A program made the translations under genes and the position numbers. Below, one piece after another: positions 1 to 64,000 of a stretch of 64,000 bases of DNA. The notes below the pieces were generated by a model, which was given only the letters and a program-made list of their open reading frames with translations, was not told where the DNA came from and ran no database searches. Origin of the DNA: an uncultured Gammaproteobacteria bacterium (lineage in GTDB: Bacteria; Patescibacteriota; Patescibacteriia; UBA9934); assembly GCA_964613815.1 (NCBI GenBank), contig CAZTKG010000001.1:136895-200894 (forward strand), in the 5' to 3' direction. The first letter of the stretch is position 1; each line of letters starts with the position of its first letter.

Positions 1-1390
1 TTCGCACTGGATGTCTGGCGTTCACTATTTCTTCTTGCTCTAGTGAAGTAAACATTAAAGCCTTATAAATATCTATCTTTTTCAACTGAGCCTCCGTCAT
101 TCCGAGCATTTTTTCCGCTGACTTGTTGACCAATACGATTTTTCCCTCGATATCGGTTGCTATGGTTCCTTCGGCGAGAGCTAAGAGAAGTGCATGATCC
201 TTGGCTTTTGCACGCTTTAATTCAGACAGTGTTCTCCGCAAGCTTGCTGTTCGTTTTTTTACTGTTCGTTCAAGTACTTGGTTTGCTGACAACAGCTGGC
301 CTGCCATGTGCTTGAAACTTCTTGCGAGAATTCCTGTCTCATTATTTGAACCGTCTGGGATATCTGATTCAACGAATTCTCCTTTTTCAATCTTTTTTGC
401 TGCGAATGTTAGGTTTATAATTGGCTCGATCACTAAATGTCCCATGGAGTACGCAAGTACACCGAGGAGAAGCAGAATCAATATTATGCTAAAAATTACA
501 TAATACGCTAAGAGAAACACCGGGTTTATGATCTCTGCGAAGTCTTTTTTCAAGATCAAACCCCAAGAAAGCTCATCGATGAGGACGGTTGCCGCAAAGA
601 CTCTCTCACCGCGGTAGTCAATTGAGTGTTGATGGATACCTTCGGAGCCGATGAGTGAAAGCGCGTACGGAGACGATGCGCCTACCTCGTCTACGACGAG
701 TGATGTCTGTGTGTCTTCTGATGGGTCCCTTGGGGGCGTTATTAGCTGAGCTCCGCCGCCGTCGAGAGGTCTCACAAGTTGAAACTCCCCTGTCTGAGAA
801 AGCGCTTCGTAGTTTTTCTGAAGATCTAGGATTGGTGATAGGTCGACTTCTGCAACGATTACTCCTCCACGGACAACGCCGTATAGTGGACTAGAGATAT
901 ATGCTGTAAGACTGTCTTGGTTTGCTGAAAAATTTGTCAGTTTCTTGTTTATCGAGGCGTCTTGGAAAAATTCGAAATTGTCCAAATGAGACCCAATGGA
1001 AAATCCGTTAAACTCCGATAAAAGAAGTCCGTCAGAGTCTAGAATAAACGCATCTGATAAGTATTCTTGTTCTGCTGTGATCGTGTCTAGGGTTGCATTC
1101 AGAATCTGCTGGTTTTGTTCGGATCTTTCTATGTACAGTCCCGTTATTGCGTTGAGAAGCACCGTGTCCTCAGACATAGCTTCAAACGAGGCTTGAAATT
1201 CATCAACGAGCTCCGTTACCCTCCGTTCGTTAATGTCTGCTAAATAGACAAGCTCTTCTACCTCTCGCTCTGTGTTCTTTTGATTAAATGTCAAGAGCAT
1301 TAACCCAAAAATAATGAGCGGAACAATAAAAATGAGAGAAAAGAAAATGAAAAACTGTTTGTGTATCTGTAGATCTGAAAACCGTTTCAT
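1..1390 (-). CDS. Sensor signalling protein, N-terminal part (ATG at 1390; C-terminus beyond the left window edge). Architecture: N-terminal TM, extracellular Cache-like region, second TM, HAMP-like segment, start of a PAS domain.
   Basis: Manual translation of the minus strand from the ATG at 1390 gives MKRFSDLQIHKQFFIFFSLIFIVPLIIFGLMLL... It continues open to position 1 and ends in ...KAKDHALLLALAEGTIATDIEGKIVLVNKSAEKMLGMTEAQL (PAS-like). It is absent from the ORF track only because it has no stop within the window. Confidence 0.5.
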   Translation of the reverse strand, partial: MKRFSDLQIHKQFFIFFSLIFIVPLIIFGLMLLTFNQKNTEREVEELVYLADINERRVTELVDEFQASFEAMSEDTVLLNAITGLYIERSEQNQQILNATLDTITAEQEYLSDAFILDSDGLLLSEFNGFSIGSHLDNFEFFQDASINKKLTNFSANQDSLTAYISSPLYGVVRGGVIVAEVDLSPILDLQKNYEALSQTGEFQLVRPLDGGGAQLITPPRDPSEDTQTSLVVDEVGASSPYALSLIGSEGIHQHSIDYRGERVFAATVLIDELSWGLILKKDFAEIINPVFLLAYYVIFSIILILLLLGVLAYSMGHLVIEPIINLTFAAKKIEKGEFVESDIPDGSNNETGILARSFKHMAGQLLSANQVLERTVKKRTASLRRTLSELKRAKAKDHALLLALAEGTIATDIEGKIVLVNKSAEKMLGMTEAQLKKIDIYKALMFTSLEQEEIVNARHPVR

Positions 1391-1396
1391 AGATCT

Positions 1397-2311
1397 CTAA
1401 TGAGGCTTTGCGGTCAATACTAAATTGCTACTTGAGCAAACTCCGCCAACCCCTGCGAGCGGTACCTCCATGTTCCAATAGAGTGTTCTTGTTGAATTTG
1501 TTGCATCATCGTCTCTGTATAAGACGTTGATGTCTGTGTCTGCATTTATTCCTGTGAGGTCGGTTGATGCCCCGTCACTATGAGCGACGTCTGTGAGGGC
1601 CCATTCGATGTTTCCTCTCGGCAGCAGCCCTGATCCACATGTCAAGTTCCCATCTGTCATTTTTACTTCCAGGTCCGCTTCATCGTTTCCTGCTTGAGAA
1701 ATAATGCTCTCCACATTATTTCCAACAGTTGTCTTTGCTCCAAGCCCCATTGTTCCAAAACTCACAGATGGCGGGATTGTCAGCGCAAGCAATACCTGCA
1801 CTTCCTTGGTTACCGAGGTGTCTGTATCTGAGAGTTCGCCGTCACTGACCGTGACCTCCACTTGCCAATTATCTGATGGAAAACGCCCAATGCCAACCGT
1901 TGAATCAATCCAATACTCTAAGTCAATGAGACAGTCGTACTCTTTTTGGTCAAGATCTAGATTGTTTCGCAGTGAGCACCCAGTTTTCCGATAGCAATTG
2001 TTTTTGTCTGTTGTGCAGCTTGGACCTCCTGCAACGCTACTTCTGTAAAAAACAGCATCGACGGAGTCAATGTCGTCTCTCCCGTCCGTGTCCTGAACAA
2101 TTCCATTGATGTGAATTGTTTTTGTCCCACCGGCGATCAGATTATTGATAATCCCTCCTGAATAGCTGTCGGACTGAGCGTACGCTGCTGAGCTTATAAA
2201 TACGAATTCAACCGTTGGTGTTGCCCCTGCGCCCTTAACCTGCAAAGTGCCTATAAAGAACATTCCCGCTATTGTCGAAATGACTGCGGCTGAGGTGATA
2301 ATTCGTTTCAT
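1397..2311 (-). CDS. Secreted cysteine-containing hypothetical protein (paralog of 2647..3633)
   Basis: N-terminal signal peptide (MKRIITSAAVISTIAGMFFIGTLQVKG). Shares motifs with the neighbouring 328-aa protein (NNLI..G.T..I.INGI..D.DG.DI.SV, QAGND.ADL.VKM.D..TC, G..PR.NI.WALT, YR.DD...T.TLYW...VPL). Confidence 0.6.
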   Translation of the reverse strand: MKRIITSAAVISTIAGMFFIGTLQVKGAGATPTVEFVFISSAAYAQSDSYSGGIINNLIAGGTKTIHINGIVQDTDGRDDIDSVDAVFYRSSVAGGPSCTTDKNNCYRKTGCSLRNNLDLDQKEYDCLIDLEYWIDSTVGIGRFPSDNWQVEVTVSDGELSDTDTSVTKEVQVLLALTIPPSVSFGTMGLGAKTTVGNNVESIISQAGNDEADLEVKMTDGNLTCGSGLLPRGNIEWALTDVAHSDGASTDLTGINADTDINVLYRDDDATNSTRTLYWNMEVPLAGVGGVCSSSNLVLTAKPH

Positions 2312-2346
2312 ATTTAGTTAGATGATACCACAGGATCATTGTCTCA

Positions 2347-2386
2347 AAAATAAAACAACCGCGATTTCGCGGTTGTTTTATTTAGG
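2347..2386 (-). terminator. Rho-independent terminator (perfect hairpin AAAACAACCGCGATTTCGCGGTTGTTTT with flanking A/T runs), possibly bidirectional
   Basis: Seen directly: 11-bp stem, 4-nt loop, and a T-run on the minus strand after the small ORF 2389..2628. Confidence 0.55.
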
Positions 2387-2388
2387 GT

Positions 2389-2628
2389 CTATTCTACATC
2401 TACTGAAGCGGTCACATCGCTTGTACCATCTGTTACGTTTACTGATGCTGAAACGTTTCCATTTGATACATCTCCTCCTTCATCAACCGATGAAGGACTT
2501 GGAGCCGCTATTGGATCTACCGACACCGTTCCTTCGCTTGACGTACTCATGTAAGCGATAGAAACGACGAGGAAGCCACATAACAGCGCGAGCACCACCG
2601 CAAGCCCTGAAAGCATTTTGGTGTTCAT
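2389..2628 (-). CDS. Small secreted/membrane protein (79 aa), hypothetical
   Basis: ORF with a hydrophobic signal-like N-terminus (MNTKMLSGLAVVLALLCGFLVVSIAYM) followed by an S/T/D/V-rich low-complexity region. Sits between two secreted paralogs and is followed by a strong terminator. Confidence 0.35.
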   Translation of the reverse strand: MNTKMLSGLAVVLALLCGFLVVSIAYMSTSSEGTVSVDPIAAPSPSSVDEGGDVSNGNVSASVNVTDGTSDVTASVDVE

Positions 2629-2646
2629 AGTCTTCAGGTCAATTTA

Positions 2647-3633
2647 TTATGCAGCAATTGCGTCCATGACAAGAGTTGACGTGCAGCTACCCTCTGTTCC
2701 GAGTGGGACAAAGATATCCCAGTAAAGAGTGTCTGTGAGTGCAGCTCCGTCGTCTGTTCGATATCCTATTGCAATATCCGTGTCGACCTCAGTATCTGTT
2801 AGAGCCGTTGCTGAAGCCCATAGGACTCCTTCCGTGAGAGCCCACCGGATGTTAGCCCTTGGAATGGTCCCGCGAACGGTACAGGTCATATCATCAGCTA
2901 ACATTTTGACGCGAATGTCTGCTACATCGTTCCCTTCTTGCTCAATTGACTGCTCAACATCGTTTGCTGCTGTTGTCGTCGTGTTTGGTGCAAGACTCCC
3001 CCATGCGATCGTATCTGCAGGGTCGAGCGCTGCCAGTAGACCCATCTCGTTTGTTAGCGTATTCGTTACGTCACCCTGTCCGTCGTTAGCTGTAACTAGT
3101 GTTGTCCAGGTTTCCCCAGCAGCTACCCCGCCAGTAATAGTTGAGTCAGCATAGAACTGGATAGCGAACTGGCAAGAGTAGTCGAGTTGTTGTGCATTTC
3201 CTGCGCCTAGGTTTTTGTTGCAAGTTGCGTCGTAGTAACAGGTGTTGTTGTCTGTCTCGCTTGCCTCATCACAGTCAGCGTCTGCGATGCTTGACCGTCG
3301 GAATGAGCCAGTGACTGATGCAATGTCTCCCTCACCGTTATCGTCTGTGATTCGACCGTTTACAAAAATATTTCGCGTACTTGCCTGAACTAAGTTATTG
3401 ATCGTCCCCCCTGCTCCACTGTACCCGTGAGTGAAGGTCGTTGAGTTGGCGTCCGTGAGGAAGATCGTGTTAACCACCGGCGCCTGGTTTGTCACCGTTA
3501 CTGAGGCGTCCTCTGCCTGGGAGTTGATCATGACAAGCGCAATGACTACGAAGACGGCGATAAGAAGAAGTGCCGCTCCGAGAATCATGTGCATGCCACC
3601 AGCATTGTTTGAATCTGGCATATTTGTTTGCAA
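2647..3633 (-). CDS. Secreted cysteine-containing hypothetical protein (paralog of 1397..2311)
   Basis: Hydrophobic signal/TM segment (MHMILGAALLLIAVFVVIALVMI), conserved Cys positions and shared motifs with the 304-aa neighbour. The start codon may be an internal Met. Confidence 0.6.
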   Translation of the reverse strand: MQTNMPDSNNAGGMHMILGAALLLIAVFVVIALVMINSQAEDASVTVTNQAPVVNTIFLTDANSTTFTHGYSGAGGTINNLVQASTRNIFVNGRITDDNGEGDIASVTGSFRRSSIADADCDEASETDNNTCYYDATCNKNLGAGNAQQLDYSCQFAIQFYADSTITGGVAAGETWTTLVTANDGQGDVTNTLTNEMGLLAALDPADTIAWGSLAPNTTTTAANDVEQSIEQEGNDVADIRVKMLADDMTCTVRGTIPRANIRWALTEGVLWASATALTDTEVDTDIAIGYRTDDGAALTDTLYWDIFVPLGTEGSCTSTLVMDAIAA

Positions 3634-3675
3634 TGAATTATATGTATTAGTTAATGAATAGATTATACCGTAGCA

Positions 3676-5022
3676 TCAGCTAGGATCGGCATTGTTTGTG
3701 GATACTTTTTTGCTTTCCCCTGGAGATACTGGGCCTACCGTCTGATCTGACTCCATGGCAACTCGCGTGCCTTGGCTTTTTCTTTTCCGGATGATTGCGG
3801 CAAAGCCAATGATGAACAGAATTGCAATAATGATGAGCCCCCATGATGTAAGCGTGCTCACGTCAATGGCCGTTCCTGAAAAAATCTGTACTGATTCCTC
3901 TTCGTTGATGTTGATTTCGACTGTTTCTGGCGTTGTTTTTTTGTTTCCGTACTGTACGTACGCCGTCAGTTCATAGCCTCCCATTTCATCAAATTCCAAT
4001 ATCTGGTCGAAGTTCACGGAATCTCCAGGCTTTACCGCCAGCTCCTCTCCGCGAAGGAGCTCGATGTACTCACCGTCTCTGTAAACGTCAATGTAGAGTG
4101 TAGCGGTTATTGAGACCTCTCCCGTGTTTTCAAAAATTGTTTCGTACTTAATTTTCTCTCCCTGATTGTAGCTCGTTTTGTTTGTAGTTGCTGCACTTAT
4201 CGTCCCTGCCTGCGCATGCGTCCCCTCTTTATAAACGTTAAAAGGCTGGGAGGCCATGCTTGAAATAATGTCGTCTCCGTCATAGAAATGCACCATCGCA
4301 TTGTAAGAGCCGATAATCAGATTTGATGGCTGAATGATTGTAAACTCTGTTGACTCTCCCGGTGGAGCGATTTCAATGTCAGCGGAATCGACGGCGATTA
4401 ACGCCGTGTTCGTTGCATCTTCTTGGTCATTTGCCTCAATGTCTATTCTTGTTGGTTTCCATTCTACATTTCCAGTGTTTGCCACCGTATATGTGAGTGA
4501 CATCGGCATTCCCTCCTCCGGCTGGTCTACCTCTGCACTTCGTATTTCGCGCCCAATCACCTCGTCTCCAGTTACCGTGAAGTTTATGATAGCTGTTGCC
4601 CCTGTGATTACATAAATTCTTGCCGAACCTACGTTCGTTCCATCGGGGATGCTAGGCTTTGTTGTAAATGTCACCATGGCCTCATAGTCTCCGGTGGCGG
4701 CATCTTCTGGGTTAATTGTAAATGTGTAGTATTTACTCGACTCGCCGGCAGCAAATGTAAAGTCCCCAGGTAGATCTATATAATGCGCGTACTCGCCACC
4801 TGTCTCAACAAGTACCTCCTCTGGAGTACTTAGGTCCCCTGCCCTTGTCACGGACACGGTTTGATTAATTGTGGAGCCTCTCAGGACAGACTCTGCCGAA
4901 ATTACGGGCGGCGAAATGCCGATTGCTTGTGCGTCGAAGGCTGACAGCCCATAGCTGGTCATCATTAACGACATTGCAATAATTGCGATCGATAGCCTCT
5001 TGACTGTTCCTGTTTTCACCAT
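3676..5022 (-). CDS. Cell-surface protein with signal peptide and a C-terminal single TM anchor plus basic tail
   Basis: Signal peptide, then AIGISPPVISAESVL... The C-terminal end reads WGLIIIAILFIIGFAAIIRKRKSQ. The N-terminal domain resembles those of the 5883..7688 and 7696..9402 proteins (..PGTYEA.VTFT..). The architecture is reminiscent of DUF916/DUF3324-type surface proteins (inference). Confidence 0.55.
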   Translation of the reverse strand: MVKTGTVKRLSIAIIAMSLMMTSYGLSAFDAQAIGISPPVISAESVLRGSTINQTVSVTRAGDLSTPEEVLVETGGEYAHYIDLPGDFTFAAGESSKYYTFTINPEDAATGDYEAMVTFTTKPSIPDGTNVGSARIYVITGATAIINFTVTGDEVIGREIRSAEVDQPEEGMPMSLTYTVANTGNVEWKPTRIDIEANDQEDATNTALIAVDSADIEIAPPGESTEFTIIQPSNLIIGSYNAMVHFYDGDDIISSMASQPFNVYKEGTHAQAGTISAATTNKTSYNQGEKIKYETIFENTGEVSITATLYIDVYRDGEYIELLRGEELAVKPGDSVNFDQILEFDEMGGYELTAYVQYGNKKTTPETVEININEEESVQIFSGTAIDVSTLTSWGLIIIAILFIIGFAAIIRKRKSQGTRVAMESDQTVGPVSPGESKKVSTNNADPS

Positions 5023-5032
5023 ATTTTTTTGA

Positions 5033-5371
5033 TTACAAAGCTAAGAATGCTGCCAGAACGAGCAGCATCACGATTAGTGCAGCCAAGCCAAATAAAAACT
5101 TGACGTTGTCTGCTTTTTTTGAGAACTCAGCATAAGATGCTGTGTATGACCCTCCATCTGATCTCGCATTTAGTTTTTCAAAACTTTTTGCTCTGTCATT
5201 GAGTAGGATCGTTGATACCATCTTTGGATCGGTGATCAAGAAGCCGTGTACCAATGTTGACACAAGGAACCCGAGCGCAAAGCCCCAAAAAAGCTCGTAT
5301 TGGGTCACCTGTCCGGCCATACTAAAGCCGTGTCCAAGAACCGCCTTCACACCATATATCAGGTTTTGCAT
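5033..5371 (-). CDS. Small membrane protein, hypothetical (112 aa)
   Basis: ORF with a C-terminal hydrophobic helix (FLFGLAALIVMLLVLAAFLAL) and an internal hydrophobic stretch. Divergent from lepB. Confidence 0.4.
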   Translation of the reverse strand: MQNLIYGVKAVLGHGFSMAGQVTQYELFWGFALGFLVSTLVHGFLITDPKMVSTILLNDRAKSFEKLNARSDGGSYTASYAEFSKKADNVKFLFGLAALIVMLLVLAAFLAL

Positions 5372-5403
5372 AGTCTCCTTTTTCGTATGTTATTATACCA
5401 TAC

Positions 5404-5919
5404 ATGTCTACGCGATATCTTCTCAGAACCCTCCGCCTTACAACGATAATCGTTGTTGGAATCTTTCTCATCCGTTCATTTGTTGCTGAGCCCGGTCGGG
5501 TCAATGGACGCTCGATGGAACCAACATTTTACGACCATGAATCGTTTGCTATCAATAAATTTCTCCTCCTGTTCCGTCAACCAAAAAGAGGAGAGATCGT
5601 TCAATTAACCTCTCCTCGCCTTGGCGATCTCGTCATCAAACGCATTATAGGGCTCCCTGGCGAGACTGTGCATATTCAGCAAAATAGTGTCTTCATCACA
5701 GCGGTAGACGGCAGCTATTACAAACTTGATGAATCATATCTCCCTGACAATAGCGTCACCCGTCACGATGATGGCAATGTGTCTATTGGTCCACTTAGTC
5801 CATTTACTTACTACCTTCTTGGTGACAATAGGTACGAAAGTGGAGACTCAAGAGAATACGGCCCAGTACACAGATCTGCTATTTACGGCACCGTGATCAA
5901 ACTCCCTTCGCTCAACTGA
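5404..5919 (+). CDS. lepB: Signal peptidase I (S26 family)
   Basis: N-terminal TM. Catalytic Ser box GRSMEPT (compare GDSMxPT). Lys box KRIIGLPGETV. Box E GDNRYESGDSREYGPV. A -10-like TATTAT lies 7 nt upstream of the ATG, suggesting a possibly leaderless transcript. Confidence 0.85.
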   Translation: MSTRYLLRTLRLTTIIVVGIFLIRSFVAEPGRVNGRSMEPTFYDHESFAINKFLLLFRQPKRGEIVQLTSPRLGDLVIKRIIGLPGETVHIQQNSVFITAVDGSYYKLDESYLPDNSVTRHDDGNVSIGPLSPFTYYLLGDNRYESGDSREYGPVHRSAIYGTVIKLPSLN

Positions 5920-7688
5920 TGCAGGCGCATCCCTTGCTCCATGTTTTCCATAAATAGTTCAAAGGTTCCGTCTTCAGCGTTCACAAAATAAATGTTCCTG
6001 TCCTTGTCTTTCATGATGTATCTAGAATCTGTCATCTGATAAAATTCTGATCCGCTTGGTGCTCGAAAGACATTTCCATTTCTAAAAAATGCGAGTGAGC
6101 CAAACCACGTTGTCTTTATTGGCTCTTTTGAAAAAATGTCCTGTGATTGCGTTGTGTTTACGGGTACGAATTCTTTCTCCAGCTCCACTATACCGCCCTC
6201 CCATGGGTCTATAGTTTGCTTGTGACCCTGTTCATTTTTTAGCACAAGCATTCGTGTTTCATCCATTGCCCAACCAAACTGCACGACCTCTCCCTCGATC
6301 AAATCTGTTGCAATGATGCAGTCAGGACCTGCAGATATCGCGATCTCAGATAAACAGATGTACGAGGACCCGTCTTCAATGTCGATTCCACTAATTGCCA
6401 TGTAGTAGCCCCCGGGACTTTCTGAAATGGAAGCTATCGGTCCTGGGACCTGGCTTGTCGCAAATGCCTTTATTCCTTTCTCAACAAACACGTAAAATGC
6501 ACTTAGTGATTCGTTCTCTGCATTTCTTTCTGTTCCCAAGGGGAACGCGAAAGCATGATTGTCCTGGTTTCCAAGCACCATCCAGTCGCCCTCGAGATAA
6601 CTTGACGTCTTTGCCTGCAACTCATGCAGTGTCACTCTAGATGTATCAGGTTGAACCGTCGCAATCATCGTTATCCCTCCTCTCGACGACCCCTTTACGA
6701 GACTCTCGTGGTTATAAACCCATAAAATCATCAGTGATAACAACAGCGCGAGCGCGAGAAGGCCCAAAACCGCTGCGATCATTTTCTTTTGTTTGACAGG
6801 GAGATTGGCCAGAGGCCTACTGTCAACCTTGTCGTTTTTCACTAAAATGAAACCGCAAATAAACGATGCTATCCCGATTATTGAAAGGATCGTTTGCATC
6901 ATTGAAAGCGGGTTTGTAAATGGGACCCTGATCTCCCCCTCCAAGGTCTGATCCCCAACCTTCGCTACAACGTCATACCTTCCGCTTTTTGCCTGCTCAC
7001 TCAACGTGTACTGCCAAGTAATGTCTTCTGACCCGCCTGGCTGCATTGCTCCCGTTGCTGATGACTGTGTTGCTAGTGTCGTCCCTCTTCTTGAGACGGC
7101 GATTTCGTAGGGCGCCGAAACAAGAGGGATATCCGCTCTGTTCACAACTGTCCACGTGACCTGCACCGACTCCCCCGGCTTGAATGATTGCCCGATCGGA
7201 TAGCTCAGTTCTGATATTTCTAGAAATTCAATCTCTTTGTCTGTCACCTTTGTTGCGATTTCTTGTGCTGATTCTCGCACCTCGATGTGAATCCTAGCAG
7301 ATAGGGCGATTTTTATATTCACTGCCCCTCGCTCAGCAGCTTCTTCAGCCGTAAACGTAAGGATTGCCTCATATGTCCCTGGCTCTGCACCGTCGGCATT
7401 CGCAATAAATTGATAATCGAACTCATCCTGTCCTTTTTGAACATTTATTCTTGTGCCCCCAATGAGCTCGAGCATCCCTGACGCGTCCCCGCCTTTCGTT
7501 ACTTGGAAAAACTCGTCTTCTTTTGGATTTGCTCTCGTTAATTTAATGAAATCCTGCGCTTCTTCCCCTACTACAACGACAACTGTTTTTTCGCTTGGTG
7601 ACATTCCTACAACTGCATGCGCAACTCCCACGTGAAGAACTCCAACAGCTATAAGCAGCCCTAACACAACACTCGTAACTCGACTCAT
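5883..7688 (-). CDS. Surface/membrane protein: signal peptide, N-domain shared with neighbours, two TM helices, C-terminal (possibly beta-propeller-like) domain
   Basis: The ORF track extends to a TTG at 7703; the first ATG (MSRVTSVVLGLLIAVGV...) is at 7688. TM helices QTILSIIGIASFICGFILV and MIAAVLGLLALALLLSLMILWV. The N-domain motif PGTYEAILTFTA is shared with 3676..5022. Confidence 0.55.
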   Translation of the reverse strand: MSRVTSVVLGLLIAVGVLHVGVAHAVVGMSPSEKTVVVVVGEEAQDFIKLTRANPKEDEFFQVTKGGDASGMLELIGGTRINVQKGQDEFDYQFIANADGAEPGTYEAILTFTAEEAAERGAVNIKIALSARIHIEVRESAQEIATKVTDKEIEFLEISELSYPIGQSFKPGESVQVTWTVVNRADIPLVSAPYEIAVSRRGTTLATQSSATGAMQPGGSEDITWQYTLSEQAKSGRYDVVAKVGDQTLEGEIRVPFTNPLSMMQTILSIIGIASFICGFILVKNDKVDSRPLANLPVKQKKMIAAVLGLLALALLLSLMILWVYNHESLVKGSSRGGITMIATVQPDTSRVTLHELQAKTSSYLEGDWMVLGNQDNHAFAFPLGTERNAENESLSAFYVFVEKGIKAFATSQVPGPIASISESPGGYYMAISGIDIEDGSSYICLSEIAISAGPDCIIATDLIEGEVVQFGWAMDETRMLVLKNEQGHKQTIDPWEGGIVELEKEFVPVNTTQSQDIFSKEPIKTTWFGSLAFFRNGNVFRAPSGSEFYQMTDSRYIMKDKDRNIYFVNAEDGTFELFMENMEQGMRLHQLSEGSLITVP

Positions 7689-7695
7689 AGACCTC

Positions 7696-9402
7696 TTAAT
7701 CAAACAAGAAATTTAATACCCCCTTTACCCCCTCTGTTATTGTTTTTGTTACCGTTGATGCGGTTGATGCAACCGCTCTAGTCACTGCCCTTGCAGCACC
7801 TGACACCGCCCTTGTCGCAGGCTGAAAAACTGTCTCTGCCATTGGTTTTACCATATTTTTCACCGGAGCAAAAACAACGCTCGCTGCCTCGGATATTGCC
7901 GTTGTGACTGCGCCAGCATCCTTGTTTTTAAATTTGACAAGCGCCTCAGATGATCTTGTATTTCCTGCCTTGTCTATTGCTGTAACGATGAATACATATG
8001 AACCAGGCTGCATTGTTGGAAGGTACATCTTTCCGGTTTGCATTTCCGATGTCATCAACGGAGTACCATCCTGCTCTTCGTGCACAAGAAAGTACTCTAC
8101 CCCTGACATCTCGTCCGTTGTGCCATAAACGAGATATCTCGTCTCTCCGTCTTTTTCAACCTCTACGTCAAATGATTCTGGCGGTTCTGTGTCGACTGCG
8201 ATTCTGAACGAATGCATGGGGGACATATTTCCCTCCCGCTCCCTCATGATATGGAAGTGAGATTCTCCGTCCTCCACTCTTCCATTCCAAACAGGCCTAC
8301 TTGTTTGCCTTGTTAGTACGCCGTCGAGAACACTTGACGCTCTACTCAGCGCATACCAGTACACATCCCCGTCCTTGTGGCCCTGCATCCACTCAATGGA
8401 TACCCTATCTTCTCCGTACCAGTTGTGTTCTGACGGATGTGTTGCTGATGCAATATTCACTTCAGGGACCTGCACTGCCTCTTTTGCAATCTCCTCAACG
8501 ATCCCTGCCTCAGTCGTGTCTTCTGCGATATGACCCCCCTCATCTTCCGGACTCTCCTTTGTTGAAGATCTTCCGCTGGCAGGGCCCGCGTTTGGAACGC
8601 CAATGCCTGAATTTTGTTCAGATGCTGCAGGCTCACTCGTGTCCTCTGTGGTACTGCTCTCCGCCTCTGTCTGCTCACCATTACCCTCTTCGCTCTCGGA
8701 TTCGGTCTCGCTACCTGTCTCTTCTGCGTCTTCCTCGGCAACGACTTCTTCCGATTCAACGTCTTCCCCTTCCGTTTCGTCACCATCCTCAACCCCTTCC
8801 TCTTCATCAACTAGCTCATCTTCAGCTGTGTCACTATCCTCTTCTGCGGCTACGGTTCTTAGCCCACCGGATGCGCTCCCGCTGCCATCATCAGACACCC
8901 TTCCTCCAGAAACCGTGTATGTAATCAGTACAGCTACTCCCACCTCAACCCCAAGTCCCACGGCATAATTGGAACTTGTTGGCGCCGACATCCGCACGGC
9001 AACAAGTTCGCTATATGTTCCATCTACTGCCGTTTCCGGGCTGACCTTTACTGTTAATCTTATTTGAGATTCTCCATCTGGAATTGTTATCGATGCCGGT
9101 CCACCTATGAACCCGTCTGTTTCGTAACTTACTGCATACGTCTCTGCCGAACCCGCAGAAGACCTGACAATATTAAAAGAGGTATACGAGGTATCTTGTC
9201 TTTCGAGAACTCTCTCTACGACGATTACTGGTGGAGACGCGCCAATCGCATGCGCCTCTGAAAAAAACGCAAAATTTCCCACGCTGGCCATCCCGGCAAT
9301 GAGAAGTATTGATAGACACCTTTTTATGATCCCCTTCCTCGCTGTCACATTTGCTGATTTACGCACCAATGTACCCCCGAATCTTCTCAATAATCTCCGC
9401 AA
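7696..9402 (-). CDS. Secreted surface protein with a long acidic (D/E/S/T-rich) low-complexity linker and a C-terminal Ig-like domain
   Basis: Signal peptide ...CLSILLIAGMASVGNFAFFSEAHA. IGASPPVIVVERVL matches IGISPPVISAESVL of 3676..5022. An about 150-aa E/D-rich region. The track start is a TTG; the true start is uncertain. Confidence 0.55.
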   Translation of the reverse strand: MRRLLRRFGGTLVRKSANVTARKGIIKRCLSILLIAGMASVGNFAFFSEAHAIGASPPVIVVERVLERQDTSYTSFNIVRSSAGSAETYAVSYETDGFIGGPASITIPDGESQIRLTVKVSPETAVDGTYSELVAVRMSAPTSSNYAVGLGVEVGVAVLITYTVSGGRVSDDGSGSASGGLRTVAAEEDSDTAEDELVDEEEGVEDGDETEGEDVESEEVVAEEDAEETGSETESESEEGNGEQTEAESSTTEDTSEPAASEQNSGIGVPNAGPASGRSSTKESPEDEGGHIAEDTTEAGIVEEIAKEAVQVPEVNIASATHPSEHNWYGEDRVSIEWMQGHKDGDVYWYALSRASSVLDGVLTRQTSRPVWNGRVEDGESHFHIMREREGNMSPMHSFRIAVDTEPPESFDVEVEKDGETRYLVYGTTDEMSGVEYFLVHEEQDGTPLMTSEMQTGKMYLPTMQPGSYVFIVTAIDKAGNTRSSEALVKFKNKDAGAVTTAISEAASVVFAPVKNMVKPMAETVFQPATRAVSGAARAVTRAVASTASTVTKTITEGVKGVLNFLFD

Positions 9403-9736
9403 GCGGCGTGTCCGCCTTCACCACATAATCCTTAGCCCCAAGGTCCATACCGGTCTTGATGTCTGACTCCTGTCCAAGATTTGAGAGGATGATGACCGGC
9501 ACCGCTTTCAACGCGTCCGACTTCTGCATCTCCGTAAGAACGCCAAACCCGTCCATCTTTGGCATGATGATGTCGAGAAGTACCAAAGCCGGCACCTCGC
9601 GCTTCATTGACTCTACTGCCTCCAAGCCGTTTTCGGCGATTTCGATGTTGAACCCTTCTTTTGCGAGCTTTTTCTGGTAGACGCCTGCGATTGCTGCGTC
9701 GTCTTCTACGATGAGGATCTTGTTCTCGGTGGCCAT
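9359..9736 (-). CDS. Stand-alone response-regulator receiver (CheY-like) protein
   Basis: KILIVEDD..., conserved D (LDIIMPKMDG), T/S (ILSN), K (KDYVVKA). 125 aa with no output domain. Confidence 0.85.
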   Translation of the reverse strand: MATENKILIVEDDAAIAGVYQKKLAKEGFNIEIAENGLEAVESMKREVPALVLLDIIMPKMDGFGVLTEMQKSDALKAVPVIILSNLGQESDIKTGMDLGAKDYVVKADTPLAEIIEKIRGYIGA

Positions 9737-9748
9737 AGCGATGATAAA

Positions 9749-11020
9749 TTACTGGCGTTTTTTCTTTTCTTCTTTGACGCGTCTTTTGATTGATCGCGAC
9801 AGCGTAACCTCTCCTTTCTTCTTGATCATACCACTCTTGGGAAGCGTGAACCAAAAGGTTGTCCCCTTCCCCATCGTTGAGGAAAAGCCGATTTCTCCGC
9901 CGGATGAGTCGACGATTGCTTTTGTGATGTAGAGACCGAGGCCGTTGCCGTCTGTGACGGAGCTTACGGCGTTGTCTGCGCGGAAGAATTTGGAGAAAAT
10001 GCGTTCTTGTTGTTCGTCTGGAATCCCGAGGCCGTCGTCGGTGATTTTAATTTTGATCATGTCGTTTGTTTGCGAGGATGCAATAGTGACATGTCCGCCT
10101 TCTGGCGTGTACTTGAGCGCGTTTGTCGTGAGGTTCATGACGACTTCGTGGATGAGGGATGGGTCTAAGTTGATTTGCGGGATTGTCTCGTCCTCTTCTA
10201 ACTTTACGTTTTGCTTCTTTTTTTCAATAAGCGCCTTTACGTCTTCTATCACTCCTCCAATAATCTCGCCCAGCGCTGTTGGGACAGGGTTTACCTGAAT
10301 TCTTCCGGACTCGATACGAGATACGTCGAGTAATGACCGAACGAGGCCTGCCATTCTATCTAATGACTTGGACATTTCTTTGATGTAGTCACCTTGCTCC
10401 TCGTTGAGTTTTCCCGCGTCTCCGTCGAGAAGCATCTCTGCATACCAACGAATTGAACTGAGCGGGGTGCGGAGCTGATGAGAGGCGACAGAGATGAATT
10501 CGCTTTTCATTTTGTCGATCGCTCGTTCGCGGCCGACGTCTCGAAAGACGACGATTGCGCCTTCGATTTCGCCGTGGACGACAAGCGGCGCTGCGGTGAC
10601 GTCGACCTCGATCTTGTGACCATCTGCATGATCAAATGTGAAGTCTGATGGACCTTTGACGGCAGATTTTTCCTTCATGCACTGCGTGACCGGTAGCTCG
10701 TCGGCGGAGGCGATGGACGTTCCTGCCGATCCCTGCCTGAGGAGTTCGAGTGCGGATTTACCGATAACGTCTTCGCTCACACGTCCAATGATTTTTTTGC
10801 CGGCACGGTTCATGAAGGTGATGTTTCCGTCGTGGTCTACCACGAATACCCCGTCCTCCATGGCGGCGAGGATAGCGTCGTTCTTTTGCGCCTGACGCTC
10901 CGCCTCATCTTTCTCGGCTTGGACGTCTTCTAGCACGCTCAATAATGATCGACGTGCATCTTCTGCGTACTGTTTTTCTGAGGTGACTTTGTAGTCGATT
11001 TTTTGATCTTCGCTTGGCAT
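9749..11020 (-). CDS. Cytoplasmic PAS-domain sensor histidine kinase
   Basis: PAS (ILAAMEDGVFVVDHDGNITFMN...). H-box SVASHQLRTPLSSIRWYAEML. N-box NLTTNALKYT. G1 DDGLGIP. F-box FSKFFRA. G2 GNGLGLYITK. No TM segments. Confidence 0.85.
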   Translation of the reverse strand: MPSEDQKIDYKVTSEKQYAEDARRSLLSVLEDVQAEKDEAERQAQKNDAILAAMEDGVFVVDHDGNITFMNRAGKKIIGRVSEDVIGKSALELLRQGSAGTSIASADELPVTQCMKEKSAVKGPSDFTFDHADGHKIEVDVTAAPLVVHGEIEGAIVVFRDVGRERAIDKMKSEFISVASHQLRTPLSSIRWYAEMLLDGDAGKLNEEQGDYIKEMSKSLDRMAGLVRSLLDVSRIESGRIQVNPVPTALGEIIGGVIEDVKALIEKKKQNVKLEEDETIPQINLDPSLIHEVVMNLTTNALKYTPEGGHVTIASSQTNDMIKIKITDDGLGIPDEQQERIFSKFFRADNAVSSVTDGNGLGLYITKAIVDSSGGEIGFSSTMGKGTTFWFTLPKSGMIKKKGEVTLSRSIKRRVKEEKKKRQ

Positions 11021-12477
11021 ATGTGAGAGTACTATACCATTTTCATGCCCATGACTTTCTCTCTGAGAATTGTATTCGTGCTAAGATCATTGCAAAGAAA
11101 ATCTTGCCTGTGGACAACTTGCTTCGGAACTTGATCAAGGAGGAACATGTACGTATTGAGGGTACGGCGAATTGTATTGCGAGCGAATCATACCCCTCGC
11201 AGGATGTTATTGATGCTGCGGCAAACGTGTTTACGGCGAAATATCAGATGGGCCTTCCCTACTCACGTGATGAGGATGGCGCGATTGATCGGTCGCGGCC
11301 GAGCCGTCTGTATGCAGGGACGCGCGTTTATGATCAGGTTGAGCTTCGAGCGATTGATGAATTGTTGAAGCTGTTTGGCTTGCGGGAGCTTGGGGATAGT
11401 TGGGCGAGCGTACAACCACTGTCTGGATCTCATGCGAATCTTTCTGTTTACCATGCGTTTTTGGGACGTGATGTTCGCGCTGTTGGATTTAATGCTGACC
11501 ATGGTGGACACTTCTCTCATGGAGACTCGCGATCGATCACGCAGCTTTCGGCAAATTGGGTGCAGTACGGAGTGACTTCATCTGGCCATATTGATTACGA
11601 TCAGATTGAAACGCTTTGTAAGCACTATCAACCTCGACTCTTGCAGGTTGGTGGCTCAACGATCGGGACGATTGTGAACTTTGAGCGCATTCGATCGATT
11701 GCTGATGCTTGTAATGTGCCGTATGTGATGGCGGACATCGCGCACACGGCAGGGCTTGTCGCGGCGCGTGTTGGGAAGTTTCAACAAGACGCGTTCGTGC
11801 CGTGGAAATGGTGTGATATTGTGACCACAACGACGCACAAAACGTTGCGTGGGATTTCTGGTGGAGCGATTCTTCTGCCGGATGGCCGGATGCTGAATTC
11901 GTGCGGGGTTTCGAATGATGCTGGACGGGTTTTGATGAATGCTGAAGTGCTTGAGGCGGCTATTTGTCCTGGCACCACGGCGAAGTCACCTGGGAATACC
12001 GTGCTCGCGAAGGCGGTCGGGTTTGCGGAAGGTCAGACGGATGCATTTCGTGATTGGGCGCAGCGCGTCGTTGATCATGCCGTTGCTATTGATAGGGCCC
12101 TGCGGCGTGAAGGCATTCCGTTGTTTGGAGTCGAGACAGAATCGCATTGTATTTTGATAGACACTGGCAGTCTCGGCTTTAGCGGTGCGCAGGTTCAGGA
12201 GGCGCTTGAAACGGCGAACATCATTACCAATGCTTGTTCACTCCCTCTTGCTGGTCATGACCTTGGCGGCGTGCGGATTGGAAGTACTGCGCTCACGTGC
12301 CGATTAGGGTTTGATGTCGATTCTGCGAATGCATTTGCGAAACTCCTTGCTCGCGCGATTAAATCTACCAACGATGAGAGCGCTCTCCGTGGTATCGGCG
12401 CTGAAGTCGTCTCTTTGATGAAACAATTTCCTATATATGGAGCAGTATCACAACATTCTCGTCCGCCAGATTCGTAA
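11014..12477 (+). CDS. glyA: Serine hydroxymethyltransferase-like PLP enzyme (divergent). The true start is probably an internal TTG/GTG near 11104-11122.
   Basis: SHMT motifs: NCIASESYPSQDVIDAAANVFTAKYQ, SVQPLSGSHANLSVYHAFL, TTTTHKTLRGISGGAILL (PLP-Lys). The annotated ATG at 11014 would overlap the divergent HK start by 7 nt. Confidence 0.7.
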   Translation: MAYVRVLYHFHAHDFLSENCIRAKIIAKKILPVDNLLRNLIKEEHVRIEGTANCIASESYPSQDVIDAAANVFTAKYQMGLPYSRDEDGAIDRSRPSRLYAGTRVYDQVELRAIDELLKLFGLRELGDSWASVQPLSGSHANLSVYHAFLGRDVRAVGFNADHGGHFSHGDSRSITQLSANWVQYGVTSSGHIDYDQIETLCKHYQPRLLQVGGSTIGTIVNFERIRSIADACNVPYVMADIAHTAGLVAARVGKFQQDAFVPWKWCDIVTTTTHKTLRGISGGAILLPDGRMLNSCGVSNDAGRVLMNAEVLEAAICPGTTAKSPGNTVLAKAVGFAEGQTDAFRDWAQRVVDHAVAIDRALRREGIPLFGVETESHCILIDTGSLGFSGAQVQEALETANIITNACSLPLAGHDLGGVRIGSTALTCRLGFDVDSANAFAKLLARAIKSTNDESALRGIGAEVVSLMKQFPIYGAVSQHSRPPDS

Positions 12478-12772
12478 GTTTTTGGCTGGAAAATCTTGTG
12501 AGCATGATCATAATGATTTTCTGGAGTCTGTTAGCGATACGTATACGCACGCGGATGAGGATCATGATTTGATTGAGCGTTCGCTTGATATTAGCTCCAA
12601 AGAATTGACGTCGATCAATGAGCAGTTGCGTGGGGAGATTAAACGGACAAAAGAGCAGGCCGATGAGTTGCGACGGCTCAATAAGGTGATGATTGGACGC
12701 GAGCTACGCATCATCGAATTAAAACAAGAAGTAAATTCACTACTTAATTCTAATAAGTATAAAGTCGAATAG
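12437..12772 (+). CDS. Coiled-coil signalling-linker-like hypothetical protein (111 aa)
   Basis: HDHNDFLESVSDTYTHADEDHDLIERSLDISSKELTSINEQL, then a heptad-rich C-terminus. Overlaps the glyA 3' end and is immediately followed by the FIST gene. Confidence 0.4.
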   Translation: MEQYHNILVRQIRKFLAGKSCEHDHNDFLESVSDTYTHADEDHDLIERSLDISSKELTSINEQLRGEIKRTKEQADELRRLNKVMIGRELRIIELKQEVNSLLNSNKYKVE

Positions 12773-12775
12773 CCT

Positions 12776-13906
12776 ATGCGTGTTGAACAAAAGCGGTGGA
12801 CCACTGATGGGTGGTCAGACGTGCGTGCGTTTGAAGGTGAGGCGAGTGCTCAGCTCGTTCTTGCGTTTGGTGGAAAAGCTGCGGTGATGGATGCGGATCG
12901 ATATAACGAGATGAAGGAGATGTATCCTGATGCGAACATTATTAGCTGCTCGACAGCTGGGGAGATTTTGGAAACGAGCGTTACAGACGATCAGATTGGA
13001 CTTGCGGCCGTCGCTTTTGACTCAACGGAGCTAAAGTTTGCTCAAGAGAGTATCGACAATGCTGATCAGAGTGAGGAGGTTGGTGCCAAGCTTGCGGGTG
13101 ATCTTGCTCCTGATGGTTTGCAGCATGTCCTTGTGTTTTCTGATGGAACGAAGGTGAATGGAACTGGGCTTGTGAAGGGACTGACAGATAATCTTCCTGA
13201 GAGTGTTTCTGTTACCGGCGGCCTTGTTGGTGACGGTGCGAACTTTAAGGAGACGGCTGTTGGGTTTAATGCTGCAGCAACACCTGGAAGTATCGTTGTT
13301 GTGGGACTTTATGGGGACTCTATTGAGGTCGGGTACGGCTCTCTTGGAGGTTGGGATCCGTTCGGCCCCGAAAGAACGATTACAAAGGCTGATGGAGGCG
13401 TACTGTTTGAGCTTGACGGTCAACCGGCGCTTAAGCTTTACAAAGAATATCTTGGTGATCAGGCGAAGGACTTGCCAGGATCTGGACTACTCTTCCCTCT
13501 TGCGCTTGAGGTTGATGGTGTGGAAGTTGTGCGGACGCTTCTTGGGGTGGATGAAGAGGCTCAGAGCATGACGTTTGCTGGAACGATGCCTGAGGGCGTG
13601 AAGGCGAAGTTGATGAAAGCGAATTTTGATCGACTTGTTGAGGGTGCGGCTGGAGCTGCTGCTTTGAATGCGGATAATATGAAAGATGGCGCTCAGCTTG
13701 GGATCTTGATTAGTTGTATTGGGCGGAAGCTTGTTTTGAAAGAGCGGATTGAGGATGAGATTGATGCGGTTCGGGAGAAGCTTGGGGAGAATGTGCCGCT
13801 GATTGGGTTTTACTCGTATGGAGAGATTTGTCCGACGAGTCCGACGGAGAAACAATGTCAGCTGCATAATCAGACGATGACGATTACGACGCTGCGGGAG
13901 AAATAA
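12776..13906 (+). CDS. FIST-domain sensory protein (FIST_N + FIST_C)
   Basis: The C-terminal GFYSYGEICP...QLHNQTMTITTL is characteristic of FIST_C. Length and lack of TM segments fit stand-alone FIST proteins. Confidence 0.7.
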   Translation: MRVEQKRWTTDGWSDVRAFEGEASAQLVLAFGGKAAVMDADRYNEMKEMYPDANIISCSTAGEILETSVTDDQIGLAAVAFDSTELKFAQESIDNADQSEEVGAKLAGDLAPDGLQHVLVFSDGTKVNGTGLVKGLTDNLPESVSVTGGLVGDGANFKETAVGFNAAATPGSIVVVGLYGDSIEVGYGSLGGWDPFGPERTITKADGGVLFELDGQPALKLYKEYLGDQAKDLPGSGLLFPLALEVDGVEVVRTLLGVDEEAQSMTFAGTMPEGVKAKLMKANFDRLVEGAAGAAALNADNMKDGAQLGILISCIGRKLVLKERIEDEIDAVREKLGENVPLIGFYSYGEICPTSPTEKQCQLHNQTMTITTLREK

Positions 13907-13907
13907 G

Positions 13908-13932
13908 AAAACGGCCTTCGGGCCGTTTTTTC
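13908..13932 (+). terminator. Rho-independent terminator after the FIST gene (AAACGGCCTTCGGGCCGTTTTTT)
   Basis: GC stem with TTCG loop, then a T-run. Confidence 0.6.
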
Positions 13933-13938
13933 TATCCA

Positions 13939-13987
13939 ACAATTTACCCTCCCATCTCGACCCTGCGGAGAGATCTCTCCATAAGGT
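13939..13987. repeat. REP-A palindromic element, short form (CTCCCATCTCGACCCTGCGGAGAGATCTCTCCATAAGGTCGAGATGGGAA)
   Basis: Inverted repeat sharing the CCCATCTCGACC...GGTCGAGATGGG arms with 14 other copies in the window. Confidence 0.85.
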
Positions 13988-14013
13988 CGAGATGGGAACG
14001 AAGGAGCTGTGTT

Positions 14014-14042
14014 CATTGTTCATAAAAAATCCTGCATATTTA
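14014..14042 (-). terminator. Rho-independent terminator downstream of the GNAT gene (ATCCTGCATATTTATGCAGGAT hairpin with flanking A/T runs)
   Basis: Perfect 9-bp stem and a T-run on the minus strand. Confidence 0.55.
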
Positions 14043-14056
14043 TGCAGGATTATGCG

Positions 14057-14596
14057 TCATGCAGCTGCGTAGAGCACGCCGCTGAGATGATCTTCGATGC
14101 GCTCTCCGTCGAGTCGTAGGACAAATCGTCGGTTGGGTTTGTAGTCGCTCTCGTACCAGATGAGACGGAATCCCATTGAACGGTAGAGCGTTCTGGCTGC
14201 CACTCTTCCTGGCTCGCTGATGAGCCTGAGGTAAGGCATGCCTCGCTCGGTGGCGAGCCTGATCAGCTCGGTCATGATGGCTCTGCCGAATTGGCGACCG
14301 CGATAGTCTGGGTGCACCAGGACATCGAAGATCTCGCCTTCTGGACTGCAGTCCTTGAGTCTGCCGCCTGCAATTGCCTCGCCGGTGGCATCGTCAACGA
14401 TCACGACCGTGGTAACCCGCCTGACTCCGGCGAATGTCTGGGCATATCGTATGCATGCCTGCCGTGCCAGCCACTCGTAGTTCTCGTGGTCCTTGTCGAG
14501 GATGAGCGCTGCGAGTTCGTGGCCGTGCTCTGCGATGAGGCGCTTGAGTAGGTGACCTGTCTCGATCTGCAGGGTGAAACCGGATGGTAGAATCAT
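14057..14596 (-). CDS. GNAT family N-acetyltransferase
   Basis: Acetyl-CoA motif VLVHPDYRGRQFGRAIM. Start taken at MILPSGF..., which is preceded by AGGAGG. The ORF track extends 6 codons further. Confidence 0.8.
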   Translation of the reverse strand: MILPSGFTLQIETGHLLKRLIAEHGHELAALILDKDHENYEWLARQACIRYAQTFAGVRRVTTVVIVDDATGEAIAGGRLKDCSPEGEIFDVLVHPDYRGRQFGRAIMTELIRLATERGMPYLRLISEPGRVAARTLYRSMGFRLIWYESDYKPNRRFVLRLDGERIEDHLSGVLYAAA

Positions 14597-14671
14597 GTTC
14601 CCTCCTTGGGACAAAGACCGTGCCCTGTTTTTTGACTTTTGTCAATAAAAAAGCACCAAGCTCAGCTTGGG

Positions 14672-15430
14672 CTAGAAACGAATGGTCGTGCGGCCACCGG
14701 TGATCACGACTCTCTTTCTCGCGACGATGTCGCTTCCGTCTGCGAGCAAAACGGTGACAACCTCTCCCTGCTCGAAGCCGATGAGTTCGACGCTGCCAGA
14801 AGTGACGAGCGTTGCGAGGACTGGCTGGAAGTTGTTGTGGAAGACAATGCTAACGATGGTGGGCGGCTTGCCGTTGACGAGGAGGCCTACGGTGTAGTTG
14901 CAGTGACGCAGGTTTTTGAGCGTCACAACCGAGTCGTCTGCTGGAGCCTTGATGCGCGCAGAGAGGCTCCGGCCACGTTTGCGGATGGTCTGCGTGGTTC
15001 TGATCTCTGGGCAGCTATGCGCGCCGGGCTGGTCTTCGAACCAGTCTTGGATGTGTTCCCAGTTTGCTCCGGTGCGATGTCTGCTTGGCACACTGCAGAT
15101 TCTTGGCTCGATCTCGACCAGGCACTTGAAGCTGTCTACTGCCTGGTCGAACCGGAGGCTGTAGAGATGCCGCTTTGCCTGCGCGAGGGCAGTGATTGCT
15201 TCTTGGCAGCGTCGCTGACTGCATCCGTCGCGACACATCAGGTGCACGAAGCTCTCTGCCTCTCCAGTTGCGATGGCGAGGATTCTGATGAGGTCTTCGT
15301 GGTTCCCCGAGCGCTGGTAGGCCTCTGCGGCACGGACTTGGCTCTTGAGAGCCGTGTGGACCACGAGCACCGGATCGTCTCCAGCTATCGCGGATGTGAG
15401 GAGTGATAAAAGAAGCAATAATACGTTCAT
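14672..15430 (-). CDS. Secreted hypothetical protein (252 aa, signal peptide)
   Basis: MNVLLLLLSLLTSAIAG signal peptide. Own promoter (TTGACA-N17-TAATCT) and AGGAG ribosome-binding site. GC-rich. Confidence 0.5.
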   Translation of the reverse strand: MNVLLLLLSLLTSAIAGDDPVLVVHTALKSQVRAAEAYQRSGNHEDLIRILAIATGEAESFVHLMCRDGCSQRRCQEAITALAQAKRHLYSLRFDQAVDSFKCLVEIEPRICSVPSRHRTGANWEHIQDWFEDQPGAHSCPEIRTTQTIRKRGRSLSARIKAPADDSVVTLKNLRHCNYTVGLLVNGKPPTIVSIVFHNNFQPVLATLVTSGSVELIGFEQGEVVTVLLADGSDIVARKRVVITGGRTTIRF

Positions 15431-15451
15431 GAACTCTCCTGTGGCGCGCTG

Positions 15452-15480
15452 AGATTAGTCTGTTTTCTTGATTTTGTCAA
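15452..15480 (-). promoter_or_regulatory. Sigma70-like promoter for 14672..15430: TTGACA-17 bp-TAATCT on the minus strand, followed by an AGGAG ribosome-binding site
   Basis: Reverse complement of 15431-15500 reads ...TTGACAaaatcaagaaaacagacTAATCT...aggagagttCATG. Confidence 0.5.
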
Positions 15481-15514
15481 GGATAAAAACAACCCGCCAG
15501 ATGGCAGGTATGAT

Positions 15515-16162
15515 CTATTCTACGCTGATGACGCCCGTCCTGAGCCCATCTTCTGTTCCAATGCAGGCGTAGTAGCCGGGGTTGCCGTGGACGATGATCT
15601 GGTGGGCGAATACCGTGCTCTTGGAGTTCCTGGGATTGCGACAGTCTCTCTCCCAGGAGTAGACGACGCGGACGCGGCCATGTGTTGAGACGATGACGAC
15701 AGCTTCTACATAGCGGTGCTGATCGCCGATGCGTTCGATGTGCCAGTCGCGGTACTTGTATGGCTCATCTTTGATAATGGTCAGCAGATCGTTTCCGATG
15801 ACCCCTCTGCGCTTTGAGCCTTCTGGGACGCATTCGCCGGACAGGGCCGGCTGTGCGCCGTAGAGGCTAGCGAGTGCCATGCTGTTATTCCCGGCCGCGT
15901 GCTCAGCGAGCATTTGCTGAAGATAGCCCTCGAGGTCGTCGGCATTCCCGAGACACTCTTGCCCGTAATTCCGGATCCATGCGCGACCGAGGCTTGCCGC
16001 TTGCTGGATCTGAGCGTTGAATCGGCTTGTGTTGTTGTCGTCCAACGCCTTCTGTGCGTTGGAATGGATTGCCACCATCTGAATAGCGAGTCTGTCACGG
16101 CGCTCTTCTGCGTCGGTCACGATGGAGGCGAGAGCGGATGAAATGAGAAATAGCCAGAACAT
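15515..16162 (-). CDS. Secreted hypothetical protein (215 aa, signal peptide)
   Basis: MFWLFLISSALASIV signal peptide. Upstream TTGACA-N17-TATCAA and AAGGAG ribosome-binding site. Confidence 0.5.
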   Translation of the reverse strand: MFWLFLISSALASIVTDAEERRDRLAIQMVAIHSNAQKALDDNNTSRFNAQIQQAASLGRAWIRNYGQECLGNADDLEGYLQQMLAEHAAGNNSMALASLYGAQPALSGECVPEGSKRRGVIGNDLLTIIKDEPYKYRDWHIERIGDQHRYVEAVVIVSTHGRVRVVYSWERDCRNPRNSKSTVFAHQIIVHGNPGYYACIGTEDGLRTGVISVE

Positions 16163-16185
16163 ATTCTCTCCTTGCGTGCGTGTCG

Positions 16186-16214
16186 TTGATACCTTGTTTT
16201 CTTCTTTTTGTCAA
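16186..16214 (-). promoter_or_regulatory. Sigma70-like promoter for 15515..16162 (TTGACA-17-TATCAA on the minus strand)
   Basis: Reverse complement of 16163-16225: ...TTGACAaaaagaagaaaacaaggTATCAA...aaggagagaatATG. Confidence 0.5.
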
Positions 16215-16234
16215 TAAAGTCCCACTCCCCACCC

Positions 16235-16312
16235 TCCCATCTCGACCTTGCGGAGAGATCTCTTCGGATGCCGGATACTGCAAGATCTCTCCGCAAGGTC
16301 GAGATGGGGGGG
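16235..16312. repeat. REP-A palindromic element
   Basis: CCCATCTCGACCTTGCGGAGAGATCT...AGATCTCTCCGCAAGGTCGAGATGGG with an about 25-nt central spacer. Confidence 0.85.
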
Positions 16313-16370
16313 ACTGGATGAGGCCTTGTATAAAAAAGAACCACGACTTGCGTGGTTTACGACGATGTCA

Positions 16371-16952
16371 TCAGAGACCGAGCATCCTGCCGATACGGAC
16401 GAAGGCGCGGTAGAAGTTGTGCTGCCGCGTGTACTGACGCGCCTTGTCGGCGTAGATGTCGCACATCACGCCCGCCGTGCACTGGCGCTCGGCGTTTGCG
16501 ATGAGGCCTGCCATCAACTCATCGAGCTCGTCGTCCATGTCGCTCTCGAGGAGATGCACAGCGAGGGTCTTGGCCTCGTTGAGGTCGACCTGGACCGAGT
16601 TGGGTTCCGCGTGTGTCCCCACGTCTTCGAGGGTCTTGATGAGGCGAGCCATGGCGTTGAAGATGTCGTCGCTGAGCACTGCGACCTCTGTCCACCTGTT
16701 GCAGATGATCATTGCAGAGGTCCCGGCGTCGACATGCTGGTCACCGTAGGCATGGTTCCAGTGCCATACCTCCCGGCAGAACCTTGCCACTTCGGCGCGC
16801 GGGCTGATGTCGGTCTGACCCTGGGCCATCATGAGTTTGGCGTCGAGGACCTGCGTGGTCATCTCCGAGAGAATCTGGTCGGTGGCGTGGCTGCACTCGG
16901 CAGCCGAGGCAGCGGCCCATGAGAGGAGGAGGGTGAAGAGGAGGTTGAGCAT
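16371..16952 (-). CDS. Secreted hypothetical protein (193 aa, signal peptide)
   Basis: MLNLLFTLLLSWAAASAAEC signal peptide. Upstream TTGACA-N17-TAACCT. Confidence 0.5.
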   Translation of the reverse strand: MLNLLFTLLLSWAAASAAECSHATDQILSEMTTQVLDAKLMMAQGQTDISPRAEVARFCREVWHWNHAYGDQHVDAGTSAMIICNRWTEVAVLSDDIFNAMARLIKTLEDVGTHAEPNSVQVDLNEAKTLAVHLLESDMDDELDELMAGLIANAERQCTAGVMCDIYADKARQYTRQHNFYRAFVRIGRMLGL

Positions 16953-17021
16953 GTGCTTCTCCGTGTTGAATGAGCGATGGAAGGTTAGCGGAAATGTTGC
17001 TTTTTGTCAATTGTTTTGTGC

Positions 17022-17048
17022 TAAAAAACAGCCGCTTTGGCTGTTTTT
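17022..17048 (-). terminator. Rho-independent terminator after the major pilin gene (AACAGCCGCTTTGGCTGTT hairpin with a T-run)
   Basis: Hairpin CAGCC-GCTTT-GGCTG flanked by A6/T6 runs. Confidence 0.6.
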
Positions 17049-17051
17049 TGC

Positions 17052-17555
17052 TTATTTCGCTACCGTGATCTCTTCCTTATTCTCACTCTCACATGACCTG
17101 ATGTGAACGATGCCCGTTGAGTCTCTTTGAAGCGTATACCCGCTTCCGTTTGGCGAGCCTGTACTCCATTCTATTGCTCCGGATCCGCTGACCGGGATGC
17201 TTCCGAGATACCCTTCTGTTTTGAGGAAGTCGAGGTTGACGCAGTGGCCTGAGCTTGTGACTGGGACGTCGCAGGTTGAGTTGCAGCCTGAGGTCATGCC
17301 GCTTGCGATCATGTAGACTTCGCCGGCGTTCAAGTTTGCGATGTTGTCGTGGTAGCTGCCGCCGTTGTCGATCTGGTCTACCTTGATAGCGTTTAGCGTT
17401 TCTACGATGTCTGCCACTCGCTTAGCGTCTCTTGCGTCTGCGAATCTTGTTGCCGGATCGAGGGCGACGAAGACGATGCCTGCAAGCGTTGCGATGATCG
17501 CGATGACGATGAGGAGCTCAATGAGCGTGAAGCCTTTTTGGTTTGATGGGTTCAT
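17052..17555 (-). CDS. Type IV pilin (major pilin-like), prepilin-type N-terminal cleavage/methylation domain
   Basis: MNPSNQKG|FTLIELLIVIAIIATLAGIVFVAL: canonical class-III signal with Gly, then F+1 and E+5. Confidence 0.8.
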   Translation of the reverse strand: MNPSNQKGFTLIELLIVIAIIATLAGIVFVALDPATRFADARDAKRVADIVETLNAIKVDQIDNGGSYHDNIANLNAGEVYMIASGMTSGCNSTCDVPVTSSGHCVNLDFLKTEGYLGSIPVSGSGAIEWSTGSPNGSGYTLQRDSTGIVHIRSCESENKEEITVAK

Positions 17556-17586
17556 ACGGGTCTATTTGATGGAAAGTATATCATGA

Positions 17587-18573
17587 CTAGAGGAAATTTG
17601 GCTCAGATTCGATCCCTTGTCGGTGTTTTTTGCGCATACCGGCGCCGATCGCTGCGAGGAATTTGTGGGTCATTTGAGGCTCTACGTCTGGGAGGGCCAT
17701 GAGGGCTCCTACCTGTTCGATGTCGGTATCGAGGATGGCGCCCTGACATGCCGCGAGCGTTTTTTCTGTTGAAGCCTCTGTTCCGGCGAGGATGAGTTTA
17801 GGAATGGTGAACTTGCGTTTTTTGAGGAAAGTCATGGTCTCGTTGACGGCGTCTGTGATCGATTTGAGCATATCTGCGTCGAGCTGGATCAGCTCCCCTG
17901 TTCCGGTATCTGTGTGAGGCCGAATAGCCATTGAGCGAGAGAAAATGGCGAGACCGTGACGATTGTAAACGACGATGTTGATCCATCTGTAGCCGATGTC
18001 AACGAGGAGATCTACTTGCGTTTCTGGGTATGCTTTAGCTGGATCGCCGAGAACTGGAAGAAGTGCCCTGTAGATTGACATGTGTGCCGGTTCTGCAAAT
18101 TCTAAGGTGATCTGTGGATTGTGGATGACGATCTGCTCGTAGGCCTGCACGATTTCTTTTTGGATCGCAAAAAGTCCAACCATTGGGGTTTCTCCGCGTT
18201 CTGGCTTGGGGACATAGACGCCCACGCTTGATTTTTGGAAGGGGATCGGAATTTTTTGCTGCGCGCGTTTTTTGAGGTCTGGAATTTGGTCCTCTACCCT
18301 CCCCTCTGCTGCGCGGAAGCTTGCGGAGAAGGCTCTTGATTCGGGGATGATGAGGGTCGCGCCTGCGGACTTTGTGGCGATTTTCCCGGATGTGAAGAGC
18401 TCGGTGACTAAGTCCGCTGCGCGTTTTGGATTGATGACACGGTCGTCGATGATGTCGCCGTGTGGAATGACGACTTCATGCAGACCCTTTAAGCTCAGCG
18501 AGGAGCTGAGATGTGCAAGGCGGACGTGATGATCTGAAATTTCGATCCCGATTCTGTCTTGAAAAAGCTTCAT
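17587..18573 (-). CDS. pilM: Type IV pilus assembly protein PilM-like (actin-like ATPase fold)
   Basis: Start taken at MKLFQDRIGIEISDHHVRLAHL (ATG 18573, ATGA-coupled to the upstream ORF). The ORF track carries a 73-aa Arg-rich extension that looks like out-of-context sequence. Length and position in the pilus operon fit PilM. Confidence 0.65.
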   Translation of the reverse strand: MKLFQDRIGIEISDHHVRLAHLSSSLSLKGLHEVVIPHGDIIDDRVINPKRAADLVTELFTSGKIATKSAGATLIIPESRAFSASFRAAEGRVEDQIPDLKKRAQQKIPIPFQKSSVGVYVPKPERGETPMVGLFAIQKEIVQAYEQIVIHNPQITLEFAEPAHMSIYRALLPVLGDPAKAYPETQVDLLVDIGYRWINIVVYNRHGLAIFSRSMAIRPHTDTGTGELIQLDADMLKSITDAVNETMTFLKKRKFTIPKLILAGTEASTEKTLAACQGAILDTDIEQVGALMALPDVEPQMTHKFLAAIGAGMRKKHRQGIESEPNFL

Positions 18574-19019
18574 AGCTCTTGCCAGGTTAGCATGCCGATA
18601 TCGCCCGACATGTTGGCGGTTATTTCTATTTCTTCTGTGTAGTTGTCGATGGTTGCCTGCGCGCGGATCGTGCATGTCCCTGCGCATGGCGCGCCGATCA
18701 CCTGCATGGTGCAATACCCTTCCCCGACCGCGAATGATCCTCCTGTGTAGTCTGGGTTGCGGTAAACGCCGAGCATTGCCTCGCGCGCGCACGTCTCTGC
18801 CATGAGTGAGGCGTAGAGCCCCTGCTTGGCATTGAGGCCCGTTTCTAGGTTTGTGGTTGCAGATATTCCCACAGCGAACATGAAGAGGAAGATGAGGGCT
18901 GTGAACGCGAAAATAGCGAGCAAGCCTGCACTGCCGCCCTGGCTAGTCTTGATCGATTGGAATGCGGATTGCTGTCTGGAATTCCTGCTCGAATTGGTAA
19001 TAAGGTCCGTTGCCTCCAT
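18570..19019 (-). CDS. Membrane protein within the pilus operon (possibly PilN/PilO/ComGG-like), hypothetical
   Basis: One TM helix (LLAIFAFTALIFLFMFAVGI) and a Cys-containing periplasmic domain. The 5' end overlaps the minor pilin gene, so the true start is probably an internal TTG near 18921. Confidence 0.4.
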   Translation of the reverse strand: MEATDLITNSSRNSRQQSAFQSIKTSQGGSAGLLAIFAFTALIFLFMFAVGISATTNLETGLNAKQGLYASLMAETCAREAMLGVYRNPDYTGGSFAVGEGYCTMQVIGAPCAGTCTIRAQATIDNYTEEIEITANMSGDIGMLTWQEL

Positions 19020-19455
19020 CGTTGTACGAAAGGGTGAATTCTACTTGGATTATACCTGTATCTTCTTCTGTTGTCAGATTGGTGAACGTGAGATTTTTTA
19101 CCGCGACTCGCGAGGTGGAGAGGATTGTCGCGTCTTGATCGTCGACCTGGCGCGTGACCTGTCCATCGTCTGATGTGAGTGTGAACGTGATGTCTTCTGC
19201 ACCCTCGAGCGTCAGTCTGCCAGGGTCGGCTTCGAATCTTGATGAGGCCTCGTCGATACCCGTCGCGTTGTTTGCGGTGTTGTTTAGGCTTGCGATGATG
19301 AGCGCGGCATTGTATTCGACCTCTGACATGGCGCGGACTTTTGCGCGCGTATTGAGGAGGTTTAAGGTGTATCGGATCAATACGGTCATGACAATGCACA
19401 TGACGGCGACGTAGATCATGGTTTCTGCGAGGCTGAATCCTTTTTGGTTCTTCAT
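18943..19455 (-). CDS. Minor (pseudo)pilin, prepilin-type N-terminus
   Basis: MKNQKG|FSLAETMIYVAVMCIVMTVLI. Confidence 0.75.
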   Translation of the reverse strand: MKNQKGFSLAETMIYVAVMCIVMTVLIRYTLNLLNTRAKVRAMSEVEYNAALIIASLNNTANNATGIDEASSRFEADPGRLTLEGAEDITFTLTSDDGQVTRQVDDQDATILSTSRVAVKNLTFTNLTTEEDTGIIQVEFTLSYNDGGNGPYYQFEQEFQTAIRIPIDQD

Positions 19456-22214
19456 AGGCTATAGGATACGCGGACGTCGTCGATGGTGGCGTCTGTGCCG
19501 GTGAAGTACGCTTTCCATTGGAAGAATTTGGTGCCTTCGGTGTCATCATGAAGCGTTATGGATGATCCTGATGCGGTGATTGGATCTGACCATGGCGCTG
19601 AGGTGATGAGCTCTTCTGAAGAGGCGGTGCGGACACGGAACGTGATCGTGTCTGTGGCTGATAGCGTCCAGTCGATTGTTTTCCATTCGGTATTTGGACT
19701 TGCGCTATCAAACACCTGCGATGTGAACGTCGCGTTTTCGGAGGCAGCATTTGGGGTTGATGCCTCCGTCATCGTGAAGCCGTCTACGATCGCTACTGTT
19801 GATGAGGAGGATATTGATGTTGCTGCGCTTGCTGTTTTTCCCGTGATCGTTGGGTTTGTTTGGTTGGTGATGTTGATGTGGAGAAATTCTGCTGATGCGG
19901 CGACGGCAATAGCTGTTTGTGAAAAGAATGACGCGTCTCGAACATCGCCCGCAAAATCCATGGATGATTTTGTTTCCGGGACGCCTGCTGATGCGTCCAT
20001 GATGTAGAGCTCCTTGTCGGAAGATACTTCCCTGCCGACGATGAGGATGTTGTTACTTGCGGTGATTGACAGTGCGTCGGCATCCCCGGAGAAGTTCATG
20101 ATCGTTTCCTCTACTGCTTCTGGGTTTGAGATGTCATAGGTGATTAGCTCCTCCTTGTCCTGACTTGTGACGGCGTAGAGATTTGATCCGGCGAATGCGA
20201 TGTCGTTGATGTTGTTTGATGATTCTGCCTGCCAGGCTGGGGATAACTCCGCAACGTCTTCACATGCCTGCGGCGAGATATCAGCGGCAATAATTTCTGC
20301 GTCTGCACCCTTTTCTCTTGCGAGGAAGACGTGTGATGAGGAGCCTGTGATCGCGGCGCCCGCCTGATCTCCATCGGCGTTTAGCGTTGCGGCTAGGCAC
20401 GGAGATGATATGTCTTGGACGTTGATGATTTGGAGCTCGGCGTCTTCATCCCCTGTTGCGAGGTAGAGATGACCGGCGTTTAGCCATGCATCTTTTGGCG
20501 CGGTAAGCGGTAGCTCTGCTGTTTGGTCTGGAGCCTCTGGGTCGGTGATGTCGTGGATATAGAGCGTGTCTGAGGTGATTGAATAGGCGGTGTTTCCATC
20601 AACTTGCGAGGCGATCGTGCCGGTTGCGAGGATGGCTGCTAGGGTTGGCTCACTCCAACCGCCTTCTGATGATCTTGCGATGGCGACTTCGTTTGATTCT
20701 AGGTTGGAACCTGTGTAGATGAGGCCTGCGTGATGCGTGATCGCTGTGCCGCCCGCCTCTTGGTCGAGTGTGATCTGGTCGGTTATTGAGAGGTCTGATG
20801 CTGCTATGACGGTCATTTCTTTGTCGTCTGATCCGCCTGTGGTGAAGAGGGCGTCGCCTGCTGGGTTGATGGCGATTGCGCGGACATGTGTGCCGGTGTC
20901 TATTTCTGCTGATAACGTAGGAGTGGCAGGGTCTGCGATGGAATACTTGAACATGTCAGATGCCTCTGCGGCGTTTTGTTTGCCGATGAAAAGGGCTGTG
21001 CCGTTTGTGATAATTGCCTCGGCTGATGCTTCTCCTGGGACATCTACGCGTGCGACTTCGCCTGTACTTGAAAGATCGAAGACAATGAGCTCTTGTGATG
21101 ACGCCGCTGATGCGATAAAGGCGTGCGTACTCGTGAGGGCGACATCGATTGCCCCTGCGCTTACCTCGCCCGAAGTTAGGCCTCGGCGCGTCATTGATCC
21201 AGTACCATCGATTGTGTAGAAAACGACCTCCTTCTCTTCTGATGCCGATGATCTTGTTGCGACGAGATTGTTCCCGTTTATCGCTAGGGCCTGCATTGAT
21301 TCATCACCTGGGATGTCTTCTTGGTGGATGATCTCGCCTGTGGACAGGTTTATTGAAATCAGCTCCGCGTCGTTTGCTTCGCAGCTGACGTAGGCTATTC
21401 CTGATGCAATCTCTAGGTCGGTGATGTTTTTGCCGTCTAGGTTTATTTCCTTGATGCGTACTGGAGCTGCGTTCGACGCATTTGCGACGCTGTAGCCTGT
21501 AAGCTCTGCGCCCCCTGAGTTTTCTGTGGCGATGTAGAGCATGTCGGCTGCGCTATCCATTGCGAATGCAACGACATCACCGTTCCCTTCTAGGTTGATG
21601 TTTGTGATGGCTTCCATGCCGCTAAAGTCTTCTTGTCTCGCCCTTGGAGCGACCTCGCCTGTTTCTGATTCTTGGACTCTTGAACCGCCAACCTCACCCT
21701 CTGTGAAATCTTCTTTTGTGGACTGTGACCAGAATAGGTCTCCGAATGAGTAGAGGTAGACGACATGATCGAGTGTGCGGGTTAATCCGTTCAGTGCGGT
21801 CCAGCTGAGTGTTACCGTGGCTTTTTTTGCGCCTGGGTCGTAGACGCCTCCGTTTACGATCGAGCCAAGCAAGTCCCCTTCTCTGTAAACGTCGCTGATT
21901 TCTATTGTGCGCGTGTAGATCTCATTTATCGCTGGTTTTGATGAGGTGAGAGTGTATTTTCCCTCTGTTGTTGAGAGTCCGTAGGTGCCAGATATCATTG
22001 CTTTTGCGTCTTGGTCGTGGATGGATCTGACTGCTTGGACACCCTCTGCGATGAGTGATGAAGCGACGATGAAGTTGACGCCCTGTTTACTTGCGCTTGT
22101 CGCGTAGATGAAGACGGAGACGGTCGCCGTTGCGATGATCGCAAAAAGCGCAATGGCGAGCATTGCTTCTACGAGGGAGACGCCTCGGGGTTTAGTTGAG
22201 TTCGATCTTGCCAT
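19452..22214 (-). CDS. Large (about 921 aa) pilin-like protein with a prepilin-type N-terminus and repeat-rich extracellular region; candidate pilus-tip adhesin
   Basis: First plausible start MARSNSTKPRG|VSLVEAMLAIALFAIIATATVSV (ATG 22214); the track ORF extends to 22379. The body is long and rich in D/G/T/S, with a repeated beta-strand-like pattern. Confidence 0.55.
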   Translation of the reverse strand: MARSNSTKPRGVSLVEAMLAIALFAIIATATVSVFIYATSASKQGVNFIVASSLIAEGVQAVRSIHDQDAKAMISGTYGLSTTEGKYTLTSSKPAINEIYTRTIEISDVYREGDLLGSIVNGGVYDPGAKKATVTLSWTALNGLTRTLDHVVYLYSFGDLFWSQSTKEDFTEGEVGGSRVQESETGEVAPRARQEDFSGMEAITNINLEGNGDVVAFAMDSAADMLYIATENSGGAELTGYSVANASNAAPVRIKEINLDGKNITDLEIASGIAYVSCEANDAELISINLSTGEIIHQEDIPGDESMQALAINGNNLVATRSSASEEKEVVFYTIDGTGSMTRRGLTSGEVSAGAIDVALTSTHAFIASAASSQELIVFDLSSTGEVARVDVPGEASAEAIITNGTALFIGKQNAAEASDMFKYSIADPATPTLSAEIDTGTHVRAIAINPAGDALFTTGGSDDKEMTVIAASDLSITDQITLDQEAGGTAITHHAGLIYTGSNLESNEVAIARSSEGGWSEPTLAAILATGTIASQVDGNTAYSITSDTLYIHDITDPEAPDQTAELPLTAPKDAWLNAGHLYLATGDEDAELQIINVQDISSPCLAATLNADGDQAGAAITGSSSHVFLAREKGADAEIIAADISPQACEDVAELSPAWQAESSNNINDIAFAGSNLYAVTSQDKEELITYDISNPEAVEETIMNFSGDADALSITASNNILIVGREVSSDKELYIMDASAGVPETKSSMDFAGDVRDASFFSQTAIAVAASAEFLHINITNQTNPTITGKTASAATSISSSSTVAIVDGFTMTEASTPNAASENATFTSQVFDSASPNTEWKTIDWTLSATDTITFRVRTASSEELITSAPWSDPITASGSSITLHDDTEGTKFFQWKAYFTGTDATIDDVRVSYSL

Positions 22215-22635
22215 TTTTGCTGATGGTGATCTTTTTTTCGTTTTCACCGTTTGCGAGGAGAATGTCGCCTGCGGCGCTCGGGGTTCCCGTATCTTTTGAG
22301 AAGACGATTTCTGTAAATCCTCCAGATGTGACGATGCCGCCAAAGTCTCTTTGTTCGTCGAATCGAATGTCCCTTGCAAGGAAGGTTGAGCCCATGAAAA
22401 GCGTGTACCCGTCTGCGTCCATACTTACCCCCCATTCGGCATTTTGAAAGCCGTTTATGGACCTTAGCTGTGCTCGGCGGAAGGCGTCTGTGAGTCCATC
22501 ACTGTCGATGGAGACTTGGTGTTTGTGAAAAAGGCCTGTTGCTGGGCCGGCGAAGGCGACGACTAAGATGACCGTGATGGCGGTTACGACGAGAAGTTCT
22601 ATAAGCGTAAAGCCGTTTTGGTCTTTGACTGTCAT
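22192..22635 (-). CDS. Minor (pseudo)pilin, GspH/PilE-like
   Basis: MTVKDQNG|FTLIELLVVTAITVILVVAFAG. Confidence 0.75.
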   Translation of the reverse strand: MTVKDQNGFTLIELLVVTAITVILVVAFAGPATGLFHKHQVSIDSDGLTDAFRRAQLRSINGFQNAEWGVSMDADGYTLFMGSTFLARDIRFDEQRDFGGIVTSGGFTEIVFSKDTGTPSAAGDILLANGENEKKITISKNGKIELN

Positions 22636-22641
22636 GGCGAT

Positions 22642-23721
22642 CTAGATATTCATTCCAGATGTGACTGAGTAGATTGGGGTGAGGATGGAGATCGCGACAA
22701 AGGCCACGACTCCGCCGATGACGATGAGCATAAGGGGCTCGATGAGTGAGGAGAAGGTTTTGGATTTTACTTCTACGCTCTCTTCGAAAAATGTTGCGAG
22801 ATCGGTAAAGACGAGGCCGAGCGATCCTGATTTTTCCCCGACAGAGACCATGCGGTGGATGACGTGCGTGTAGAGCTTGATGTCTTTTTCCATAATGTCC
22901 GCGAGTGTGGTTCCGGTGCTAATGCGGGCGTGCATGTCTGCGACGGAGTTTCGGTAGACCGTGTTTGTCATGACCTGCGAACAGATACTTAGCCCTTCTT
23001 CGATGGCGATTCCGCTGTGGAGAAGCGTTCCCATGGTGCGGCAGAATCTTGCGCGCTGAATCTCGTTGAGGAGCTTTCCGAAGATTGGGAGGTGGAGGAT
23101 GATGTGGTCGATGATGGCTCGTGTGGATTTGATTTTGGTTGATGCGTAGATGAGGCCCGCGAAGATGAGGAAGCCAATGCTGATAAGGATGCCGTGGGCT
23201 TCGAACATGTCTGAGGTCCAGATAAGGAAACGCGTGGATGCTGGGAGGTCTAGCTGGAGGGAGTGGAAGAGACCGGTGATTTGCGGGAGGACGAATTTTA
23301 CGATGCCGAATCCTAGAGAGATTGCAAGAAAGAGGACAAGAGACGGGTACATCATGGCTGACTGGATGCTTTTTTGGAGGCGCATCTCTTTGTCGAGCCT
23401 TGTTGCGAGCTGTTCTAGATTTTCTTTGAGGGTTGCGGATTGCTCACCGATGACGACGGATTGGATGAAGATTGGGCTGAAGACCTTCTTTTCCATAGCG
23501 AGTGCGTCGCCGAGGCTGGATCCTTGCTGGACGCGAGCGTCTACTCTTGAGAGAGCTTTTTTGAGCGTTCCTGATGATTGCTGGATGAGAACGGGGACGG
23601 CCTCTGGTGCGGTGAGTCCAGCCTGAAGCATGACGGCGAAGTATTTAGCCATCATGACGATGTCGACTTTTTTGACTCTGCCGACAGAAACTTCTCGTTT
23701 GTACCACGGTGTTTTTGGCAT
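22642..23721 (-). CDS. pilC: Type IV pilus inner-membrane platform protein PilC (GspF family)
   Basis: Two GspF repeats, three TM segments, conserved LSRVDARVQQGSSLGDAL / PSLVLFLAISLGFGIVKFVLP regions. Confidence 0.85.
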   Translation of the reverse strand: MPKTPWYKREVSVGRVKKVDIVMMAKYFAVMLQAGLTAPEAVPVLIQQSSGTLKKALSRVDARVQQGSSLGDALAMEKKVFSPIFIQSVVIGEQSATLKENLEQLATRLDKEMRLQKSIQSAMMYPSLVLFLAISLGFGIVKFVLPQITGLFHSLQLDLPASTRFLIWTSDMFEAHGILISIGFLIFAGLIYASTKIKSTRAIIDHIILHLPIFGKLLNEIQRARFCRTMGTLLHSGIAIEEGLSICSQVMTNTVYRNSVADMHARISTGTTLADIMEKDIKLYTHVIHRMVSVGEKSGSLGLVFTDLATFFEESVEVKSKTFSSLIEPLMLIVIGGVVAFVAISILTPIYSVTSGMNI

Positions 23722-23722
23722 G

Positions 23723-25408
23723 TTATTCCTTGGTTACGCGGAGGACCTCCTCGAGCGTTGTTCTGCCGATGAGGATTTTTTTGATTCCGTCTTGGAGCAT
23801 GGTCCGCATGCCGGCCGAGATCGCGCCCTGGCGGATGATGTCGGCGTTTTCTTGTTTCATGATTTGGGTTCGTACCCCGTCTGTGACCTCTAGAATCTCA
23901 AAAATCCCGACTCGGCCTCTGTAGCCGGAATTGTGACAGGTTGGGCAGCCTTTTCCGCGGAAGAGGCGGATTCCTTCTAGGGTTTCTTTGCCCGCGTCTT
24001 TGAGGAGAGCAGCCTTTACGGACGGCATCTGTTCGAGGAATTGGAGACGTTTTGCGTCTGGGATGTAACTTTCGATGCAGGTGAGGCAGATTTTTCGGAC
24101 GAGGCGCTGGGCGAGGACGGCGAGGACGGTGGAGGATATCAAAAAGTCCTCTACCTCCATGTCGAGGAGTCGTGGGAAGGCGGTTGAAGCGTCGTTTGTA
24201 TGGAGAGTTGAGAAGACGAGATGACCGGTCATCGCAGCGTTGACGGCGATGTCCGCTGTTTCTTTGTCTCGGATCTCTCCGACCATGATGACGTCTGGGT
24301 CTTGGCGGACAAGGGCGCGGAGACCTTGGGCGAAGGTGAGGTTTGTTTTGGTATTTACCTGAATCTGGTTGATGCCGTCGATGTCGTACTCCACCGGATC
24401 TTCGATGGTGGAGATGTTGATTTCTCGTTTGTTGAGTTCTTTGAGGGCTGCGTAGAGCGTCGTGGTTTTTCCTGATCCTGTTGGGCCGGTGACGAGGATC
24501 ATGCCCCATGGTTTTTTGATGGTTTCTTCGAATGCTTGAAGGTCTTCTCCTTCGAATCCGAGGTCTTTGAGGTGGAGTTCTCGAGATTTGTCTGACAGGA
24601 ATCGCAGCACGGCCTTTTCCCCATCGACCGTTGGGACGATAGAGACTCGGATGTCGACCGTGTCGCCCCACTTGCTTTTGTGTTCGATTTTTCCGTCTTG
24701 GGCGGCGCGATGCTCGTCTGTTGCGAGCCTTGCGAGGACTTTGAGCCGTGTGAGAACAGCTTCGTGAACGGTTACTGGGATGCGGCCGATATCTCGGAGG
24801 ACACCGTCGATGCGGAGGCGGATGACAGAGTACTCGTCTTCTGGCTCGACGTGGAGGTCAGAGGCGTTGAATTGGTAGGCGTATTCGAACAGGGCGTCAA
24901 CCAAGGTGATCATGTTTGCCTCGGCCTTTCCGGATTGCTGGACTTTGTCGATGATGGTTTGGAGGACTTGGCCCGGGTCTTCTCCGAGGCGGAAGAGGTT
25001 TGCCTCAACATCGCCTGGGGTGACGTAGACGAATTTAACCGGAATGCGGACGTACTTTTCGAGGAGCGCCTTTAAGGAAATGTCGTTTGGATTGGAAACG
25101 CCGATTTTGACGAAGTCGTCGTTTTGCACAATTGGGACGGCGTGGTAGTGCTTGGCAAAGGCGCTCGGGAGCATGGCGAGGAGCTCTTTTGGCACGTTTG
25201 TGGTGCGCAGATTGACGTATGGGACGCCGTAGAAATTAGCCATCAGCTGACCGAATTGCTCGTCCGTAACACGCCCTTTTTTGAGAAGGGCTGTGCCAAT
25301 GTCGATTTTGCTAATTTTTGCTTCGTCCGTCGTCTGTTTGAATACTTGCTCTGTGACGCCGCCAGAGTCGACGAGCACCTCGCGCCATTCCTCCTGGGTA
25401 AGCCTCAT
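23723..25408 (-). CDS. pilB: Type IV pilus assembly ATPase PilB (GspE family)
   Basis: Walker A VTGPTGSGKTTT. Asp box. Walker B DVIMVGEIRD. His box TGHLVFSTLHTNDA. Tetracysteine motif CPTC...C. Confidence 0.9.
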   Translation of the reverse strand: MRLTQEEWREVLVDSGGVTEQVFKQTTDEAKISKIDIGTALLKKGRVTDEQFGQLMANFYGVPYVNLRTTNVPKELLAMLPSAFAKHYHAVPIVQNDDFVKIGVSNPNDISLKALLEKYVRIPVKFVYVTPGDVEANLFRLGEDPGQVLQTIIDKVQQSGKAEANMITLVDALFEYAYQFNASDLHVEPEDEYSVIRLRIDGVLRDIGRIPVTVHEAVLTRLKVLARLATDEHRAAQDGKIEHKSKWGDTVDIRVSIVPTVDGEKAVLRFLSDKSRELHLKDLGFEGEDLQAFEETIKKPWGMILVTGPTGSGKTTTLYAALKELNKREINISTIEDPVEYDIDGINQIQVNTKTNLTFAQGLRALVRQDPDVIMVGEIRDKETADIAVNAAMTGHLVFSTLHTNDASTAFPRLLDMEVEDFLISSTVLAVLAQRLVRKICLTCIESYIPDAKRLQFLEQMPSVKAALLKDAGKETLEGIRLFRGKGCPTCHNSGYRGRVGIFEILEVTDGVRTQIMKQENADIIRQGAISAGMRTMLQDGIKKILIGRTTLEEVLRVTKE

Positions 25409-25443
25409 ATGGCGGTATTATAGCACGTTAATGAGAGCATCTT

Positions 25444-25480
25444 CCCCTCCCATCTCGACCTTGTGGAGAGATCTTTTACT
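25444..25480. repeat. REP-A half element (left arm only), fused to the REP-B copy that follows
   Basis: CCCCTCCCATCTCGACCTTGTGGAGAGATCT with no matching right arm; immediately followed by CCCATCCTGAGG... Confidence 0.7.
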
Positions 25481-25612
25481 CCCATCCTGAGGAGAGGGCG
25501 TGAAGGCGATGGACGGAAGGATCTCACGGCACGGCGCACTCTTTCGGCATGGACGTTGCTGTCCGCACGGGATCCTTCCGTCGCGCTAGGGCTGGCGCGA
25601 CTCAGGATGAGG
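25481..25612. repeat. REP-B palindromic element (about 130 nt, nested inverted repeats: CCCATCCTGAGGAG...GACGGAAGGATCTC...GGGATCCTTCCGTCG...CTCAGGATGAGGG)
   Basis: Intergenic between rpoD and pilB. Homologous to copies at 42153, 48640 and 50047. Confidence 0.8.
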
Positions 25613-25649
25613 GATTGTGGAAGAAAAAAATGCCTTTCGGCATGTTTTT

Positions 25650-26831
25650 CTAGTAATCTCGTAGCTTGTGGATCACTTCTTTCTGTTGAATCTTTTCTAG
25701 CGCTTTTGCCTCAATCTGACGGATGCGCTCTCGCGTCACATCGAATTCCCTTCCAACCTCCTCGAGCGTATGACTCACCCCATCTTCGAGGCCGAATCGC
25801 ATTTCGAGGATCTTCTGCTCTCGTGGCGTGAGATCAGTCATCGCCTCGTGGACATAGTCTCTCAGAAGCTCGCGGGCTGCTGACCTGTCTGGGGAGATTG
25901 ATTTTACGTCTTGGATGAAGTCTTCGAGTTTTGAGTCTTCGTCGTCGTCTCCGACAGATGCTTCGAGCGATACAGTCTCTTGCGAGATCTTCTTGATGTG
26001 CCGGACCTTGTGGATTGGCAGGTCCAACTCGCTTGAGAGCTCCTCTGCGAGCGGCTCTCGTCCGAGGTCTTGGATGAGTCGGCGCTCAACCTGCTTGAAC
26101 CGGTTGATGGTCTCGACCATGTGAACCGGGATTCGGATGGTTCGGGACTGGTCAGCAAGGGCTCGCGTAATGGCTTGGCGAATCCACCAAGTGGCGTATG
26201 TGGAAAACTTGTACCCCTTTCGATACTCAAACTTTTTGACGGCGCGGAAGAGGCCGACGTTTCCTTCTTGGATGAGGTCGAGGAGCGACAATTGCTTACC
26301 GACGAACTTCTTCGCGATTGAGACGACGAGTCGAAGGTTTGCTTCGATGAGTCGGAGCTCTGCCTCTTTGTCGTTGCGCTCTTTTCGTTTTGCGAGCGCG
26401 ATCTCTTCTTCTGCGGTGAGGAGCGGGATCTTTCCGATTTCTCGGAGGTACATTTGAATCGAGTCTTGCGTAATGTCTGAAAAGTCGACTTTGCGATCCA
26501 CCTTTACGCGGAGTTTGTCGTAGACGCCTTCGATTGATGAAGAGCGGCCGAGATAGCCCTCTTTCATTTCGATAACGTGAATTCCTTTGAGTTCTAGTCT
26601 GTCTAAAAACATCTCGAGAAGCATGAGGTGGTCTTCGATCTCTCCAAACGAAAACAATACCTCGTCTTCAGTAATGAATCCTCGATTCATTCCACGCTCA
26701 ACAAGGCGGTCTAGACGTTTTTCTGGTGGTGGAGCTGAGCGTTTATAGCGCTCTTTTCGCACTTTTTTGACAGGAACTTCCTCTTCTTTTGCATCGGGCT
26801 TTTTTGCGGGAGCTTTTTTGGTTGCTGTCAT
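25650..26831 (-). CDS. rpoD: RNA polymerase sigma factor RpoD (sigma-70)
   Basis: Regions 1.2-4 conserved: [40 protein letters not shown], region 4.2 [25 protein letters not shown]. Confidence 0.9.
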
Positions 26832-26861
26832 AACACAGATTGCCCTCAGTTTTTGAGGGAA

Positions 26862-28679
26862 TTAAGAAAGCATTTTTGTATAAGCCTCCATGAGCTCGCG
26901 TAAGCGATCCTTGTTTCCGCTTCGCTCAGCTTCGCGGATGGCCATCTCCATGTGTTTGCGTTGTTTTTTTGTCTCTGCACTTCGCAAAAGTGCAATCTGT
27001 CGGTTCAATTCAGCACGCACTTGGTCGCTTTTCAGTCCATTAAATAGACGCTCAGCCTTCATGAAGATGGGTCGAAGCCGATCTTCGGCATTTTCACCCC
27101 CTTGATTTGTGAGCTCTTTTAGGACCTGCGAGTAGATATCATTTTGCGTGGAACCTGACAAGTTAGCCTGAGTATAACTCTCTTGCACTATTTTGTAAAT
27201 CTTTTGTAGATCTCCTTCTGGAAAAAGACTTGGATTCGGCAAAGAATCTGTTTGGATATCGATGCCTTTGAGCATGATACCGATCGTGATTGAGGCTGCG
27301 CGGTGCTCGGCGGTGTCCGGAAGTGGGGCTGGCCCGGTCTTGATGTCCGGCGGCTGGACTTGTACGACGTTCTTTTTTGGCGCAGCTTTGAATTTGGGGC
27401 CGGTTTGGATGATCGGGCGGAGGACGGAGGCGTCTACCTGGAGAACGTCGGATAGTCTTGATATCCAGTGGTCGCGTTCGATAGGGTCTTTGAGGCGCTT
27501 GATTTCGCTGAGGAGCTGGTGGCCGACGTGACGTTTTGCTTTGACGTTTGATGGGTCAAAGCCTTTGAGAGCGTTTTCGAAGTAATACTCCATGATTGGG
27601 ATCGGTTCTGATGTGACCTTTACCCAAATCTCTGGATCTTTTTGGACGACGTCGTCTGGATCTTTTCCAGCCTCTGGTGGGATGCGGATGACCTGGACTT
27701 CGATGTCGAGGGCTTGCGCGGCGTGGATTCCTCTAGTTGCCGCTTTGAAGCCGGCGGCGTCACCATCAAAACAAAAACTGATGGTGTTTGTGAATTTTTT
27801 GAGTTGCTTGAGCTGCTCGTCGGTGAGCGCGGTTCCAGAGCTGGCAACGACGTTTTTGACGCCTGCTTTGTGGGAGGCGATGACATCTAGGTTACCTTCG
27901 ACGATGATGACGTTCTGTTGTGATCTGATGGCAACTTTGGCGAGACTGAGACCGTAGATGACTTTGCGCTTCTGGTAGATTTCGGTTTCTGGGGAGTTTA
28001 AGTATTTTGGGCCGGACTTTTCGCTTTCTGGAGCGAGGCGGCGTGCGGTAAATCCAACGACGCGGCCGGATTGGTCCTTGAGCGGAATCATGACGCGGTT
28101 TCGGAAGCGGTCGATGAGTTTGTGGCCCGACGATGTCTTCTTTGCAAGGCCGGCCTCGATGATTCGCTCGTCTTTGAACCCCTGTTTATGCAAGTGTTTT
28201 GTGAGACTGTCCCAAGCATCTGGCGCCGCACCGAGGCGGAAGGTTGCTGCGAGGTCTTTGTCGATGTTTCTGGAGGTGATGTAGTCTGCGGCTACCTTTC
28301 CTTGTTCATGCATGACTACCTTTTCGTAGTATTTGCATGCAAGCTCGTTAAGATCTCTTTGGAACGTTTCTTTGGCGGACTCTTTCGAAGATCGAAAGTC
28401 TGGAATTTCTACCCCGGCTTTTTTACCGAGCTTTCTGAGCGCTTCGCCGAAACCGACACCTTCGATCTCCATGACGAATGCGTAGATGTCTCCCCCTTTA
28501 TCACACCCAAAGCAATGCCAGATCTCTTTTGGGAGCGAAAGATAAAAGGATGGGGTTTTCTCGCTATGAAATGGACAGCACGCCTTGAAGCTGCCAGATC
28601 CTGCTGGCCTGAGGTCGAGATAGTCTTTGATGACGTCTTCGACAGTGAGGCGCTGTTTGATTTCTTCTTTTGGTTCCAT
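26862..28679 (-). CDS. dnaG: DNA primase DnaG
   Basis: N-terminal CHC2 zinc finger CCPFHSEKTPSF...CFGC and a Toprim domain (EGNLDVIA). The dnaG-rpoD arrangement is conserved. Confidence 0.9.
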   Translation of the reverse strand: MEPKEEIKQRLTVEDVIKDYLDLRPAGSGSFKACCPFHSEKTPSFYLSLPKEIWHCFGCDKGGDIYAFVMEIEGVGFGEALRKLGKKAGVEIPDFRSSKESAKETFQRDLNELACKYYEKVVMHEQGKVAADYITSRNIDKDLAATFRLGAAPDAWDSLTKHLHKQGFKDERIIEAGLAKKTSSGHKLIDRFRNRVMIPLKDQSGRVVGFTARRLAPESEKSGPKYLNSPETEIYQKRKVIYGLSLAKVAIRSQQNVIIVEGNLDVIASHKAGVKNVVASSGTALTDEQLKQLKKFTNTISFCFDGDAAGFKAATRGIHAAQALDIEVQVIRIPPEAGKDPDDVVQKDPEIWVKVTSEPIPIMEYYFENALKGFDPSNVKAKRHVGHQLLSEIKRLKDPIERDHWISRLSDVLQVDASVLRPIIQTGPKFKAAPKKNVVQVQPPDIKTGPAPLPDTAEHRAASITIGIMLKGIDIQTDSLPNPSLFPEGDLQKIYKIVQESYTQANLSGSTQNDIYSQVLKELTNQGGENAEDRLRPIFMKAERLFNGLKSDQVRAELNRQIALLRSAETKKQRKHMEMAIREAERSGNKDRLRELMEAYTKMLS

Positions 28680-28700
28680 GGCCTGGATGGTAACACACTC

Positions 28701-29423
28701 CTAGACCCCCTTGCCCATGAACACACGTTCGAGAATATCACCTTCGGCAAACTTCTCTGCAGGACCTTCTGAGACGATCTTGCCCTCAGCTAATACGTAC
28801 GCTCTGTGGACGATGCCGAGGAGGGACTTAATGTTGTGCTCTACCATCAAGACGCCCATGCCGGTTGCGTCGTTGATCTCTTTGATTTTTTGGAACATGA
28901 CTTTGACGAGTTTTGGCGATAGGCCGAGTGTAGGCTCGTCGAGGAGGAGGAACTGTGGGTTTGTGACCATGCCGCGAGCGATGGCTAGCATTTGTTGCTG
29001 GCCGCCTGATAAGGAGCCGGATGGGTCTTTTCGTTTTGTTTTGAGGTCTGGGAAGAGGTCCATGAGGTTCTCGATTCGGCGTTTTACCTCTTGTTTGTCT
29101 TTGATGATGAAGCCGCCTATTTCTAGGTTTTCTTCGACGGTGAGATGGGTGAAGACGCGTCTTCCCTGCGGGACGTAGGCGATCCCCATGCTGACGAGCT
29201 CGTGAGGGCGTGGTTTTTTGATTTGGTCGCCTTGCCAGTGAATGGAGCCCGAGGTGATGTCTGCGAGGCCGAAGACTGCCTTGAGGATCGTGGACTTCCC
29301 TGCTCCGTTTGGGCCCATAAGGGCGACGACTTCGCCTTTTGCGAACTCAAGTGACGCATCGTGGATAATGCGGATGTCGCCGTAGCCGGCGTGGAGGTTT
29401 TTGATGTTTAGTGTGGTTTGCAT
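28701..29423 (-). CDS. livF: Branched-chain amino-acid ABC transporter ATP-binding protein LivF
   Basis: Walker A GPNGAGKST, signature LSGGQQQMLAIARG, Walker B LLLDEP. Start taken at MQTTLNIKNL (ATG 29423); the 13 upstream codons in the track are REP-A sequence. Confidence 0.85.
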   Translation of the reverse strand: MQTTLNIKNLHAGYGDIRIIHDASLEFAKGEVVALMGPNGAGKSTILKAVFGLADITSGSIHWQGDQIKKPRPHELVSMGIAYVPQGRRVFTHLTVEENLEIGGFIIKDKQEVKRRIENLMDLFPDLKTKRKDPSGSLSGGQQQMLAIARGMVTNPQFLLLDEPTLGLSPKLVKVMFQKIKEINDATGMGVLMVEHNIKSLLGIVHRAYVLAEGKIVSEGPAEKFAEGDILERVFMGKGV

Positions 29424-29428
29424 ATCAT

Positions 29429-29480
29429 TCCCATCTCGAGCGGAGTCGAGAGATCTCTCCACTGCGGTCGAGATGGGAGG
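29429..29480. repeat. REP-A palindromic element (short form) in the livG-livF intergenic region
   Basis: TCCCATCTCGAGCGGAGTCGAGAGATCTCTCCACTGCGGTCGAGATGGGAGG. Confidence 0.85.
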
Positions 29481-29500
29481 TTACCCAGTTTTTGATCTTG

Positions 29501-30232
29501 CTACGCGCCTAAGTACGCCTCCATAACATCTTTTCTTGATAGCACCTCGTCTGGGCTCCCCTCTGCGAAGAATTTTCCTGCATCTACCATGATGACGTGG
29601 TCTGAAAGTTCGCGGATGAGGTCCATGGAATGCTCGATGAAGATGATGGTTTTTTGCTGTTCGCGGAGGGATTTGATGATGTCGACGACTTGTTTGCGCA
29701 TTTCTTTGAAGAGGCCAGCAAAGGGTTCGTCGAGGATGATGATGTCGGCGTTTATCGCGATGACGCGAGCGATTTCGAGAAGCTTCTTTTGGCCGTAGGA
29801 AAGGTCGCCTGCCATGGCGTTCTTTTTCTCGATAAGGCCGACTTGCTCGAGCGCTGATTCTGCTTGTTTGATGTGGAAGTCCTTGTGCTGTTCGAAGAGT
29901 GCTCGCCAGGGAGAGCGCTCGGTGACGGTGATGAGGATGTTGTCGAGCGCGGACATCTGATCAAAAAGGCGGACGTGCTGGAAGGTTCTGGTGATGCCGT
30001 AGGTTCGGATGTCTTTGCGTTTGATTTTTGTGAGTTTGGATCCGAGGACGGAGACGTCGCCTGTGTCTGATTTGGTGAATCCGGTGATGAGATTGACCAT
30101 AGTCGACTTCCCTGCTCCGTTTGGGCCGATGAGGGAGGTGATTTTTCCTTTTTGTATCTCAAAGCTGACGGCGTTTACGGCCTTGTTGCCGCCGAAGGAT
30201 TTAGATAGGTTTTGGATTTTTAGGGCGATCAT
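29501..30232 (-). CDS. livG: Branched-chain amino-acid ABC transporter ATP-binding protein LivG
   Basis: Walker A GPNGAGKSTM, LSYGQKKLLEIARV, ILDEP. Confidence 0.85.
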   Translation of the reverse strand: MIALKIQNLSKSFGGNKAVNAVSFEIQKGKITSLIGPNGAGKSTMVNLITGFTKSDTGDVSVLGSKLTKIKRKDIRTYGITRTFQHVRLFDQMSALDNILITVTERSPWRALFEQHKDFHIKQAESALEQVGLIEKKNAMAGDLSYGQKKLLEIARVIAINADIIILDEPFAGLFKEMRKQVVDIIKSLREQQKTIIFIEHSMDLIRELSDHVIMVDAGKFFAEGSPDEVLSRKDVMEAYLGA

Positions 30233-31095
30233 AATCTGAATTCACCGTAAATTCCGGTCGGTTTGTAGACCATTAATAGCGCCACTGCCAAGCCGTAGGC
30301 GACCATGCGGAGTTGTCCGGTGATTTCTGGCGGGAAGCCTGCAAAACGTAGTGCTTCGAGGATTAGGACGAAGACAATGGCGCCCACGATTGCCCCCTTG
30401 TGGCTTGCTAGGCCGCCAATGACGGCGATCACGAAGTAGTCCACAGATGCCATGGTTTTGAATGAGGCTGGATCAATGAAGGAGATGTATGAACCGTAAA
30501 TTGCTCCTACTGCACCTGCGAGCGCGGCGCTTATCATGAAAATAATGAGCTTGTAGGCAAAGACATTGTAGCCGATCATTTCTGTTGCTTCCTGGTCTTC
30601 TCTTATGCCTTTCAGGACCCTGCCGAATGAGGAGTTTGTGATGAATTTGCAGATAAGGTAGATGATTCCTGATGCCGCCAAGAAGAACAGAAAATATTCT
30701 TCGCCAGGAGAGATCTTGTTTCCGAACACGACTGGATTTGCGATGCCGGGGATACCGAGCGGGCCGCGTGTGAGCTCTGTCCAGTTCATGAAGATGCCGT
30801 AGACTATTGCTGTGAATGCCAACGACGCTAGTGCGTAGTAGTCGCCTCGAAGCTTGGAAATGATGGAGCCCACAGCTGCAGCTGCGGCGGCAGCCATGAT
30901 CATGCCTGCGCCCATTACTAGAAAGAAATTTAGATCATAATTACGCATGAGTAATGCCGATGTATAGCTGCCGATACCGACAAACCCTGCATGCGCTAGG
31001 TTGAGCTGACCTGCGTAACCTAAGACCAGGTTTAGCGTGAGAATGATCATGGCATACAGTGAGATGATAATGCCGATGTGCATGAGGTAGTCCAT
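30229..31095 (-). CDS. livM: Branched-chain amino-acid ABC transporter permease LivM
   Basis: Polytopic membrane protein of the LivM/BPD_transp_2 type. ATGA overlap with livG. Confidence 0.8.
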   Translation of the reverse strand: MDYLMHIGIIISLYAMIILTLNLVLGYAGQLNLAHAGFVGIGSYTSALLMRNYDLNFFLVMGAGMIMAAAAAAAVGSIISKLRGDYYALASLAFTAIVYGIFMNWTELTRGPLGIPGIANPVVFGNKISPGEEYFLFFLAASGIIYLICKFITNSSFGRVLKGIREDQEATEMIGYNVFAYKLIIFMISAALAGAVGAIYGSYISFIDPASFKTMASVDYFVIAVIGGLASHKGAIVGAIVFVLILEALRFAGFPPEITGQLRMVAYGLAVALLMVYKPTGIYGEFRL

Positions 31096-31096
31096 A

Positions 31097-31966
31097 CTAC
31101 TTTTTGCCGAATATGCCTTGCGGGCGGAATAATAGGAAAATCAGGAATATGACATAGGCGATGACATCCTTCCATTCGCTGGATACCTTCCAGATACCTA
31201 GGTTTTCTACGATCCCGAGAGCGAATGCGCCGATGATGGCTCCGTGAATATTTCCGAGGCCGCCGATTATCGCTGCGATAATTCCCTTTAGGAGCATGGA
31301 CATACCCATAACTGGCTCGATGCCGATGTCGAATCCGTAGAGCGCGCCCGCGAGACCAGCTATCGCCGAAGCGATGAAGAATATACCTCCTAAGACTCGC
31401 TCTACGCGAATCCCTATTATTGTTGAGACCTCTACGTCGTCGCTAACAGCCTTGATTAGTTTGCCGAAGAGGGTTTTTTTGAGGACAACGGCCAACATCA
31501 GCCAGGTGACTATGGCAGCAATGAAGATTATGAGCTGAGTTTGCGTGAACGTGGCGCCGGCTATGGAATAGATTTCTGTGATTTCTGATGTGGAGTAAAG
31601 GCGCTTGAAGCGGCTGGAGAATATGATGGCGATGATGGACTGGATGGCGGTGAAGATTCCAAGGGACGCCACGAGCATCACGAGGTTTGTGGCCTTGCGC
31701 TTGCGGAGGGCTTTGTTGAGCGTTTGGTCGAGAGCAGCTCCCGCGAGGCCTCCGACGATGAGTGCCGCGATGACAGCGACGATCGGCGAGGCGTTGAATG
31801 AGTTTAGAAAAATGTAGGCCGTGTAGGCTCCCACGACCGCGAATGCTCCGTGGGCGATGTTGAAAAATTTGGTTGCGCCGTATTGCAAGGTCACGCCCAG
31901 GGCCATGAGGGCGTAGATAGATCCTGCAATGAGGCCGTTTACGATGAGTTGAGGGAGGATGGACAT
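31097..31966 (-). CDS. livH: Branched-chain amino-acid ABC transporter permease LivH
   Basis: MSILPQLIVNGLIAGSIYALMALG is a typical LivH N-terminus. The track ORF extends to a GTG at 31984. Confidence 0.8.
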   Translation of the reverse strand: MSILPQLIVNGLIAGSIYALMALGVTLQYGATKFFNIAHGAFAVVGAYTAYIFLNSFNASPIVAVIAALIVGGLAGAALDQTLNKALRKRKATNLVMLVASLGIFTAIQSIIAIIFSSRFKRLYSTSEITEIYSIAGATFTQTQLIIFIAAIVTWLMLAVVLKKTLFGKLIKAVSDDVEVSTIIGIRVERVLGGIFFIASAIAGLAGALYGFDIGIEPVMGMSMLLKGIIAAIIGGLGNIHGAIIGAFALGIVENLGIWKVSSEWKDVIAYVIFLIFLLFRPQGIFGKK

Positions 31967-32028
31967 GTTTTTATCATCAGGCACAAAGAGAGCTCAATTG
32001 AGCTCTCTTTGCCTTGTTCTGATAACTG

Positions 32029-33189
32029 CTATTCCTGATCTTCTGTTGCTGTAAGAGGAATAATCTCACCGCCTCGGATTACTTCTGGCTTGTGAGCACC
32101 TGTTGCTCGGTCGCCGTTTTCGTCGAATGTGGTCGGTCCAGAAATGCCCTCATATGCCTCCATATTGAGAAGGTATTCTCTGATCGCTGGCGCATCTTCT
32201 CCAACAGCGTCGAGAGCTGCTGCGATGATGTATGGTGCGTCGTACTCTGTTTGTGCGTAGTTGAGATACTCAACCGCTTCTCCGTATGCTGCCATGTACG
32301 CCTCCATGAATGCCTTGAAGCCTTCTGTCTCAGCGTCGTATCCGAACTCTGCAACAATCATGCCCTCAACAAGCTCTGGGCTGTCTTGTGGGATTGATGA
32401 AGTCGGGATTACGTCTGCTCCCATGAGTGGGACATCCCATCCCAGCTCTCTTACCTGCTTGAGTACACGTTCTGCGGATGCGGGAGTTTGAACGCTGACA
32501 AGTAAAGCTTCTGGATTTGTGTCGCGGAGCTTTGTTAGCATTGTTCGAAAATCTTCCGTTTCTGAATCAAATCCTTCCGTTGTCGTGGTTCCGCCTAGCT
32601 CTACAAACGCTGCAGAAAAAGCATTTGAGATCCCTGTTGGATAGTCTAGGTTTTCCTGCACTACAGCTACGTTTTCCCATTTGTTCCAATTGTATGCCAC
32701 GTCTGCCAGGACTGTGCCCTGTGTTGCGTCACTTGGATAATTTCGAAAGAAGTAGTCTCCGCCCTCTGTTGTAAGATCTGGGGTTGAGGATGCGGCAGAA
32801 AAGAGAATTACCTCGTTTTCGTTTGCAATCGGAGCTGCTGCTAGCGATTCTCCACTACAGAATGAAAAAACGATCTTTGCTCCATCTACGTTGACGAGCT
32901 TTTGCATGGCGTTTGCTCCCTCGAAACCGTCGCACTGTCCGTCTTCTGCGATGAGTTCGATCATGCGACCACCGTCAACACCTCCTGCGTCGTTGATTTC
33001 GTCGATAGCTAGTTGCGTCGCCTTGAGTGCGGGCTCTCCATATACCGCAGCATCCCCGCTCAACGGTGCAATAAACCCGACACGAATATTCCCTCCTTCA
33101 CTCCCTCCTCCGCTGAAGGCAAAGTAGCCTACAACAATAACTGCGGCAACAACTAAAAATGCGACCCAGTTCTTGGATTTTTCTTCCAT
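32029..33189 (-). CDS. livK: Branched-chain amino-acid ABC transporter substrate-binding protein (LivK/LivJ family)
   Basis: Signal anchor, then IRVGFIAPLSGDAAVYGEPALKATQLAIDEINDAGGVDG (Peripla_BP_6). Confidence 0.8.
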   Translation of the reverse strand: MEEKSKNWVAFLVVAAVIVVGYFAFSGGGSEGGNIRVGFIAPLSGDAAVYGEPALKATQLAIDEINDAGGVDGGRMIELIAEDGQCDGFEGANAMQKLVNVDGAKIVFSFCSGESLAAAPIANENEVILFSAASSTPDLTTEGGDYFFRNYPSDATQGTVLADVAYNWNKWENVAVVQENLDYPTGISNAFSAAFVELGGTTTTEGFDSETEDFRTMLTKLRDTNPEALLVSVQTPASAERVLKQVRELGWDVPLMGADVIPTSSIPQDSPELVEGMIVAEFGYDAETEGFKAFMEAYMAAYGEAVEYLNYAQTEYDAPYIIAAALDAVGEDAPAIREYLLNMEAYEGISGPTTFDENGDRATGAHKPEVIRGGEIIPLTATEDQE

Positions 33190-33261
33190 AGTTCATGGTT
33201 ATGAATGAATCTGGGTATAGGTTAACAAATATTGAGTTTTTGGGGAATATGATATCAACGC

Positions 33262-33333
33262 CTCCCTTCCCATCTCGACCTTGTGGAGAGATCTTGCCGC
33301 CATCAGATCTCTCGGCGTTGCTCGAGATGGGAG
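33262..33333. repeat. REP-A palindromic element
   Basis: CCCATCTCGACCTTGTGGAGAGATCTTGCCGCCATCAGATCTCTCGGCGTTGCTCGAGATGGGAGG. Confidence 0.85.
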
Positions 33334-33349
33334 GAAAAAGGCGTCTTAT

Positions 33350-34507
33350 CTATTCAGAGTAAAACTCCACAATCGCCTTCTCGTAGATTTCGAAAACCTT
33401 TGGGATGGTTGTGATGTCTACCCACTCATCTGGCGCGTGGACATTGCCGCTGTCGCATCCGAAGGCGTTGATGATGGGGATGCCTGTTTTGGAAACGACG
33501 TTACCGACAGAGCCTTGGCCGCTGGCGACGAGGGGGATGTTTTTGTTGAGGATGGTTGTTGCGGTTTTTTGGAGGGTACGGACGAAGGTGTTTTTTGGGT
33601 CTGTGATGTGAGCGTCCTCCCCCTGACGTAGCTCGATTTCGTATTCGATCGGACCGTGTTTTTTGATGTCTTTTTTGATGAGGGTGTGCATTTGTTCGAC
33701 GACTGATTCCGGGGTTTGGCTTGGGACGGTGCGAATATCGGCTTCTGCGGAACAAAAATCTGGGACGACGTTGATTGCTGTGCCGCCCTCTATTTTGGCG
33801 ATGTTTGTGCGGGAACCGAACCAGAAGTAGGGATCTGTCTTGCCATTGACCTTCATATCCTTGAGGGCACAGATGATTCTGCCCATGCCGTGGATGGCGT
33901 TTACCCCTTTCTTTTTGCGACTTCCGGTGTGGTGCGCCTTGCCGATCACGCGGATTTCTGCGCGGGCCCATCCCCGGGCGCCGATCGAGATTTCGTCCAT
34001 ACCTTGGTAGCCGAGGATGCAGATGTCGGCTTTTTGTGGGGCGTAGTTGATGATGTTGCGGATACCGGTGAATGTGCCGCTTTGCTCATCAGCGTCGAAG
34101 CCAAGGAAGATGTTTCCGTTGAACGCGTTATTTTGGCGTAGTTCACGGGCTAAATAGCAAAAAATGGCAATGGCGACCTTACAGTCGGCGACTCCCCTTC
34201 CGTACATTTTGCCGTCGATGATGTCTCCGGCAAATGGAAGTTTACTCCAGTTTTCGAGAGCGCCTGCTGGAACGGTGTCTAAACACGCCTGGAGCCAGAC
34301 GGTTTTTGCGTCAGAATTTTGCTGAAGATCGCAAATAATTGATGGTCGGTACTCTTCGCCGATGCGTTTTGGTTGAAAGCCGAATGATTCCAGCTTTTCT
34401 GCGACACGTTTTGCAATGCGGCGTTCGGAATCGATCCCGTTTTGGGACGGGATTTGGACGAGTTCCTTTGCGAACTGTACGACTTCGTTTGTCAGTTCTG
34501 GGGTCAT
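33350..34507 (-). CDS. M20 family metallopeptidase (ArgE/DapE/succinyl-diaminopimelate desuccinylase-like)
   Basis: Metal-binding motifs LQACLDTVP, GRGVADCK, FLGFDADEQSG, with a dimerisation-domain insert. 385 aa. Confidence 0.7.
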   Translation of the reverse strand: MTPELTNEVVQFAKELVQIPSQNGIDSERRIAKRVAEKLESFGFQPKRIGEEYRPSIICDLQQNSDAKTVWLQACLDTVPAGALENWSKLPFAGDIIDGKMYGRGVADCKVAIAIFCYLARELRQNNAFNGNIFLGFDADEQSGTFTGIRNIINYAPQKADICILGYQGMDEISIGARGWARAEIRVIGKAHHTGSRKKKGVNAIHGMGRIICALKDMKVNGKTDPYFWFGSRTNIAKIEGGTAINVVPDFCSAEADIRTVPSQTPESVVEQMHTLIKKDIKKHGPIEYEIELRQGEDAHITDPKNTFVRTLQKTATTILNKNIPLVASGQGSVGNVVSKTGIPIINAFGCDSGNVHAPDEWVDITTIPKVFEIYEKAIVEFYSE

Positions 34508-34516
34508 GCTTCCATT

Positions 34517-34975
34517 CTAGGCATTGATGAGCTTTTGTGACAAGTCTTTGATCCTCGCGTAGAAGCCTTTTGTGTGGATGGAGTTGAGATTGAGTTTGCA
34601 GAAATCGTAGTGGTGCATCCATTCGTGGAGAAGTGTGTCGAGGAATGATTTTGGGGCGAGGATCTGACCGCGGACAGCGGTGCGGTTGGTGATGTAGATG
34701 TATTTTGTGGCGGGCTTGTAGTAGCCGTACCTGCGCATGGATACGCGCTTTCCTCGGCGTTTGTGATACTGCTTGGCGTCTGAGACCTTGAGGTTGCAGA
34801 TGTCGATCATGGCTTGGTCGGCGAGGTCGTCGAGAAGGTCGTCGCCGAAGCGTTGGCGGTCTTCGGCGGAAGATGAGGCTAGGATCTCTCGCGCGGTATG
34901 CTGGCCGAATTCGGAGACGTCGAAGTCGATGGTGAGGATGGCGTTTGAGCGTTTGTAGTTTGATTGGGCGAGCAT
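34517..34975 (-). CDS. HExxH zinc metallopeptidase-like small protein (SprT-like/WLM-like), hypothetical
   Basis: LLHEWMHHYDF motif. Start taken at MLAQSNYKRS (ATG 34975); the track ORF's N-terminal 49 aa are translated REP-A sequence. Confidence 0.4.
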   Translation of the reverse strand: MLAQSNYKRSNAILTIDFDVSEFGQHTAREILASSSAEDRQRFGDDLLDDLADQAMIDICNLKVSDAKQYHKRRGKRVSMRRYGYYKPATKYIYITNRTAVRGQILAPKSFLDTLLHEWMHHYDFCKLNLNSIHTKGFYARIKDLSQKLINA

Positions 34976-35037
34976 GGGGGGAATGGTAGCATAATTAGGA
35001 GAATCAGCACTCCTGTTCCCCCATCTCGAACACCTCC

Positions 35038-35115
35038 TTTTCCCATCTCGACCTTGTGGAAAGATCTTGCTGCTATTCGAGTTCTCGGAGATCTCTCCAC
35101 AAGGTCGAGATGGAA
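35038..35115. repeat. REP-A palindromic element (preceded by a partial duplicate arm at 35015-35037)
   Basis: TCCCATCTCGACCTTGTGGAAAGATCT...AGATCTCTCCACAAGGTCGAGATGGAACG. Confidence 0.85.
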
Positions 35116-35168
35116 CGACCACTCATTGACCCCTCCCCTCTTTTCACGCTACGATCAGCACCCACCTT

Positions 35169-35675
35169 GTGGAGGCTCTTTTGACCGATTCCGTACCCGC
35201 AGACCTTCTCGATGCTGGACTTGCCTTCATGGTTCAAGTCCTCACACTTCAACAGCAAGGCCTGCAGCTGACCAATAAGCAGGCTCACGCGTTTACAACC
35301 ATCATGATCGAACTTGGTATCCTGTCCGATCTCAGCACGGCCATGACGGATGAAGACGCCGCGCGACTTCGCGAGCTCGTTAGCCGTGTCGACCGCGAGT
35401 CAGCTGAAGCAGCGAGACCCACGGTTCTCAACGCCGGCATCCACACGCGGACCTGGTGTGAGGAGATCCGCTGCCCGACGTGCCGTGCCAAGCTTCGGCT
35501 CACGCGGAGCTCGATCCATCTATGGACCGGTGCTGATATGAACCATGGCAGAAGCGCCGTGTGCTACCTCTGCCCGAGCTGCAATATCTGGCACGAGTTC
35601 CTGCCGTACCATGAGCGCGTCGGCGAGCTCCCGCAAATGCCGAGCGGGATGCACATCCGGCTGCTGGAGCGCTGA
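35169..35675 (+). CDS. Hypothetical protein with C-terminal zinc-ribbon (CPTC...CPSC)
   Basis: Helical N-terminal domain followed by CPTCRAKL...CYLCPSCN. GC-rich. Confidence 0.45.
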   Translation: MEALLTDSVPADLLDAGLAFMVQVLTLQQQGLQLTNKQAHAFTTIMIELGILSDLSTAMTDEDAARLRELVSRVDRESAEAARPTVLNAGIHTRTWCEEIRCPTCRAKLRLTRSSIHLWTGADMNHGRSAVCYLCPSCNIWHEFLPYHERVGELPQMPSGMHIRLLER

Positions 35676-35718
35676 TCGCCTGCGAGGCGGTCTTTTTCTT
35701 TTATGAGGCCCGCCTATT

Positions 35719-35783
35719 TCCCATCTCGACCTTGTGGAGAGATCTGATGGCTGCAGGATCTCTCCACAAGGTCGAGATGGGAG
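35719..35783. repeat. REP-A palindromic element between convergent genes
   Basis: CCCATCTCGACCTTGTGGAGAGATCTGATGGCTGCAGGATCTCTCCACAAGGTCGAGATGGGAGG. Confidence 0.85.
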
Positions 35784-35827
35784 GATGGTACTGTTTTTGA
35801 GATTAAAAACACCCGGCCTAAGCCGAG

Positions 35828-36034
35828 CTAGAGACCTCTTGGACGTGGGAGGTAGAAAGTCCAGAAGAGGAAGATAACGATGTACATGGCAATCGCGTCC
35901 GCCATGGTTTCGAGATTGTCGCTGTAGCAGGCAAGGTCTTTGCGGCCCATCTGCCAGGTGTAGTACTTACGGGCAGTTGCGAAGCCGTGTGCGCCGTAGG
36001 TGATGACAGCGGCGGTGATGAGGACTGCGTTCAT
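35828..36034 (-). CDS. Small membrane protein (68 aa), ATGA-coupled to the upstream small membrane protein
   Basis: MNAVLITAAVITYGAHGFATARKYY...AIAMYIVIFLFWTFYLPRP has two hydrophobic segments. The first 90 codons of the track ORF look non-coding (R-rich). Confidence 0.4.
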   Translation of the reverse strand: MNAVLITAAVITYGAHGFATARKYYTWQMGRKDLACYSDNLETMADAIAMYIVIFLFWTFYLPRPRGL

Positions 36035-36282
36035 GCCGTGATTGGCCTTCCGATGTAATTCTGAAGGCCGTACCAGACGATGAGGACTGGCCAGATGAGC
36101 ATGTGGAAGACGCACCTGATGCGCTTCATGTCTTCGGTCACGTCCCCTCCCAACTCCCATATCCTTGTGTTGAGCCGGGTTCCGAGGACGCTGCCGAGCA
36201 CGGGGTAGCACATCGCGAGGAGTGTGAGCACGGGTTCTGTGTAGTCCATCTGATCTCCTTTTGGACAAAAATAGGCTAACAT
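36031..36282 (-). CDS. Small membrane protein (83 aa)
   Basis: MDYTEPVLTLLAMCYPVLGSVLG...VFHMLIWPVLIVWYGLQNY has two hydrophobic segments. Its stop overlaps the next gene's ATG (ATGA). Confidence 0.4.
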   Translation of the reverse strand: MLAYFCPKGDQMDYTEPVLTLLAMCYPVLGSVLGTRLNTRIWELGGDVTEDMKRIRCVFHMLIWPVLIVWYGLQNYIGRPITA

Positions 36283-36303
36283 TATTGACGGGAATGATCA
36301 ATT

Positions 36304-36864
36304 GTGGTTGAATGTGGGCGTTCTTTTGGAGGAACGATGAATAGAGCAGATCGAGCCTACGCGATTGTTGGCGCGATGTATCCGCGAAGCGGCCTTCCGC
36401 TTGAAACTCGGCAGCATCTAGCGCGGGCGGTTGTGGATATTCTGAGTGGTAGAGATGGCACTTATTTCGATGGACGTATCCGAGATGAGCACTTGGGGCA
36501 TGCCCGTGAGATCATCAGCGAGCAGCTTCCGTCTGACCCGTGCGAGGAGGAGGCAGCGCCCGTTGAGCTGGAGTCAGATGTCTGCATCATGCAGCGCGGG
36601 CTTGGGCCCAAGCCGGTTTGGCTGCGGATCGTGTGTCCACATTGCTTCACTTCGCAGAACGTGAAGAGTTCGGGGCTCAGGCTCTATCGACTTCGCCACG
36701 ATGAATTCCTGAGCTTCAAGTGCGGCAATTGCCTTGAGCCTATCAGGCTTGAGGGGCATGGCGGCATGTTCTTCAACGCTCCGCACGCTGACCAGCCAGT
36801 TACGTTCATGCCCCGAGTCGCTCTCAGCGTCACCGCCGTCGGCCCGGTAGAAGAGTCTTCGTAA
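36304..36864 (+). CDS. Hypothetical protein with C-terminal zinc-ribbon (CPHC...CGNC). The start may be the internal MNRADRAY at 36337.
   Basis: Same N-helical plus Zn-ribbon design as the 35169 and 37058 proteins. Confidence 0.45.
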   Translation: MVECGRSFGGTMNRADRAYAIVGAMYPRSGLPLETRQHLARAVVDILSGRDGTYFDGRIRDEHLGHAREIISEQLPSDPCEEEAAPVELESDVCIMQRGLGPKPVWLRIVCPHCFTSQNVKSSGLRLYRLRHDEFLSFKCGNCLEPIRLEGHGGMFFNAPHADQPVTFMPRVALSVTAVGPVEESS

Positions 36865-37057
36865 CCTCCCGTTTGGGTGGTTTTTTGATCTGATGGGATC
36901 AGATCAACCCTTCGTAGCTCGCAGAGCGCCTGCCCTTCGAAGCTTCAGCGAAGAATGGGAAGAACGGGTCCCCTCTTTTTTTTACAGAGCTCCTCATATT
37001 GACAAATCACCTATTCCCTACTATGGTTCTTCTCCGTTCATTCAAATGGGAGAGCAA

Positions 37058-37591
37058 ATGAATCCGAATGATCAAGAGCTTCTGAAGAATCTGGTCACCG
37101 TGGTGCTCCTGGGAGAGTCTGATGAGGCAGAGTACCCTCCCGAGATGGTTGATCTTGCCGCCAACCTAGGCCTTCGGCTGATTGAGTTGCGTAGCATAGA
37201 TGACCGATCTTCTTTGGTCGTACTATCTCGCGGTGTGAAGGAGTCGGTCATCACTGACGCTGAAGGAGAGGAGAGTCCCGCTAGCGCCGAATGTGATGAT
37301 GGAGCTACGGTACTCACCCCCGGGATCGGCAAGTCGGCAGATGTGCTGGTCACGGTGAAGTGCTTCGCGTGCTCCTGTGAATACAAGGTCCCGCTTCGGA
37401 GCTGCACAGCGGCCGACGTCAAGTCTGCGCATGGCTTCAAGATGATCATCTCTTCCTGCCCTCGATGCGGTATGAATGGGATGCTTGGACGGGCGTCGTA
37501 CGACATTCGTAAACATCTCGTGCAGTGCTTCACCCGAGATTACTGCGGTGAGCACACCGTCGTGACGACCGAGAACCTTCCGCCTGCGTAG
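37058..37591 (+). CDS. Hypothetical protein with C-terminal zinc-ribbon (CFACSC...CPRCG)
   Basis: Start taken at MNPNDQELL, preceded by GGAG. The track ORF starts at 36893. Confidence 0.45.
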   Translation: MNPNDQELLKNLVTVVLLGESDEAEYPPEMVDLAANLGLRLIELRSIDDRSSLVVLSRGVKESVITDAEGEESPASAECDDGATVLTPGIGKSADVLVTVKCFACSCEYKVPLRSCTAADVKSAHGFKMIISSCPRCGMNGMLGRASYDIRKHLVQCFTRDYCGEHTVVTTENLPPA

Positions 37592-37621
37592 CTGCGCATG
37601 CGGTTTTTTTGATAGCGAAAA

Positions 37622-37690
37622 AGACCAGTCCTCCCATCTCGACCTTGTGGAGAGATCTCTCGACTACGCTCGAGATGGGAGGACTGGTCT
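37622..37690. repeat. REP-A palindromic element (full palindrome including the outer GACCAGTCC/GGACTGGTC arms)
   Basis: Between the convergent 37058..37591 gene and lepA. Confidence 0.85.
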
Positions 37691-37737
37691 TTTTTATGTC
37701 ATCCAGAGCGAAGCGCGGGATGACTGCATGGAGGCGT

Positions 37738-39519
37738 TCAGCGTTTCAACACTTTCAAATACGTCTCACTTGGAATATTCACCTTCCCCTTCCCCATTGC
37801 CATCATCTTTTTCTTTCCTTTCTTCTGCTTTTCGAGAAGCTTTCGTTTTCGCGTGACGTCACCACCATATAGTTTTGCGGTCACGTCTTTTCGCAGTGCC
37901 GATATTCGCTCTCCTGCGACAATCTTTCCGCCAATGCAGGCCTGGAGTTTGATGACGAATTGCTGTTTTGGGATTGATGATTTGAGCGTGTGGACGATTT
38001 TCTTTCCGACTTTGTGAGCTTCTTCGCGATAAACAAACGTTGCAAATGCTTCAACTGGCTCTTCTGCGACGAGGATATCCATGCGGACAATATCGGCCCG
38101 GCGGTAGTCTTTGAGATCGTAGTTCATGCTCGCAAATCCGGATGTCACCGATTTTAGACGGTCGTAAAAATCCACAATCAGCGACGCCATCGGGATCTCG
38201 TATTTGATGATGGAGCGGTCTTCGCTGAGGTATTCGGTGTTTTTGTAGACGCCGTGCTTGTCTTGCGCAAGCTGCATGACGTTGCCGATGTATTCGGCTG
38301 GGGTGATGATGTCTAGCGTTGCCCATGGTTCTTCGATGTGTTCGACGTGGGACCTATCAGGAAGCGCGAGCGGGGTTTTGATGACGTGGGAGTCGCCGCT
38401 GTCTCGCATGAAGACTTTGTAGGCTACGGATGGGACGGTGACCACGAGCGTGATGCCGAATTCTCGTTCTAGGCGCTCTTTGAGGATCTCGAGGTGGAGC
38501 ATGCCGAGGAACCCAGCGCGGAAGCCGAAGCCTAGGGCTGGGGACTGTTCTGGTTCGAAGATGAGGGATGCGTCGTTGAGTTTGAGGCGCTCCATGGCGT
38601 CTCGGAGGGCGGAATAATCGTCACCCTCCTGTGGAAAGATGCCGGCGAAGACCATTGGAGTCACTTCTTTGTAGCCTCCGAGGGCTTCTGCAGGGTCTTT
38701 TTCTAGGGTGATCGTGTCACCGACGCGGCAAGCGTTGATGTCTTTGAAGCCGGTGATGATGGAGCCGATTTGGCCGGCGGCGAGGTCTGGCGTTGAGGTG
38801 AAAACGGGCTTGAGGGCGCCGACGTCTTGGATTTCTGCGGTGGACTTGCTGTTGGCCATTTTTAGTTTTGACTTGGCTTTGAGGGCGCCTTCGAAGACGC
38901 GGACGTAGGCGATGACGCCTTTGTAATCGTCGTAGTGAGAATCAAAAACCAATGCCTGTGTTTGTTTTGATGCTGATCCTTGCGGGGCTGGAATGCGGTC
39001 TGCGATGGCGTCGAGAAGCGTTGGTACGCCCTCGCCTGTTTTTCCTGAGACGGCTAGGATCTCTTCTTTTTTGCAGCCGATGAGTCGAATGAGTTCTTCT
39101 GAGCGACCTTCGACGTCTGCTGCTGGGAGGTCGATTTTGTTGAGGACTGGGATAATTTCTAGACCTTGCTCGAGGGCGAGGTAGAGGTTGGCGATCGTTT
39201 GGGCTTGGACTCCCTGTGTTGCATCGACGAGGAGGATTGCGCCTTCGACGGCGGCGAGGGATCGGGACACCTCGTAGTTGAAGTCCACGTGGCCTGGGGT
39301 ATCGATGAGGTTGTAGGTGAATTCTTTGTGCTGCATGCGGACCGGAGCGAGCTTGATGGTGATGCCCTTTTCTTGCTCAAGGTCCATGGAATCGAGGATT
39401 TGGGTGGACATGTTTCGCTTTTCGACGGTGCCTGTGAGCTCCAAAAGACGGTCCGCGAGCGTGGACTTTCCGTGGTCGATGTGAGCGATGATGCAGAAGT
39501 TTCGGATGGTGTTTGTCAT
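37738..39519 (-). CDS. lepA: Translation elongation factor 4 (LepA)
   Basis: IRNFCIIAHIDHGKSTLADRLL (G1), DTPGHVDF, NKID, and the LepA-specific C-terminal domain. Confidence 0.9.
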   Translation of the reverse strand: MTNTIRNFCIIAHIDHGKSTLADRLLELTGTVEKRNMSTQILDSMDLEQEKGITIKLAPVRMQHKEFTYNLIDTPGHVDFNYEVSRSLAAVEGAILLVDATQGVQAQTIANLYLALEQGLEIIPVLNKIDLPAADVEGRSEELIRLIGCKKEEILAVSGKTGEGVPTLLDAIADRIPAPQGSASKQTQALVFDSHYDDYKGVIAYVRVFEGALKAKSKLKMANSKSTAEIQDVGALKPVFTSTPDLAAGQIGSIITGFKDINACRVGDTITLEKDPAEALGGYKEVTPMVFAGIFPQEGDDYSALRDAMERLKLNDASLIFEPEQSPALGFGFRAGFLGMLHLEILKERLEREFGITLVVTVPSVAYKVFMRDSGDSHVIKTPLALPDRSHVEHIEEPWATLDIITPAEYIGNVMQLAQDKHGVYKNTEYLSEDRSIIKYEIPMASLIVDFYDRLKSVTSGFASMNYDLKDYRRADIVRMDILVAEEPVEAFATFVYREEAHKVGKKIVHTLKSSIPKQQFVIKLQACIGGKIVAGERISALRKDVTAKLYGGDVTRKRKLLEKQKKGKKKMMAMGKGKVNIPSETYLKVLKR

Positions 39520-39523
39520 ATTT

Positions 39524-39611
39524 CATTCCATCTCGACCGAGCGCAGTGAGTGGAGAGATCTTGCCGCTCATGAGCTTGCAGGGATCTCTCGACTACGCTC
39601 GAGATGGGAGG
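39524..39611. repeat. REP-A palindromic element, immediately upstream of the lepA start
   Basis: TTCCATCTCGACCGAGCGCAGTGAGTGGAGAGATCT...GGGATCTCTCGACTACGCTCGAGATGGGAGG. Confidence 0.8.
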
Positions 39612-39710
39612 TGTTGAGTATAGCCGTATACTAGGGAAAATTGGCGGATTTGTCGAGAAAAAACTGACCCCGCACCAGAGCGGTGCGGGGTGAACGATGA
39701 GGAGTGAGGC

Positions 39711-40646
39711 CTATGCCTTGCTCCAGGAGTTCTTGAATTCGAGTTGGCGTGCACGGATAGCCACTGCGAGCCTGTTGATGCTCGCCCAGTCCTTCGTATT
39801 CATCTGCGCACGGAGCTTGTAGCGCGGATGTTGGCCGCCCTCGTACTCGAGTACTGCCTGGAGTCCGGGGAACCTACCATGGGTCGACGGAAGGCTGATC
39901 TCGCCAAGCTCATAGGCCTCGATTGCGGACCAGCTGATCACGACGTCGATGCAGTCGATGGCTTCCTTCAGCTGACACTCACGCCACCACTTCGGGACCG
40001 GGAATCCGCGTGGACGGTAGACCAGCTCTTTGCCGTTTTTGTCCTTGAGGACGAGCGTCTCCCCTTCGATCAGGTAGTGCCTGAACGAAGTGATTGGGAC
40101 GAGGCAGTTCGCATGGAGCCAGGCGGTTGCCGTTTCGGTGTCGACGGAGGAAGGGTGGAGGTCCTCGAGAGCCTTCTGTGCCGTAGCGAGCGCGGCTTGA
40201 ACACCTTCAAGCACCTGTGTCGCCACCCTCCTTGCTGTCGAAGCCCTACCATGTTCGCGGCCCGCTTGGCCTCCATCGACACTGTTCAGGTCAGACATGA
40301 GCTTGTCGATGCGCGTGCGTACTTCTGACGTCTCGATGATACCTGCGAGCGTGGGCGCATCACGTTCGACGATGTGCTTGCGCACTTCCGCGATCGCATC
40401 GTCACGCGCGATCACCGCATTGACGAAGGCGATGTCTGCCGAAGCCACCGTGCTGCGGGCATCTTTGAGCGCTGCTTGAGCGGCCTCCACATCAGCCTGA
40501 GCGGCCGCCTTTACTGCCTTGTGACGCTCTTTGCCGAGCAGCCACTGAAGATGGTCGTCCCTGTAGCCGGTCTTGGCCCAGAGAACGAGGGTTTCTGGAC
40601 CGATCTTGGTCCCCGGTTTGAATCGCACCGTAATCAGCGCTTTCAT
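39711..40646 (-). CDS. Hypothetical protein (311 aa), GC-rich
   Basis: Long ORF with an Ala-rich coiled-coil-like middle and a C-terminal globular region. No recognisable motifs. Confidence 0.4.
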   Translation of the reverse strand: MKALITVRFKPGTKIGPETLVLWAKTGYRDDHLQWLLGKERHKAVKAAAQADVEAAQAALKDARSTVASADIAFVNAVIARDDAIAEVRKHIVERDAPTLAGIIETSEVRTRIDKLMSDLNSVDGGQAGREHGRASTARRVATQVLEGVQAALATAQKALEDLHPSSVDTETATAWLHANCLVPITSFRHYLIEGETLVLKDKNGKELVYRPRGFPVPKWWRECQLKEAIDCIDVVISWSAIEAYELGEISLPSTHGRFPGLQAVLEYEGGQHPRYKLRAQMNTKDWASINRLAVAIRARQLEFKNSWSKA

Positions 40647-40782
40647 GGTTCTCTCCTTGGGTTGAATTGTCGTGCAGTGTTTTCCTGTACTGTTTATGAC
40701 AGGACCGCGACGACCTCGGGAAATTACCAGCTCTTTTCCCCTTTGTCAATGAGCTTGATGCAATCTCTTAACTCATATACGA

Positions 40783-41436
40783 TTGGCAAACCTCAAACCT
40801 GGAGCTCTTTTGAATATTGATGTTACTCGTCACTTTAATGTCTCAGCTGATCGCACCCGCGGACCCAAGCGCCCCATCGTTCGCATGGCTCGGGATGTGC
40901 CGCGGGAATACGCGTATTGGTGGTACGTCTTCCTGGTTGGTGATGGTCAGGTTGGTGCAACTGTGCCGGTGAATCTGGTTCCCTCCTGGGTTAGCAGGCG
41001 GCGGATGAAACGACTGCTGTTTGAGCTGTGTGATGACTGGAAGATGGATCCTTGCAACGGACGCGTTCAGATCTTTGCTCATGTTCGACGACGTCACAGC
41101 GTTCTCCCTCATTCCATCGATGACTTGCATGATGCCATGGACCTTGCGTGCGGCGTGCGCCCGTTCTTGGGAAGACTCACGGAGGTGAGGCCGAGCGTGC
41201 CACGCGTGTCCTGGTGGCTCGAGTGTGGCAAGGTCTACCGAAACGGCGTACTTCTGACCAACGATCTGTGGATGGATTCGGAAACGTTGACCGAGGAAGG
41301 CGTGCCCCGACTCCGTCGCGCTCGCTATTTGCTTGGCATGTCAGCATTTGGCGGCGAAGTCAGCATCGTCACCGCTGAGCCGATTCGCACCTTCCGCGAG
41401 GAATATTCTTCTCGTAGCCGACGCTGGCAGCTGTAA
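40783..41436 (+). CDS. Hypothetical protein (217 aa), GC-rich; the track start is a TTG
   Basis: ORF only. A TTGTCAAT motif lies upstream. Confidence 0.35.
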   Translation: MANLKPGALLNIDVTRHFNVSADRTRGPKRPIVRMARDVPREYAYWWYVFLVGDGQVGATVPVNLVPSWVSRRRMKRLLFELCDDWKMDPCNGRVQIFAHVRRRHSVLPHSIDDLHDAMDLACGVRPFLGRLTEVRPSVPRVSWWLECGKVYRNGVLLTNDLWMDSETLTEEGVPRLRRARYLLGMSAFGGEVSIVTAEPIRTFREEYSSRSRRWQL

Positions 41437-41461
41437 TCTTCGCTAGCTCTTGCTAGCGGTT

Positions 41462-42682
41462 TTATTTTTGGATAATTGCTGAGCCAATGAGCTCATCTTC
41501 TTTGTAAAATGCGACAAACTGCCCTGGGGCGACTGCCCATTGCGGGACCTTGAATGTGACAGTGAGTTGATCTTCGATGAATTGGTATTCGCAGTCTTGC
41601 AGCTCCTGACGATAACGAATGCGGGCTTTAAGGGGAGTGTTTTGGTTGGTTTTGATGGCGCCCTTGGTTGTTTCTGTGATGTTTGTTGCAATGATCGTCG
41701 TCTTGAGGAGGATTTGATCTTCGCGATGCACTACAACGAGCTCGTTTGTGCCTGGACGTTTTTCTGCCACGTAAAGAGGATCACCGCCGCCAATGCCGAG
41801 GCCGTGGCGTTGGCCGATGGTGTAGTAGGCGTGGCCCTTGTGGGTTCCGAGGATGTCGCCGGCGGCGTTGATGATGTTTCCTGGTGATGGCGGGATTTGG
41901 TCGCTGAGGAATTCTTCTAGGGTGATGTGACCGACGAAGCAGAGGCCTTGGCTATCCTTCTTTGTTGCGACGGATAGGCTGTGCGTCTCTGCGATGCTGC
42001 GGACTTCTGATTTTTCGATGTTACCGATTGGGAACATCACTTTTTTTAGTTGGTCTTGCGTGAGACGGCAAAGGAAGTAGGATTGGTCCTTGTTTTTGTC
42101 GATACCAGCGAGGAGGTGGACTAGCTCACCTCCTTCCGATGCGCCTTCTCCTCTCCCATCCTGAGGAGGGGGATAGTTGCCCCCGACGGAAAGATCTTGT
42201 GCGGATGGCAACGTCCCTGCCGCGCGGCATGAGATCCTTCCGTCCGTCGGCTGGCGCTCTCCCTCCTCAGGATAGGAGGCAATATCAGCTGCGTTGAGTA
42301 TGCGCGCGTAGTGGCCTGTTGCGAGATAGTCGCAGCCCAAATCCTCTAACTGATCGAGAAGAAGGCCGAACTTCATATATTGATTACAGAGCACGTCTGG
42401 ATTTGGTGTTCGGCCGGCGGCGTATTCGTCTACCATGTATTGATAGACTTTTTCGCGGTACTGCTCTTCGAAGTCGAAGGTGTGGAGCTCGATATCTAAT
42501 TGCGCGGCAACCCGCATCGCATCTCGACGCTCTGCACGCCAAGTACATTCGCTGCCTGGGATGTTTTCTGACCAGTTTTTCATGAACGCGCCGACGACCT
42601 CGTAACCTTGTTCCAATAGCAAAACAGCCGACACACTTGAGTCGACGCCACCGCTCATAGCCAGGAGAACGCGTTTTTTCAT
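41462..42682 (-). CDS. mnmA: tRNA-specific 2-thiouridylase MnmA, carrying an in-frame REP-B insertion
   Basis: PP-loop LAMSGGVDSSV; conserved ...LATGHYARI and ...KNKDQSYFLCRL. Between them lies about 45 aa (DIASYPEEGERQPTDGRISCRAAGTLPSAQDLSVGGNYPPPQDGRGEGASEGG) that is the translation of REP-B. Confidence 0.85.
   Translation of the reverse strand: MKKRVLLAMSGGVDSSVSAVLLLEQGYEVVGAFMKNWSENIPGSECTWRAERRDAMRVAAQLDIELHTFDFEEQYREKVYQYMVDEYAAGRTPNPDVLCNQYMKFGLLLDQLEDLGCDYLATGHYARILNAADIASYPEEGERQPTDGRISCRAAGTLPSAQDLSVGGNYPPPQDGRGEGASEGGELVHLLAGIDKNKDQSYFLCRLTQDQLKKVMFPIGNIEKSEVRSIAETHSLSVATKKDSQGLCFVGHITLEEFLSDQIPPSPGNIINAAGDILGTHKGHAYYTIGQRHGLGIGGGDPLYVAEKRPGTNELVVVHREDQILLKTTIIATNITETTKGAIKTNQNTPLKARIRYRQELQDCEYQFIEDQLTVTFKVPQWAVAPGQFVAFYKEDELIGSAIIQK
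42153..42279. repeat. REP-B palindromic element inserted in-frame inside mnmA
   Basis: TCCCATCCTGAGGAGGGGG...GACGGAAAGATCTTGTGCGGATGGCAACGTCCCTGCCGCGCGGCATGAGATCCTTCCGTCCGTCGG...CCTCCTCAGGATAGGAGG. Confidence 0.85.
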
Positions 42683-42727
42683 AGTTTGAGATGATAGCTT
42701 GGATTTTGATGTTTGGCAACTGCCTCA

Positions 42728-42800
42728 CTCCCATCTCGACCTTGTGGAGGGATCTGATTGCGGCAGGTGCAAGATCTCTCCACAAGGTCGAGATGGGAGG
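42728..42800. repeat. REP-A palindromic element
   Basis: TCCCATCTCGACCTTGTGGAGGGATCTGATTGCGGCAGGTGCAAGATCTCTCCACAAGGTCGAGATGGGAGG. Confidence 0.85.
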
Positions 42801-42844
42801 AATGAGAATGACAGGAAACAAAAAAGCCCTGCTTGCTGCAGAGG

Positions 42845-43240
42845 CTACGGACGATCGTCTTTGGGGAAGTCGATCAGGATGTTGCAGGTCCCGTAGAAAC
42901 CAGCGCAGACCTGCGGGTCGGTGCGACCGTTATCGCAGACGTGCTCGGCGACGGGGATGGTGTCGGCGTACTCGATCCAGGTGACCGGGCCGTCCGTGAT
43001 TTTTTGGATGAAGTAGGTGACGTTCGGGCCGCTCATGGCGAGCGCATAGCCCGGATGCCCCATCCCGGAGGTGCTTTCGAGGTAGATGTCGAACTCGCCC
43101 CAGTCGATGATGGTGACCGCTGCGCGAGGCGGGGCCTGCACGCGCTCCTCGTTGACGAAGATCGTGTTCACGGGCCAGGCCTTGACCCTGGGAGCGTCGC
43201 CAGCGGAGACTGTGAGGGAGAGAAGGAGCAATGGGATCAT
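42845..43240 (-). CDS. Small secreted hypothetical protein (131 aa)
   Basis: Signal peptide MIPLLLLSLTVSAGDA, 4 Cys. Confidence 0.45.
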   Translation of the reverse strand: MIPLLLLSLTVSAGDAPRVKAWPVNTIFVNEERVQAPPRAAVTIIDWGEFDIYLESTSGMGHPGYALAMSGPNVTYFIQKITDGPVTWIEYADTIPVAEHVCDNGRTDPQVCAGFYGTCNILIDFPKDDRP

Positions 43241-43297
43241 GTCGTCTCCGTGTGAAGTGACGGTTTAATCTAACACTTCTTTAAAGATATGTCAAGA

Positions 43298-43326
43298 TTG
43301 ACACAGCTATTTCTATCATCTATATT
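43298..43326 (+). promoter_or_regulatory. Consensus sigma70 promoter for tRNA-Gln: TTGACA-17 bp-TATATT
   Basis: TTGACA at 43298-43303, 17-bp spacer, TATATT at 43321-43326. Confidence 0.6.
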
Positions 43327-43401
43327 GTCGACACATCACTCCCGGACCCCACGTCGCTCTTTGAGCTATGTTAGGGGTTGATCCGGGATCGATTTTATTA
43401 C

Positions 43402-43475
43402 TCCCGGATCGTCTAACGGCAGGACACCAGGTTCTGGTCCTGGTAATCGGGGTTCGAGTCCCTGTCCGGGAACCA
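43402..43475 (+). tRNA. tRNA-Gln (anticodon CUG), CCA encoded
   Basis: Manual cloverleaf. Acceptor TCCCGGA/TCCGGGA. D-arm GTCT-AACGGCA-GGAC. Anticodon arm CCAGG-TTCTGGT-CCTGG (anticodon CTG). T-arm CGGGG-TTCGAGT-CCCTG. Discriminator A, then CCA. Confidence 0.75.
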
Positions 43476-43478
43476 AGT

Positions 43479-43507
43479 AAAAAAGCTATCTTTGGATAGC
43501 TTTTTTA
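43479..43507 (+). terminator. Rho-independent terminator after tRNA-Gln (AAAAAGCTATCTTTGGATAGCTTTTTT)
   Basis: 9-bp stem, TTTG loop, T-run. Confidence 0.6.
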
Positions 43508-43538
43508 CTTGGTTTGATGTCTATTTGCAAATCCCCCC

Positions 43539-43612
43539 TTCCCATCTCGACCTTGTGGAGAGATCTTTGGATTTCGGAGGCTACAGGATCTCTCCACAAG
43601 GTCGAGATGGGA
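43539..43612. repeat. REP-A palindromic element
   Basis: CCCATCTCGACCTTGTGGAGAGATCTTTGGATTTCGGAGGCTACAGGATCTCTCCACAAGGTCGAGATGGGAG. Confidence 0.85.
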
Positions 43613-43624
43613 GATTGAGGTCTT

Positions 43625-43662
43625 ATTGACAATCCTGTATTACAATTGTATTATTTTAGCAA
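43625..43662 (+). promoter_or_regulatory. Sigma70 promoter for the TA operon (TTGACA-17-TATTAT), with a 10-bp perfect palindrome TACAATTGTA overlapping the spacer/-10; candidate antitoxin operator
   Basis: TTGACAatcctgtattacaattgTATTAT read directly. The palindrome TACAATTGTA is self-complementary. Confidence 0.5.
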
Positions 43663-43677
43663 ACATAATCTATTTCT

Positions 43678-43905
43678 ATGCGACAAGTTGTCAGCCTCTC
43701 TTTAGCTCCCGCAGATGTCAAAAAACTCAAAAGGCGCGTGAAGGAGCGTGGCCTTGCTTCATCTAGCGCATATGTGAAGCAGCTCCTCGACGAAGACGAG
43801 AATCTCATCTCCGCAGACGAGCTTGAATCCATCATTAAAGAAGGAGATGCAGAGTATGATCGCGGAGAGACGGTTTCTGCAAAATCTGTTCTCGATCTTC
43901 TATGA
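43678..43905 (+). CDS. Type II antitoxin (RelB/ParD/Phd-like, 75 aa)
   Basis: Small acidic protein immediately upstream of, and ATGA-overlapping, a RelE/ParE-like toxin. AT-rich. Confidence 0.55.
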   Translation: MRQVVSLSLAPADVKKLKRRVKERGLASSSAYVKQLLDEDENLISADELESIIKEGDAEYDRGETVSAKSVLDLL

Positions 43906-44174
43906 TCGTTCGTGATATTAAATTCACAAAAAGATTTATCAAGGACCTCTCTGGGCTCAGTGAGACTGATCGTGACTTAGTTGCGAAAAAGGAGTCTATC
44001 TTTAGATCCAACCCCCTTCATCCTTCTCTTCGGCTTCATCGACTCAAGGGCAATTTGTCTGGCGTGTGGTCTATTTCTGTGACAAATAAGATTCGCATAA
44101 TTTTCAAACGGAAGGACGGAGGAGTTATCCTGTTTTACTCTGTTGGAAAACACGACATTTACAAAAACCTATAA
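43902..44174 (+). CDS. Type II toxin, RelE/ParE superfamily (90 aa)
   Basis: HRLKGNLSGVWSISVTNKIRIIFKRKDGGVILFYSVGKHDIY matches the RelE/ParE C-terminal fold signature (h.LkG...W..R...YRiiY...). Confidence 0.7.
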   Translation: MIVRDIKFTKRFIKDLSGLSETDRDLVAKKESIFRSNPLHPSLRLHRLKGNLSGVWSISVTNKIRIIFKRKDGGVILFYSVGKHDIYKNL

Positions 44175-44204
44175 AAACTCCTCCCAATTGGGAGGTTTTT
44201 GGGA

Positions 44205-44636
44205 TCAGCGAGGCTCTTCTACCCGCTTGACCATGAGGGATCTCGTGCTTCGTAGAACCTGGAAGATGTGAAGCTTGCCGTCCAGCCAGCACAGTGCAAT
44301 GAGATATTCCCAAAGCATGAATGCAATGGCGCCTCCAGCGGCGAGATGCTGGAATGCTTCCATTGCTCCACTCAGCTTGAACAGCTTGCACTCGATGTCT
44401 GCCGGGAGCTCGTCGTAGAGCCCAATGTGAGACTTTCCATCGATCCGGAGCGTGACCTGTTGCGGGGTGCCATCATCGGCGATGGCATGGATCCCGATCA
44501 CGAGGCTTTTGATGTAGCGATGCGTTTGAATGTGACTCGCTGCGATGTCCACCGCTCCGTGCGGGTTGTCTTCTGTGATCCGCACTTCTCGAATGACTGA
44601 ATTGCTCGACCCGATGACGATTCTTTGGACCTGCAC
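44205..44636 (-). CDS. Hypothetical protein (143 aa)
   Basis: ORF only. Possible PRC-barrel/PilZ-like beta-rich N-terminus; no firm motif. Confidence 0.35.
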   Translation of the reverse strand: MQVQRIVIGSSNSVIREVRITEDNPHGAVDIAASHIQTHRYIKSLVIGIHAIADDGTPQQVTLRIDGKSHIGLYDELPADIECKLFKLSGAMEAFQHLAAGGAIAFMLWEYLIALCWLDGKLHIFQVLRSTRSLMVKRVEEPR

Positions 44637-44716
44637 CTTTTCTCCTTAAAAGAACTGGCTTTAACGTAGCAATCTGCGTATAAAAAGTCCACCCCGTGAG
44701 GGGTGGTTCGAGGGTT

Positions 44717-45529
44717 TCAAACGGGGAGCATTTGATGGAACGCAAACTTCTCGTCGTGCGTCTCGATGTGGATCTTCTCCCAGCTGCCGTCATCGTCGAC
44801 CCAGACCACACCTTCGTACGTGTGCCCGCCGAGTTCGACGAGGACAGAGAATTGGACGCGGTCGGTGGCGGTGCCGTCTCGGACGCCGGCGATGATGATC
44901 CTAGCGTTCCCCTTCGTGGGGGTTCCGCGACGGACGAGGGGGAGAACGATCGCCTCTTGCGATCGCATCATGCCCCAGAGCATGTCAGGCGGGAGCTTGA
45001 TAGGCTCTCCTCTTCCAGCTGCCTTGCGGCGATCCATGATGTCGAGATTGAGCTGGAATGTTCGACGAAGGTATTCGGTGTGTGTCAGCAGCCTATTCAG
45101 CTCCGACAGAGAATGCCCAGCCGGAGCAACGAAGCCCCTGTGCCCCCGACCCCTGGGATTGTAGCAGCCGTAGATGAGCTGAGCACCTTCAAGCTGTCCG
45201 CACGCTGAGTGATACTGTTTCATTTCGCGACTCAAATTGAACCACGAATTGCCACCGGCATTTGCGCGTTCCAGAAAGGCCCAGAACGTGTCCGGACCAC
45301 CCAGTCCGAGATTTACCACACCGAGCAATACGATGCGGACAGACTTAACTTCGGCACACTCGTTGCAGGTGTCGGCATGGGGATGGTCGCATCTCGCCGT
45401 GTGACCACGAATTCCGATCGTCGTTACACGACCCCTGTCTGCCATGGCCAGACTCCATTCATGTACCCCGGGACCGCTCATGACAGACCGTGTGCCGACG
45501 AGCTCGTAGCCCCCTCTTCTTGAGGTCAT
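44717..45529 (-). CDS. Hypothetical protein (270 aa), GC-rich, His/Cys-rich N-terminus
   Basis: ORF only. A metallophosphoesterase was considered but the motif order does not fit. Confidence 0.35.
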   Translation of the reverse strand: MTSRRGGYELVGTRSVMSGPGVHEWSLAMADRGRVTTIGIRGHTARCDHPHADTCNECAEVKSVRIVLLGVVNLGLGGPDTFWAFLERANAGGNSWFNLSREMKQYHSACGQLEGAQLIYGCYNPRGRGHRGFVAPAGHSLSELNRLLTHTEYLRRTFQLNLDIMDRRKAAGRGEPIKLPPDMLWGMMRSQEAIVLPLVRRGTPTKGNARIIIAGVRDGTATDRVQFSVLVELGGHTYEGVVWVDDDGSWEKIHIETHDEKFAFHQMLPV

Positions 45530-45610
45530 GCAGACCTCCTTGCGCTTGTGCGCGGCTTGGATTGCACTGCCGGATGCACCGGTCAGTGTTCTGCCTTGTG
45601 GCGGAAATGT

Positions 45611-46018
45611 TTATATCCTTTCCCAATGCACATGCAGAAGGAACGGGTCCCAGTGCAGGGCGATGATGTGGGTCTTTGTATTGATCGAGACCGCCTTGCC
45701 GGTGAGGAGTGCCTCCGCGGCAAGCTTGATCTGACTGATCGTGAATGGGTGGCAGGTCTTGCCTGAAGGAATTGGCTCTGAACCTGTTGTTCGGGCGGTG
45801 CCGTTCTTCTCGATCCGCATCTCGCCTAGATCATCTCCAACGATGGCGATCTCGGCGGATTCTGACAATTGGAATGTGCTGATCATGTCGATGAATTCAT
45901 GGTGCTCAGCGAACTCTCGCGGATCGCCCCAATTATCACGCCCGTCGCCTCCATGCAGAAAGCTGACGCGCGTAATGACTTCTGTGCCATTTCGCAGCAT
46001 GAATTCGCGTACGCGCAT
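45611..46018 (-). CDS. Hypothetical protein (135 aa from MRVREFML)
   Basis: ORF only. The track ORF starts at 46078, which lies inside REP-C. Confidence 0.35.
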   Translation of the reverse strand: MRVREFMLRNGTEVITRVSFLHGGDGRDNWGDPREFAEHHEFIDMISTFQLSESAEIAIVGDDLGEMRIEKNGTARTTGSEPIPSGKTCHPFTISQIKLAAEALLTGKAVSINTKTHIIALHWDPFLLHVHWERI

Positions 46019-46076
46019 GCTTGCCTCCTGTGTGAATGAGCGGTGTGGGAGTGTAGCAGGGGGGTTGGGAGATGTC

Positions 46077-46192
46077 AATGCGTCTGCGTGTCATCCTGAG
46101 GCACGAAGGACCCATTCGGTTGGCACTACCTATATCGGTCGACGTCGATCGTGGGCACGTATGCAGCCGAATGGATCCTTCGTGCCTCAGGA
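46077..46192. repeat. REP-C palindromic element (GTCATCCTGAGGCACGAAGGACCCATTCGG...CCGAATGGATCCTTCGTGCCTCAGGATGAC), a full long inverted repeat
   Basis: About 21-bp perfect terminal arms plus inner CATTCGG/CCGAATG arms. Related to REP-B (shared CATCCTGAGG core) and to partial copies at 58940 and 62868. Confidence 0.8.
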
Positions 46193-46223
46193 TGACACAG
46201 GGAGGATCTGCTATAATCCACGC

Positions 46224-46661
46224 ATGACCACTCTCGAACAGCACGTCCTCACTGGACTTCGGGCGCATAGTGCGCAGATACTTCGTTTTAGCCTTGGTGT
46301 TGTCTTTCTCTGGTTTGGCGTCATGAAGTTAATGATGAATACGCCGGTGACCGAGCTTTTGGCGGCGACGTATACCATGCTGCCGGTGATGGAGACTGTT
46401 ATTGTGCTCGGAGTTCTGGAAGTCTTTGTAGCGATCGGACTTCTTTGCGGGATCTTTTTGCGGACGACGATTGCGTTCACGGTTCTTCACCTTCTTGGGA
46501 CGTTTTTTACGTTAGCTCTTAATCCCTCCCTCTTTTTTGAACCTGGGCAGTTTTGGATTCTGACGTTTGAGGGGGAATTTATTATCAAAAATGTTGTGCT
46601 ACTTGCTGCGGCGCTTGTGATTGCGGGGCATCAGACGCATGAGAAGAAGTACGGGAAATAA
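46224..46661 (+). CDS. Small four-TM membrane protein (DoxX/YkgB-like), 145 aa
   Basis: Start MTTLEQHVL. A TATAAT box ends 6 nt before the ATG, suggesting a possibly leaderless transcript. Four hydrophobic helices. Confidence 0.5.
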   Translation: MTTLEQHVLTGLRAHSAQILRFSLGVVFLWFGVMKLMMNTPVTELLAATYTMLPVMETVIVLGVLEVFVAIGLLCGIFLRTTIAFTVLHLLGTFFTLALNPSLFFEPGQFWILTFEGEFIIKNVVLLAAALVIAGHQTHEKKYGK

Positions 46662-46679
46662 AAAATCCTCCTGAGGTTT

Positions 46680-47048
46680 TCAGGCGGACAAGTGGTAGAT
46701 GTTGAGGCCGTCGGCGCGCCAGGCGAGGCCGATGAGGCCGCCTCGGTGGAGCATTGCGGCCGCGCCTCCATCGGCGATGATGGTGAGCATGGTGCGGAGC
46801 CCCTCTAGGTAATGGACTCTGTATGGGATCCCCTGAACCCAAGGGATGTCACCACTGAGTATCACGTCCATCCCCCGCTCATTGAACTTGACCCTAATGC
46901 CAGCGGCATAGAATATCACGCCCCAGTCTGTGGTCATGTTACGGAAGATACGCCTGACATTGGCACGGTCGTTCTTGTGAGCCCCCGGGGTTTGGATGAT
47001 TTCGGATGCGTCTTCGCTGGTCACGACGGTGATCTGCTGTACTTTCAT
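46680..47048 (-). CDS. Hypothetical protein (122 aa from MKVQQITVV)
   Basis: ORF; divergent from the phosphatase gene. Confidence 0.4.
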   Translation of the reverse strand: MKVQQITVVTSEDASEIIQTPGAHKNDRANVRRIFRNMTTDWGVIFYAAGIRVKFNERGMDVILSGDIPWVQGIPYRVHYLEGLRTMLTIIADGGAAAMLHRGGLIGLAWRADGLNIYHLSA

Positions 47049-47130
47049 GATTTCTCCAAGGTGCGCATGCAGACTATCATGCGGACATGGCATTGTCCAT
47101 GCTATTTCCTATCATCAAATCAGACCACTT

Positions 47131-47583
47131 ATGCAAGACCACGAAGCAATTGAAAGCGTTAGCCAGATCACAGACCAACTCTATGTTGGGTCGAGTTTTT
47201 GTTGCCAGACGCATTTTTCGGAGAAGCTTTTGGCATTAGGGATCTCGGCGGATGTTTCGATGCAGCTTGAGAGGATCGACCGAGCTGAGGGGGCGGAGTC
47301 TTACTTGTGGCTGCCAGTGATGGATATGACGGCGCCGAGTCAGGATGTTTTGAAGATTGGAGCGGATCATATCGCGAGCTTGATCGCGCTCGGGCGGAAG
47401 GTGTTTGTGCATTGTCGGAATGGGCATGGACGGGCGCCGACGATGGCGAGCGCGTACCTTGTCAGCACTGGAATGAACGCGGAGGAGGCAATGCATCTTG
47501 TTATGAAAAAGCGGCCCGAGACGCATATGAATGCGGAGCAGCGGGCCGCTGTTGAGGAGTTTGCTGTTCGGTTTTCCGCGTAG
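47131..47583 (+). CDS. Dual-specificity / protein-tyrosine phosphatase (CX5R family)
   Basis: Active-site P-loop VHCRNGHGRAPTM (HCxxGxxR) with an upstream Asp-containing loop. Start taken at MQDHEAIES. Confidence 0.7.
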   Translation: MQDHEAIESVSQITDQLYVGSSFCCQTHFSEKLLALGISADVSMQLERIDRAEGAESYLWLPVMDMTAPSQDVLKIGADHIASLIALGRKVFVHCRNGHGRAPTMASAYLVSTGMNAEEAMHLVMKKRPETHMNAEQRAAVEEFAVRFSA

Positions 47584-47655
47584 TTTGTATCCGTAAACGA
47601 TAAAGCCGCACTCGAGAGTCCGAGTGCGGCTCTTTGAGTGCGGCAAAGATGAGGA

Positions 47656-48147
47656 TCAGGGAGCGAGGACGTCGCAGCCGGTGCCCTCGCAGCCCACGAA
47701 GTTCGAGAGGTTGACGTAGTAGGGCTGCCCGAATACCGGGCGGCTGGCTGTGAACTGGCTCTGCGTGGCCATCTCAGCGCCTACGGTGAGGCGAGCGTCG
47801 GGGATGCTCGTGACCACGCCACGGACGTCTCGAGTCTCGATCCGAAGTTCGATGTACTCGAACGTCGCGATCATGAAGCTCGGGACGCGGTAGGTCGCGA
47901 CCCCGACCTCGGCCATGACCGAGCCGTTCAGGTTGTACATCCCGGTCCAGGGACCGTCGACGGCGTTGATGTCCTTGGTCAGGAGGCGGACGAGCGGGTA
48001 GTCACCGGTCCAGTCCACCATCACGAAGTTGGAGACCAGGAGCGGCTCACCGACTTCGTTCTCCTTGGCGTCTCCCTAGGTGGCGAGCGCGGTGTTCGGG
48101 ATCAGCGTTCCGAGGCCCAGGAGGGCGAGGAAAATCAGGTTGCGCAT
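47656..48147 (-). pseudogene. Secreted protein gene interrupted by a single in-frame TAG (codon 24, directly after the predicted signal peptide MRNLIFLALLGLGTLIPNTALAT); possible pseudogene, sequencing error or stop-codon readthrough
   Basis: ATG at 48147 and TAG at 48076-48078 are in the same frame as the downstream ORF 47656..48024. Upstream there is a TTGACA-N17-TATACA promoter. Confidence 0.45.
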
Positions 48148-48294
48148 TGGCAAACCCCTGTGATAGTTGTGGTAAAAAAGGTCTGTCGGCTATCCCTGCC
48201 GTAGGGGTACTGAGACATATATGTATAGCACAAAAAATTGCTTTTGTCAATGTGATAACCCTGTTTTGTGTGTCTTTGTTGCGTTTTGAGCTAA

Positions 48295-50010
48295 CTAATC
48301 CACCACACTCCCTCCAAACGCTAACGCGAGGTCGTGGAGGTTTTTTTCGTCTTCTGAGAGTTCGAGGATTGGTTCGATTTTCACGGAGCCCTGCATGACC
48401 TTGCCTACCGCTTCTTCGATGATGTCGAGATGCTTGCGGGCGTTACAGGTTTCGAAGTGAAACGCGTGCGTGAATGAGAGGACAACGACGTTTCCTCGGA
48501 TAGATGTTGGCTTTGCGGACTTGAGGACTAAGGGTAGGGCAACGCTTCTTTTCGCGACCAGCTCGCAGCAGCGGCCCCATTTTGCGGCAAGGTCTTCTGC
48601 GGTGAATTTGGCTAGCGGGGCTTCATCTGTTGTTTTTTTTTGAGGTTCTTCATTCCCGTCCTGAGGAGGGAGAGCTGAGCCGACTGACGGAAGGATCTCT
48701 TCCGACTTCCCCATATCGACCGGTGTGGAGATATCTTGCATTTTGGCCGCGGCCTGAGATCTCTCCGCAGGGTCGAGATAGGAGGCGGGAGTTTGTGTTG
48801 GCGGTGATGACTGCGGCGATCGTGATGGCTGTGCCGCGTGGGGGGAGATCCTTCCGTCGAGGGGGGTATCCCTCGACTCAGGATGGGAGGGAGGCGGAGA
48901 CTGTGTCGGTGATAGCAGCTGTGCTGACCCTTCTTCCTCGCAGAATTCTACAAATGCAATTTCTATTGGGAGCTGTGGGAAGAGCTCGTGTGCCGGTCTT
49001 GATCTTGCGGTGAGCAGGAGGTCGATGAGTTTTCTTGCGCGTGCGGACGGGAGCGCGGTTGCGGATGATTTGAGGTTTGCGAGCGCTTGTTCGTCGTAGC
49101 GTTCTGAAAGGTTGCCTCCGAGGCCGGTGAGCATGACGTCGCGGACGTATTCGATGAGTTCGTCGAGGAGGTGGCGGACGGAGGTACCTGCTGCTGTGGC
49201 CTCGGTGAGCTTGTCGATGGAGGCTTTTGCGTCCGATGTGGCGAGGGTTGTGGTCATTTGTGCAACGAGATCGGCGTGGGTCTTTGGAAGGACAAGCGAG
49301 GCGTCGTCTGTGGATATCTCGTCGAGGCCGAGTGCGAGGACCTGTTCGAGGATGCTTTCTGCGTCTCGGAGGCAGCCTTCTGAAAGGCGGGCGATGGATG
49401 GGTAGACTTCGTCGGCGATCTTGACACCTTCTTTTTCTGACAGCAGCTTTAGGCGACCGATCATGCCTTTCATGGAGATTCTGTGAAAATCAAAACGCTG
49501 ACATCTGGAAAGGATGGTTTGCGGGATTTTGTGGAGCTCGGTTGTGGCGAGGATGAAGATAACGTGTGCTGGAGGTTCTTCGAGGGTTTTGAGGAGGGCG
49601 TTGAACGCTGAGGTTGAAAGCATGTGGACCTCGTCGATGATGAAGACTTTTTTGCGATCTCCGCCTGGAGAGACGCGGGCGGCTTCGATGATGTTTTCTC
49701 GGACGTTGTCGACACCTGTGTGAGACGCGGCGTCGATTTCTGCGACGACCATTGTTCGGCCGTTTGTAATGCCTTCGCAGGACTGGCACGTACCGCAGGG
49801 CTCGTAGCCGTCTTTTAGCTCTCCGCAGTTGACGGCTTTTGCGAGGAGGCGGGCCGTGGTCGTCTTCCCTACTCCGCGCGGGCCGGAGAAAATGTAGGCA
49901 TGAGCGACTTTGTCTTGTTTTATTTGGTTTTGAATGGTTTTGGAGACGTGCTCTTGGCCGCAGACGTCTGCGAATGTTTGTGGGCGGTATTTTCGATAGA
50001 GTGAAGGCAT
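48295..50010 (-). CDS. dnaX: DNA polymerase III subunit gamma/tau DnaX, carrying in-frame REP-B plus nested REP-A insertions in the linker region
   Basis: Start MPSLYRKYRPQTFADVCGQEHV (ATG 50010; the track ORF extends 52 codons into the upstream REP-B). Walker A GPRGVGKTT, Zn module CGTCQSC, SRC motif, conserved C-terminal domain. About 88 aa of translated repeat sits between domain III and the C-terminal domain. Confidence 0.85.
   Translation of the reverse strand: MPSLYRKYRPQTFADVCGQEHVSKTIQNQIKQDKVAHAYIFSGPRGVGKTTTARLLAKAVNCGELKDGYEPCGTCQSCEGITNGRTMVVAEIDAASHTGVDNVRENIIEAARVSPGGDRKKVFIIDEVHMLSTSAFNALLKTLEEPPAHVIFILATTELHKIPQTILSRCQRFDFHRISMKGMIGRLKLLSEKEGVKIADEVYPSIARLSEGCLRDAESILEQVLALGLDEISTDDASLVLPKTHADLVAQMTTTLATSDAKASIDKLTEATAAGTSVRHLLDELIEYVRDVMLTGLGGNLSERYDEQALANLKSSATALPSARARKLIDLLLTARSRPAHELFPQLPIEIAFVEFCEEEGSAQLLSPTQSPPPSHPESRDTPLDGRISPHAAQPSRSPQSSPPTQTPASYLDPAERSQAAAKMQDISTPVDMGKSEEILPSVGSALPPQDGNEEPQKKTTDEAPLAKFTAEDLAAKWGRCCELVAKRSVALPLVLKSAKPTSIRGNVVVLSFTHAFHFETCNARKHLDIIEEAVGKVMQGSVKIEPILELSEDEKNLHDLALAFGGSVVD
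48640..48905. repeat. Composite repeat inside dnaX: REP-B left arm (48640-48710), a degenerate REP-A (48711-48784), about 60 nt, and the REP-B right arm (about 48845-48905)
   Basis: TCCTGAGGAGGGAGAGCTGAGCCGACTGACGGAAGGATCTC | CCCATATCGACCGGTGTGGAGATATCT...AGATCTCTCCGCAGGGTCGAGATAGG | ...GAGATCCTTCCGTCGAGGGGGGTATCCCTCGACTCAGGATGGGAGGG. Confidence 0.8.
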
Positions 50011-50046
50011 AGATGATGGGAGTTTAACATATCCTTCCGCGTCGAC

Positions 50047-50190
50047 CGAGTCTGACATGCCTCCCATCCTGAGGAAGGAGAGCGCCAGCCGACGGACGGA
50101 AGGATCTCGTGCCGCGCGGCATGGACGTCGATGTCCGCACGGGATCCTTCCGTCGGGGGCGGCCATCCCCCTCCTCAGGATGGGAGCTCA
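50047..50190. repeat. REP-B palindromic element in the dnaX 5' leader
   Basis: CCTCCCATCCTGAGGAAGGAGAGCGCCAGCCGACGGACGGAAGGATCTCGTGCCGCGCGGCATGGACGTCGATGTCCGCACGGGATCCTTCCGTCGGGGGCGGCCATCCCCCTCCTCAGGATGGGAGC. Confidence 0.8.
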
Positions 50191-50261
50191 GGTATTGACA
50201 CTTCCCTCATCCTCTGCTAGCGTTAGCGCGCTCCTTCCCTCATTCACACCCGGAGAACACT

Positions 50262-50897
50262 TTGGAACCCAAACTCTCTATCTTCGCTCCTCACGCCGAC
50301 AATCGCGATGCACTCTACAGGGTCATCGGCGAACTCGCCAAGGCCGAACCCATCTCTCGCGACAAGATCCGCCTGACCCTCAGCGAGCGCTGCCACCTCC
50401 TCTTCTACCGCATGCACACGCAGGTGAAAGAAGTATCCACGCCCTTCTACCTCATGTGCTTTGGGTCGGGGTCGGAAGAAGCGCTCCAGCAGGCCACCGA
50501 ATCGATTCACGGTGCCGAGATCTGTGCGATGGGCAAGATCCTTGGCGCGCGGTGGCACGAGCTCCGCGGAGCCTTTGCTCTCGAGAGCATCCGCGACATG
50601 GGCATCGCTATCTCGCCGGCATCGCTCAAGTTCCTCGCCAACGATCCCGCAGAACCCGACCGAGACAAGCTCCTTCTGACGGTCCCTGATCTCATCGGAG
50701 GAGACAACGACATCGCCCTCTTCCACGCGCTGGGAATCGCTGAACTCGAGAAGATGTACCCCAACGCCCGCATCGACCAGATCGTCATCCACCGTGGCTT
50801 CGATGGCGTGCCGCGCTCGTGGATCATCCACATGCGCCCGGTTACGCCGATCCAGCGAATCCTTGCGGCACTGGGTCGTGGCCCTGCCGGGAAGTGA
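50262..50897 (+). CDS. Hypothetical protein (211 aa), monocistronic
   Basis: Upstream TTGACA-N17-TAGCGT. Downstream terminator CCCCCCTCCGGGGG plus a T-run. No TM segments. Confidence 0.45.
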   Translation: MEPKLSIFAPHADNRDALYRVIGELAKAEPISRDKIRLTLSERCHLLFYRMHTQVKEVSTPFYLMCFGSGSEEALQQATESIHGAEICAMGKILGARWHELRGAFALESIRDMGIAISPASLKFLANDPAEPDRDKLLLTVPDLIGGDNDIALFHALGIAELEKMYPNARIDQIVIHRGFDGVPRSWIIHMRPVTPIQRILAALGRGPAGK

Positions 50898-50911
50898 TTC
50901 GGACAGCGTCC

Positions 50912-50940
50912 GCCCCCCCTCCGGGGGTTTCTTTTTTTTC
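50912..50940 (+). terminator. Rho-independent terminator (CCCCCCTCCGGGGGTTTCTTTTTTTT)
   Basis: GC stem and a long T-run. Confidence 0.6.
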
Positions 50941-50983
50941 AAAATCTGCTACGGTCTTAGCGCCCTTTTCACCCGGAGGCCTT

Positions 50984-51631
50984 GTGCCCGTTATCACCCC
51001 TGAAGAAGCCCCCTTCCCTCCCGTGATCTACGTCGTCAATGACGGCCTAGTGCCATTCCCGGATGGATTCACGTCTAATCCGCTCAATGCCATGATCGTA
51101 CCCCATCTGTTTTACTTTTTGGGTCGTTCGGTGCGATATGCAGGTGACGACCCAGTGATCTGTCTTGTCATGACCGACACTTCATTTCTGACGATCATGT
51201 CTGCGATTGCAGCTATTCAGGCACAATTCCATGACACGCCGCTCTTCATCCACGGGCTCCTGTCCATCGCCCCCTCGGGCCAGGATATGTTGGCGGATTT
51301 TGTGTACTTCCCTCGTCACGGCAGTAATGGCGCCTGTCCAGATGTCCCGCCGTCGGTTCTGGCGAAGTTCAAGCTTCTCGTGAACCCAGCGACCGTGGTG
51401 CCGCCCGGCCCCGCTGGACCGGACTGGCATCGACGCGTCAAGCAAGCCGACCGCGTCACTGTGCGGTCGCCCTACAGCGACCCGCTCAAGCATCGCCTCT
51501 TTCTCGACGCGGTCATGGTCGCGCTGAACGGAAGGCCGTTCAACACCCGTCCGCGCCTGGATAGCGTGAACTCGTTCAGACTCCATGCGGCCGGCATGAC
51601 TGCCGACTCCTGGCTCGTTCGGCACGGGTAG
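50984..51631 (+). CDS. Hypothetical protein (215 aa), GTG start preceded by GGAGG
   Basis: The track ORF starts at 50819; GGAGG at 50975-50979 and an in-frame GTG at 50984. Confidence 0.4.
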   Translation: MPVITPEEAPFPPVIYVVNDGLVPFPDGFTSNPLNAMIVPHLFYFLGRSVRYAGDDPVICLVMTDTSFLTIMSAIAAIQAQFHDTPLFIHGLLSIAPSGQDMLADFVYFPRHGSNGACPDVPPSVLAKFKLLVNPATVVPPGPAGPDWHRRVKQADRVTVRSPYSDPLKHRLFLDAVMVALNGRPFNTRPRLDSVNSFRLHAAGMTADSWLVRHG

Positions 51632-51728
51632 CGTGCTCAACCTCTTCTGATTTGGAAGGGGATTTTTTATTGACATTAGCCACTGGCCTTGATAGCGTTT
51701 GGTCGCACACTCGCACCTTGGAGATATC

Positions 51729-52253
51729 GTGGTTTTTATTCACAGCGAGCAGTTCCCCCTCCGCACTCGGTCACCTGCCCATGTGTACCCTGCCGACATG
51801 TGCAGCGTCACGGTTGCAAGCTTTGTCGCGAGAGGCGAGAGGCACTACATCGTCGCGCACTCGCAGGATGAGAGGTTTAGCAGCGAGCGCCACTGGGAAG
51901 CGATCATTCGTCAACACACGAGCCTCATTCCCGACCTGGGTACGCCTACCGACTTCAAGTACTTCTTCATGAACCTCGATACCGGAACTACGTACTGCGG
52001 CGAATTTTGGACCCCGGGCGTCCTCGACCATCTCGACCTTCTCCTGAACCGATTGACGCATCGAGCGAGAGGCGATACGCACTTGATCCTCTGTCCGGAT
52101 GTATTCCGTATAGCGCCGCTCGCTGGAGAATTCTTCTTCTTGATGCTCTTGCGTATTCGGAAGCAGGGCCAGTCCTACACCGCCAACCCGACGTGCGAAC
52201 TGTCACGTGGCAATAGCCTCCTTCCTGTGGAATGGGTCGTGACCTGCCACTAG
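51729..52253 (+). CDS. Hypothetical protein (174 aa), GTG start preceded by GGAG
   Basis: The promoter TTGACA-N17-TAGCGT ends at 51698. The track's TTG start at 51699 is therefore implausible. GGAG-5 nt-GTG at 51729. A terminator follows the stop. Confidence 0.4.
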   Translation: MVFIHSEQFPLRTRSPAHVYPADMCSVTVASFVARGERHYIVAHSQDERFSSERHWEAIIRQHTSLIPDLGTPTDFKYFFMNLDTGTTYCGEFWTPGVLDHLDLLLNRLTHRARGDTHLILCPDVFRIAPLAGEFFFLMLLRIRKQGQSYTANPTCELSRGNSLLPVEWVVTCH

Positions 52254-52347
52254 CGCCGCCGCTGTTGGCGGTTTTTTATTTACCCTGATCTTTGACATCC
52301 TTACCTTCCCCTGCTACGATCGCTCCGCCCTTTCAAAGGAGAGCTTC

Positions 52348-52962
52348 ATGACCCCCTCGCCCATTCACACCATCCTGTCCCTCCAGGGGCCCGGTAGATT
52401 GCTTCGCCGTCATCTTCCCGGTGATGACCCCAATTTCCGACGCTTGCTTGCAGAGGGCGCGCGGCTGTACTTCTTGGACTTGGCGGACGGGACTACGAGT
52501 TGCTTCGCGATTTCTGAGTCAGATGCACAGCATCTTGGCAAGACGGTGAGCTCGTTTCTTCATAGCCTTTGCACGTTTGTCTCCAAGCGATACCTGTTCG
52601 TCCCGCCTCTGCCCCGCCATCCTCATGATGACCCCTGCATTCCGAATGGCGACTGTATGTTCGATGAGCTGATCTCCTTTGGACTGACCTTGAGCCCGAT
52701 GTCTGTTCAGCCGATCGTTCCCGAGGAGCGACCTGGCGTGAGCGACCCTCTTGCCGCGTGGCTTGCGGACATTGGCGATGCGCAGCACTTGATTCTGCGG
52801 ATTCCTTGGACGGATGTGGAGAGCGGCAATCCTCAGCACTGGGTTGGGATTGTTTTGCGTCAGCTCGATCGACTGCTCGGGTTCGGCGTTCATGTTCAGC
52901 TCGCTGGGAATTGGGGGGATGATCCTCGATGCCTGCTTCTGAATGTGATTCGGCGTTCGTAG
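52348..52962 (+). CDS. Hypothetical protein (204 aa), monocistronic
   Basis: AGGAG ribosome-binding site 8 nt before the ATG. Terminator ACCACCGAGAGATCGGTGGT plus T7 after the stop. Confidence 0.45.
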   Translation: MTPSPIHTILSLQGPGRLLRRHLPGDDPNFRRLLAEGARLYFLDLADGTTSCFAISESDAQHLGKTVSSFLHSLCTFVSKRYLFVPPLPRHPHDDPCIPNGDCMFDELISFGLTLSPMSVQPIVPEERPGVSDPLAAWLADIGDAQHLILRIPWTDVESGNPQHWVGIVLRQLDRLLGFGVHVQLAGNWGDDPRCLLLNVIRRS

Positions 52963-52970
52963 AGCGCGAA

Positions 52971-52998
52971 ACCACCGAGAGATCGGTGGTGTTTTTTT
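52971..52998 (+). terminator. Rho-independent terminator (ACCACCGAGAGATCGGTGGTGTTTTTTT)
   Basis: 8-bp stem, GAGA loop, T-run. Confidence 0.6.
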
Positions 52999-53002
52999 CG
53001 CC

Positions 53003-53078
53003 CCCCCATCTCGACCTTGTGGAGAGATCTTGCAGTCCTGCCGTGATCAGATCTCTCCACAAGGTCGAGATGGGAGCG
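53003..53078. repeat. REP-A palindromic element between convergent genes
   Basis: CCCCCATCTCGACCTTGTGGAGAGATCTTGCAGTCCTGCCGTGATCAGATCTCTCCACAAGGTCGAGATGGGAGCGG. Confidence 0.85.
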
Positions 53079-53132
53079 GGGAGATGATGAACATCTTTTG
53101 ACAGTTGAAAAGCGGCCATGTGGCCGCTTTTC

Positions 53133-55607
53133 TTATTTCTTCATCCCCTTCGGAGCCGGAGCCTTCTTTTTCGCTCCTATTCCTGATCGAATCGCGATCT
53201 CGCGTTCCACAAGGTCTCTTGGCTGACCGTAGGTGAGTCTGGACACTTCCTTCAACGCATCTGAAAGCTTCACATTCGGCTCCCCTGGCGGTACGGCCTT
53301 CATCGTAAACGGCCGCTCCTGGGAGTTGTCGATGATCATCTTCACATTCCAGGTAAACATGCCGGTGTTCATGAGGTCATACGGGCTGAATGTCGGCTCG
53401 AAGATCTTTCCAAGCACATCTGTATCCTCTGGCCCCACGCGCGCGACGAACATGGAACCAACGTTTCCAAGTACAGCGTCGCGGATTTCGGTCTTGCCGT
53501 CTTTGACGAGCTGCCCCATGTATTGGTGCGCGAGGACCAACGATAGCCGGTACTTTCGGGCTTCTGATAAGATCGTGGCGATAGATGGCGTAATGAAGTT
53601 CTGGAACTCGTCGATGTAGAGAACAAAGTCTTTTCGGTCTTCTTCTGCCATGTCTGCGCGGCCAAAGGCGGCCATTTGGAGCTTGGCGACGAGGATGAGA
53701 CCGAGGAGGTTTGCGTTGACTTCTCCTGTTTTTCCTTTGGAGAGGTTGACGAGGAGGATCTTGCCTTCGTCCATGATCTCTCGGAAGTTGAAGGCACTCT
53801 TGGTTTGTCCGATGATGTTTCGCATCATCTCGTTTTCGACGAAGCGGCCGACTTTGGATGATAGATACCCCATCATTTCAGACTTTTGATGGTCGCTCGT
53901 GTTTGCCATTTCGTCTTCCCAGAAGCTGCGGACGACCGGGTCTTTGACCTTTGCGATCCACTTGTCCTGGAAGGCTTTGTCGGCGATCATGCGAGGGATT
54001 TCGACGATGGTTCCCGGGTTTTTAACGTCGGCCATGAGCGTGAGCATGTAGTTTCGCATGCTATGTTCGAACATTGGGCCGATCATTTCTGGCGGGAACA
54101 GCATGTAGAAAATGCTGATCATCTCTTGGACGACAAAGTCTCGCATGGCAGCATTTGGCGCTTCGAGCATATTGAGACCCATTGGCCGGTCCATGTCTGA
54201 TGGGTTGAAGTAGATCACGTCGTCGATGCGCTCTTTCGGGATCATGCCCATGAGAGAGTCGACGAGGTCGCCGTGTGGGTCGATGACAGCTACGCCCTTG
54301 CCGGCCTTGATGTCCTGCGCGGCCATATAGCGGACAAAGTAAGACTTACCGGACCCGGTTTTACCGATGACATAAGCATGTCGACGGCGGTCCTTGTCCT
54401 TCATGTAGATCTCGGTCTTTGTGCCGCGGTACTCGTTGAAGCCGATGTGGAGACCCTCTGTTGGGATCGTGGTTGGCGGTGGTTGCACACGGGCGCCGAG
54501 CCATTCGATGTTTGGCGTGTCCATGCTTGGAAGCGGGAGATGCCAGACACTTGCTAGCTCTTCGATGTTTAGTACTGACTTGTATTTTTCATGGAAACGA
54601 CGGTAGACAAAATCCTGAACCAGTCTTGATGTGGAAGACGGGATGTTCTTGCTGAATGCGTTGCCGTATTCGTAGATGTTGTACTGACCATATGCCTGAA
54701 GGACCTGGTTGAGGTTTGCTTCTATGGATTGTGGGCTTTTTCCTGCGACGAGAATGCGAATGTTTACGTCCAAACCAGCCTTACTTGCTTTTGTCTCCAT
54801 GCCTTCCATCATTTTCTGATCTGCCTGACTATGCTTGTGCTCGCGTCGCTGTTGCAGTTCTTGGTCTTGTGATTTCTGTGTTACATGCCAGCCTTTGTAC
54901 CAACGCGTCCCACCTTTTCTCGCCTTGTCGAACGTCATCCCCTTGTTCATATCTTTCACAATGCGCGTCCCATTGTACCGCCAGCGTTTTGGCGCTGATC
55001 GGATGATGTACTGGATAGCTACCCCCTCGCCCTCCGGGATCTTACTTAGAGCGTTTGTTACTGCGTTGAGCGGGTCTCCTTCGATTTCTTTGTATGTTTT
55101 GATTGGGAGACCGTCTAAACGTCGCAGCGTCAAATATCCTCCACCTACCGATCCTGTTGGGGTGAAGATGTTGAAGTCTTCTACTTCTTCGATGTGAGCG
55201 TCTGGATATTGTGCGTGAAGTTGTTGCTCTAGGAATTGCTGCAGGAACTTAGGAACCGTTATGTAGAAATAGATGAGTCCATCTTTACTGACGATTTCTA
55301 GTGCCATCTCGTCTGTGCGACCGTAGAGCCAGGCTTTGATTCCGTACTGTGCCTTGAGGCCTCCGAGGGCTGCGAAGAAGGTTTCTGTTATGGCGATGTC
55401 CTCGTTCATCTGCTGGGCGTTTGATGGGCCCTTAATGTCGTCTGCGTCGCGAATCTTTGGGACGAGTATTTTTAGCGTCACCGTGGAATGCTTACCTGCG
55501 CGGACGCGGACCTGTTTGCGTATGTAGAGGCGTGCGCTAAAAACCACGACGATGATTGCGATGAAGATACCGAATAGTACGGCAAAAAGAGTGATTACAG
55601 CTTCCAT
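53133..55607 (-). CDS. Membrane-anchored T4SS-like ATPase of the VirB4/VirD4 (FtsK-HerA fold, AAA-like/DUF87, TraG-D_C-like) superfamily, 824 aa
   Basis: N-terminal TM. Walker A at mid-protein (HAYVIGKTGSGKSYF). AVIDPHGDL. Walker B-like FVLYIDEFQNFIT...ARKYRLSLVLAHQYMGQL resembling the TraG-D_C/VirB4 C-terminal motifs. K-rich tail. Confidence 0.5.
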   Translation of the reverse strand: MEAVITLFAVLFGIFIAIIVVVFSARLYIRKQVRVRAGKHSTVTLKILVPKIRDADDIKGPSNAQQMNEDIAITETFFAALGGLKAQYGIKAWLYGRTDEMALEIVSKDGLIYFYITVPKFLQQFLEQQLHAQYPDAHIEEVEDFNIFTPTGSVGGGYLTLRRLDGLPIKTYKEIEGDPLNAVTNALSKIPEGEGVAIQYIIRSAPKRWRYNGTRIVKDMNKGMTFDKARKGGTRWYKGWHVTQKSQDQELQQRREHKHSQADQKMMEGMETKASKAGLDVNIRILVAGKSPQSIEANLNQVLQAYGQYNIYEYGNAFSKNIPSSTSRLVQDFVYRRFHEKYKSVLNIEELASVWHLPLPSMDTPNIEWLGARVQPPPTTIPTEGLHIGFNEYRGTKTEIYMKDKDRRRHAYVIGKTGSGKSYFVRYMAAQDIKAGKGVAVIDPHGDLVDSLMGMIPKERIDDVIYFNPSDMDRPMGLNMLEAPNAAMRDFVVQEMISIFYMLFPPEMIGPMFEHSMRNYMLTLMADVKNPGTIVEIPRMIADKAFQDKWIAKVKDPVVRSFWEDEMANTSDHQKSEMMGYLSSKVGRFVENEMMRNIIGQTKSAFNFREIMDEGKILLVNLSKGKTGEVNANLLGLILVAKLQMAAFGRADMAEEDRKDFVLYIDEFQNFITPSIATILSEARKYRLSLVLAHQYMGQLVKDGKTEIRDAVLGNVGSMFVARVGPEDTDVLGKIFEPTFSPYDLMNTGMFTWNVKMIIDNSQERPFTMKAVPPGEPNVKLSDALKEVSRLTYGQPRDLVEREIAIRSGIGAKKKAPAPKGMKK

Positions 55608-55608
55608 G

Positions 55609-56130
55609 TTAGATCGCGTTAGGGTCTTCTTCTTCTGAAGGCGCGAAATCTTTTACGACCAGCATAACGCCGTCCGTTTTTCGTTTTGCCTCCTGTTCTA
55701 AATAATGTGTACTTACATTTGGGATGAGCTTTAGCCAGTCACGAATAAGCTCGAGAATTTCTGGTTTTTTGATTTTTCCCGTTGCATGCATTTCCATGAC
55801 CGACACTGCGACGGCCTCGCCCTTTTCTTTGAATGTCGGCTGTATTTCTGGGGTTAGCTCTAAATAGATCTCTTTGAGATCTTTTGCAAGCACCTCTTCT
55901 AGCGCGTTTTGAAATTTGCGCTCGCTTGGCTCTTCCTCGACTGGCGAAGCAGCTTCTGGCTGAGGTGCTTGCGACTCAGGAGTGAGGGCCGATTCTTGCT
56001 GTGGCAGGTTTTGATCCTCAATGTCTTCTGCGCTCGCCGGCGCTGGAGGAGCCTCCTTCGTCTCTTTTGACTCGGGCGCGAGCCCCTTTCCTAGGTCTGG
56101 GGATGAGATGAATTCTTCGTTGTCTGGCAT
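55609..56130 (-). CDS. Hypothetical protein (173 aa) with an acidic/Pro-rich N-terminal low-complexity region, co-operonic with the ATPase
   Basis: Its stop lies 1 nt from the ATPase start. Confidence 0.4.
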   Translation of the reverse strand: MPDNEEFISSPDLGKGLAPESKETKEAPPAPASAEDIEDQNLPQQESALTPESQAPQPEAASPVEEEPSERKFQNALEEVLAKDLKEIYLELTPEIQPTFKEKGEAVAVSVMEMHATGKIKKPEILELIRDWLKLIPNVSTHYLEQEAKRKTDGVMLVVKDFAPSEEEDPNAI

Positions 56131-56167
56131 AGCGTTGTTTGTGGGTATGATATCACATCCTCGCTAT

Positions 56168-56216
56168 TCCCATCTCGACTGAAATGGAGAGATCTCTCCG
56201 CAAGGTCGAGATGGGA
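56168..56216. repeat. REP-A palindromic element, short form
   Basis: TTCCCATCTCGACTGAAATGGAGAGATCTCTCCGCAAGGTCGAGATGGGAAT. Confidence 0.85.
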
Positions 56217-56222
56217 ATATGA

Positions 56223-57611
56223 CTATCTAATAGGTCGCACCTTCTGCCCTCCGGGCGTATCTTCGACGATATAGCCCGCCGCCTTGATCTCGTCACGAAT
56301 CCTGTCTGTCGCCTCCCAGTCCTTTGCTTCTCGCGCGTTTTGCCGATTATTGAGGAGCTTTTTGATCTCTTCTGGAATCGATTTCTCCTCTGCGATCGAT
56401 GCTTTTAGATTTAGCCCGAGGACCTTGTCCATCTCGAGAATCGTGGCGAGCTTATCTGGTTTTGATAGGGATTGGTCTTTTGTGAGATCCCAGAGTGCAG
56501 CAAGGGCGCTTGCGGTGTTGAGGTCGTCGTTCAACGCTGATGTGAACTTCTCTATGTCTGGCTCTGATAGCGCTCCGATGTCTGCGCCGAGATTCCAAAT
56601 GACGCCCTGTAAGTTGTGGAGCGCGTTGCTTGCGGCCTCGAGCGCCTCCCAAGTGAAATTTAGCGGTGATCGGTAGTGGGCAGTGAGGCAGAAATACCTG
56701 TAGGCGATGGGACCGTAGCCATGCTCTTCGACATCGTTGATAGTGAAAGCGTTACCAAGTGACTTGGACATCTTGCCACCATTGACTTGGATAAAGTCGT
56801 TGTGGAGCCACCATTTTGATAACTCGTGACCGCGCGCGCCCTCTGTTTGCGCCATTTCATTTGGATGGTGGACGGGGATGTGATCGATACCTCCGGTATG
56901 AATGTCGAATGGCGTGTCGAGATATTCTTCGCTCATGGCGGAACATTCTATGTGCCAGCCTGGAAAACCGGTGCCCCAGGGGGACTCCCATTCCATGTCT
57001 CGTTTTGTGTCTTGTGGTGAGAGTTTCCAGAGCGCGAAGTCTGAAGGGCTTCGTTTTTCGCTGTTGATGGCGACCCGACTTCCCTCTTGTTTTTCGTCCT
57101 GTTTTTGCCCGTCCAGCTTGCCGTAGCCTTCGAGTTTTGTGGTGTCGAAATACACGCCGTCCGATGTTTTGTAGGCGTAGCCGTTTTTTTCTAGATCTTG
57201 GATGAGGGCGATTTGCTGCGGGATATGGTCGGTTGCACGCGGCATGACATGTGGGTCGAGGATGTTGAGCTTTTTCATGTGCTCGAGGAAGATCTTGGTG
57301 TAAGCCTCGGCGATTTCCCAGGCGGACTTCCCCTCCTTCTTCATGGCAACGATCATTTTGTCCTCGCCGGCGTCAGCATCATCCGTTAGATGTCCGACGT
57401 CGGTGATGTTCATAACCATGCGGACCTCGTATCCGTTCATTTCCAAAACTCGGCGGAGAACATCGTCGAAGATGAAAGCACGGAAGTTGCCGATTGTCGG
57501 GATTTGATAGACGGTTGGACCACAACAGTACAAGCTCACTTTCCCTTGATTGATTGGGGTAAACTCGTCTTTGGAGCGAGTGAGGGTATTGGTGAGCTTG
57601 AGTGTATTCAT
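56223..57611 (-). CDS. cysS: Cysteinyl-tRNA synthetase (class I), with HIGH replaced by TIGN
   Basis: CGPTVYQIPTIGNFRAF (Zn-Cys plus HIGH-position motif), Zn ligands WHIECS, KMSKS motif, anticodon-binding C-terminal domain. Start taken at MNTLKLTNT (ATG 57611). Confidence 0.85.
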   Translation of the reverse strand: MNTLKLTNTLTRSKDEFTPINQGKVSLYCCGPTVYQIPTIGNFRAFIFDDVLRRVLEMNGYEVRMVMNITDVGHLTDDADAGEDKMIVAMKKEGKSAWEIAEAYTKIFLEHMKKLNILDPHVMPRATDHIPQQIALIQDLEKNGYAYKTSDGVYFDTTKLEGYGKLDGQKQDEKQEGSRVAINSEKRSPSDFALWKLSPQDTKRDMEWESPWGTGFPGWHIECSAMSEEYLDTPFDIHTGGIDHIPVHHPNEMAQTEGARGHELSKWWLHNDFIQVNGGKMSKSLGNAFTINDVEEHGYGPIAYRYFCLTAHYRSPLNFTWEALEAASNALHNLQGVIWNLGADIGALSEPDIEKFTSALNDDLNTASALAALWDLTKDQSLSKPDKLATILEMDKVLGLNLKASIAEEKSIPEEIKKLLNNRQNAREAKDWEATDRIRDEIKAAGYIVEDTPGGQKVRPIR

Positions 57612-57717
57612 ATGGAGGGAATGATAACGGGAAAGTGGGAGGTATGGCAATGATATCCGCCTTGACAATATGCATTTTTTCTGGTAAGCCTTCTCCCTGC
57701 TCATTCAGGATACAAAC

Positions 57718-58296
57718 ATGAAAACCTTTCTCATCCGCGTTCTCCCTGTTCTCGCCCCGTTTCTGGGAATCGTGCTCTGCGTTGTGAGTATATTTTCGAA
57801 GAAGCTTGATCTTTCACTGATCAACCTCCCCTTGTTCGTCGTGTACCTTCTTCTTGGGTTCGTTCTCGCTCCGGTTTATGCGCGGCTCTATTCTTCTGTC
57901 ACGCAAGACGCTGAATATCTACACGCCTTGACACGAGTCTCTACAACTGACTCCGAGCTGGAGCCAGACGTGGAGCGGCTGTCAAAAGTCACCTTGAAGA
58001 TGAAACATATGCTGCGTCTATTTTTCATCTCTGAGCGTCGCCGCGCGCTTCTCTATATGCAGGCAAAGGCGCTCATTAGCCTTGCCTTGATGGAATCGAT
58101 GGATCGTCGCGCACTCATCGAGATCGCTGGCCAGTTTTACAAGCTGGTTGATACCATGTCGCCCGCGTCATTAGATCGACTGTTTCTGGATGTTCCTGGT
58201 GTCGAAGATGCAGCCAAACGCATGCGATCTGCGCGACCAATCTCGAACATGAAAAATTCGGATTGTGAATCAATGCTGCGGTCAATCTCCTCGTAA
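57718..58296 (+). CDS. Small two-TM membrane protein with a cytoplasmic helical domain (192 aa); member 1 of an 8-gene tandem array
   Basis: Own promoter (TTGACA...), terminator (CTGAGACCTTGAGTCTCAG plus T-run). TM hairpin in the first 60 aa. Confidence 0.5.
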   Translation: MKTFLIRVLPVLAPFLGIVLCVVSIFSKKLDLSLINLPLFVVYLLLGFVLAPVYARLYSSVTQDAEYLHALTRVSTTDSELEPDVERLSKVTLKMKHMLRLFFISERRRALLYMQAKALISLALMESMDRRALIEIAGQFYKLVDTMSPASLDRLFLDVPGVEDAAKRMRSARPISNMKNSDCESMLRSISS

Positions 58297-58313
58297 ACGC
58301 TTGGAGCTCCGCT

Positions 58314-58343
58314 ATCCTGAGACCTTGAGTCTCAGTTTTTGTT
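58314..58343 (+). terminator. Rho-independent terminator
   Basis: CTGAGAC-CTTGA-GTCTCAG, then TTTTTGTTT. Confidence 0.55.
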
Positions 58344-58404
58344 TCACTATTGATCTCTGCCCATTTTTCTGCTAGCCTTAGCACGCACCTCCCACGGAGA
58401 ACCC

Positions 58405-58902
58405 ATGTCTCAAATGCTCAAAAGCCCTGCTCTCCTCATCGTTCAATGGGCCCTCTGCGCCGGCTCCATCATCTCGGCTATCATCTTCGGCATACTGTGG
58501 ATGGAAAATCCCGCGCTCGCCTTCATCCCGATGATCTCCACGTTCACGTTCGTCATCCTTGCGCTCGCGGTCAGTGGATATGCGACGGTCCGGAACATGC
58601 AGCTCATGAAGAGCGCCTCACTGAGCCTCTGCGATCTGGCTCGCGCTATCAAGCAGGACGCCACCGGCCTGTTCACGGCCGAGTACTTCCTCGGTCTGGC
58701 CAATAACGCAGCGACTGCCGAGGAGTTCGGAGGCCTGATCGATGATCACGGTCTCGCCGCCGCGCTCAGCGCATTCAACTACAAGAACCCGAACTTCCGG
58801 CTCCGTCGCCCGCTGCAGAAGGTCTACATGGAGCGCATTCGGGCGTACCGCGACGCACCTCCGCTCACCGCAGCGCCGACCGAGGCCGATGGCGGCGTCT
58901 GA
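58405..58902 (+). CDS. Small two-TM membrane protein (165 aa); array member 2
   Basis: Promoter TTGATC-N17-TAGCCT. Ribosome-binding site GGAG. Terminator hairpin GTGAGGCAAGTGCCTCAC. Confidence 0.5.
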   Translation: MSQMLKSPALLIVQWALCAGSIISAIIFGILWMENPALAFIPMISTFTFVILALAVSGYATVRNMQLMKSASLSLCDLARAIKQDATGLFTAEYFLGLANNAATAEEFGGLIDDHGLAAALSAFNYKNPNFRLRRPLQKVYMERIRAYRDAPPLTAAPTEADGGV

Positions 58903-58939
58903 TCTCTCGTGAGGCAAGTGCCTCACTCGCCCAGCAATG

Positions 58940-59010
58940 GGTGATTTTTTATATGCCGGGGGCATATAAACCCTTCGTAGCTCTACGAGCGAAGAACGGG
59001 TGGACACCCC
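58940..59010. repeat. REP-C partial copy in reverse orientation (TTTTTTATATGCCGGGGGCATATAAACCCTTCGTAGCTCTACGAGCGAAGAACGGGTGG)
   Basis: Its reverse complement aligns, at about 80 percent identity, to 62890-62950 (CCATTCTTCGCTGAAGCTTCGAAGGGTTCATATGCCCCCGGCATATGAAAAAAATCACC). Confidence 0.65.
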
Positions 59011-59197
59011 GCAGGATCGAGGCAGGAATCGATGCACCGTACCTATACAGCTTCGCAACCTCCTTGTCGGCCTGTGCGACCTCGGCGCCGGGAGCATCTT
59101 CGCGGCGCATCCAGAAGCGCCGAGATTCGGAGAGAGCTCGCCAGGAGCTGGCAAGCACTGGTTGAGACTTGATCACCCGTTTGGGTGTTTTTTTCTT

Positions 59198-59232
59198 GAC
59201 ATCACGCAAGAAATCAGCCTAGTATGTAGTGT
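59198..59232 (+). promoter_or_regulatory. Sigma70-like promoter TTGACA-18-TAGTAT, with ribosome-binding site AAGGAGG, for 59252..59758
   Basis: cTTGACAtcacgcaagaaatcagccTAGTATgtagtgttctttgccAAGGAGGcaacGTG. Confidence 0.55.
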
Positions 59233-59251
59233 TCTTTGCCAAGGAGGCAAC

Positions 59252-59758
59252 GTGGCTGATCGTATTTATCGCGGCAACTGGTCTGACTTTCTTTTCACCG
59301 GCATGATCCTCATGGTTGGCGGCGCTTTCCTCTTGGCGAGTAGCGCGGATAGCCATGGCGAGCTTGTCGTGTTCATTCCGGTAGGTACCGGCATGGTTCT
59401 CCTGATTGCCTCCGCCTGCTGCATTTTCGGGCTCTCCGCAACGCATGCGAAGTCCCTCGAGAGCCTGCACGAGACGACGTGGTACCTCATCCATCACCTG
59501 TGCCATGCAGATGCTCGTCACCCCATGTTCGATACGTGGGCGCGGCGTATTCTGGAGAACTGTGACCAGATCGGCATGCATGCAGAGGAGTTTGAGAAGC
59601 TCTTGCGCGGCGATGGGATTCTGTCTCAGATCAACACCTTTCTCTATCTCAATTCCGACTTTGAGATGAGTCGCGGCCTGAACGAGGTTCTGCGGCGGCT
59701 CGTCAAGGAGTACCGCCAGTCGCTCGAAGGCGCCGAGCCGGATGAGCAGGCGGTCTAG
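59252..59758 (+). CDS. Small two-TM membrane protein (168 aa, GTG start); array member 3
   Basis: AAGGAGG-4 nt-GTG. The track ORF starts at 59000, upstream of the promoter and terminator. TM hairpin FLFTGMILMVGGAFLLA / VFIPVGTGMVLLIASACCIFGL. Confidence 0.5.
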   Translation: MADRIYRGNWSDFLFTGMILMVGGAFLLASSADSHGELVVFIPVGTGMVLLIASACCIFGLSATHAKSLESLHETTWYLIHHLCHADARHPMFDTWARRILENCDQIGMHAEEFEKLLRGDGILSQINTFLYLNSDFEMSRGLNEVLRRLVKEYRQSLEGAEPDEQAV

Positions 59759-59870
59759 ACTTCCTTTTTTGGGGAGTTTTTTTATTTTCTCATCGTCTCA
59801 TTCCCTATTTCGCAGCACGCTACATGGAGGTAGGTTGAATGACGGAGAGCGATGATTCAGCGACCCACGC

Positions 59871-59899
59871 TTGACAACCCCTCCATTTTTTGCTAGCAT
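59871..59899 (+). promoter_or_regulatory. Sigma70-like promoter TTGACA-17-TAGCAT for 59949..60401
   Basis: Read directly. Confidence 0.55.
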
Positions 59900-59948
59900 T
59901 CTCAGCTGTTGATACAGTAAAATCAGCCCTTTCCACGGAGACAACGCC

Positions 59949-60401
59949 ATGCGTAGCCCCTACCTGTACCTCATCCCCCTCAGCGTTCTCCTCTCTTCCG
60001 GCGTCTTTGCGTTCGGGACCCACATGAGCCTTCTCCACATCCTCGCCGGCCTCCTTGCTGTTGGCCTCTCTACTGCCGGCGCTGTCTACCTCGCCGGATT
60101 GGCCACCGATCTACGGAGCGCCATGTTCGACAGCATGGACGACAGCGCGCGGTTCATCGGAACTCGCCAGTACTGCGAGCTGCGTATCCGAGCGTTCCTG
60201 AACCGCGCCGTGCTCTGTATGAGCCCGAGTGAGTTCCAGGACCTTCTCGGCGCCGAGCGGATGGGACCCCACATCCTCCCCGCGCTCGCGATCTTCGTCG
60301 AGCGCAATCCGGAATTCGAGCTCCGCGCTCCTCACCGGCGCGCGATCATGTCGGCCGTGACTCAGCACCTCCTGCGCTCAAGCGAGATCGCTGTCGCATA
60401 G
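59949..60401 (+). CDS. Small two-TM membrane protein (150 aa); array member 4
   Basis: Ribosome-binding site GGAG. TM hairpin. Terminator CGCCCGTTCTTGGGCG plus T7. Confidence 0.5.
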   Translation: MRSPYLYLIPLSVLLSSGVFAFGTHMSLLHILAGLLAVGLSTAGAVYLAGLATDLRSAMFDSMDDSARFIGTRQYCELRIRAFLNRAVLCMSPSEFQDLLGAERMGPHILPALAIFVERNPEFELRAPHRRAIMSAVTQHLLRSSEIAVA

Positions 60402-60404
60402 CTC

Positions 60405-60432
60405 TTCGCCCGTTCTTGGGCGGTTTTTTTAT
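60405..60432 (+). terminator. Rho-independent terminator
   Basis: CGCCCG-TTCT-TGGGCG plus TTTTTTT. Confidence 0.6.
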
Positions 60433-60486
60433 TGATACCTCTTGGCACCATCACCCTTTCATGGGTGATTTTTTTCCTAGATCTCC

Positions 60487-60518
60487 TTGACATTTCTCGT
60501 GTTTTCCTGTTTTATAAC
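60487..60518 (+). promoter_or_regulatory. Sigma70-like promoter TTGACA-18-TTTATAAC for 60543..61019
   Basis: Read directly. Confidence 0.5.
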
Positions 60519-60542
60519 CCTCCGTTCATTCTAGGAGCACCC

Positions 60543-61019
60543 ATGGAAATCCATCTCAATTCCGTTGACTCACTATTCACCAAACGCGGCCGCGCTTTTC
60601 TCGCGACGTTTGGCTGCTTGATGATGTGCCTGCTCATCATGGCTGCGTTCAGCGCGAGCGATAAAAGATCCGCGACGCTCCTCGTGATCCCACTTGGGCT
60701 GATGGGAGGATATGTTCTCGACTACTACATGAAGCGAGAAAGTGAGCATCAACTCGTCTTTGACGCTATGCAAGCGCAGATTCCCATGCTTGCCTTGGAT
60801 CTTCGGGGGCTGGAAGCAAATGACCGACGATTTCCGGATCGCGTGAAGCACCTTCTTTCTTGCGCAGTTCTCAGCATGGAACCTGCTGACCTGATCCTTG
60901 TTCTGGAGCGCGCATGCGTTTTTCATCCCGTGCACGAGTATATTCAGACCTTGAATCGGTCGAATGTCTCGCCCGCATCGCTTGCGCGTATGATGGAAGA
61001 GATCCTGGATCACCCATGA
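60543..61019 (+). CDS. Small two-TM membrane protein (158 aa); array member 5
   Basis: AGGAG-6 nt-ATG. The track ORF starts at 60432. Confidence 0.5.
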   Translation: MEIHLNSVDSLFTKRGRAFLATFGCLMMCLLIMAAFSASDKRSATLLVIPLGLMGGYVLDYYMKRESEHQLVFDAMQAQIPMLALDLRGLEANDRRFPDRVKHLLSCAVLSMEPADLILVLERACVFHPVHEYIQTLNRSNVSPASLARMMEEILDHP

Positions 61020-61118
61020 GCTCTCAACGTGATCGCACCTCCCGGTAACGGGCGGTTTTTCTTTTTCCTTGACGCCTTCCTAATAAACTGCTAATGTTCC
61101 ACGTTCTTTGGAGCTATC

Positions 61119-61397
61119 ATGTTTCTTCCCATTCACTTGACTATTCCCACGGCACTGCTCTGGATCGTGGTCGGCTGCTTCCTTGCCCACGGTGTCTGGC
61201 TTGGTCATCATGTTTTCTGGGCCGCCATCGCTGTGCATGTCGTGATGGGGATCACCGGAGCCCTGTGCGTATTCAAGCTCACCACCGAAAACGAGCGTTC
61301 TCGCATGTTCATGCGCCTCTTTTCTGTGATCTCATCTGATCCCGGACTTGATGCGTCCAAGCTTCCGCGTCCTCCCCTTGAGGTTGATGACCCCTGA
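61119..61397 (+). CDS. Small two-TM membrane protein (92 aa); array member 6 (truncated form)
   Basis: Promoter TTGACG-N17-TAATGT, ribosome-binding site GGAG, terminator ACCCCCAAACCGGGGGT. Confidence 0.45.
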   Translation: MFLPIHLTIPTALLWIVVGCFLAHGVWLGHHVFWAAIAVHVVMGITGALCVFKLTTENERSRMFMRLFSVISSDPGLDASKLPRPPLEVDDP

Positions 61398-61401
61398 TGA
61401 C

Positions 61402-61427
61402 AACCCCCAAACCGGGGGTTCTTTTTA
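61402..61427 (+). terminator. Rho-independent terminator
   Basis: AACCCCC-AAAC-CGGGGGTT plus a T-run. Confidence 0.6.
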
Positions 61428-61518
61428 TCAATCATATCGCTCGCCTACTGGTAGACGATATGCTTGACTTTTTGGCTATTTTGACCTAATCTCTGGCTAC
61501 CTGTTCTTTGGAGGTGCG

Positions 61519-62103
61519 ATGAAGCACATCAAGTATCGTCGAGTCCTTCAGGTCATGCTGGGACTGATCCTGCTCCTGTGTATCGTCAGCCACATTGTGA
61601 AAGGCGTAGACCTCGCCCTCTTCAGCGGCCTGATCACTGCTGTTGTTCTCTGGAAGCTACGGAAGCACCCGCTTGACCATCTTCCTGGGCTGCTGCGATC
61701 ACGATATGAGCAACTGCTTGGAGATCGCTATCTGCCGCTGCATCGTGATCAGCATCCGTTTATGAATCAGGCGCTGCGTGGACCAGCAGCAGATCTTCCG
61801 ACAGAGCTGTATGCCCATCATCTTTTCGAGAGCGCCTCTCGACGCGGAGTCGTTATCGGTCAGATGTTTGCGAGGCTACTTCGACTTGCCGACGAGCAGA
61901 TGAACGATGGAAATCCTGCATTTGCAGACAAGCTCCTCGATGAGGCAGCGCGGATCGTTGTCGCCTTGAAGCCTGATGTTGCGCAGCAAGTTGTCGAGGT
62001 CGAAAAGCTCGCTCCGATCGTACGCGCTATGATGACTCCTCAGCGGTATGACAAGGTTCCCCGCCCGTGGGCTGAAGCGCTTTCGGCGGCGAGTGGGGAC
62101 TGA
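61519..62103 (+). CDS. Small two-TM membrane protein (194 aa); array member 7
   Basis: Promoter TTGACT-N17-TAATCT, ribosome-binding site GGAGG, terminator GAGCCGATTTCGGCTC plus T-run. Confidence 0.5.
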   Translation: MKHIKYRRVLQVMLGLILLLCIVSHIVKGVDLALFSGLITAVVLWKLRKHPLDHLPGLLRSRYEQLLGDRYLPLHRDQHPFMNQALRGPAADLPTELYAHHLFESASRRGVVIGQMFARLLRLADEQMNDGNPAFADKLLDEAARIVVALKPDVAQQVVEVEKLAPIVRAMMTPQRYDKVPRPWAEALSAASGD

Positions 62104-62105
62104 TT

Positions 62106-62131
62106 CTGAGCCGATTTCGGCTCTTTTTTTA
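62106..62131 (+). terminator. Rho-independent terminator
   Basis: GAGCCGA-TTT-CGGCTC plus TTTTTTT. Confidence 0.6.
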
Positions 62132-62189
62132 TTGACTTACTTCATTATTTGTGCCATCTTAATGATCTGCACCTTCCCCTGGAGAGACT

Positions 62190-62819
62190 ATGAAATCCTC
62201 CCTTTTCCGCCTTGCCGCTTGGATGGTCCCCTCGATCGTTCCGGCGCTCGGGGCGTCCGCGTCTGCGTGGGCTGTGTTCGAGGTCGGCGGTACCACTCCG
62301 CTTCTGTTGCTTGGCGCGTTTCTGTTTTGCTGGATCATCAGCATTGGGTTCTCGAAGAGCCTTTTGAACGTGATGAGCACGACGGATATCCTCGTTTCGT
62401 CTGATCGGATGATGCGTGAGCATATTGGTCGCATCATGACGTTCTCACATCGCCAGTTTGACCATCTTCCGCGTGATCTTGACGAGGCGCTTCGGACAAT
62501 GATTGAGCGACGTGACGTGCATCGCGCGACGATCCTCATTGCCATGACGGACTGTCTGGACATGATGGCGCGTCATGCTGACCGCCCTGGCTCTGAAATC
62601 CTGATCCGGCATTTGGGGATTGTGTTCATGACGATTGCTGGACGGCAGAGCACGGATGTCGTTCGTCGACTTCTTACTGAGACGCCGAGCGCTTCGGCAG
62701 CAATGAGGGCCGGCGTTGCCGCGTTTGGCGGCATGGAAGGCTTTGCCATCTATGGCTCGAATGCGATCGGCAAGATCGTGCGGGACTATTACGACTCACT
62801 TCCGGCGAACGCGGCGTAA
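62190..62819 (+). CDS. Small two-TM membrane protein (209 aa); array member 8
   Basis: Ribosome-binding site GGAGAG. TM hairpin. Terminator GACCCGACTGGGTC plus T-run. Confidence 0.5.
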   Translation: MKSSLFRLAAWMVPSIVPALGASASAWAVFEVGGTTPLLLLGAFLFCWIISIGFSKSLLNVMSTTDILVSSDRMMREHIGRIMTFSHRQFDHLPRDLDEALRTMIERRDVHRATILIAMTDCLDMMARHADRPGSEILIRHLGIVFMTIAGRQSTDVVRRLLTETPSASAAMRAGVAAFGGMEGFAIYGSNAIGKIVRDYYDSLPANAA

Positions 62820-62830
62820 GCTGCTATGCG

Positions 62831-62856
62831 TTGACCCGACTGGGTCTTTTTTTCTT
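62831..62856 (+). terminator. Rho-independent terminator
   Basis: GACCC-GACT-GGGTC plus TTTTTTTC. Confidence 0.6.
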
Positions 62857-62867
62857 TGTCGCAGCTG

Positions 62868-62950
62868 TCATCCTGAGGCACGGAGGATCCATTCTTCGCT
62901 GAAGCTTCGAAGGGTTCATATGCCCCCGGCATATGAAAAAAATCACCACC
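62868..62950. repeat. REP-C partial copy (TGTCATCCTGAGGCACGGAGGATCCATTCTTCGCTGAAGCTTCGAAGGGTTCATATGCCCCCGGCATATG...)
   Basis: The left arm matches the REP-C at 46077. The inner part matches the inverted 58940 copy. Confidence 0.65.
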
Positions 62951-62963
62951 GCGGGTGCGGTGG

Positions 62964-63599
62964 CTAGGTGTCCCTCTTTGCCGGCGGAGGCGCGTCGAGA
63001 TCGTTCTTGATGACATCGACCAGGCGCTTGGTCTCGAGCTTGTGGAGCTCGAAGTCCTTACGTGCCTGCTTGAGGTCAGACCAGGTTCGGATGTGGCGGA
63101 GCTGCGCGTGCTTGATCCATGCGTCTCTCAGGAGCATGTATGCGCCGTTGATCGTTGAGTGGTGTGTCCCGCGCACGAGTGGTGTATCGCCAAAGTGCTT
63201 GAGATAGTCCTTTGCGGCAACGCGATTCCTGTGCCACCCGTCCAGAGCCTTGGTCATGTCGAGGAGAATCTTGAGATAGGAGTCCCCGTTTTCGTAATCG
63301 GTGAGATCAGCATCTACACTGTCGAACTCGATGTCGATGACGCGTACCAAGACTTCTTCCATGAGCTCTGTACGGAACTCTGGCTCGTCCTGCGTATCCG
63401 ATCTGATGGCGGAGTTGGCACGGATCGTGATGAGCTTCGCGGTCTCGTCGTAGTGATGGAGCGACTCCATCGTGAGTGCGAAGGCGCCGTCGGCGAGGCG
63501 TTCGGAGCGCTGATACATGCGCTCGGCTGAGACGCCAGCGAGGAAGACAGTGATGAAGATCAGGAAGCCGATAGCTGCCTTGACTGCGTTTCTGTTCAT
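62964..63599 (-). CDS. Membrane-anchored/secreted hypothetical protein (211 aa from MNRNAVKAAIGFLIFITVFLAGVSA)
   Basis: Promoter TTGACA-N17-TAAAAA and ribosome-binding site GGAG upstream. Signal-anchor helix. Confidence 0.45.
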   Translation of the reverse strand: MNRNAVKAAIGFLIFITVFLAGVSAERMYQRSERLADGAFALTMESLHHYDETAKLITIRANSAIRSDTQDEPEFRTELMEEVLVRVIDIEFDSVDADLTDYENGDSYLKILLDMTKALDGWHRNRVAAKDYLKHFGDTPLVRGTHHSTINGAYMLLRDAWIKHAQLRHIRTWSDLKQARKDFELHKLETKRLVDVIKNDLDAPPPAKRDT

Positions 63600-63624
63600 G
63601 ACTTTCTCCAGAAAAGAACGCTTG

Positions 63625-63653
63625 TTTTTATCATTTTTTTGCGGATTTGTCAA
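63625..63653 (-). promoter_or_regulatory. Sigma70-like promoter TTGACA-17-TAAAAA on the minus strand
   Basis: Reverse complement of 63600-63665: ...TTGACAaatccgcaaaaaaatgaTAAAAA...ggagaaagtCATG. Confidence 0.5.
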
Positions 63654-63659
63654 TGCCTT

Positions 63660-63735
63660 TCCCCATCTCGACCTTGTGGAGAGATCCTGCGCTCTTGATG
63701 ACCGCTAAGATCTCTCCACAAGGTCGAGATGGGAA
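63660..63735. repeat. REP-A palindromic element
   Basis: CCCCATCTCGACCTTGTGGAGAGATCCTGCGCTCTTGATGACCGCTAAGATCTCTCCACAAGGTCGAGATGGGAAGC. Confidence 0.85.
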
Positions 63736-63765
63736 GCTTGAGCGACTTCCTCCATTTAACAACCA

Positions 63766-63792
63766 AAAAGAGCCCATTCGGGGCTCTTTTTG
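63766..63792. terminator. Bidirectional rho-independent terminator (AAAAAGAGCCCATTCGGGGCTCTTTTT)
   Basis: Stem GAGCCC/GGGCTC flanked by A and T runs. Confidence 0.6.
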
Positions 63793-63828
63793 GCAATGCT
63801 TGGCGGATGCTCCAACCGCTTGCTGTGG

Positions 63829-64000
63829 CTACTCGCGATGCGGAGCAAAGAAGATGACTGAGGCGTGTTTTTCGCCATTTTCGTCTTCTTCAAATTTTAG
63901 GCCGATGCGGATCCCTTCTTCTAGACTCGATTCTGAAACTTCGTCGGTTTTTGAGAGGAACTCTGTTTCATCGGTGTAGGTGACCTCGATCTCGTTACCA
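63829..64000 (-). CDS. C-terminal end (57 aa) of an unidentified protein; the gene body lies beyond the right window edge
   Basis: Minus-strand frame reads ...GNEIEVTYTDETEFLSKTDEVSESSLEEGIRIGLKFEEDENGEKHASVIFFAPHRE*, followed by the terminator. Confidence 0.4.
   Translation of the reverse strand, partial: GNEIEVTYTDETEFLSKTDEVSESSLEEGIRIGLKFEEDENGEKHASVIFFAPHRE

Follow-up and report, generated by a model that had tools for sequence, protein, structure and literature searches.

A species-specific tandem array of eight small two-TM membrane-protein genes in an Uhrbacteria-like Patescibacteria bacterium

Gene content of the array

The array lies in the genome of an uncultured Uhrbacteria-like Patescibacteria (CPR) bacterium, within a 64-kb stretch of DNA that was analysed as a whole (hereafter the window), and contains exactly eight genes (g1 to g8), limited by m9 and cysS. 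The eight plus-strand ORFs reported in a preliminary description (57718-62819) were recovered at the same coordinates, and all of them were called as genes by all public gene callers. Two starts were corrected relative to the longest-ORF calls, namely g3, which begins at GTG 59252 behind AAGGAGG (168 aa, not 252), and g5, which begins at ATG 60543 behind AGGAG (158 aa, not 195); the public gene callers agree with both corrections.

57718..58296, plus strand: g1, 192 aa; TM segments at about 7-27 and 33-54; C-terminal part of 138 aa; no detectable paralog
58405..58902, plus strand: g2, 165 aa; belongs to the g2/g3/g4 paralog family
59252..59758, plus strand: g3, 168 aa; paralog of g2
59949..60401, plus strand: g4, 150 aa; paralog of g2 and g3
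60543..61019, plus strand: g5, 158 aa; two-TM, second segment weak and assigned by inspection
61119..61397, plus strand: g6, 92 aa; two TM segments; tail of just 39 aa
61519..62103, plus strand: g7, 194 aa; C-terminal part of 149 aa
62190..62819, plus strand: g8, 209 aa; two hydrophobic segments

All eight genes displayed the order GC1>GC2<GC3, which speaks for genuine coding. Their codon-usage log-likelihood was about 0 per codon, compared with +0.4 to +0.5 in housekeeping genes, and in several of them the antisense -1 frame scored equal to the annotated frame. The GC3 of g2-g4 (0.72-0.79) exceeded that of housekeeping genes (0.55-0.65), and the overall GC of the array (0.55) was close to that of the neighbouring regions. 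The plus strand is T-rich (AT skew about -0.2), and long antisense ORFs are numerous across the region.

Expression signals

Each gene is accompanied by predicted signals of its own, the promoter-like ones being of housekeeping type, and the ORFs occupy the space between the predicted promoters and terminators. Downstream of all eight genes lies a hairpin (-8 to -24 kcal/mol) with a T-run, which bears out the individual rho-independent terminators proposed earlier. The GGAG-type ribosome-binding site proposed for every gene was found in seven out of the eight, 4-16 nt before the start codon (6% of ATGs in the background; binomial tail 3e-8), but g1 carries AGGA instead. Similarly, a TTGAC -35 box precedes the start by 50-78 nt in seven genes (5.6% expected; binomial tail 1e-8), with TTGATC in g2. 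The enrichment of Shine-Dalgarno motif, -35 box and terminator reached p of about 1e-8 each. The claim of a near-consensus sigma70 promoter per gene held in part: the full TTGAnn-N17/18-TAnnnT pattern was present in five genes (g2, g3, g4, g6 and g7), three of these promoters with an extended-10 TGcTA, but the -10 box was poor or ambiguous in g1, g5 and g8. A generic promoter scanner showed no enrichment over shuffles for the array region as a whole.

57650-57621, minus strand: cysS promoter-like site, back to back with the g1 control region
57662..57717, plus strand: g1 control region; TTGACA at 57662-57667, weak -10 TAAGCC 17 nt on, AGGA, ATG
58317-58335 plus T-run, plus strand: g1 terminator, -9.6 kcal/mol
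58350-58378, plus strand: g2 promoter-like site, TTGATC-N17-TAGCCT, directly after the g1 terminator
58909..58950, plus strand: g2 terminator, double hairpin, -23.7 kcal/mol, T-run
58903..59251, no strand: g2-g3 spacer, 349 nt, without a gene
59174-59187: second terminator-like hairpin in the g2-g3 spacer
59196-59225: g3 promoter, in the g2-g3 spacer, TTGACA-N18-TAGTAT
59757-59779, plus strand: g3 terminator, hairpin and T-run
59871-59899, plus strand: g4 promoter, TTGACA-N17-TAGCAT, extended-10 TG
60406-60423 and 60450-60469, plus strand: two g4 terminators in succession
60487-60492, plus strand: g5 -35 box, TTGACA, ambiguous -10 (g4 terminator/g5 control region 60406..60520)
about 61037-61056 plus T-run, plus strand: g5 terminator
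61069-61097, plus strand: g6 promoter, TTGACG-N17-TAATGT
61402-61420, plus strand: g6 terminator
61464-61492, plus strand: g7 promoter, TTGACT-N17-TAATCT
62108-62123, plus strand: g7 terminator
62132-62137, plus strand: g8 -35 box, TTGACT, ambiguous -10 (g7 terminator/g8 control region 62108..62165)
62833..62853, plus strand: g8 terminator, marking the array end

Membrane architecture

The N-terminus of all eight proteins carries two hydrophobic segments with a loop of 3-7 residues between them, although in g5 and g8 the hydropathy scan flagged one segment only and the second was placed by inspection. The array of small membrane-protein genes in tandem, each with its own predicted signals, is real. 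The hairpin described earlier is thus common to all, but the accompanying helical domain of about 100 aa is apt only for g2-g5, because the C-terminal parts span 39-154 aa (97-154 aa in seven of the eight). AlphaFold (AF2) models of g2 (pLDDT 70) and g8 (single-sequence, pLDDT 56) were entirely helical, at a confidence too low for comparing the folds of the C-terminal domains. In the g2 model, TM1 covers residues 8-34 and TM2 residues 36-84, running into the predicted cytoplasmic part, and four short helices extend to residue 150. The first hydrophobic segment of g8 could alternatively be a signal peptide (ASASAWA). The N-tail and post-TM2 segment of g7 are strongly basic, which suggests that both of its termini lie inside; by the positive-inside rule the topology of g1 and g5 is ambiguous, as their loops carry KK and KR.

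Small proteins with such a hairpin made up 4 of the 1238 ORFs (0.3%) in 80 related loci, none of which contained a run of these genes, and none was found within the window outside the array. The clustering of eight two-TM genes is far beyond chance.

Paralogy within the array

The preliminary description regarded the genes as diversified paralogs, and this applies to g2, g3 and g4. Smith-Waterman z values were 13.2 (g2-g3, on the C-terminal domains), 6.5 (g2-g4) and 3.1 (g3-g4), and hhalign probabilities among the three were 79%, 42% and 24%. The similarity appeared solely in frame +1 (z 11.0 for full-length g2-g3 and 5.8 for g2-g4) and was absent at the DNA level, with nine of 15 identical residues encoded by different codons. 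These three genes are tandem duplicates kept under protein-level constraint. At the sequence level, a single paralogous family of all eight was rejected: all pairs outside g2/g3/g4 gave z<=3.0 and hhalign <=5%, and with the g2-g4 HMM the scores of g1 and g5-g8 fell inside the range of their shuffled versions. These five genes share the architecture without detectable sequence similarity and have neither paralogs nor homologs; constraint was seen in g2-g4 only. A short AVLxMxPxE/D motif common to g4 and g5 was not statistically significant.

Distribution and genomic context

In keeping with the earlier statement that no described family was recognised, Pfam, NCBIfam, PADLOC and PHROGs (four HMM libraries) gave no family match to any of the eight proteins, the E<=1 matches in Pfam and NCBIfam being just noise. 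Searches of PDB, of phages and plasmids by tblastn, and of IMG/VR were empty for the array, and BFVD held no match to its proteins. The g2-g4 profile matched only the three query proteins among 1.84 billion representative proteins; g3 and g8 matched only themselves among 5.8 billion; and 90%-identity clusters of the array proteins had 1-4 members, all from the same organism. Neither a homolog of g1-g8 nor a run of two-TM genes was present in 160 (80+80) related loci. All copies of the locus, in six public assemblies, were 100% identical, and the nearest other public sequences are a cysS at 64% and an ATPase at 68% identity. The array is therefore real but species-specific, and the term "undescribed system", although right about the absence of known families, overstates the case for what are orphan genes confined to one species-level lineage.

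The array is situated between a conserved block of ECF-sigma, DUF5667 and secreted-protein genes and cysS, its flanking genes being cysS, m9, the secreted protein and the ECF sigma block. What lies upstream of cysS was different in each relative that was inspected, so that the site of the array is a variable one. On the other side, cysS is clustered with a 173-aa hypothetical gene (hyp173) and a VirD4/HerA-like ATPase (Pfam DUF87, T4SS-DNA_transf, TrwB_AAD_bind and TraG-D_C; DUF8128 in precomputed annotation) in 52-53 of 59 loci from Uhrbacteria-like relatives, none of which has a g1-g8 homolog or a comparable array. The ATPase gene is chromosomal and widespread: GTDB representative genomes contain 463 relatives. 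Other orphan single-gene units (u000, u00 and u0) lie on its far side.

The preliminary description had raised the question of neighbouring toxins. None was found among the flanking genes, from about 15 kb upstream to about 9.6 kb past the window end. The nearest toxin-like matches, a HigB/YafQ-like toxin (43902-44174) and a DSP phosphatase (46996-47583), are more than 10 kb from the array, with housekeeping genes between.

A 38-nt repeat occurs twice at the locus:

58945-58982: 38-nt repeat copy 1, in the g2-g3 spacer
62903..62940, minus strand: 38-nt repeat copy 2, inverted, 92% match to copy 1, directly after the terminator of the convergent m9

Alternative explanations

The genes could be orphan ORFs, either young or in decay, that do little or nothing for the cell, at most g2-g4 being maintained; their hydrophobic N-termini and length would then be by-products of local composition. 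TM-like peptides are known to arise from T-rich sequence (PMC7005711), how bacterial ORFans originate is not settled (PMC12315717), and the array resembles ORFan and de novo TM proteins (PMC12315717, PMC7005711) in its lack of homologs, atypical codon usage, TM-rich N-termini and insertion between conserved genes. The near-zero codon-usage scores, the five genes out of eight without a paralog, the many long antisense ORFs, the T-rich plus strand and the further orphan units across the ATPase all favour such an origin. Against it stand the correctly spaced Shine-Dalgarno motif and terminator of all eight genes, the -35 box at a fixed distance in seven, the ORFs filling the intervals between predicted promoters and terminators, the frame-specific conservation among g2-g4, the recurrence of one architecture in eight consecutive genes when its background frequency is 0.3%, and a small, gene-dense genome (largest scaffold 579 kb). 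The complete repeated signals and the duplicated, protein-conserved three-gene family differ from the ORFan case and argue for established genes rather than proto-genes, so that we regard this origin as unlikely, if worth keeping in mind. Had a mobile element or prophage integrated beside cysS, with the array as its cargo or remnant (holin-like or superinfection-exclusion genes, for instance), this would account for a lineage-specific insertion at a variable site, for the inverted 38-nt repeat flanking g3-g8 and for the raised GC3 of g2-g4; many phage holins and exclusion proteins are small and have two TM segments. However, integrase, transposase and phage genes are absent within about 10 kb on either side, no tRNA is adjacent (the sole one is at 43402), phage, plasmid, IMG/VR and PHROG searches brought up nothing similar, and the overall GC matches the surroundings. 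The 38-nt element resembles other short dispersed palindromic repeats of the genome, each copy lying behind a terminator, and a mobile origin seems improbable.

The preliminary description also linked the array to the T4SS-like ATPase. T4SS parts typically include small hairpin membrane proteins, and with the array starting 2.1 kb from the ATPase its products could be accessory membrane subunits or adaptors (VirB2/VirB3-like hairpins or substrate adaptors). Yet none matches a T4SS component in Pfam or NCBIfam, genes for VirB4, VirB6 and VirB8 are absent, and the array is divergently transcribed with cysS in between. The link appears coincidental, because in relatives the conserved cysS-hyp173-ATPase cluster never carries the array, and the ATPase gene is a widespread chromosomal one; synteny is thus not conserved, the array is probably not part of the neighbouring ATPase machinery, and a subunit role is very improbable. 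Poorer still are the prospects of a phase- or expression-variable surface family for host contact, another earlier suggestion, which we consider hardly credible. The monocistronic tandem arrangement and divergent sequences would fit it, as would the proposal that CPR bacteria live as episymbionts (PMC8406219), but simple-sequence repeats and long homopolymers are missing from promoters and coding regions: TRF returned just three chance repeats, each below 2.2 copies, and homopolymer runs are limited to T6-T7 terminator tails and two T6 in promoter spacers, T7 being the longest. No invertible promoter was found, the predicted external loops have only 3-7 residues, and the locus does not vary among the six assemblies.

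Comparison with known systems

Immunity repertoires against bacteriocins, colicins and polymorphic toxins (such as orphan immunity arrays or the small multi-TM proteins that confer immunity to pore-forming colicins) likewise comprise small inner-membrane proteins in tandem, with divergent neighbours, and are lineage-specific and located in variable regions. The array differs in having no sequence or profile similarity to them, no adjacent toxin, bacteriocin or export gene, monocistronic genes instead of toxin-immunity operons, and proteins of which the larger share is predicted to be a helical domain in the cytoplasm, not within the membrane. Phage superinfection-exclusion and holin proteins with two TM segments (for example T4 Imm, class II holins) share the hairpin anchor, small size and narrow-lineage conservation, and g6 (92 aa) is holin-sized; in contrast, the array has no phage context and no PHROG, phage, IMG/VR or BFVD match, and seven of its proteins are much larger, with C-terminal domains of 97-154 aa. 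Two-TM effectors of CBASS, Pycsar and retron-associated systems also fuse a two-TM N-terminal module to a soluble domain, whereas the C-terminal domains of the array match no nucleotide-sensing fold, and its surroundings contain no cyclase, reverse transcriptase or sensor partner. Known anti-phage defence was rejected, with 0 PADLOC families for all eight proteins and the neighbours named above. So were type I toxin-antitoxin membrane toxins (<~60 aa, one TM, antisense RNA), since the array proteins have 92-209 aa and two segments; Rfam detected no sRNA in the region.

Possible role

We tentatively favour, with a probability of roughly 0.45, a lineage-restricted accessory cluster of membrane-tethered helical proteins that arose partly by tandem duplication and is possibly protective. 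Its descriptive part, comprising the predicted signals, the architecture, the g2-g4 duplication, the variable site and the lack of homologs, is well supported. A protective repertoire seems the most likely role, because duplication, extreme divergence and lineage restriction form the pattern of conflict genes; the lack of an adjacent toxin, phage or defence partner gene counts against it, and an immunity- or exclusion-like function is a guess that may well be wrong. In the favoured accessory cluster, the proteins would adopt an N-in/C-in topology, and the variable helical domains would therefore face the cytoplasm, leaving 3-7 residues outside. Each would act as a constitutively expressed, membrane-tethered binding module, not as an enzyme or transporter, and collectively they may be membrane-resident protective proteins that intercept something arriving at the inner membrane face.

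Architecture of the array genes

The plus strand at 57718-62819 carries eight ORFs without overlaps (g1 to g8), and with the gene order traced to 9.6 kb beyond the window end, the array consists of exactly eight genes. The starts of g3 (GTG at 59252, 168 aa) and g5 (ATG at 60543, 158 aa) were placed by the position of the Shine-Dalgarno sequence, and public gene callers agree with both. All eight proteins (8/8) begin with two hydrophobic segments separated by a loop of 3-7 residues, which bears out the architecture given in the preliminary description; in g5 and g8 only one of the two was marked by the automated scan, the other being placed by inspection. The rest of the protein, after the segments, is shortest in g6 (39 aa), longer in g2-g5 (97-108 aa) and longest in g1, g7 and g8 (138-154 aa). 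The AF2 model of g2 (three-sequence alignment, pLDDT 70) predicts TM1, a long TM2 helix reaching into the cytoplasm and four short helices, and that of g8 (single sequence, pLDDT 56) predicts helices throughout. According to the positive-inside rule, both termini would be cytoplasmic, with the divergent helical domains anchored at the membrane's inner face and hardly anything exposed outside. No further small gene with an N-terminal two-TM architecture was found in the rest of the window, and among the 1238 ORFs of 80 related loci this architecture occurred four times, never as runs.

Relationships and homolog searches

Smith-Waterman comparison of the C-terminal domains gave z scores of 13.2 for g2-g3, 6.5 for g2-g4 and 3.1 for g3-g4, with every other pair at or below 3.0; the corresponding hhalign values were 79%, 42% and 24%, the remaining pairs reaching at most 5%. 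Against the g2-g4 HMM, g1 and g5-g8 scored no better than their own shuffles (p 0.02 to 0.8). Together, these results identify g2, g3 and g4 as paralogs, the other five apparently having only their architecture in common; the description of all eight as diversified paralogs thus stands for g2, g3 and g4 and falls for g1 and g5-g8. Two sets of columns that seem to line up in the MAFFT alignment, '[NSD]P' and 'MxPxE/D..LL', lacked statistical support and were set aside.

In an exhaustive HMMER search with the g2-g4 profile, covering 1.84 billion cluster representatives, g2, g3 and g4 were the only hits, so that no further g2-g4 paralog is detectable in this genome. Word-indexed searches of 5.8 billion proteins with g3 and g8 gave self matches only. 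Clustering at 90% identity gives groups of 1-4 members, all from this organism, and one variant of g1 is known, with a single residue changed. Scans of the eight proteins, m9 (the gene convergent with the array, beyond g8) and u0 (an orphan gene across the ATPase) against Pfam, NCBIfam, PADLOC and PHROGs returned noise with scores far under the family cut-offs. The array proteins found no match in tblastn against phage and plasmid genomes (all eight queries), three IMG/VR scans or phmmer against PDB sequences, and no homolog of g1-g8 was present in 160 related loci. The earlier statement that no described family is recognisable is confirmed by these searches, and by sequence, both the g2-g4 family and the five remaining singletons appear to be new.

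Predicted expression signals

GGAG lies 4-16 nt 5' of the start in seven of the eight genes (AGGA in g1; background 6%, binomial tail 3e-8), and TTGAC lies 50-78 nt 5' of the start, again in seven of the eight (TTGATC in g2; background 5.6%, tail 1e-8). A complete TTGAnn-N17/18-TAnnnT promoter could be found for five genes, three of which have the extended-10 TGcTA, a feature also seen at u0 on the opposite side of the ATPase. Because the -10 boxes of g1, g5 and g8 are weak or ambiguous, and a generic promoter scanner marked only g3 and g4 with no enrichment in the array region, the claim of a near-consensus promoter for every gene was somewhat overstated. A hairpin (-8 to -24 kcal/mol) with a T-run follows all eight genes, twice in the case of g4; across the whole window, about 30 of 70 ORFs have terminators of this kind.

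The 349-nt stretch between g2 and g3 (58903-59251) is geneless and has a terminator-like hairpin of its own at 59174-59187. It yielded no homolog, Rfam match or degraded ninth gene; it may represent a ninth unit since lost, or encode a small RNA.

Host organism and genomic neighbourhood

Public metagenome contigs 100% identical to the window include JGI 3300008954 Ga0115650_1000592 (86 kb), a 579-kb ENA scaffold and others. The source samples are JGI 3300008954, SAMN10231923, SAMN10231912 and SRR8062317. The top relatives of the 824-aa ATPase, at most 68% identical, come from MAGs labelled Candidatus Uhrbacteria or Patescibacteria, and no cysS in the JGI metagenome contigs is more than 64% identical. 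The ATPase matches identify the host as an uncultured Uhrbacteria-like CPR bacterium without a close sequenced relative.

Gene order and orientation, read from past the window end toward the array:
hrcA-grpE-dnaK-dnaJ (+)
genes for DUF5667, an ECF sigma factor and a 174-aa multi-TM protein (-)
genes for a 216-aa secreted protein and m9 (+)
on the far side of m9, the array, then cysS, hyp173 (a 173-aa hypothetical) and the VirD4/HerA-like ATPase

The block of ECF sigma, DUF5667 anti-sigma-like and 174-aa multi-TM genes (7147-9004 of the extended locus L165, beyond the window end) is inverted relative to the related genomes L020/L023, with the 216-aa secreted protein unchanged in orientation. 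Across the ATPase, three orphan single-gene units are inserted between it and dnaX:
50819-51631, u000
51699-52253, u00
52348-52962, u0

They have the TTGACA/TGcTA promoter style of the array and terminators of their own, and lack a TM hairpin; a Pfam scan of u000 and u0 found no match. Of the eight relatives inspected, five have a gene with a dnaX-matching N-terminus following the ATPase. Another variable stretch, beside tRNA-Gln (43402-43475), holds a toxin-antitoxin-like gene pair (43678-44174), whose 90-aa product has weak HigB/YafQ-like toxin matches, and a dual-specificity phosphatase (46996-47583) also matching the polymorphic-toxin-associated Tc-R-P family. About 40 kb from the array, type IV pilin-like N-termini at 17052-17555 and 18943-19455 (MNPSNQKGFTLIELLIV... 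and MKNQKGFSLAETMIYV...) would indicate a type IV pilus or competence cluster.

Repeated sequences

Several repeat families occur in the window. One is a palindrome of about 130 nt (CTCCCATCCTGAGGAGGGGGA ... TCCCTCCTCAGGATGGGAG). At 42153-42281 it sits within mnmA without breaking the reading frame, and lengthens the product by about 45 aa, placed between the ATGHYAR and KDQSYFL motifs; the long dnaX ORF has an inverted copy (89% matched) at its 5' end (50058-50186) and a longer diverged copy further inside (48646-48889). The repeat is reminiscent of the palindromic elements inserted in frame in Rickettsia (RPE-like). A dispersed, intergenic, REP-like hairpin family, CCCATCTCGACCTTGTGGAGAGATC paired with its own complement about 20 nt off, is present on both flanks of the cysS-ATPase cluster and just beyond m9:
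42713-42799, hairpin
43524-43613, hairpin
52988-53076, hairpin
63645-63735, hairpin
48741-48784, single arm
56174-56217, single arm

A 38-nt element (TTTTTTATATGCCGGGGGCATATAAACCCTTCGTAGCT, with an 8-bp hairpin within) has only two copies in the window, where none is expected by chance; they are inverted around g3-g8 (58945-58982, plus strand; 62903-62940, minus strand) and directly follow the terminators of g2 and m9. The family TGTCATCCTGAGGCACGAAGGA(C/T)CCATTC forms an inverted pair (46088-46122 and 46164-46198), with single copies just past g8 (62866-62894) and at 36933-36958.

Alternative explanations

That the array consists of non-functional or young orphan genes is a serious rival, if on balance an improbable one. 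Trained on the housekeeping genes of the window, codon log-likelihood is about 0 per codon in the array versus +0.4 to +0.5 in those genes, and the antisense -1 frame often equals the annotated frame. Against this reading, the Shine-Dalgarno, -35 and terminator signals count as evidence of real genes, as do GC1>GC2<GC3 in all eight and the similarity of g2 to g3 and g4. This similarity is significant only when the annotated frame is read (z 11.0 for g2-g3, 5.8 for g2-g4), cannot be detected in the DNA, and involves different codons at 9 of 15 identical residues. Such frame-specific similarity is the mark of protein-level constraint after duplication. For g3 and g4 (59252-60401), the antisense (-1) frames score higher than the sense frames (z 5.5 versus 2.4), which may be a composition effect.

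The proximity to the T4SS-like ATPase had suggested a functional link. The ATPase (Pfam matches DUF87, T4SS-DNA_transf, TrwB_AAD_bind and TraG-D_C; DUF8128 from precomputed annotation) is chromosomal and widespread, tblastn finding 463 relatives in GTDB representative genomes. Of the 59 related loci whose upstream sequence was long enough, 52 have cysS no more than 3 kb upstream of the ATPase, 53 have a hyp173 homolog immediately upstream and none has the array; accessory subunits of the ATPase are thus a very unlikely identity for the array proteins. Related ATPase loci in genome contigs and cysS loci in metagenome contigs contained neither a close relative nor an array-like set, and the content upstream of cysS differed in every relative inspected. 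The array therefore sits at a variable site, and its closeness to the ATPase is coincidental. Mobile-element cargo, which could also occupy such a site, is unlikely; no integrase or adjacent tRNA was found around the array. Nor did a toxin or defence gene turn up there. A phase- or expression-variable surface family, as once proposed, is barely credible, as the array has no simple-sequence repeats or long homopolymers able to drive phase variation, and the inferred topology, with cytoplasmic termini and almost nothing outside, argues against surface variation and against direct host contact, and for membrane-anchored binding modules.

Possible function and significance

At this locus, eight genes for small helical membrane proteins, each with signals of its own, form a cluster restricted to one lineage. 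Tandem duplication produced part of it; the cluster was inserted at a variable site and has no conserved association with the ATPase. The predicted cytoplasmic, membrane-anchored helical domains may act as binding modules. Conflict genes typically show duplication, extreme divergence and restriction to one lineage, and a protective repertoire, of immunity or exclusion type, therefore ranks as the most likely role, at a probability of roughly 0.2. The fuller version, in which independently expressed, fast-evolving, membrane-tethered cytoplasmic helical proteins form a new repertoire with which a CPR episymbiont neutralises incoming toxins, phage or factors of its host at the membrane's inner face, is more doubtful; if true, both the protein family and the type of immunity or exclusion array would be new, without relatives in current databases. 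The label 'system' goes beyond what the evidence so far shows.

CPR bacteria (Patescibacteria) have tiny genomes in which about half of the genes lack an assigned function, many of them encoding small membrane proteins, and a tandem cluster of orphan small membrane proteins peculiar to one species is a familiar phenomenon in such a genome. Since the array is limited to a single uncultured lineage, comes without detected partner genes or homologs, and is not easily tested, its significance is modest and hard to generalise. It is nevertheless a clean example of how small orphan membrane-protein genes arise and persist: it is inserted at a variable site, every gene has a predicted complete expression cassette, and g2-g4 are the record of a tandem duplication after which the copies diverged until no similarity was left in their DNA. 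Should the genes prove to be expressed and protective, the array would be, in episymbionts, a new kind of immunity or exclusion repertoire anchored in the membrane.
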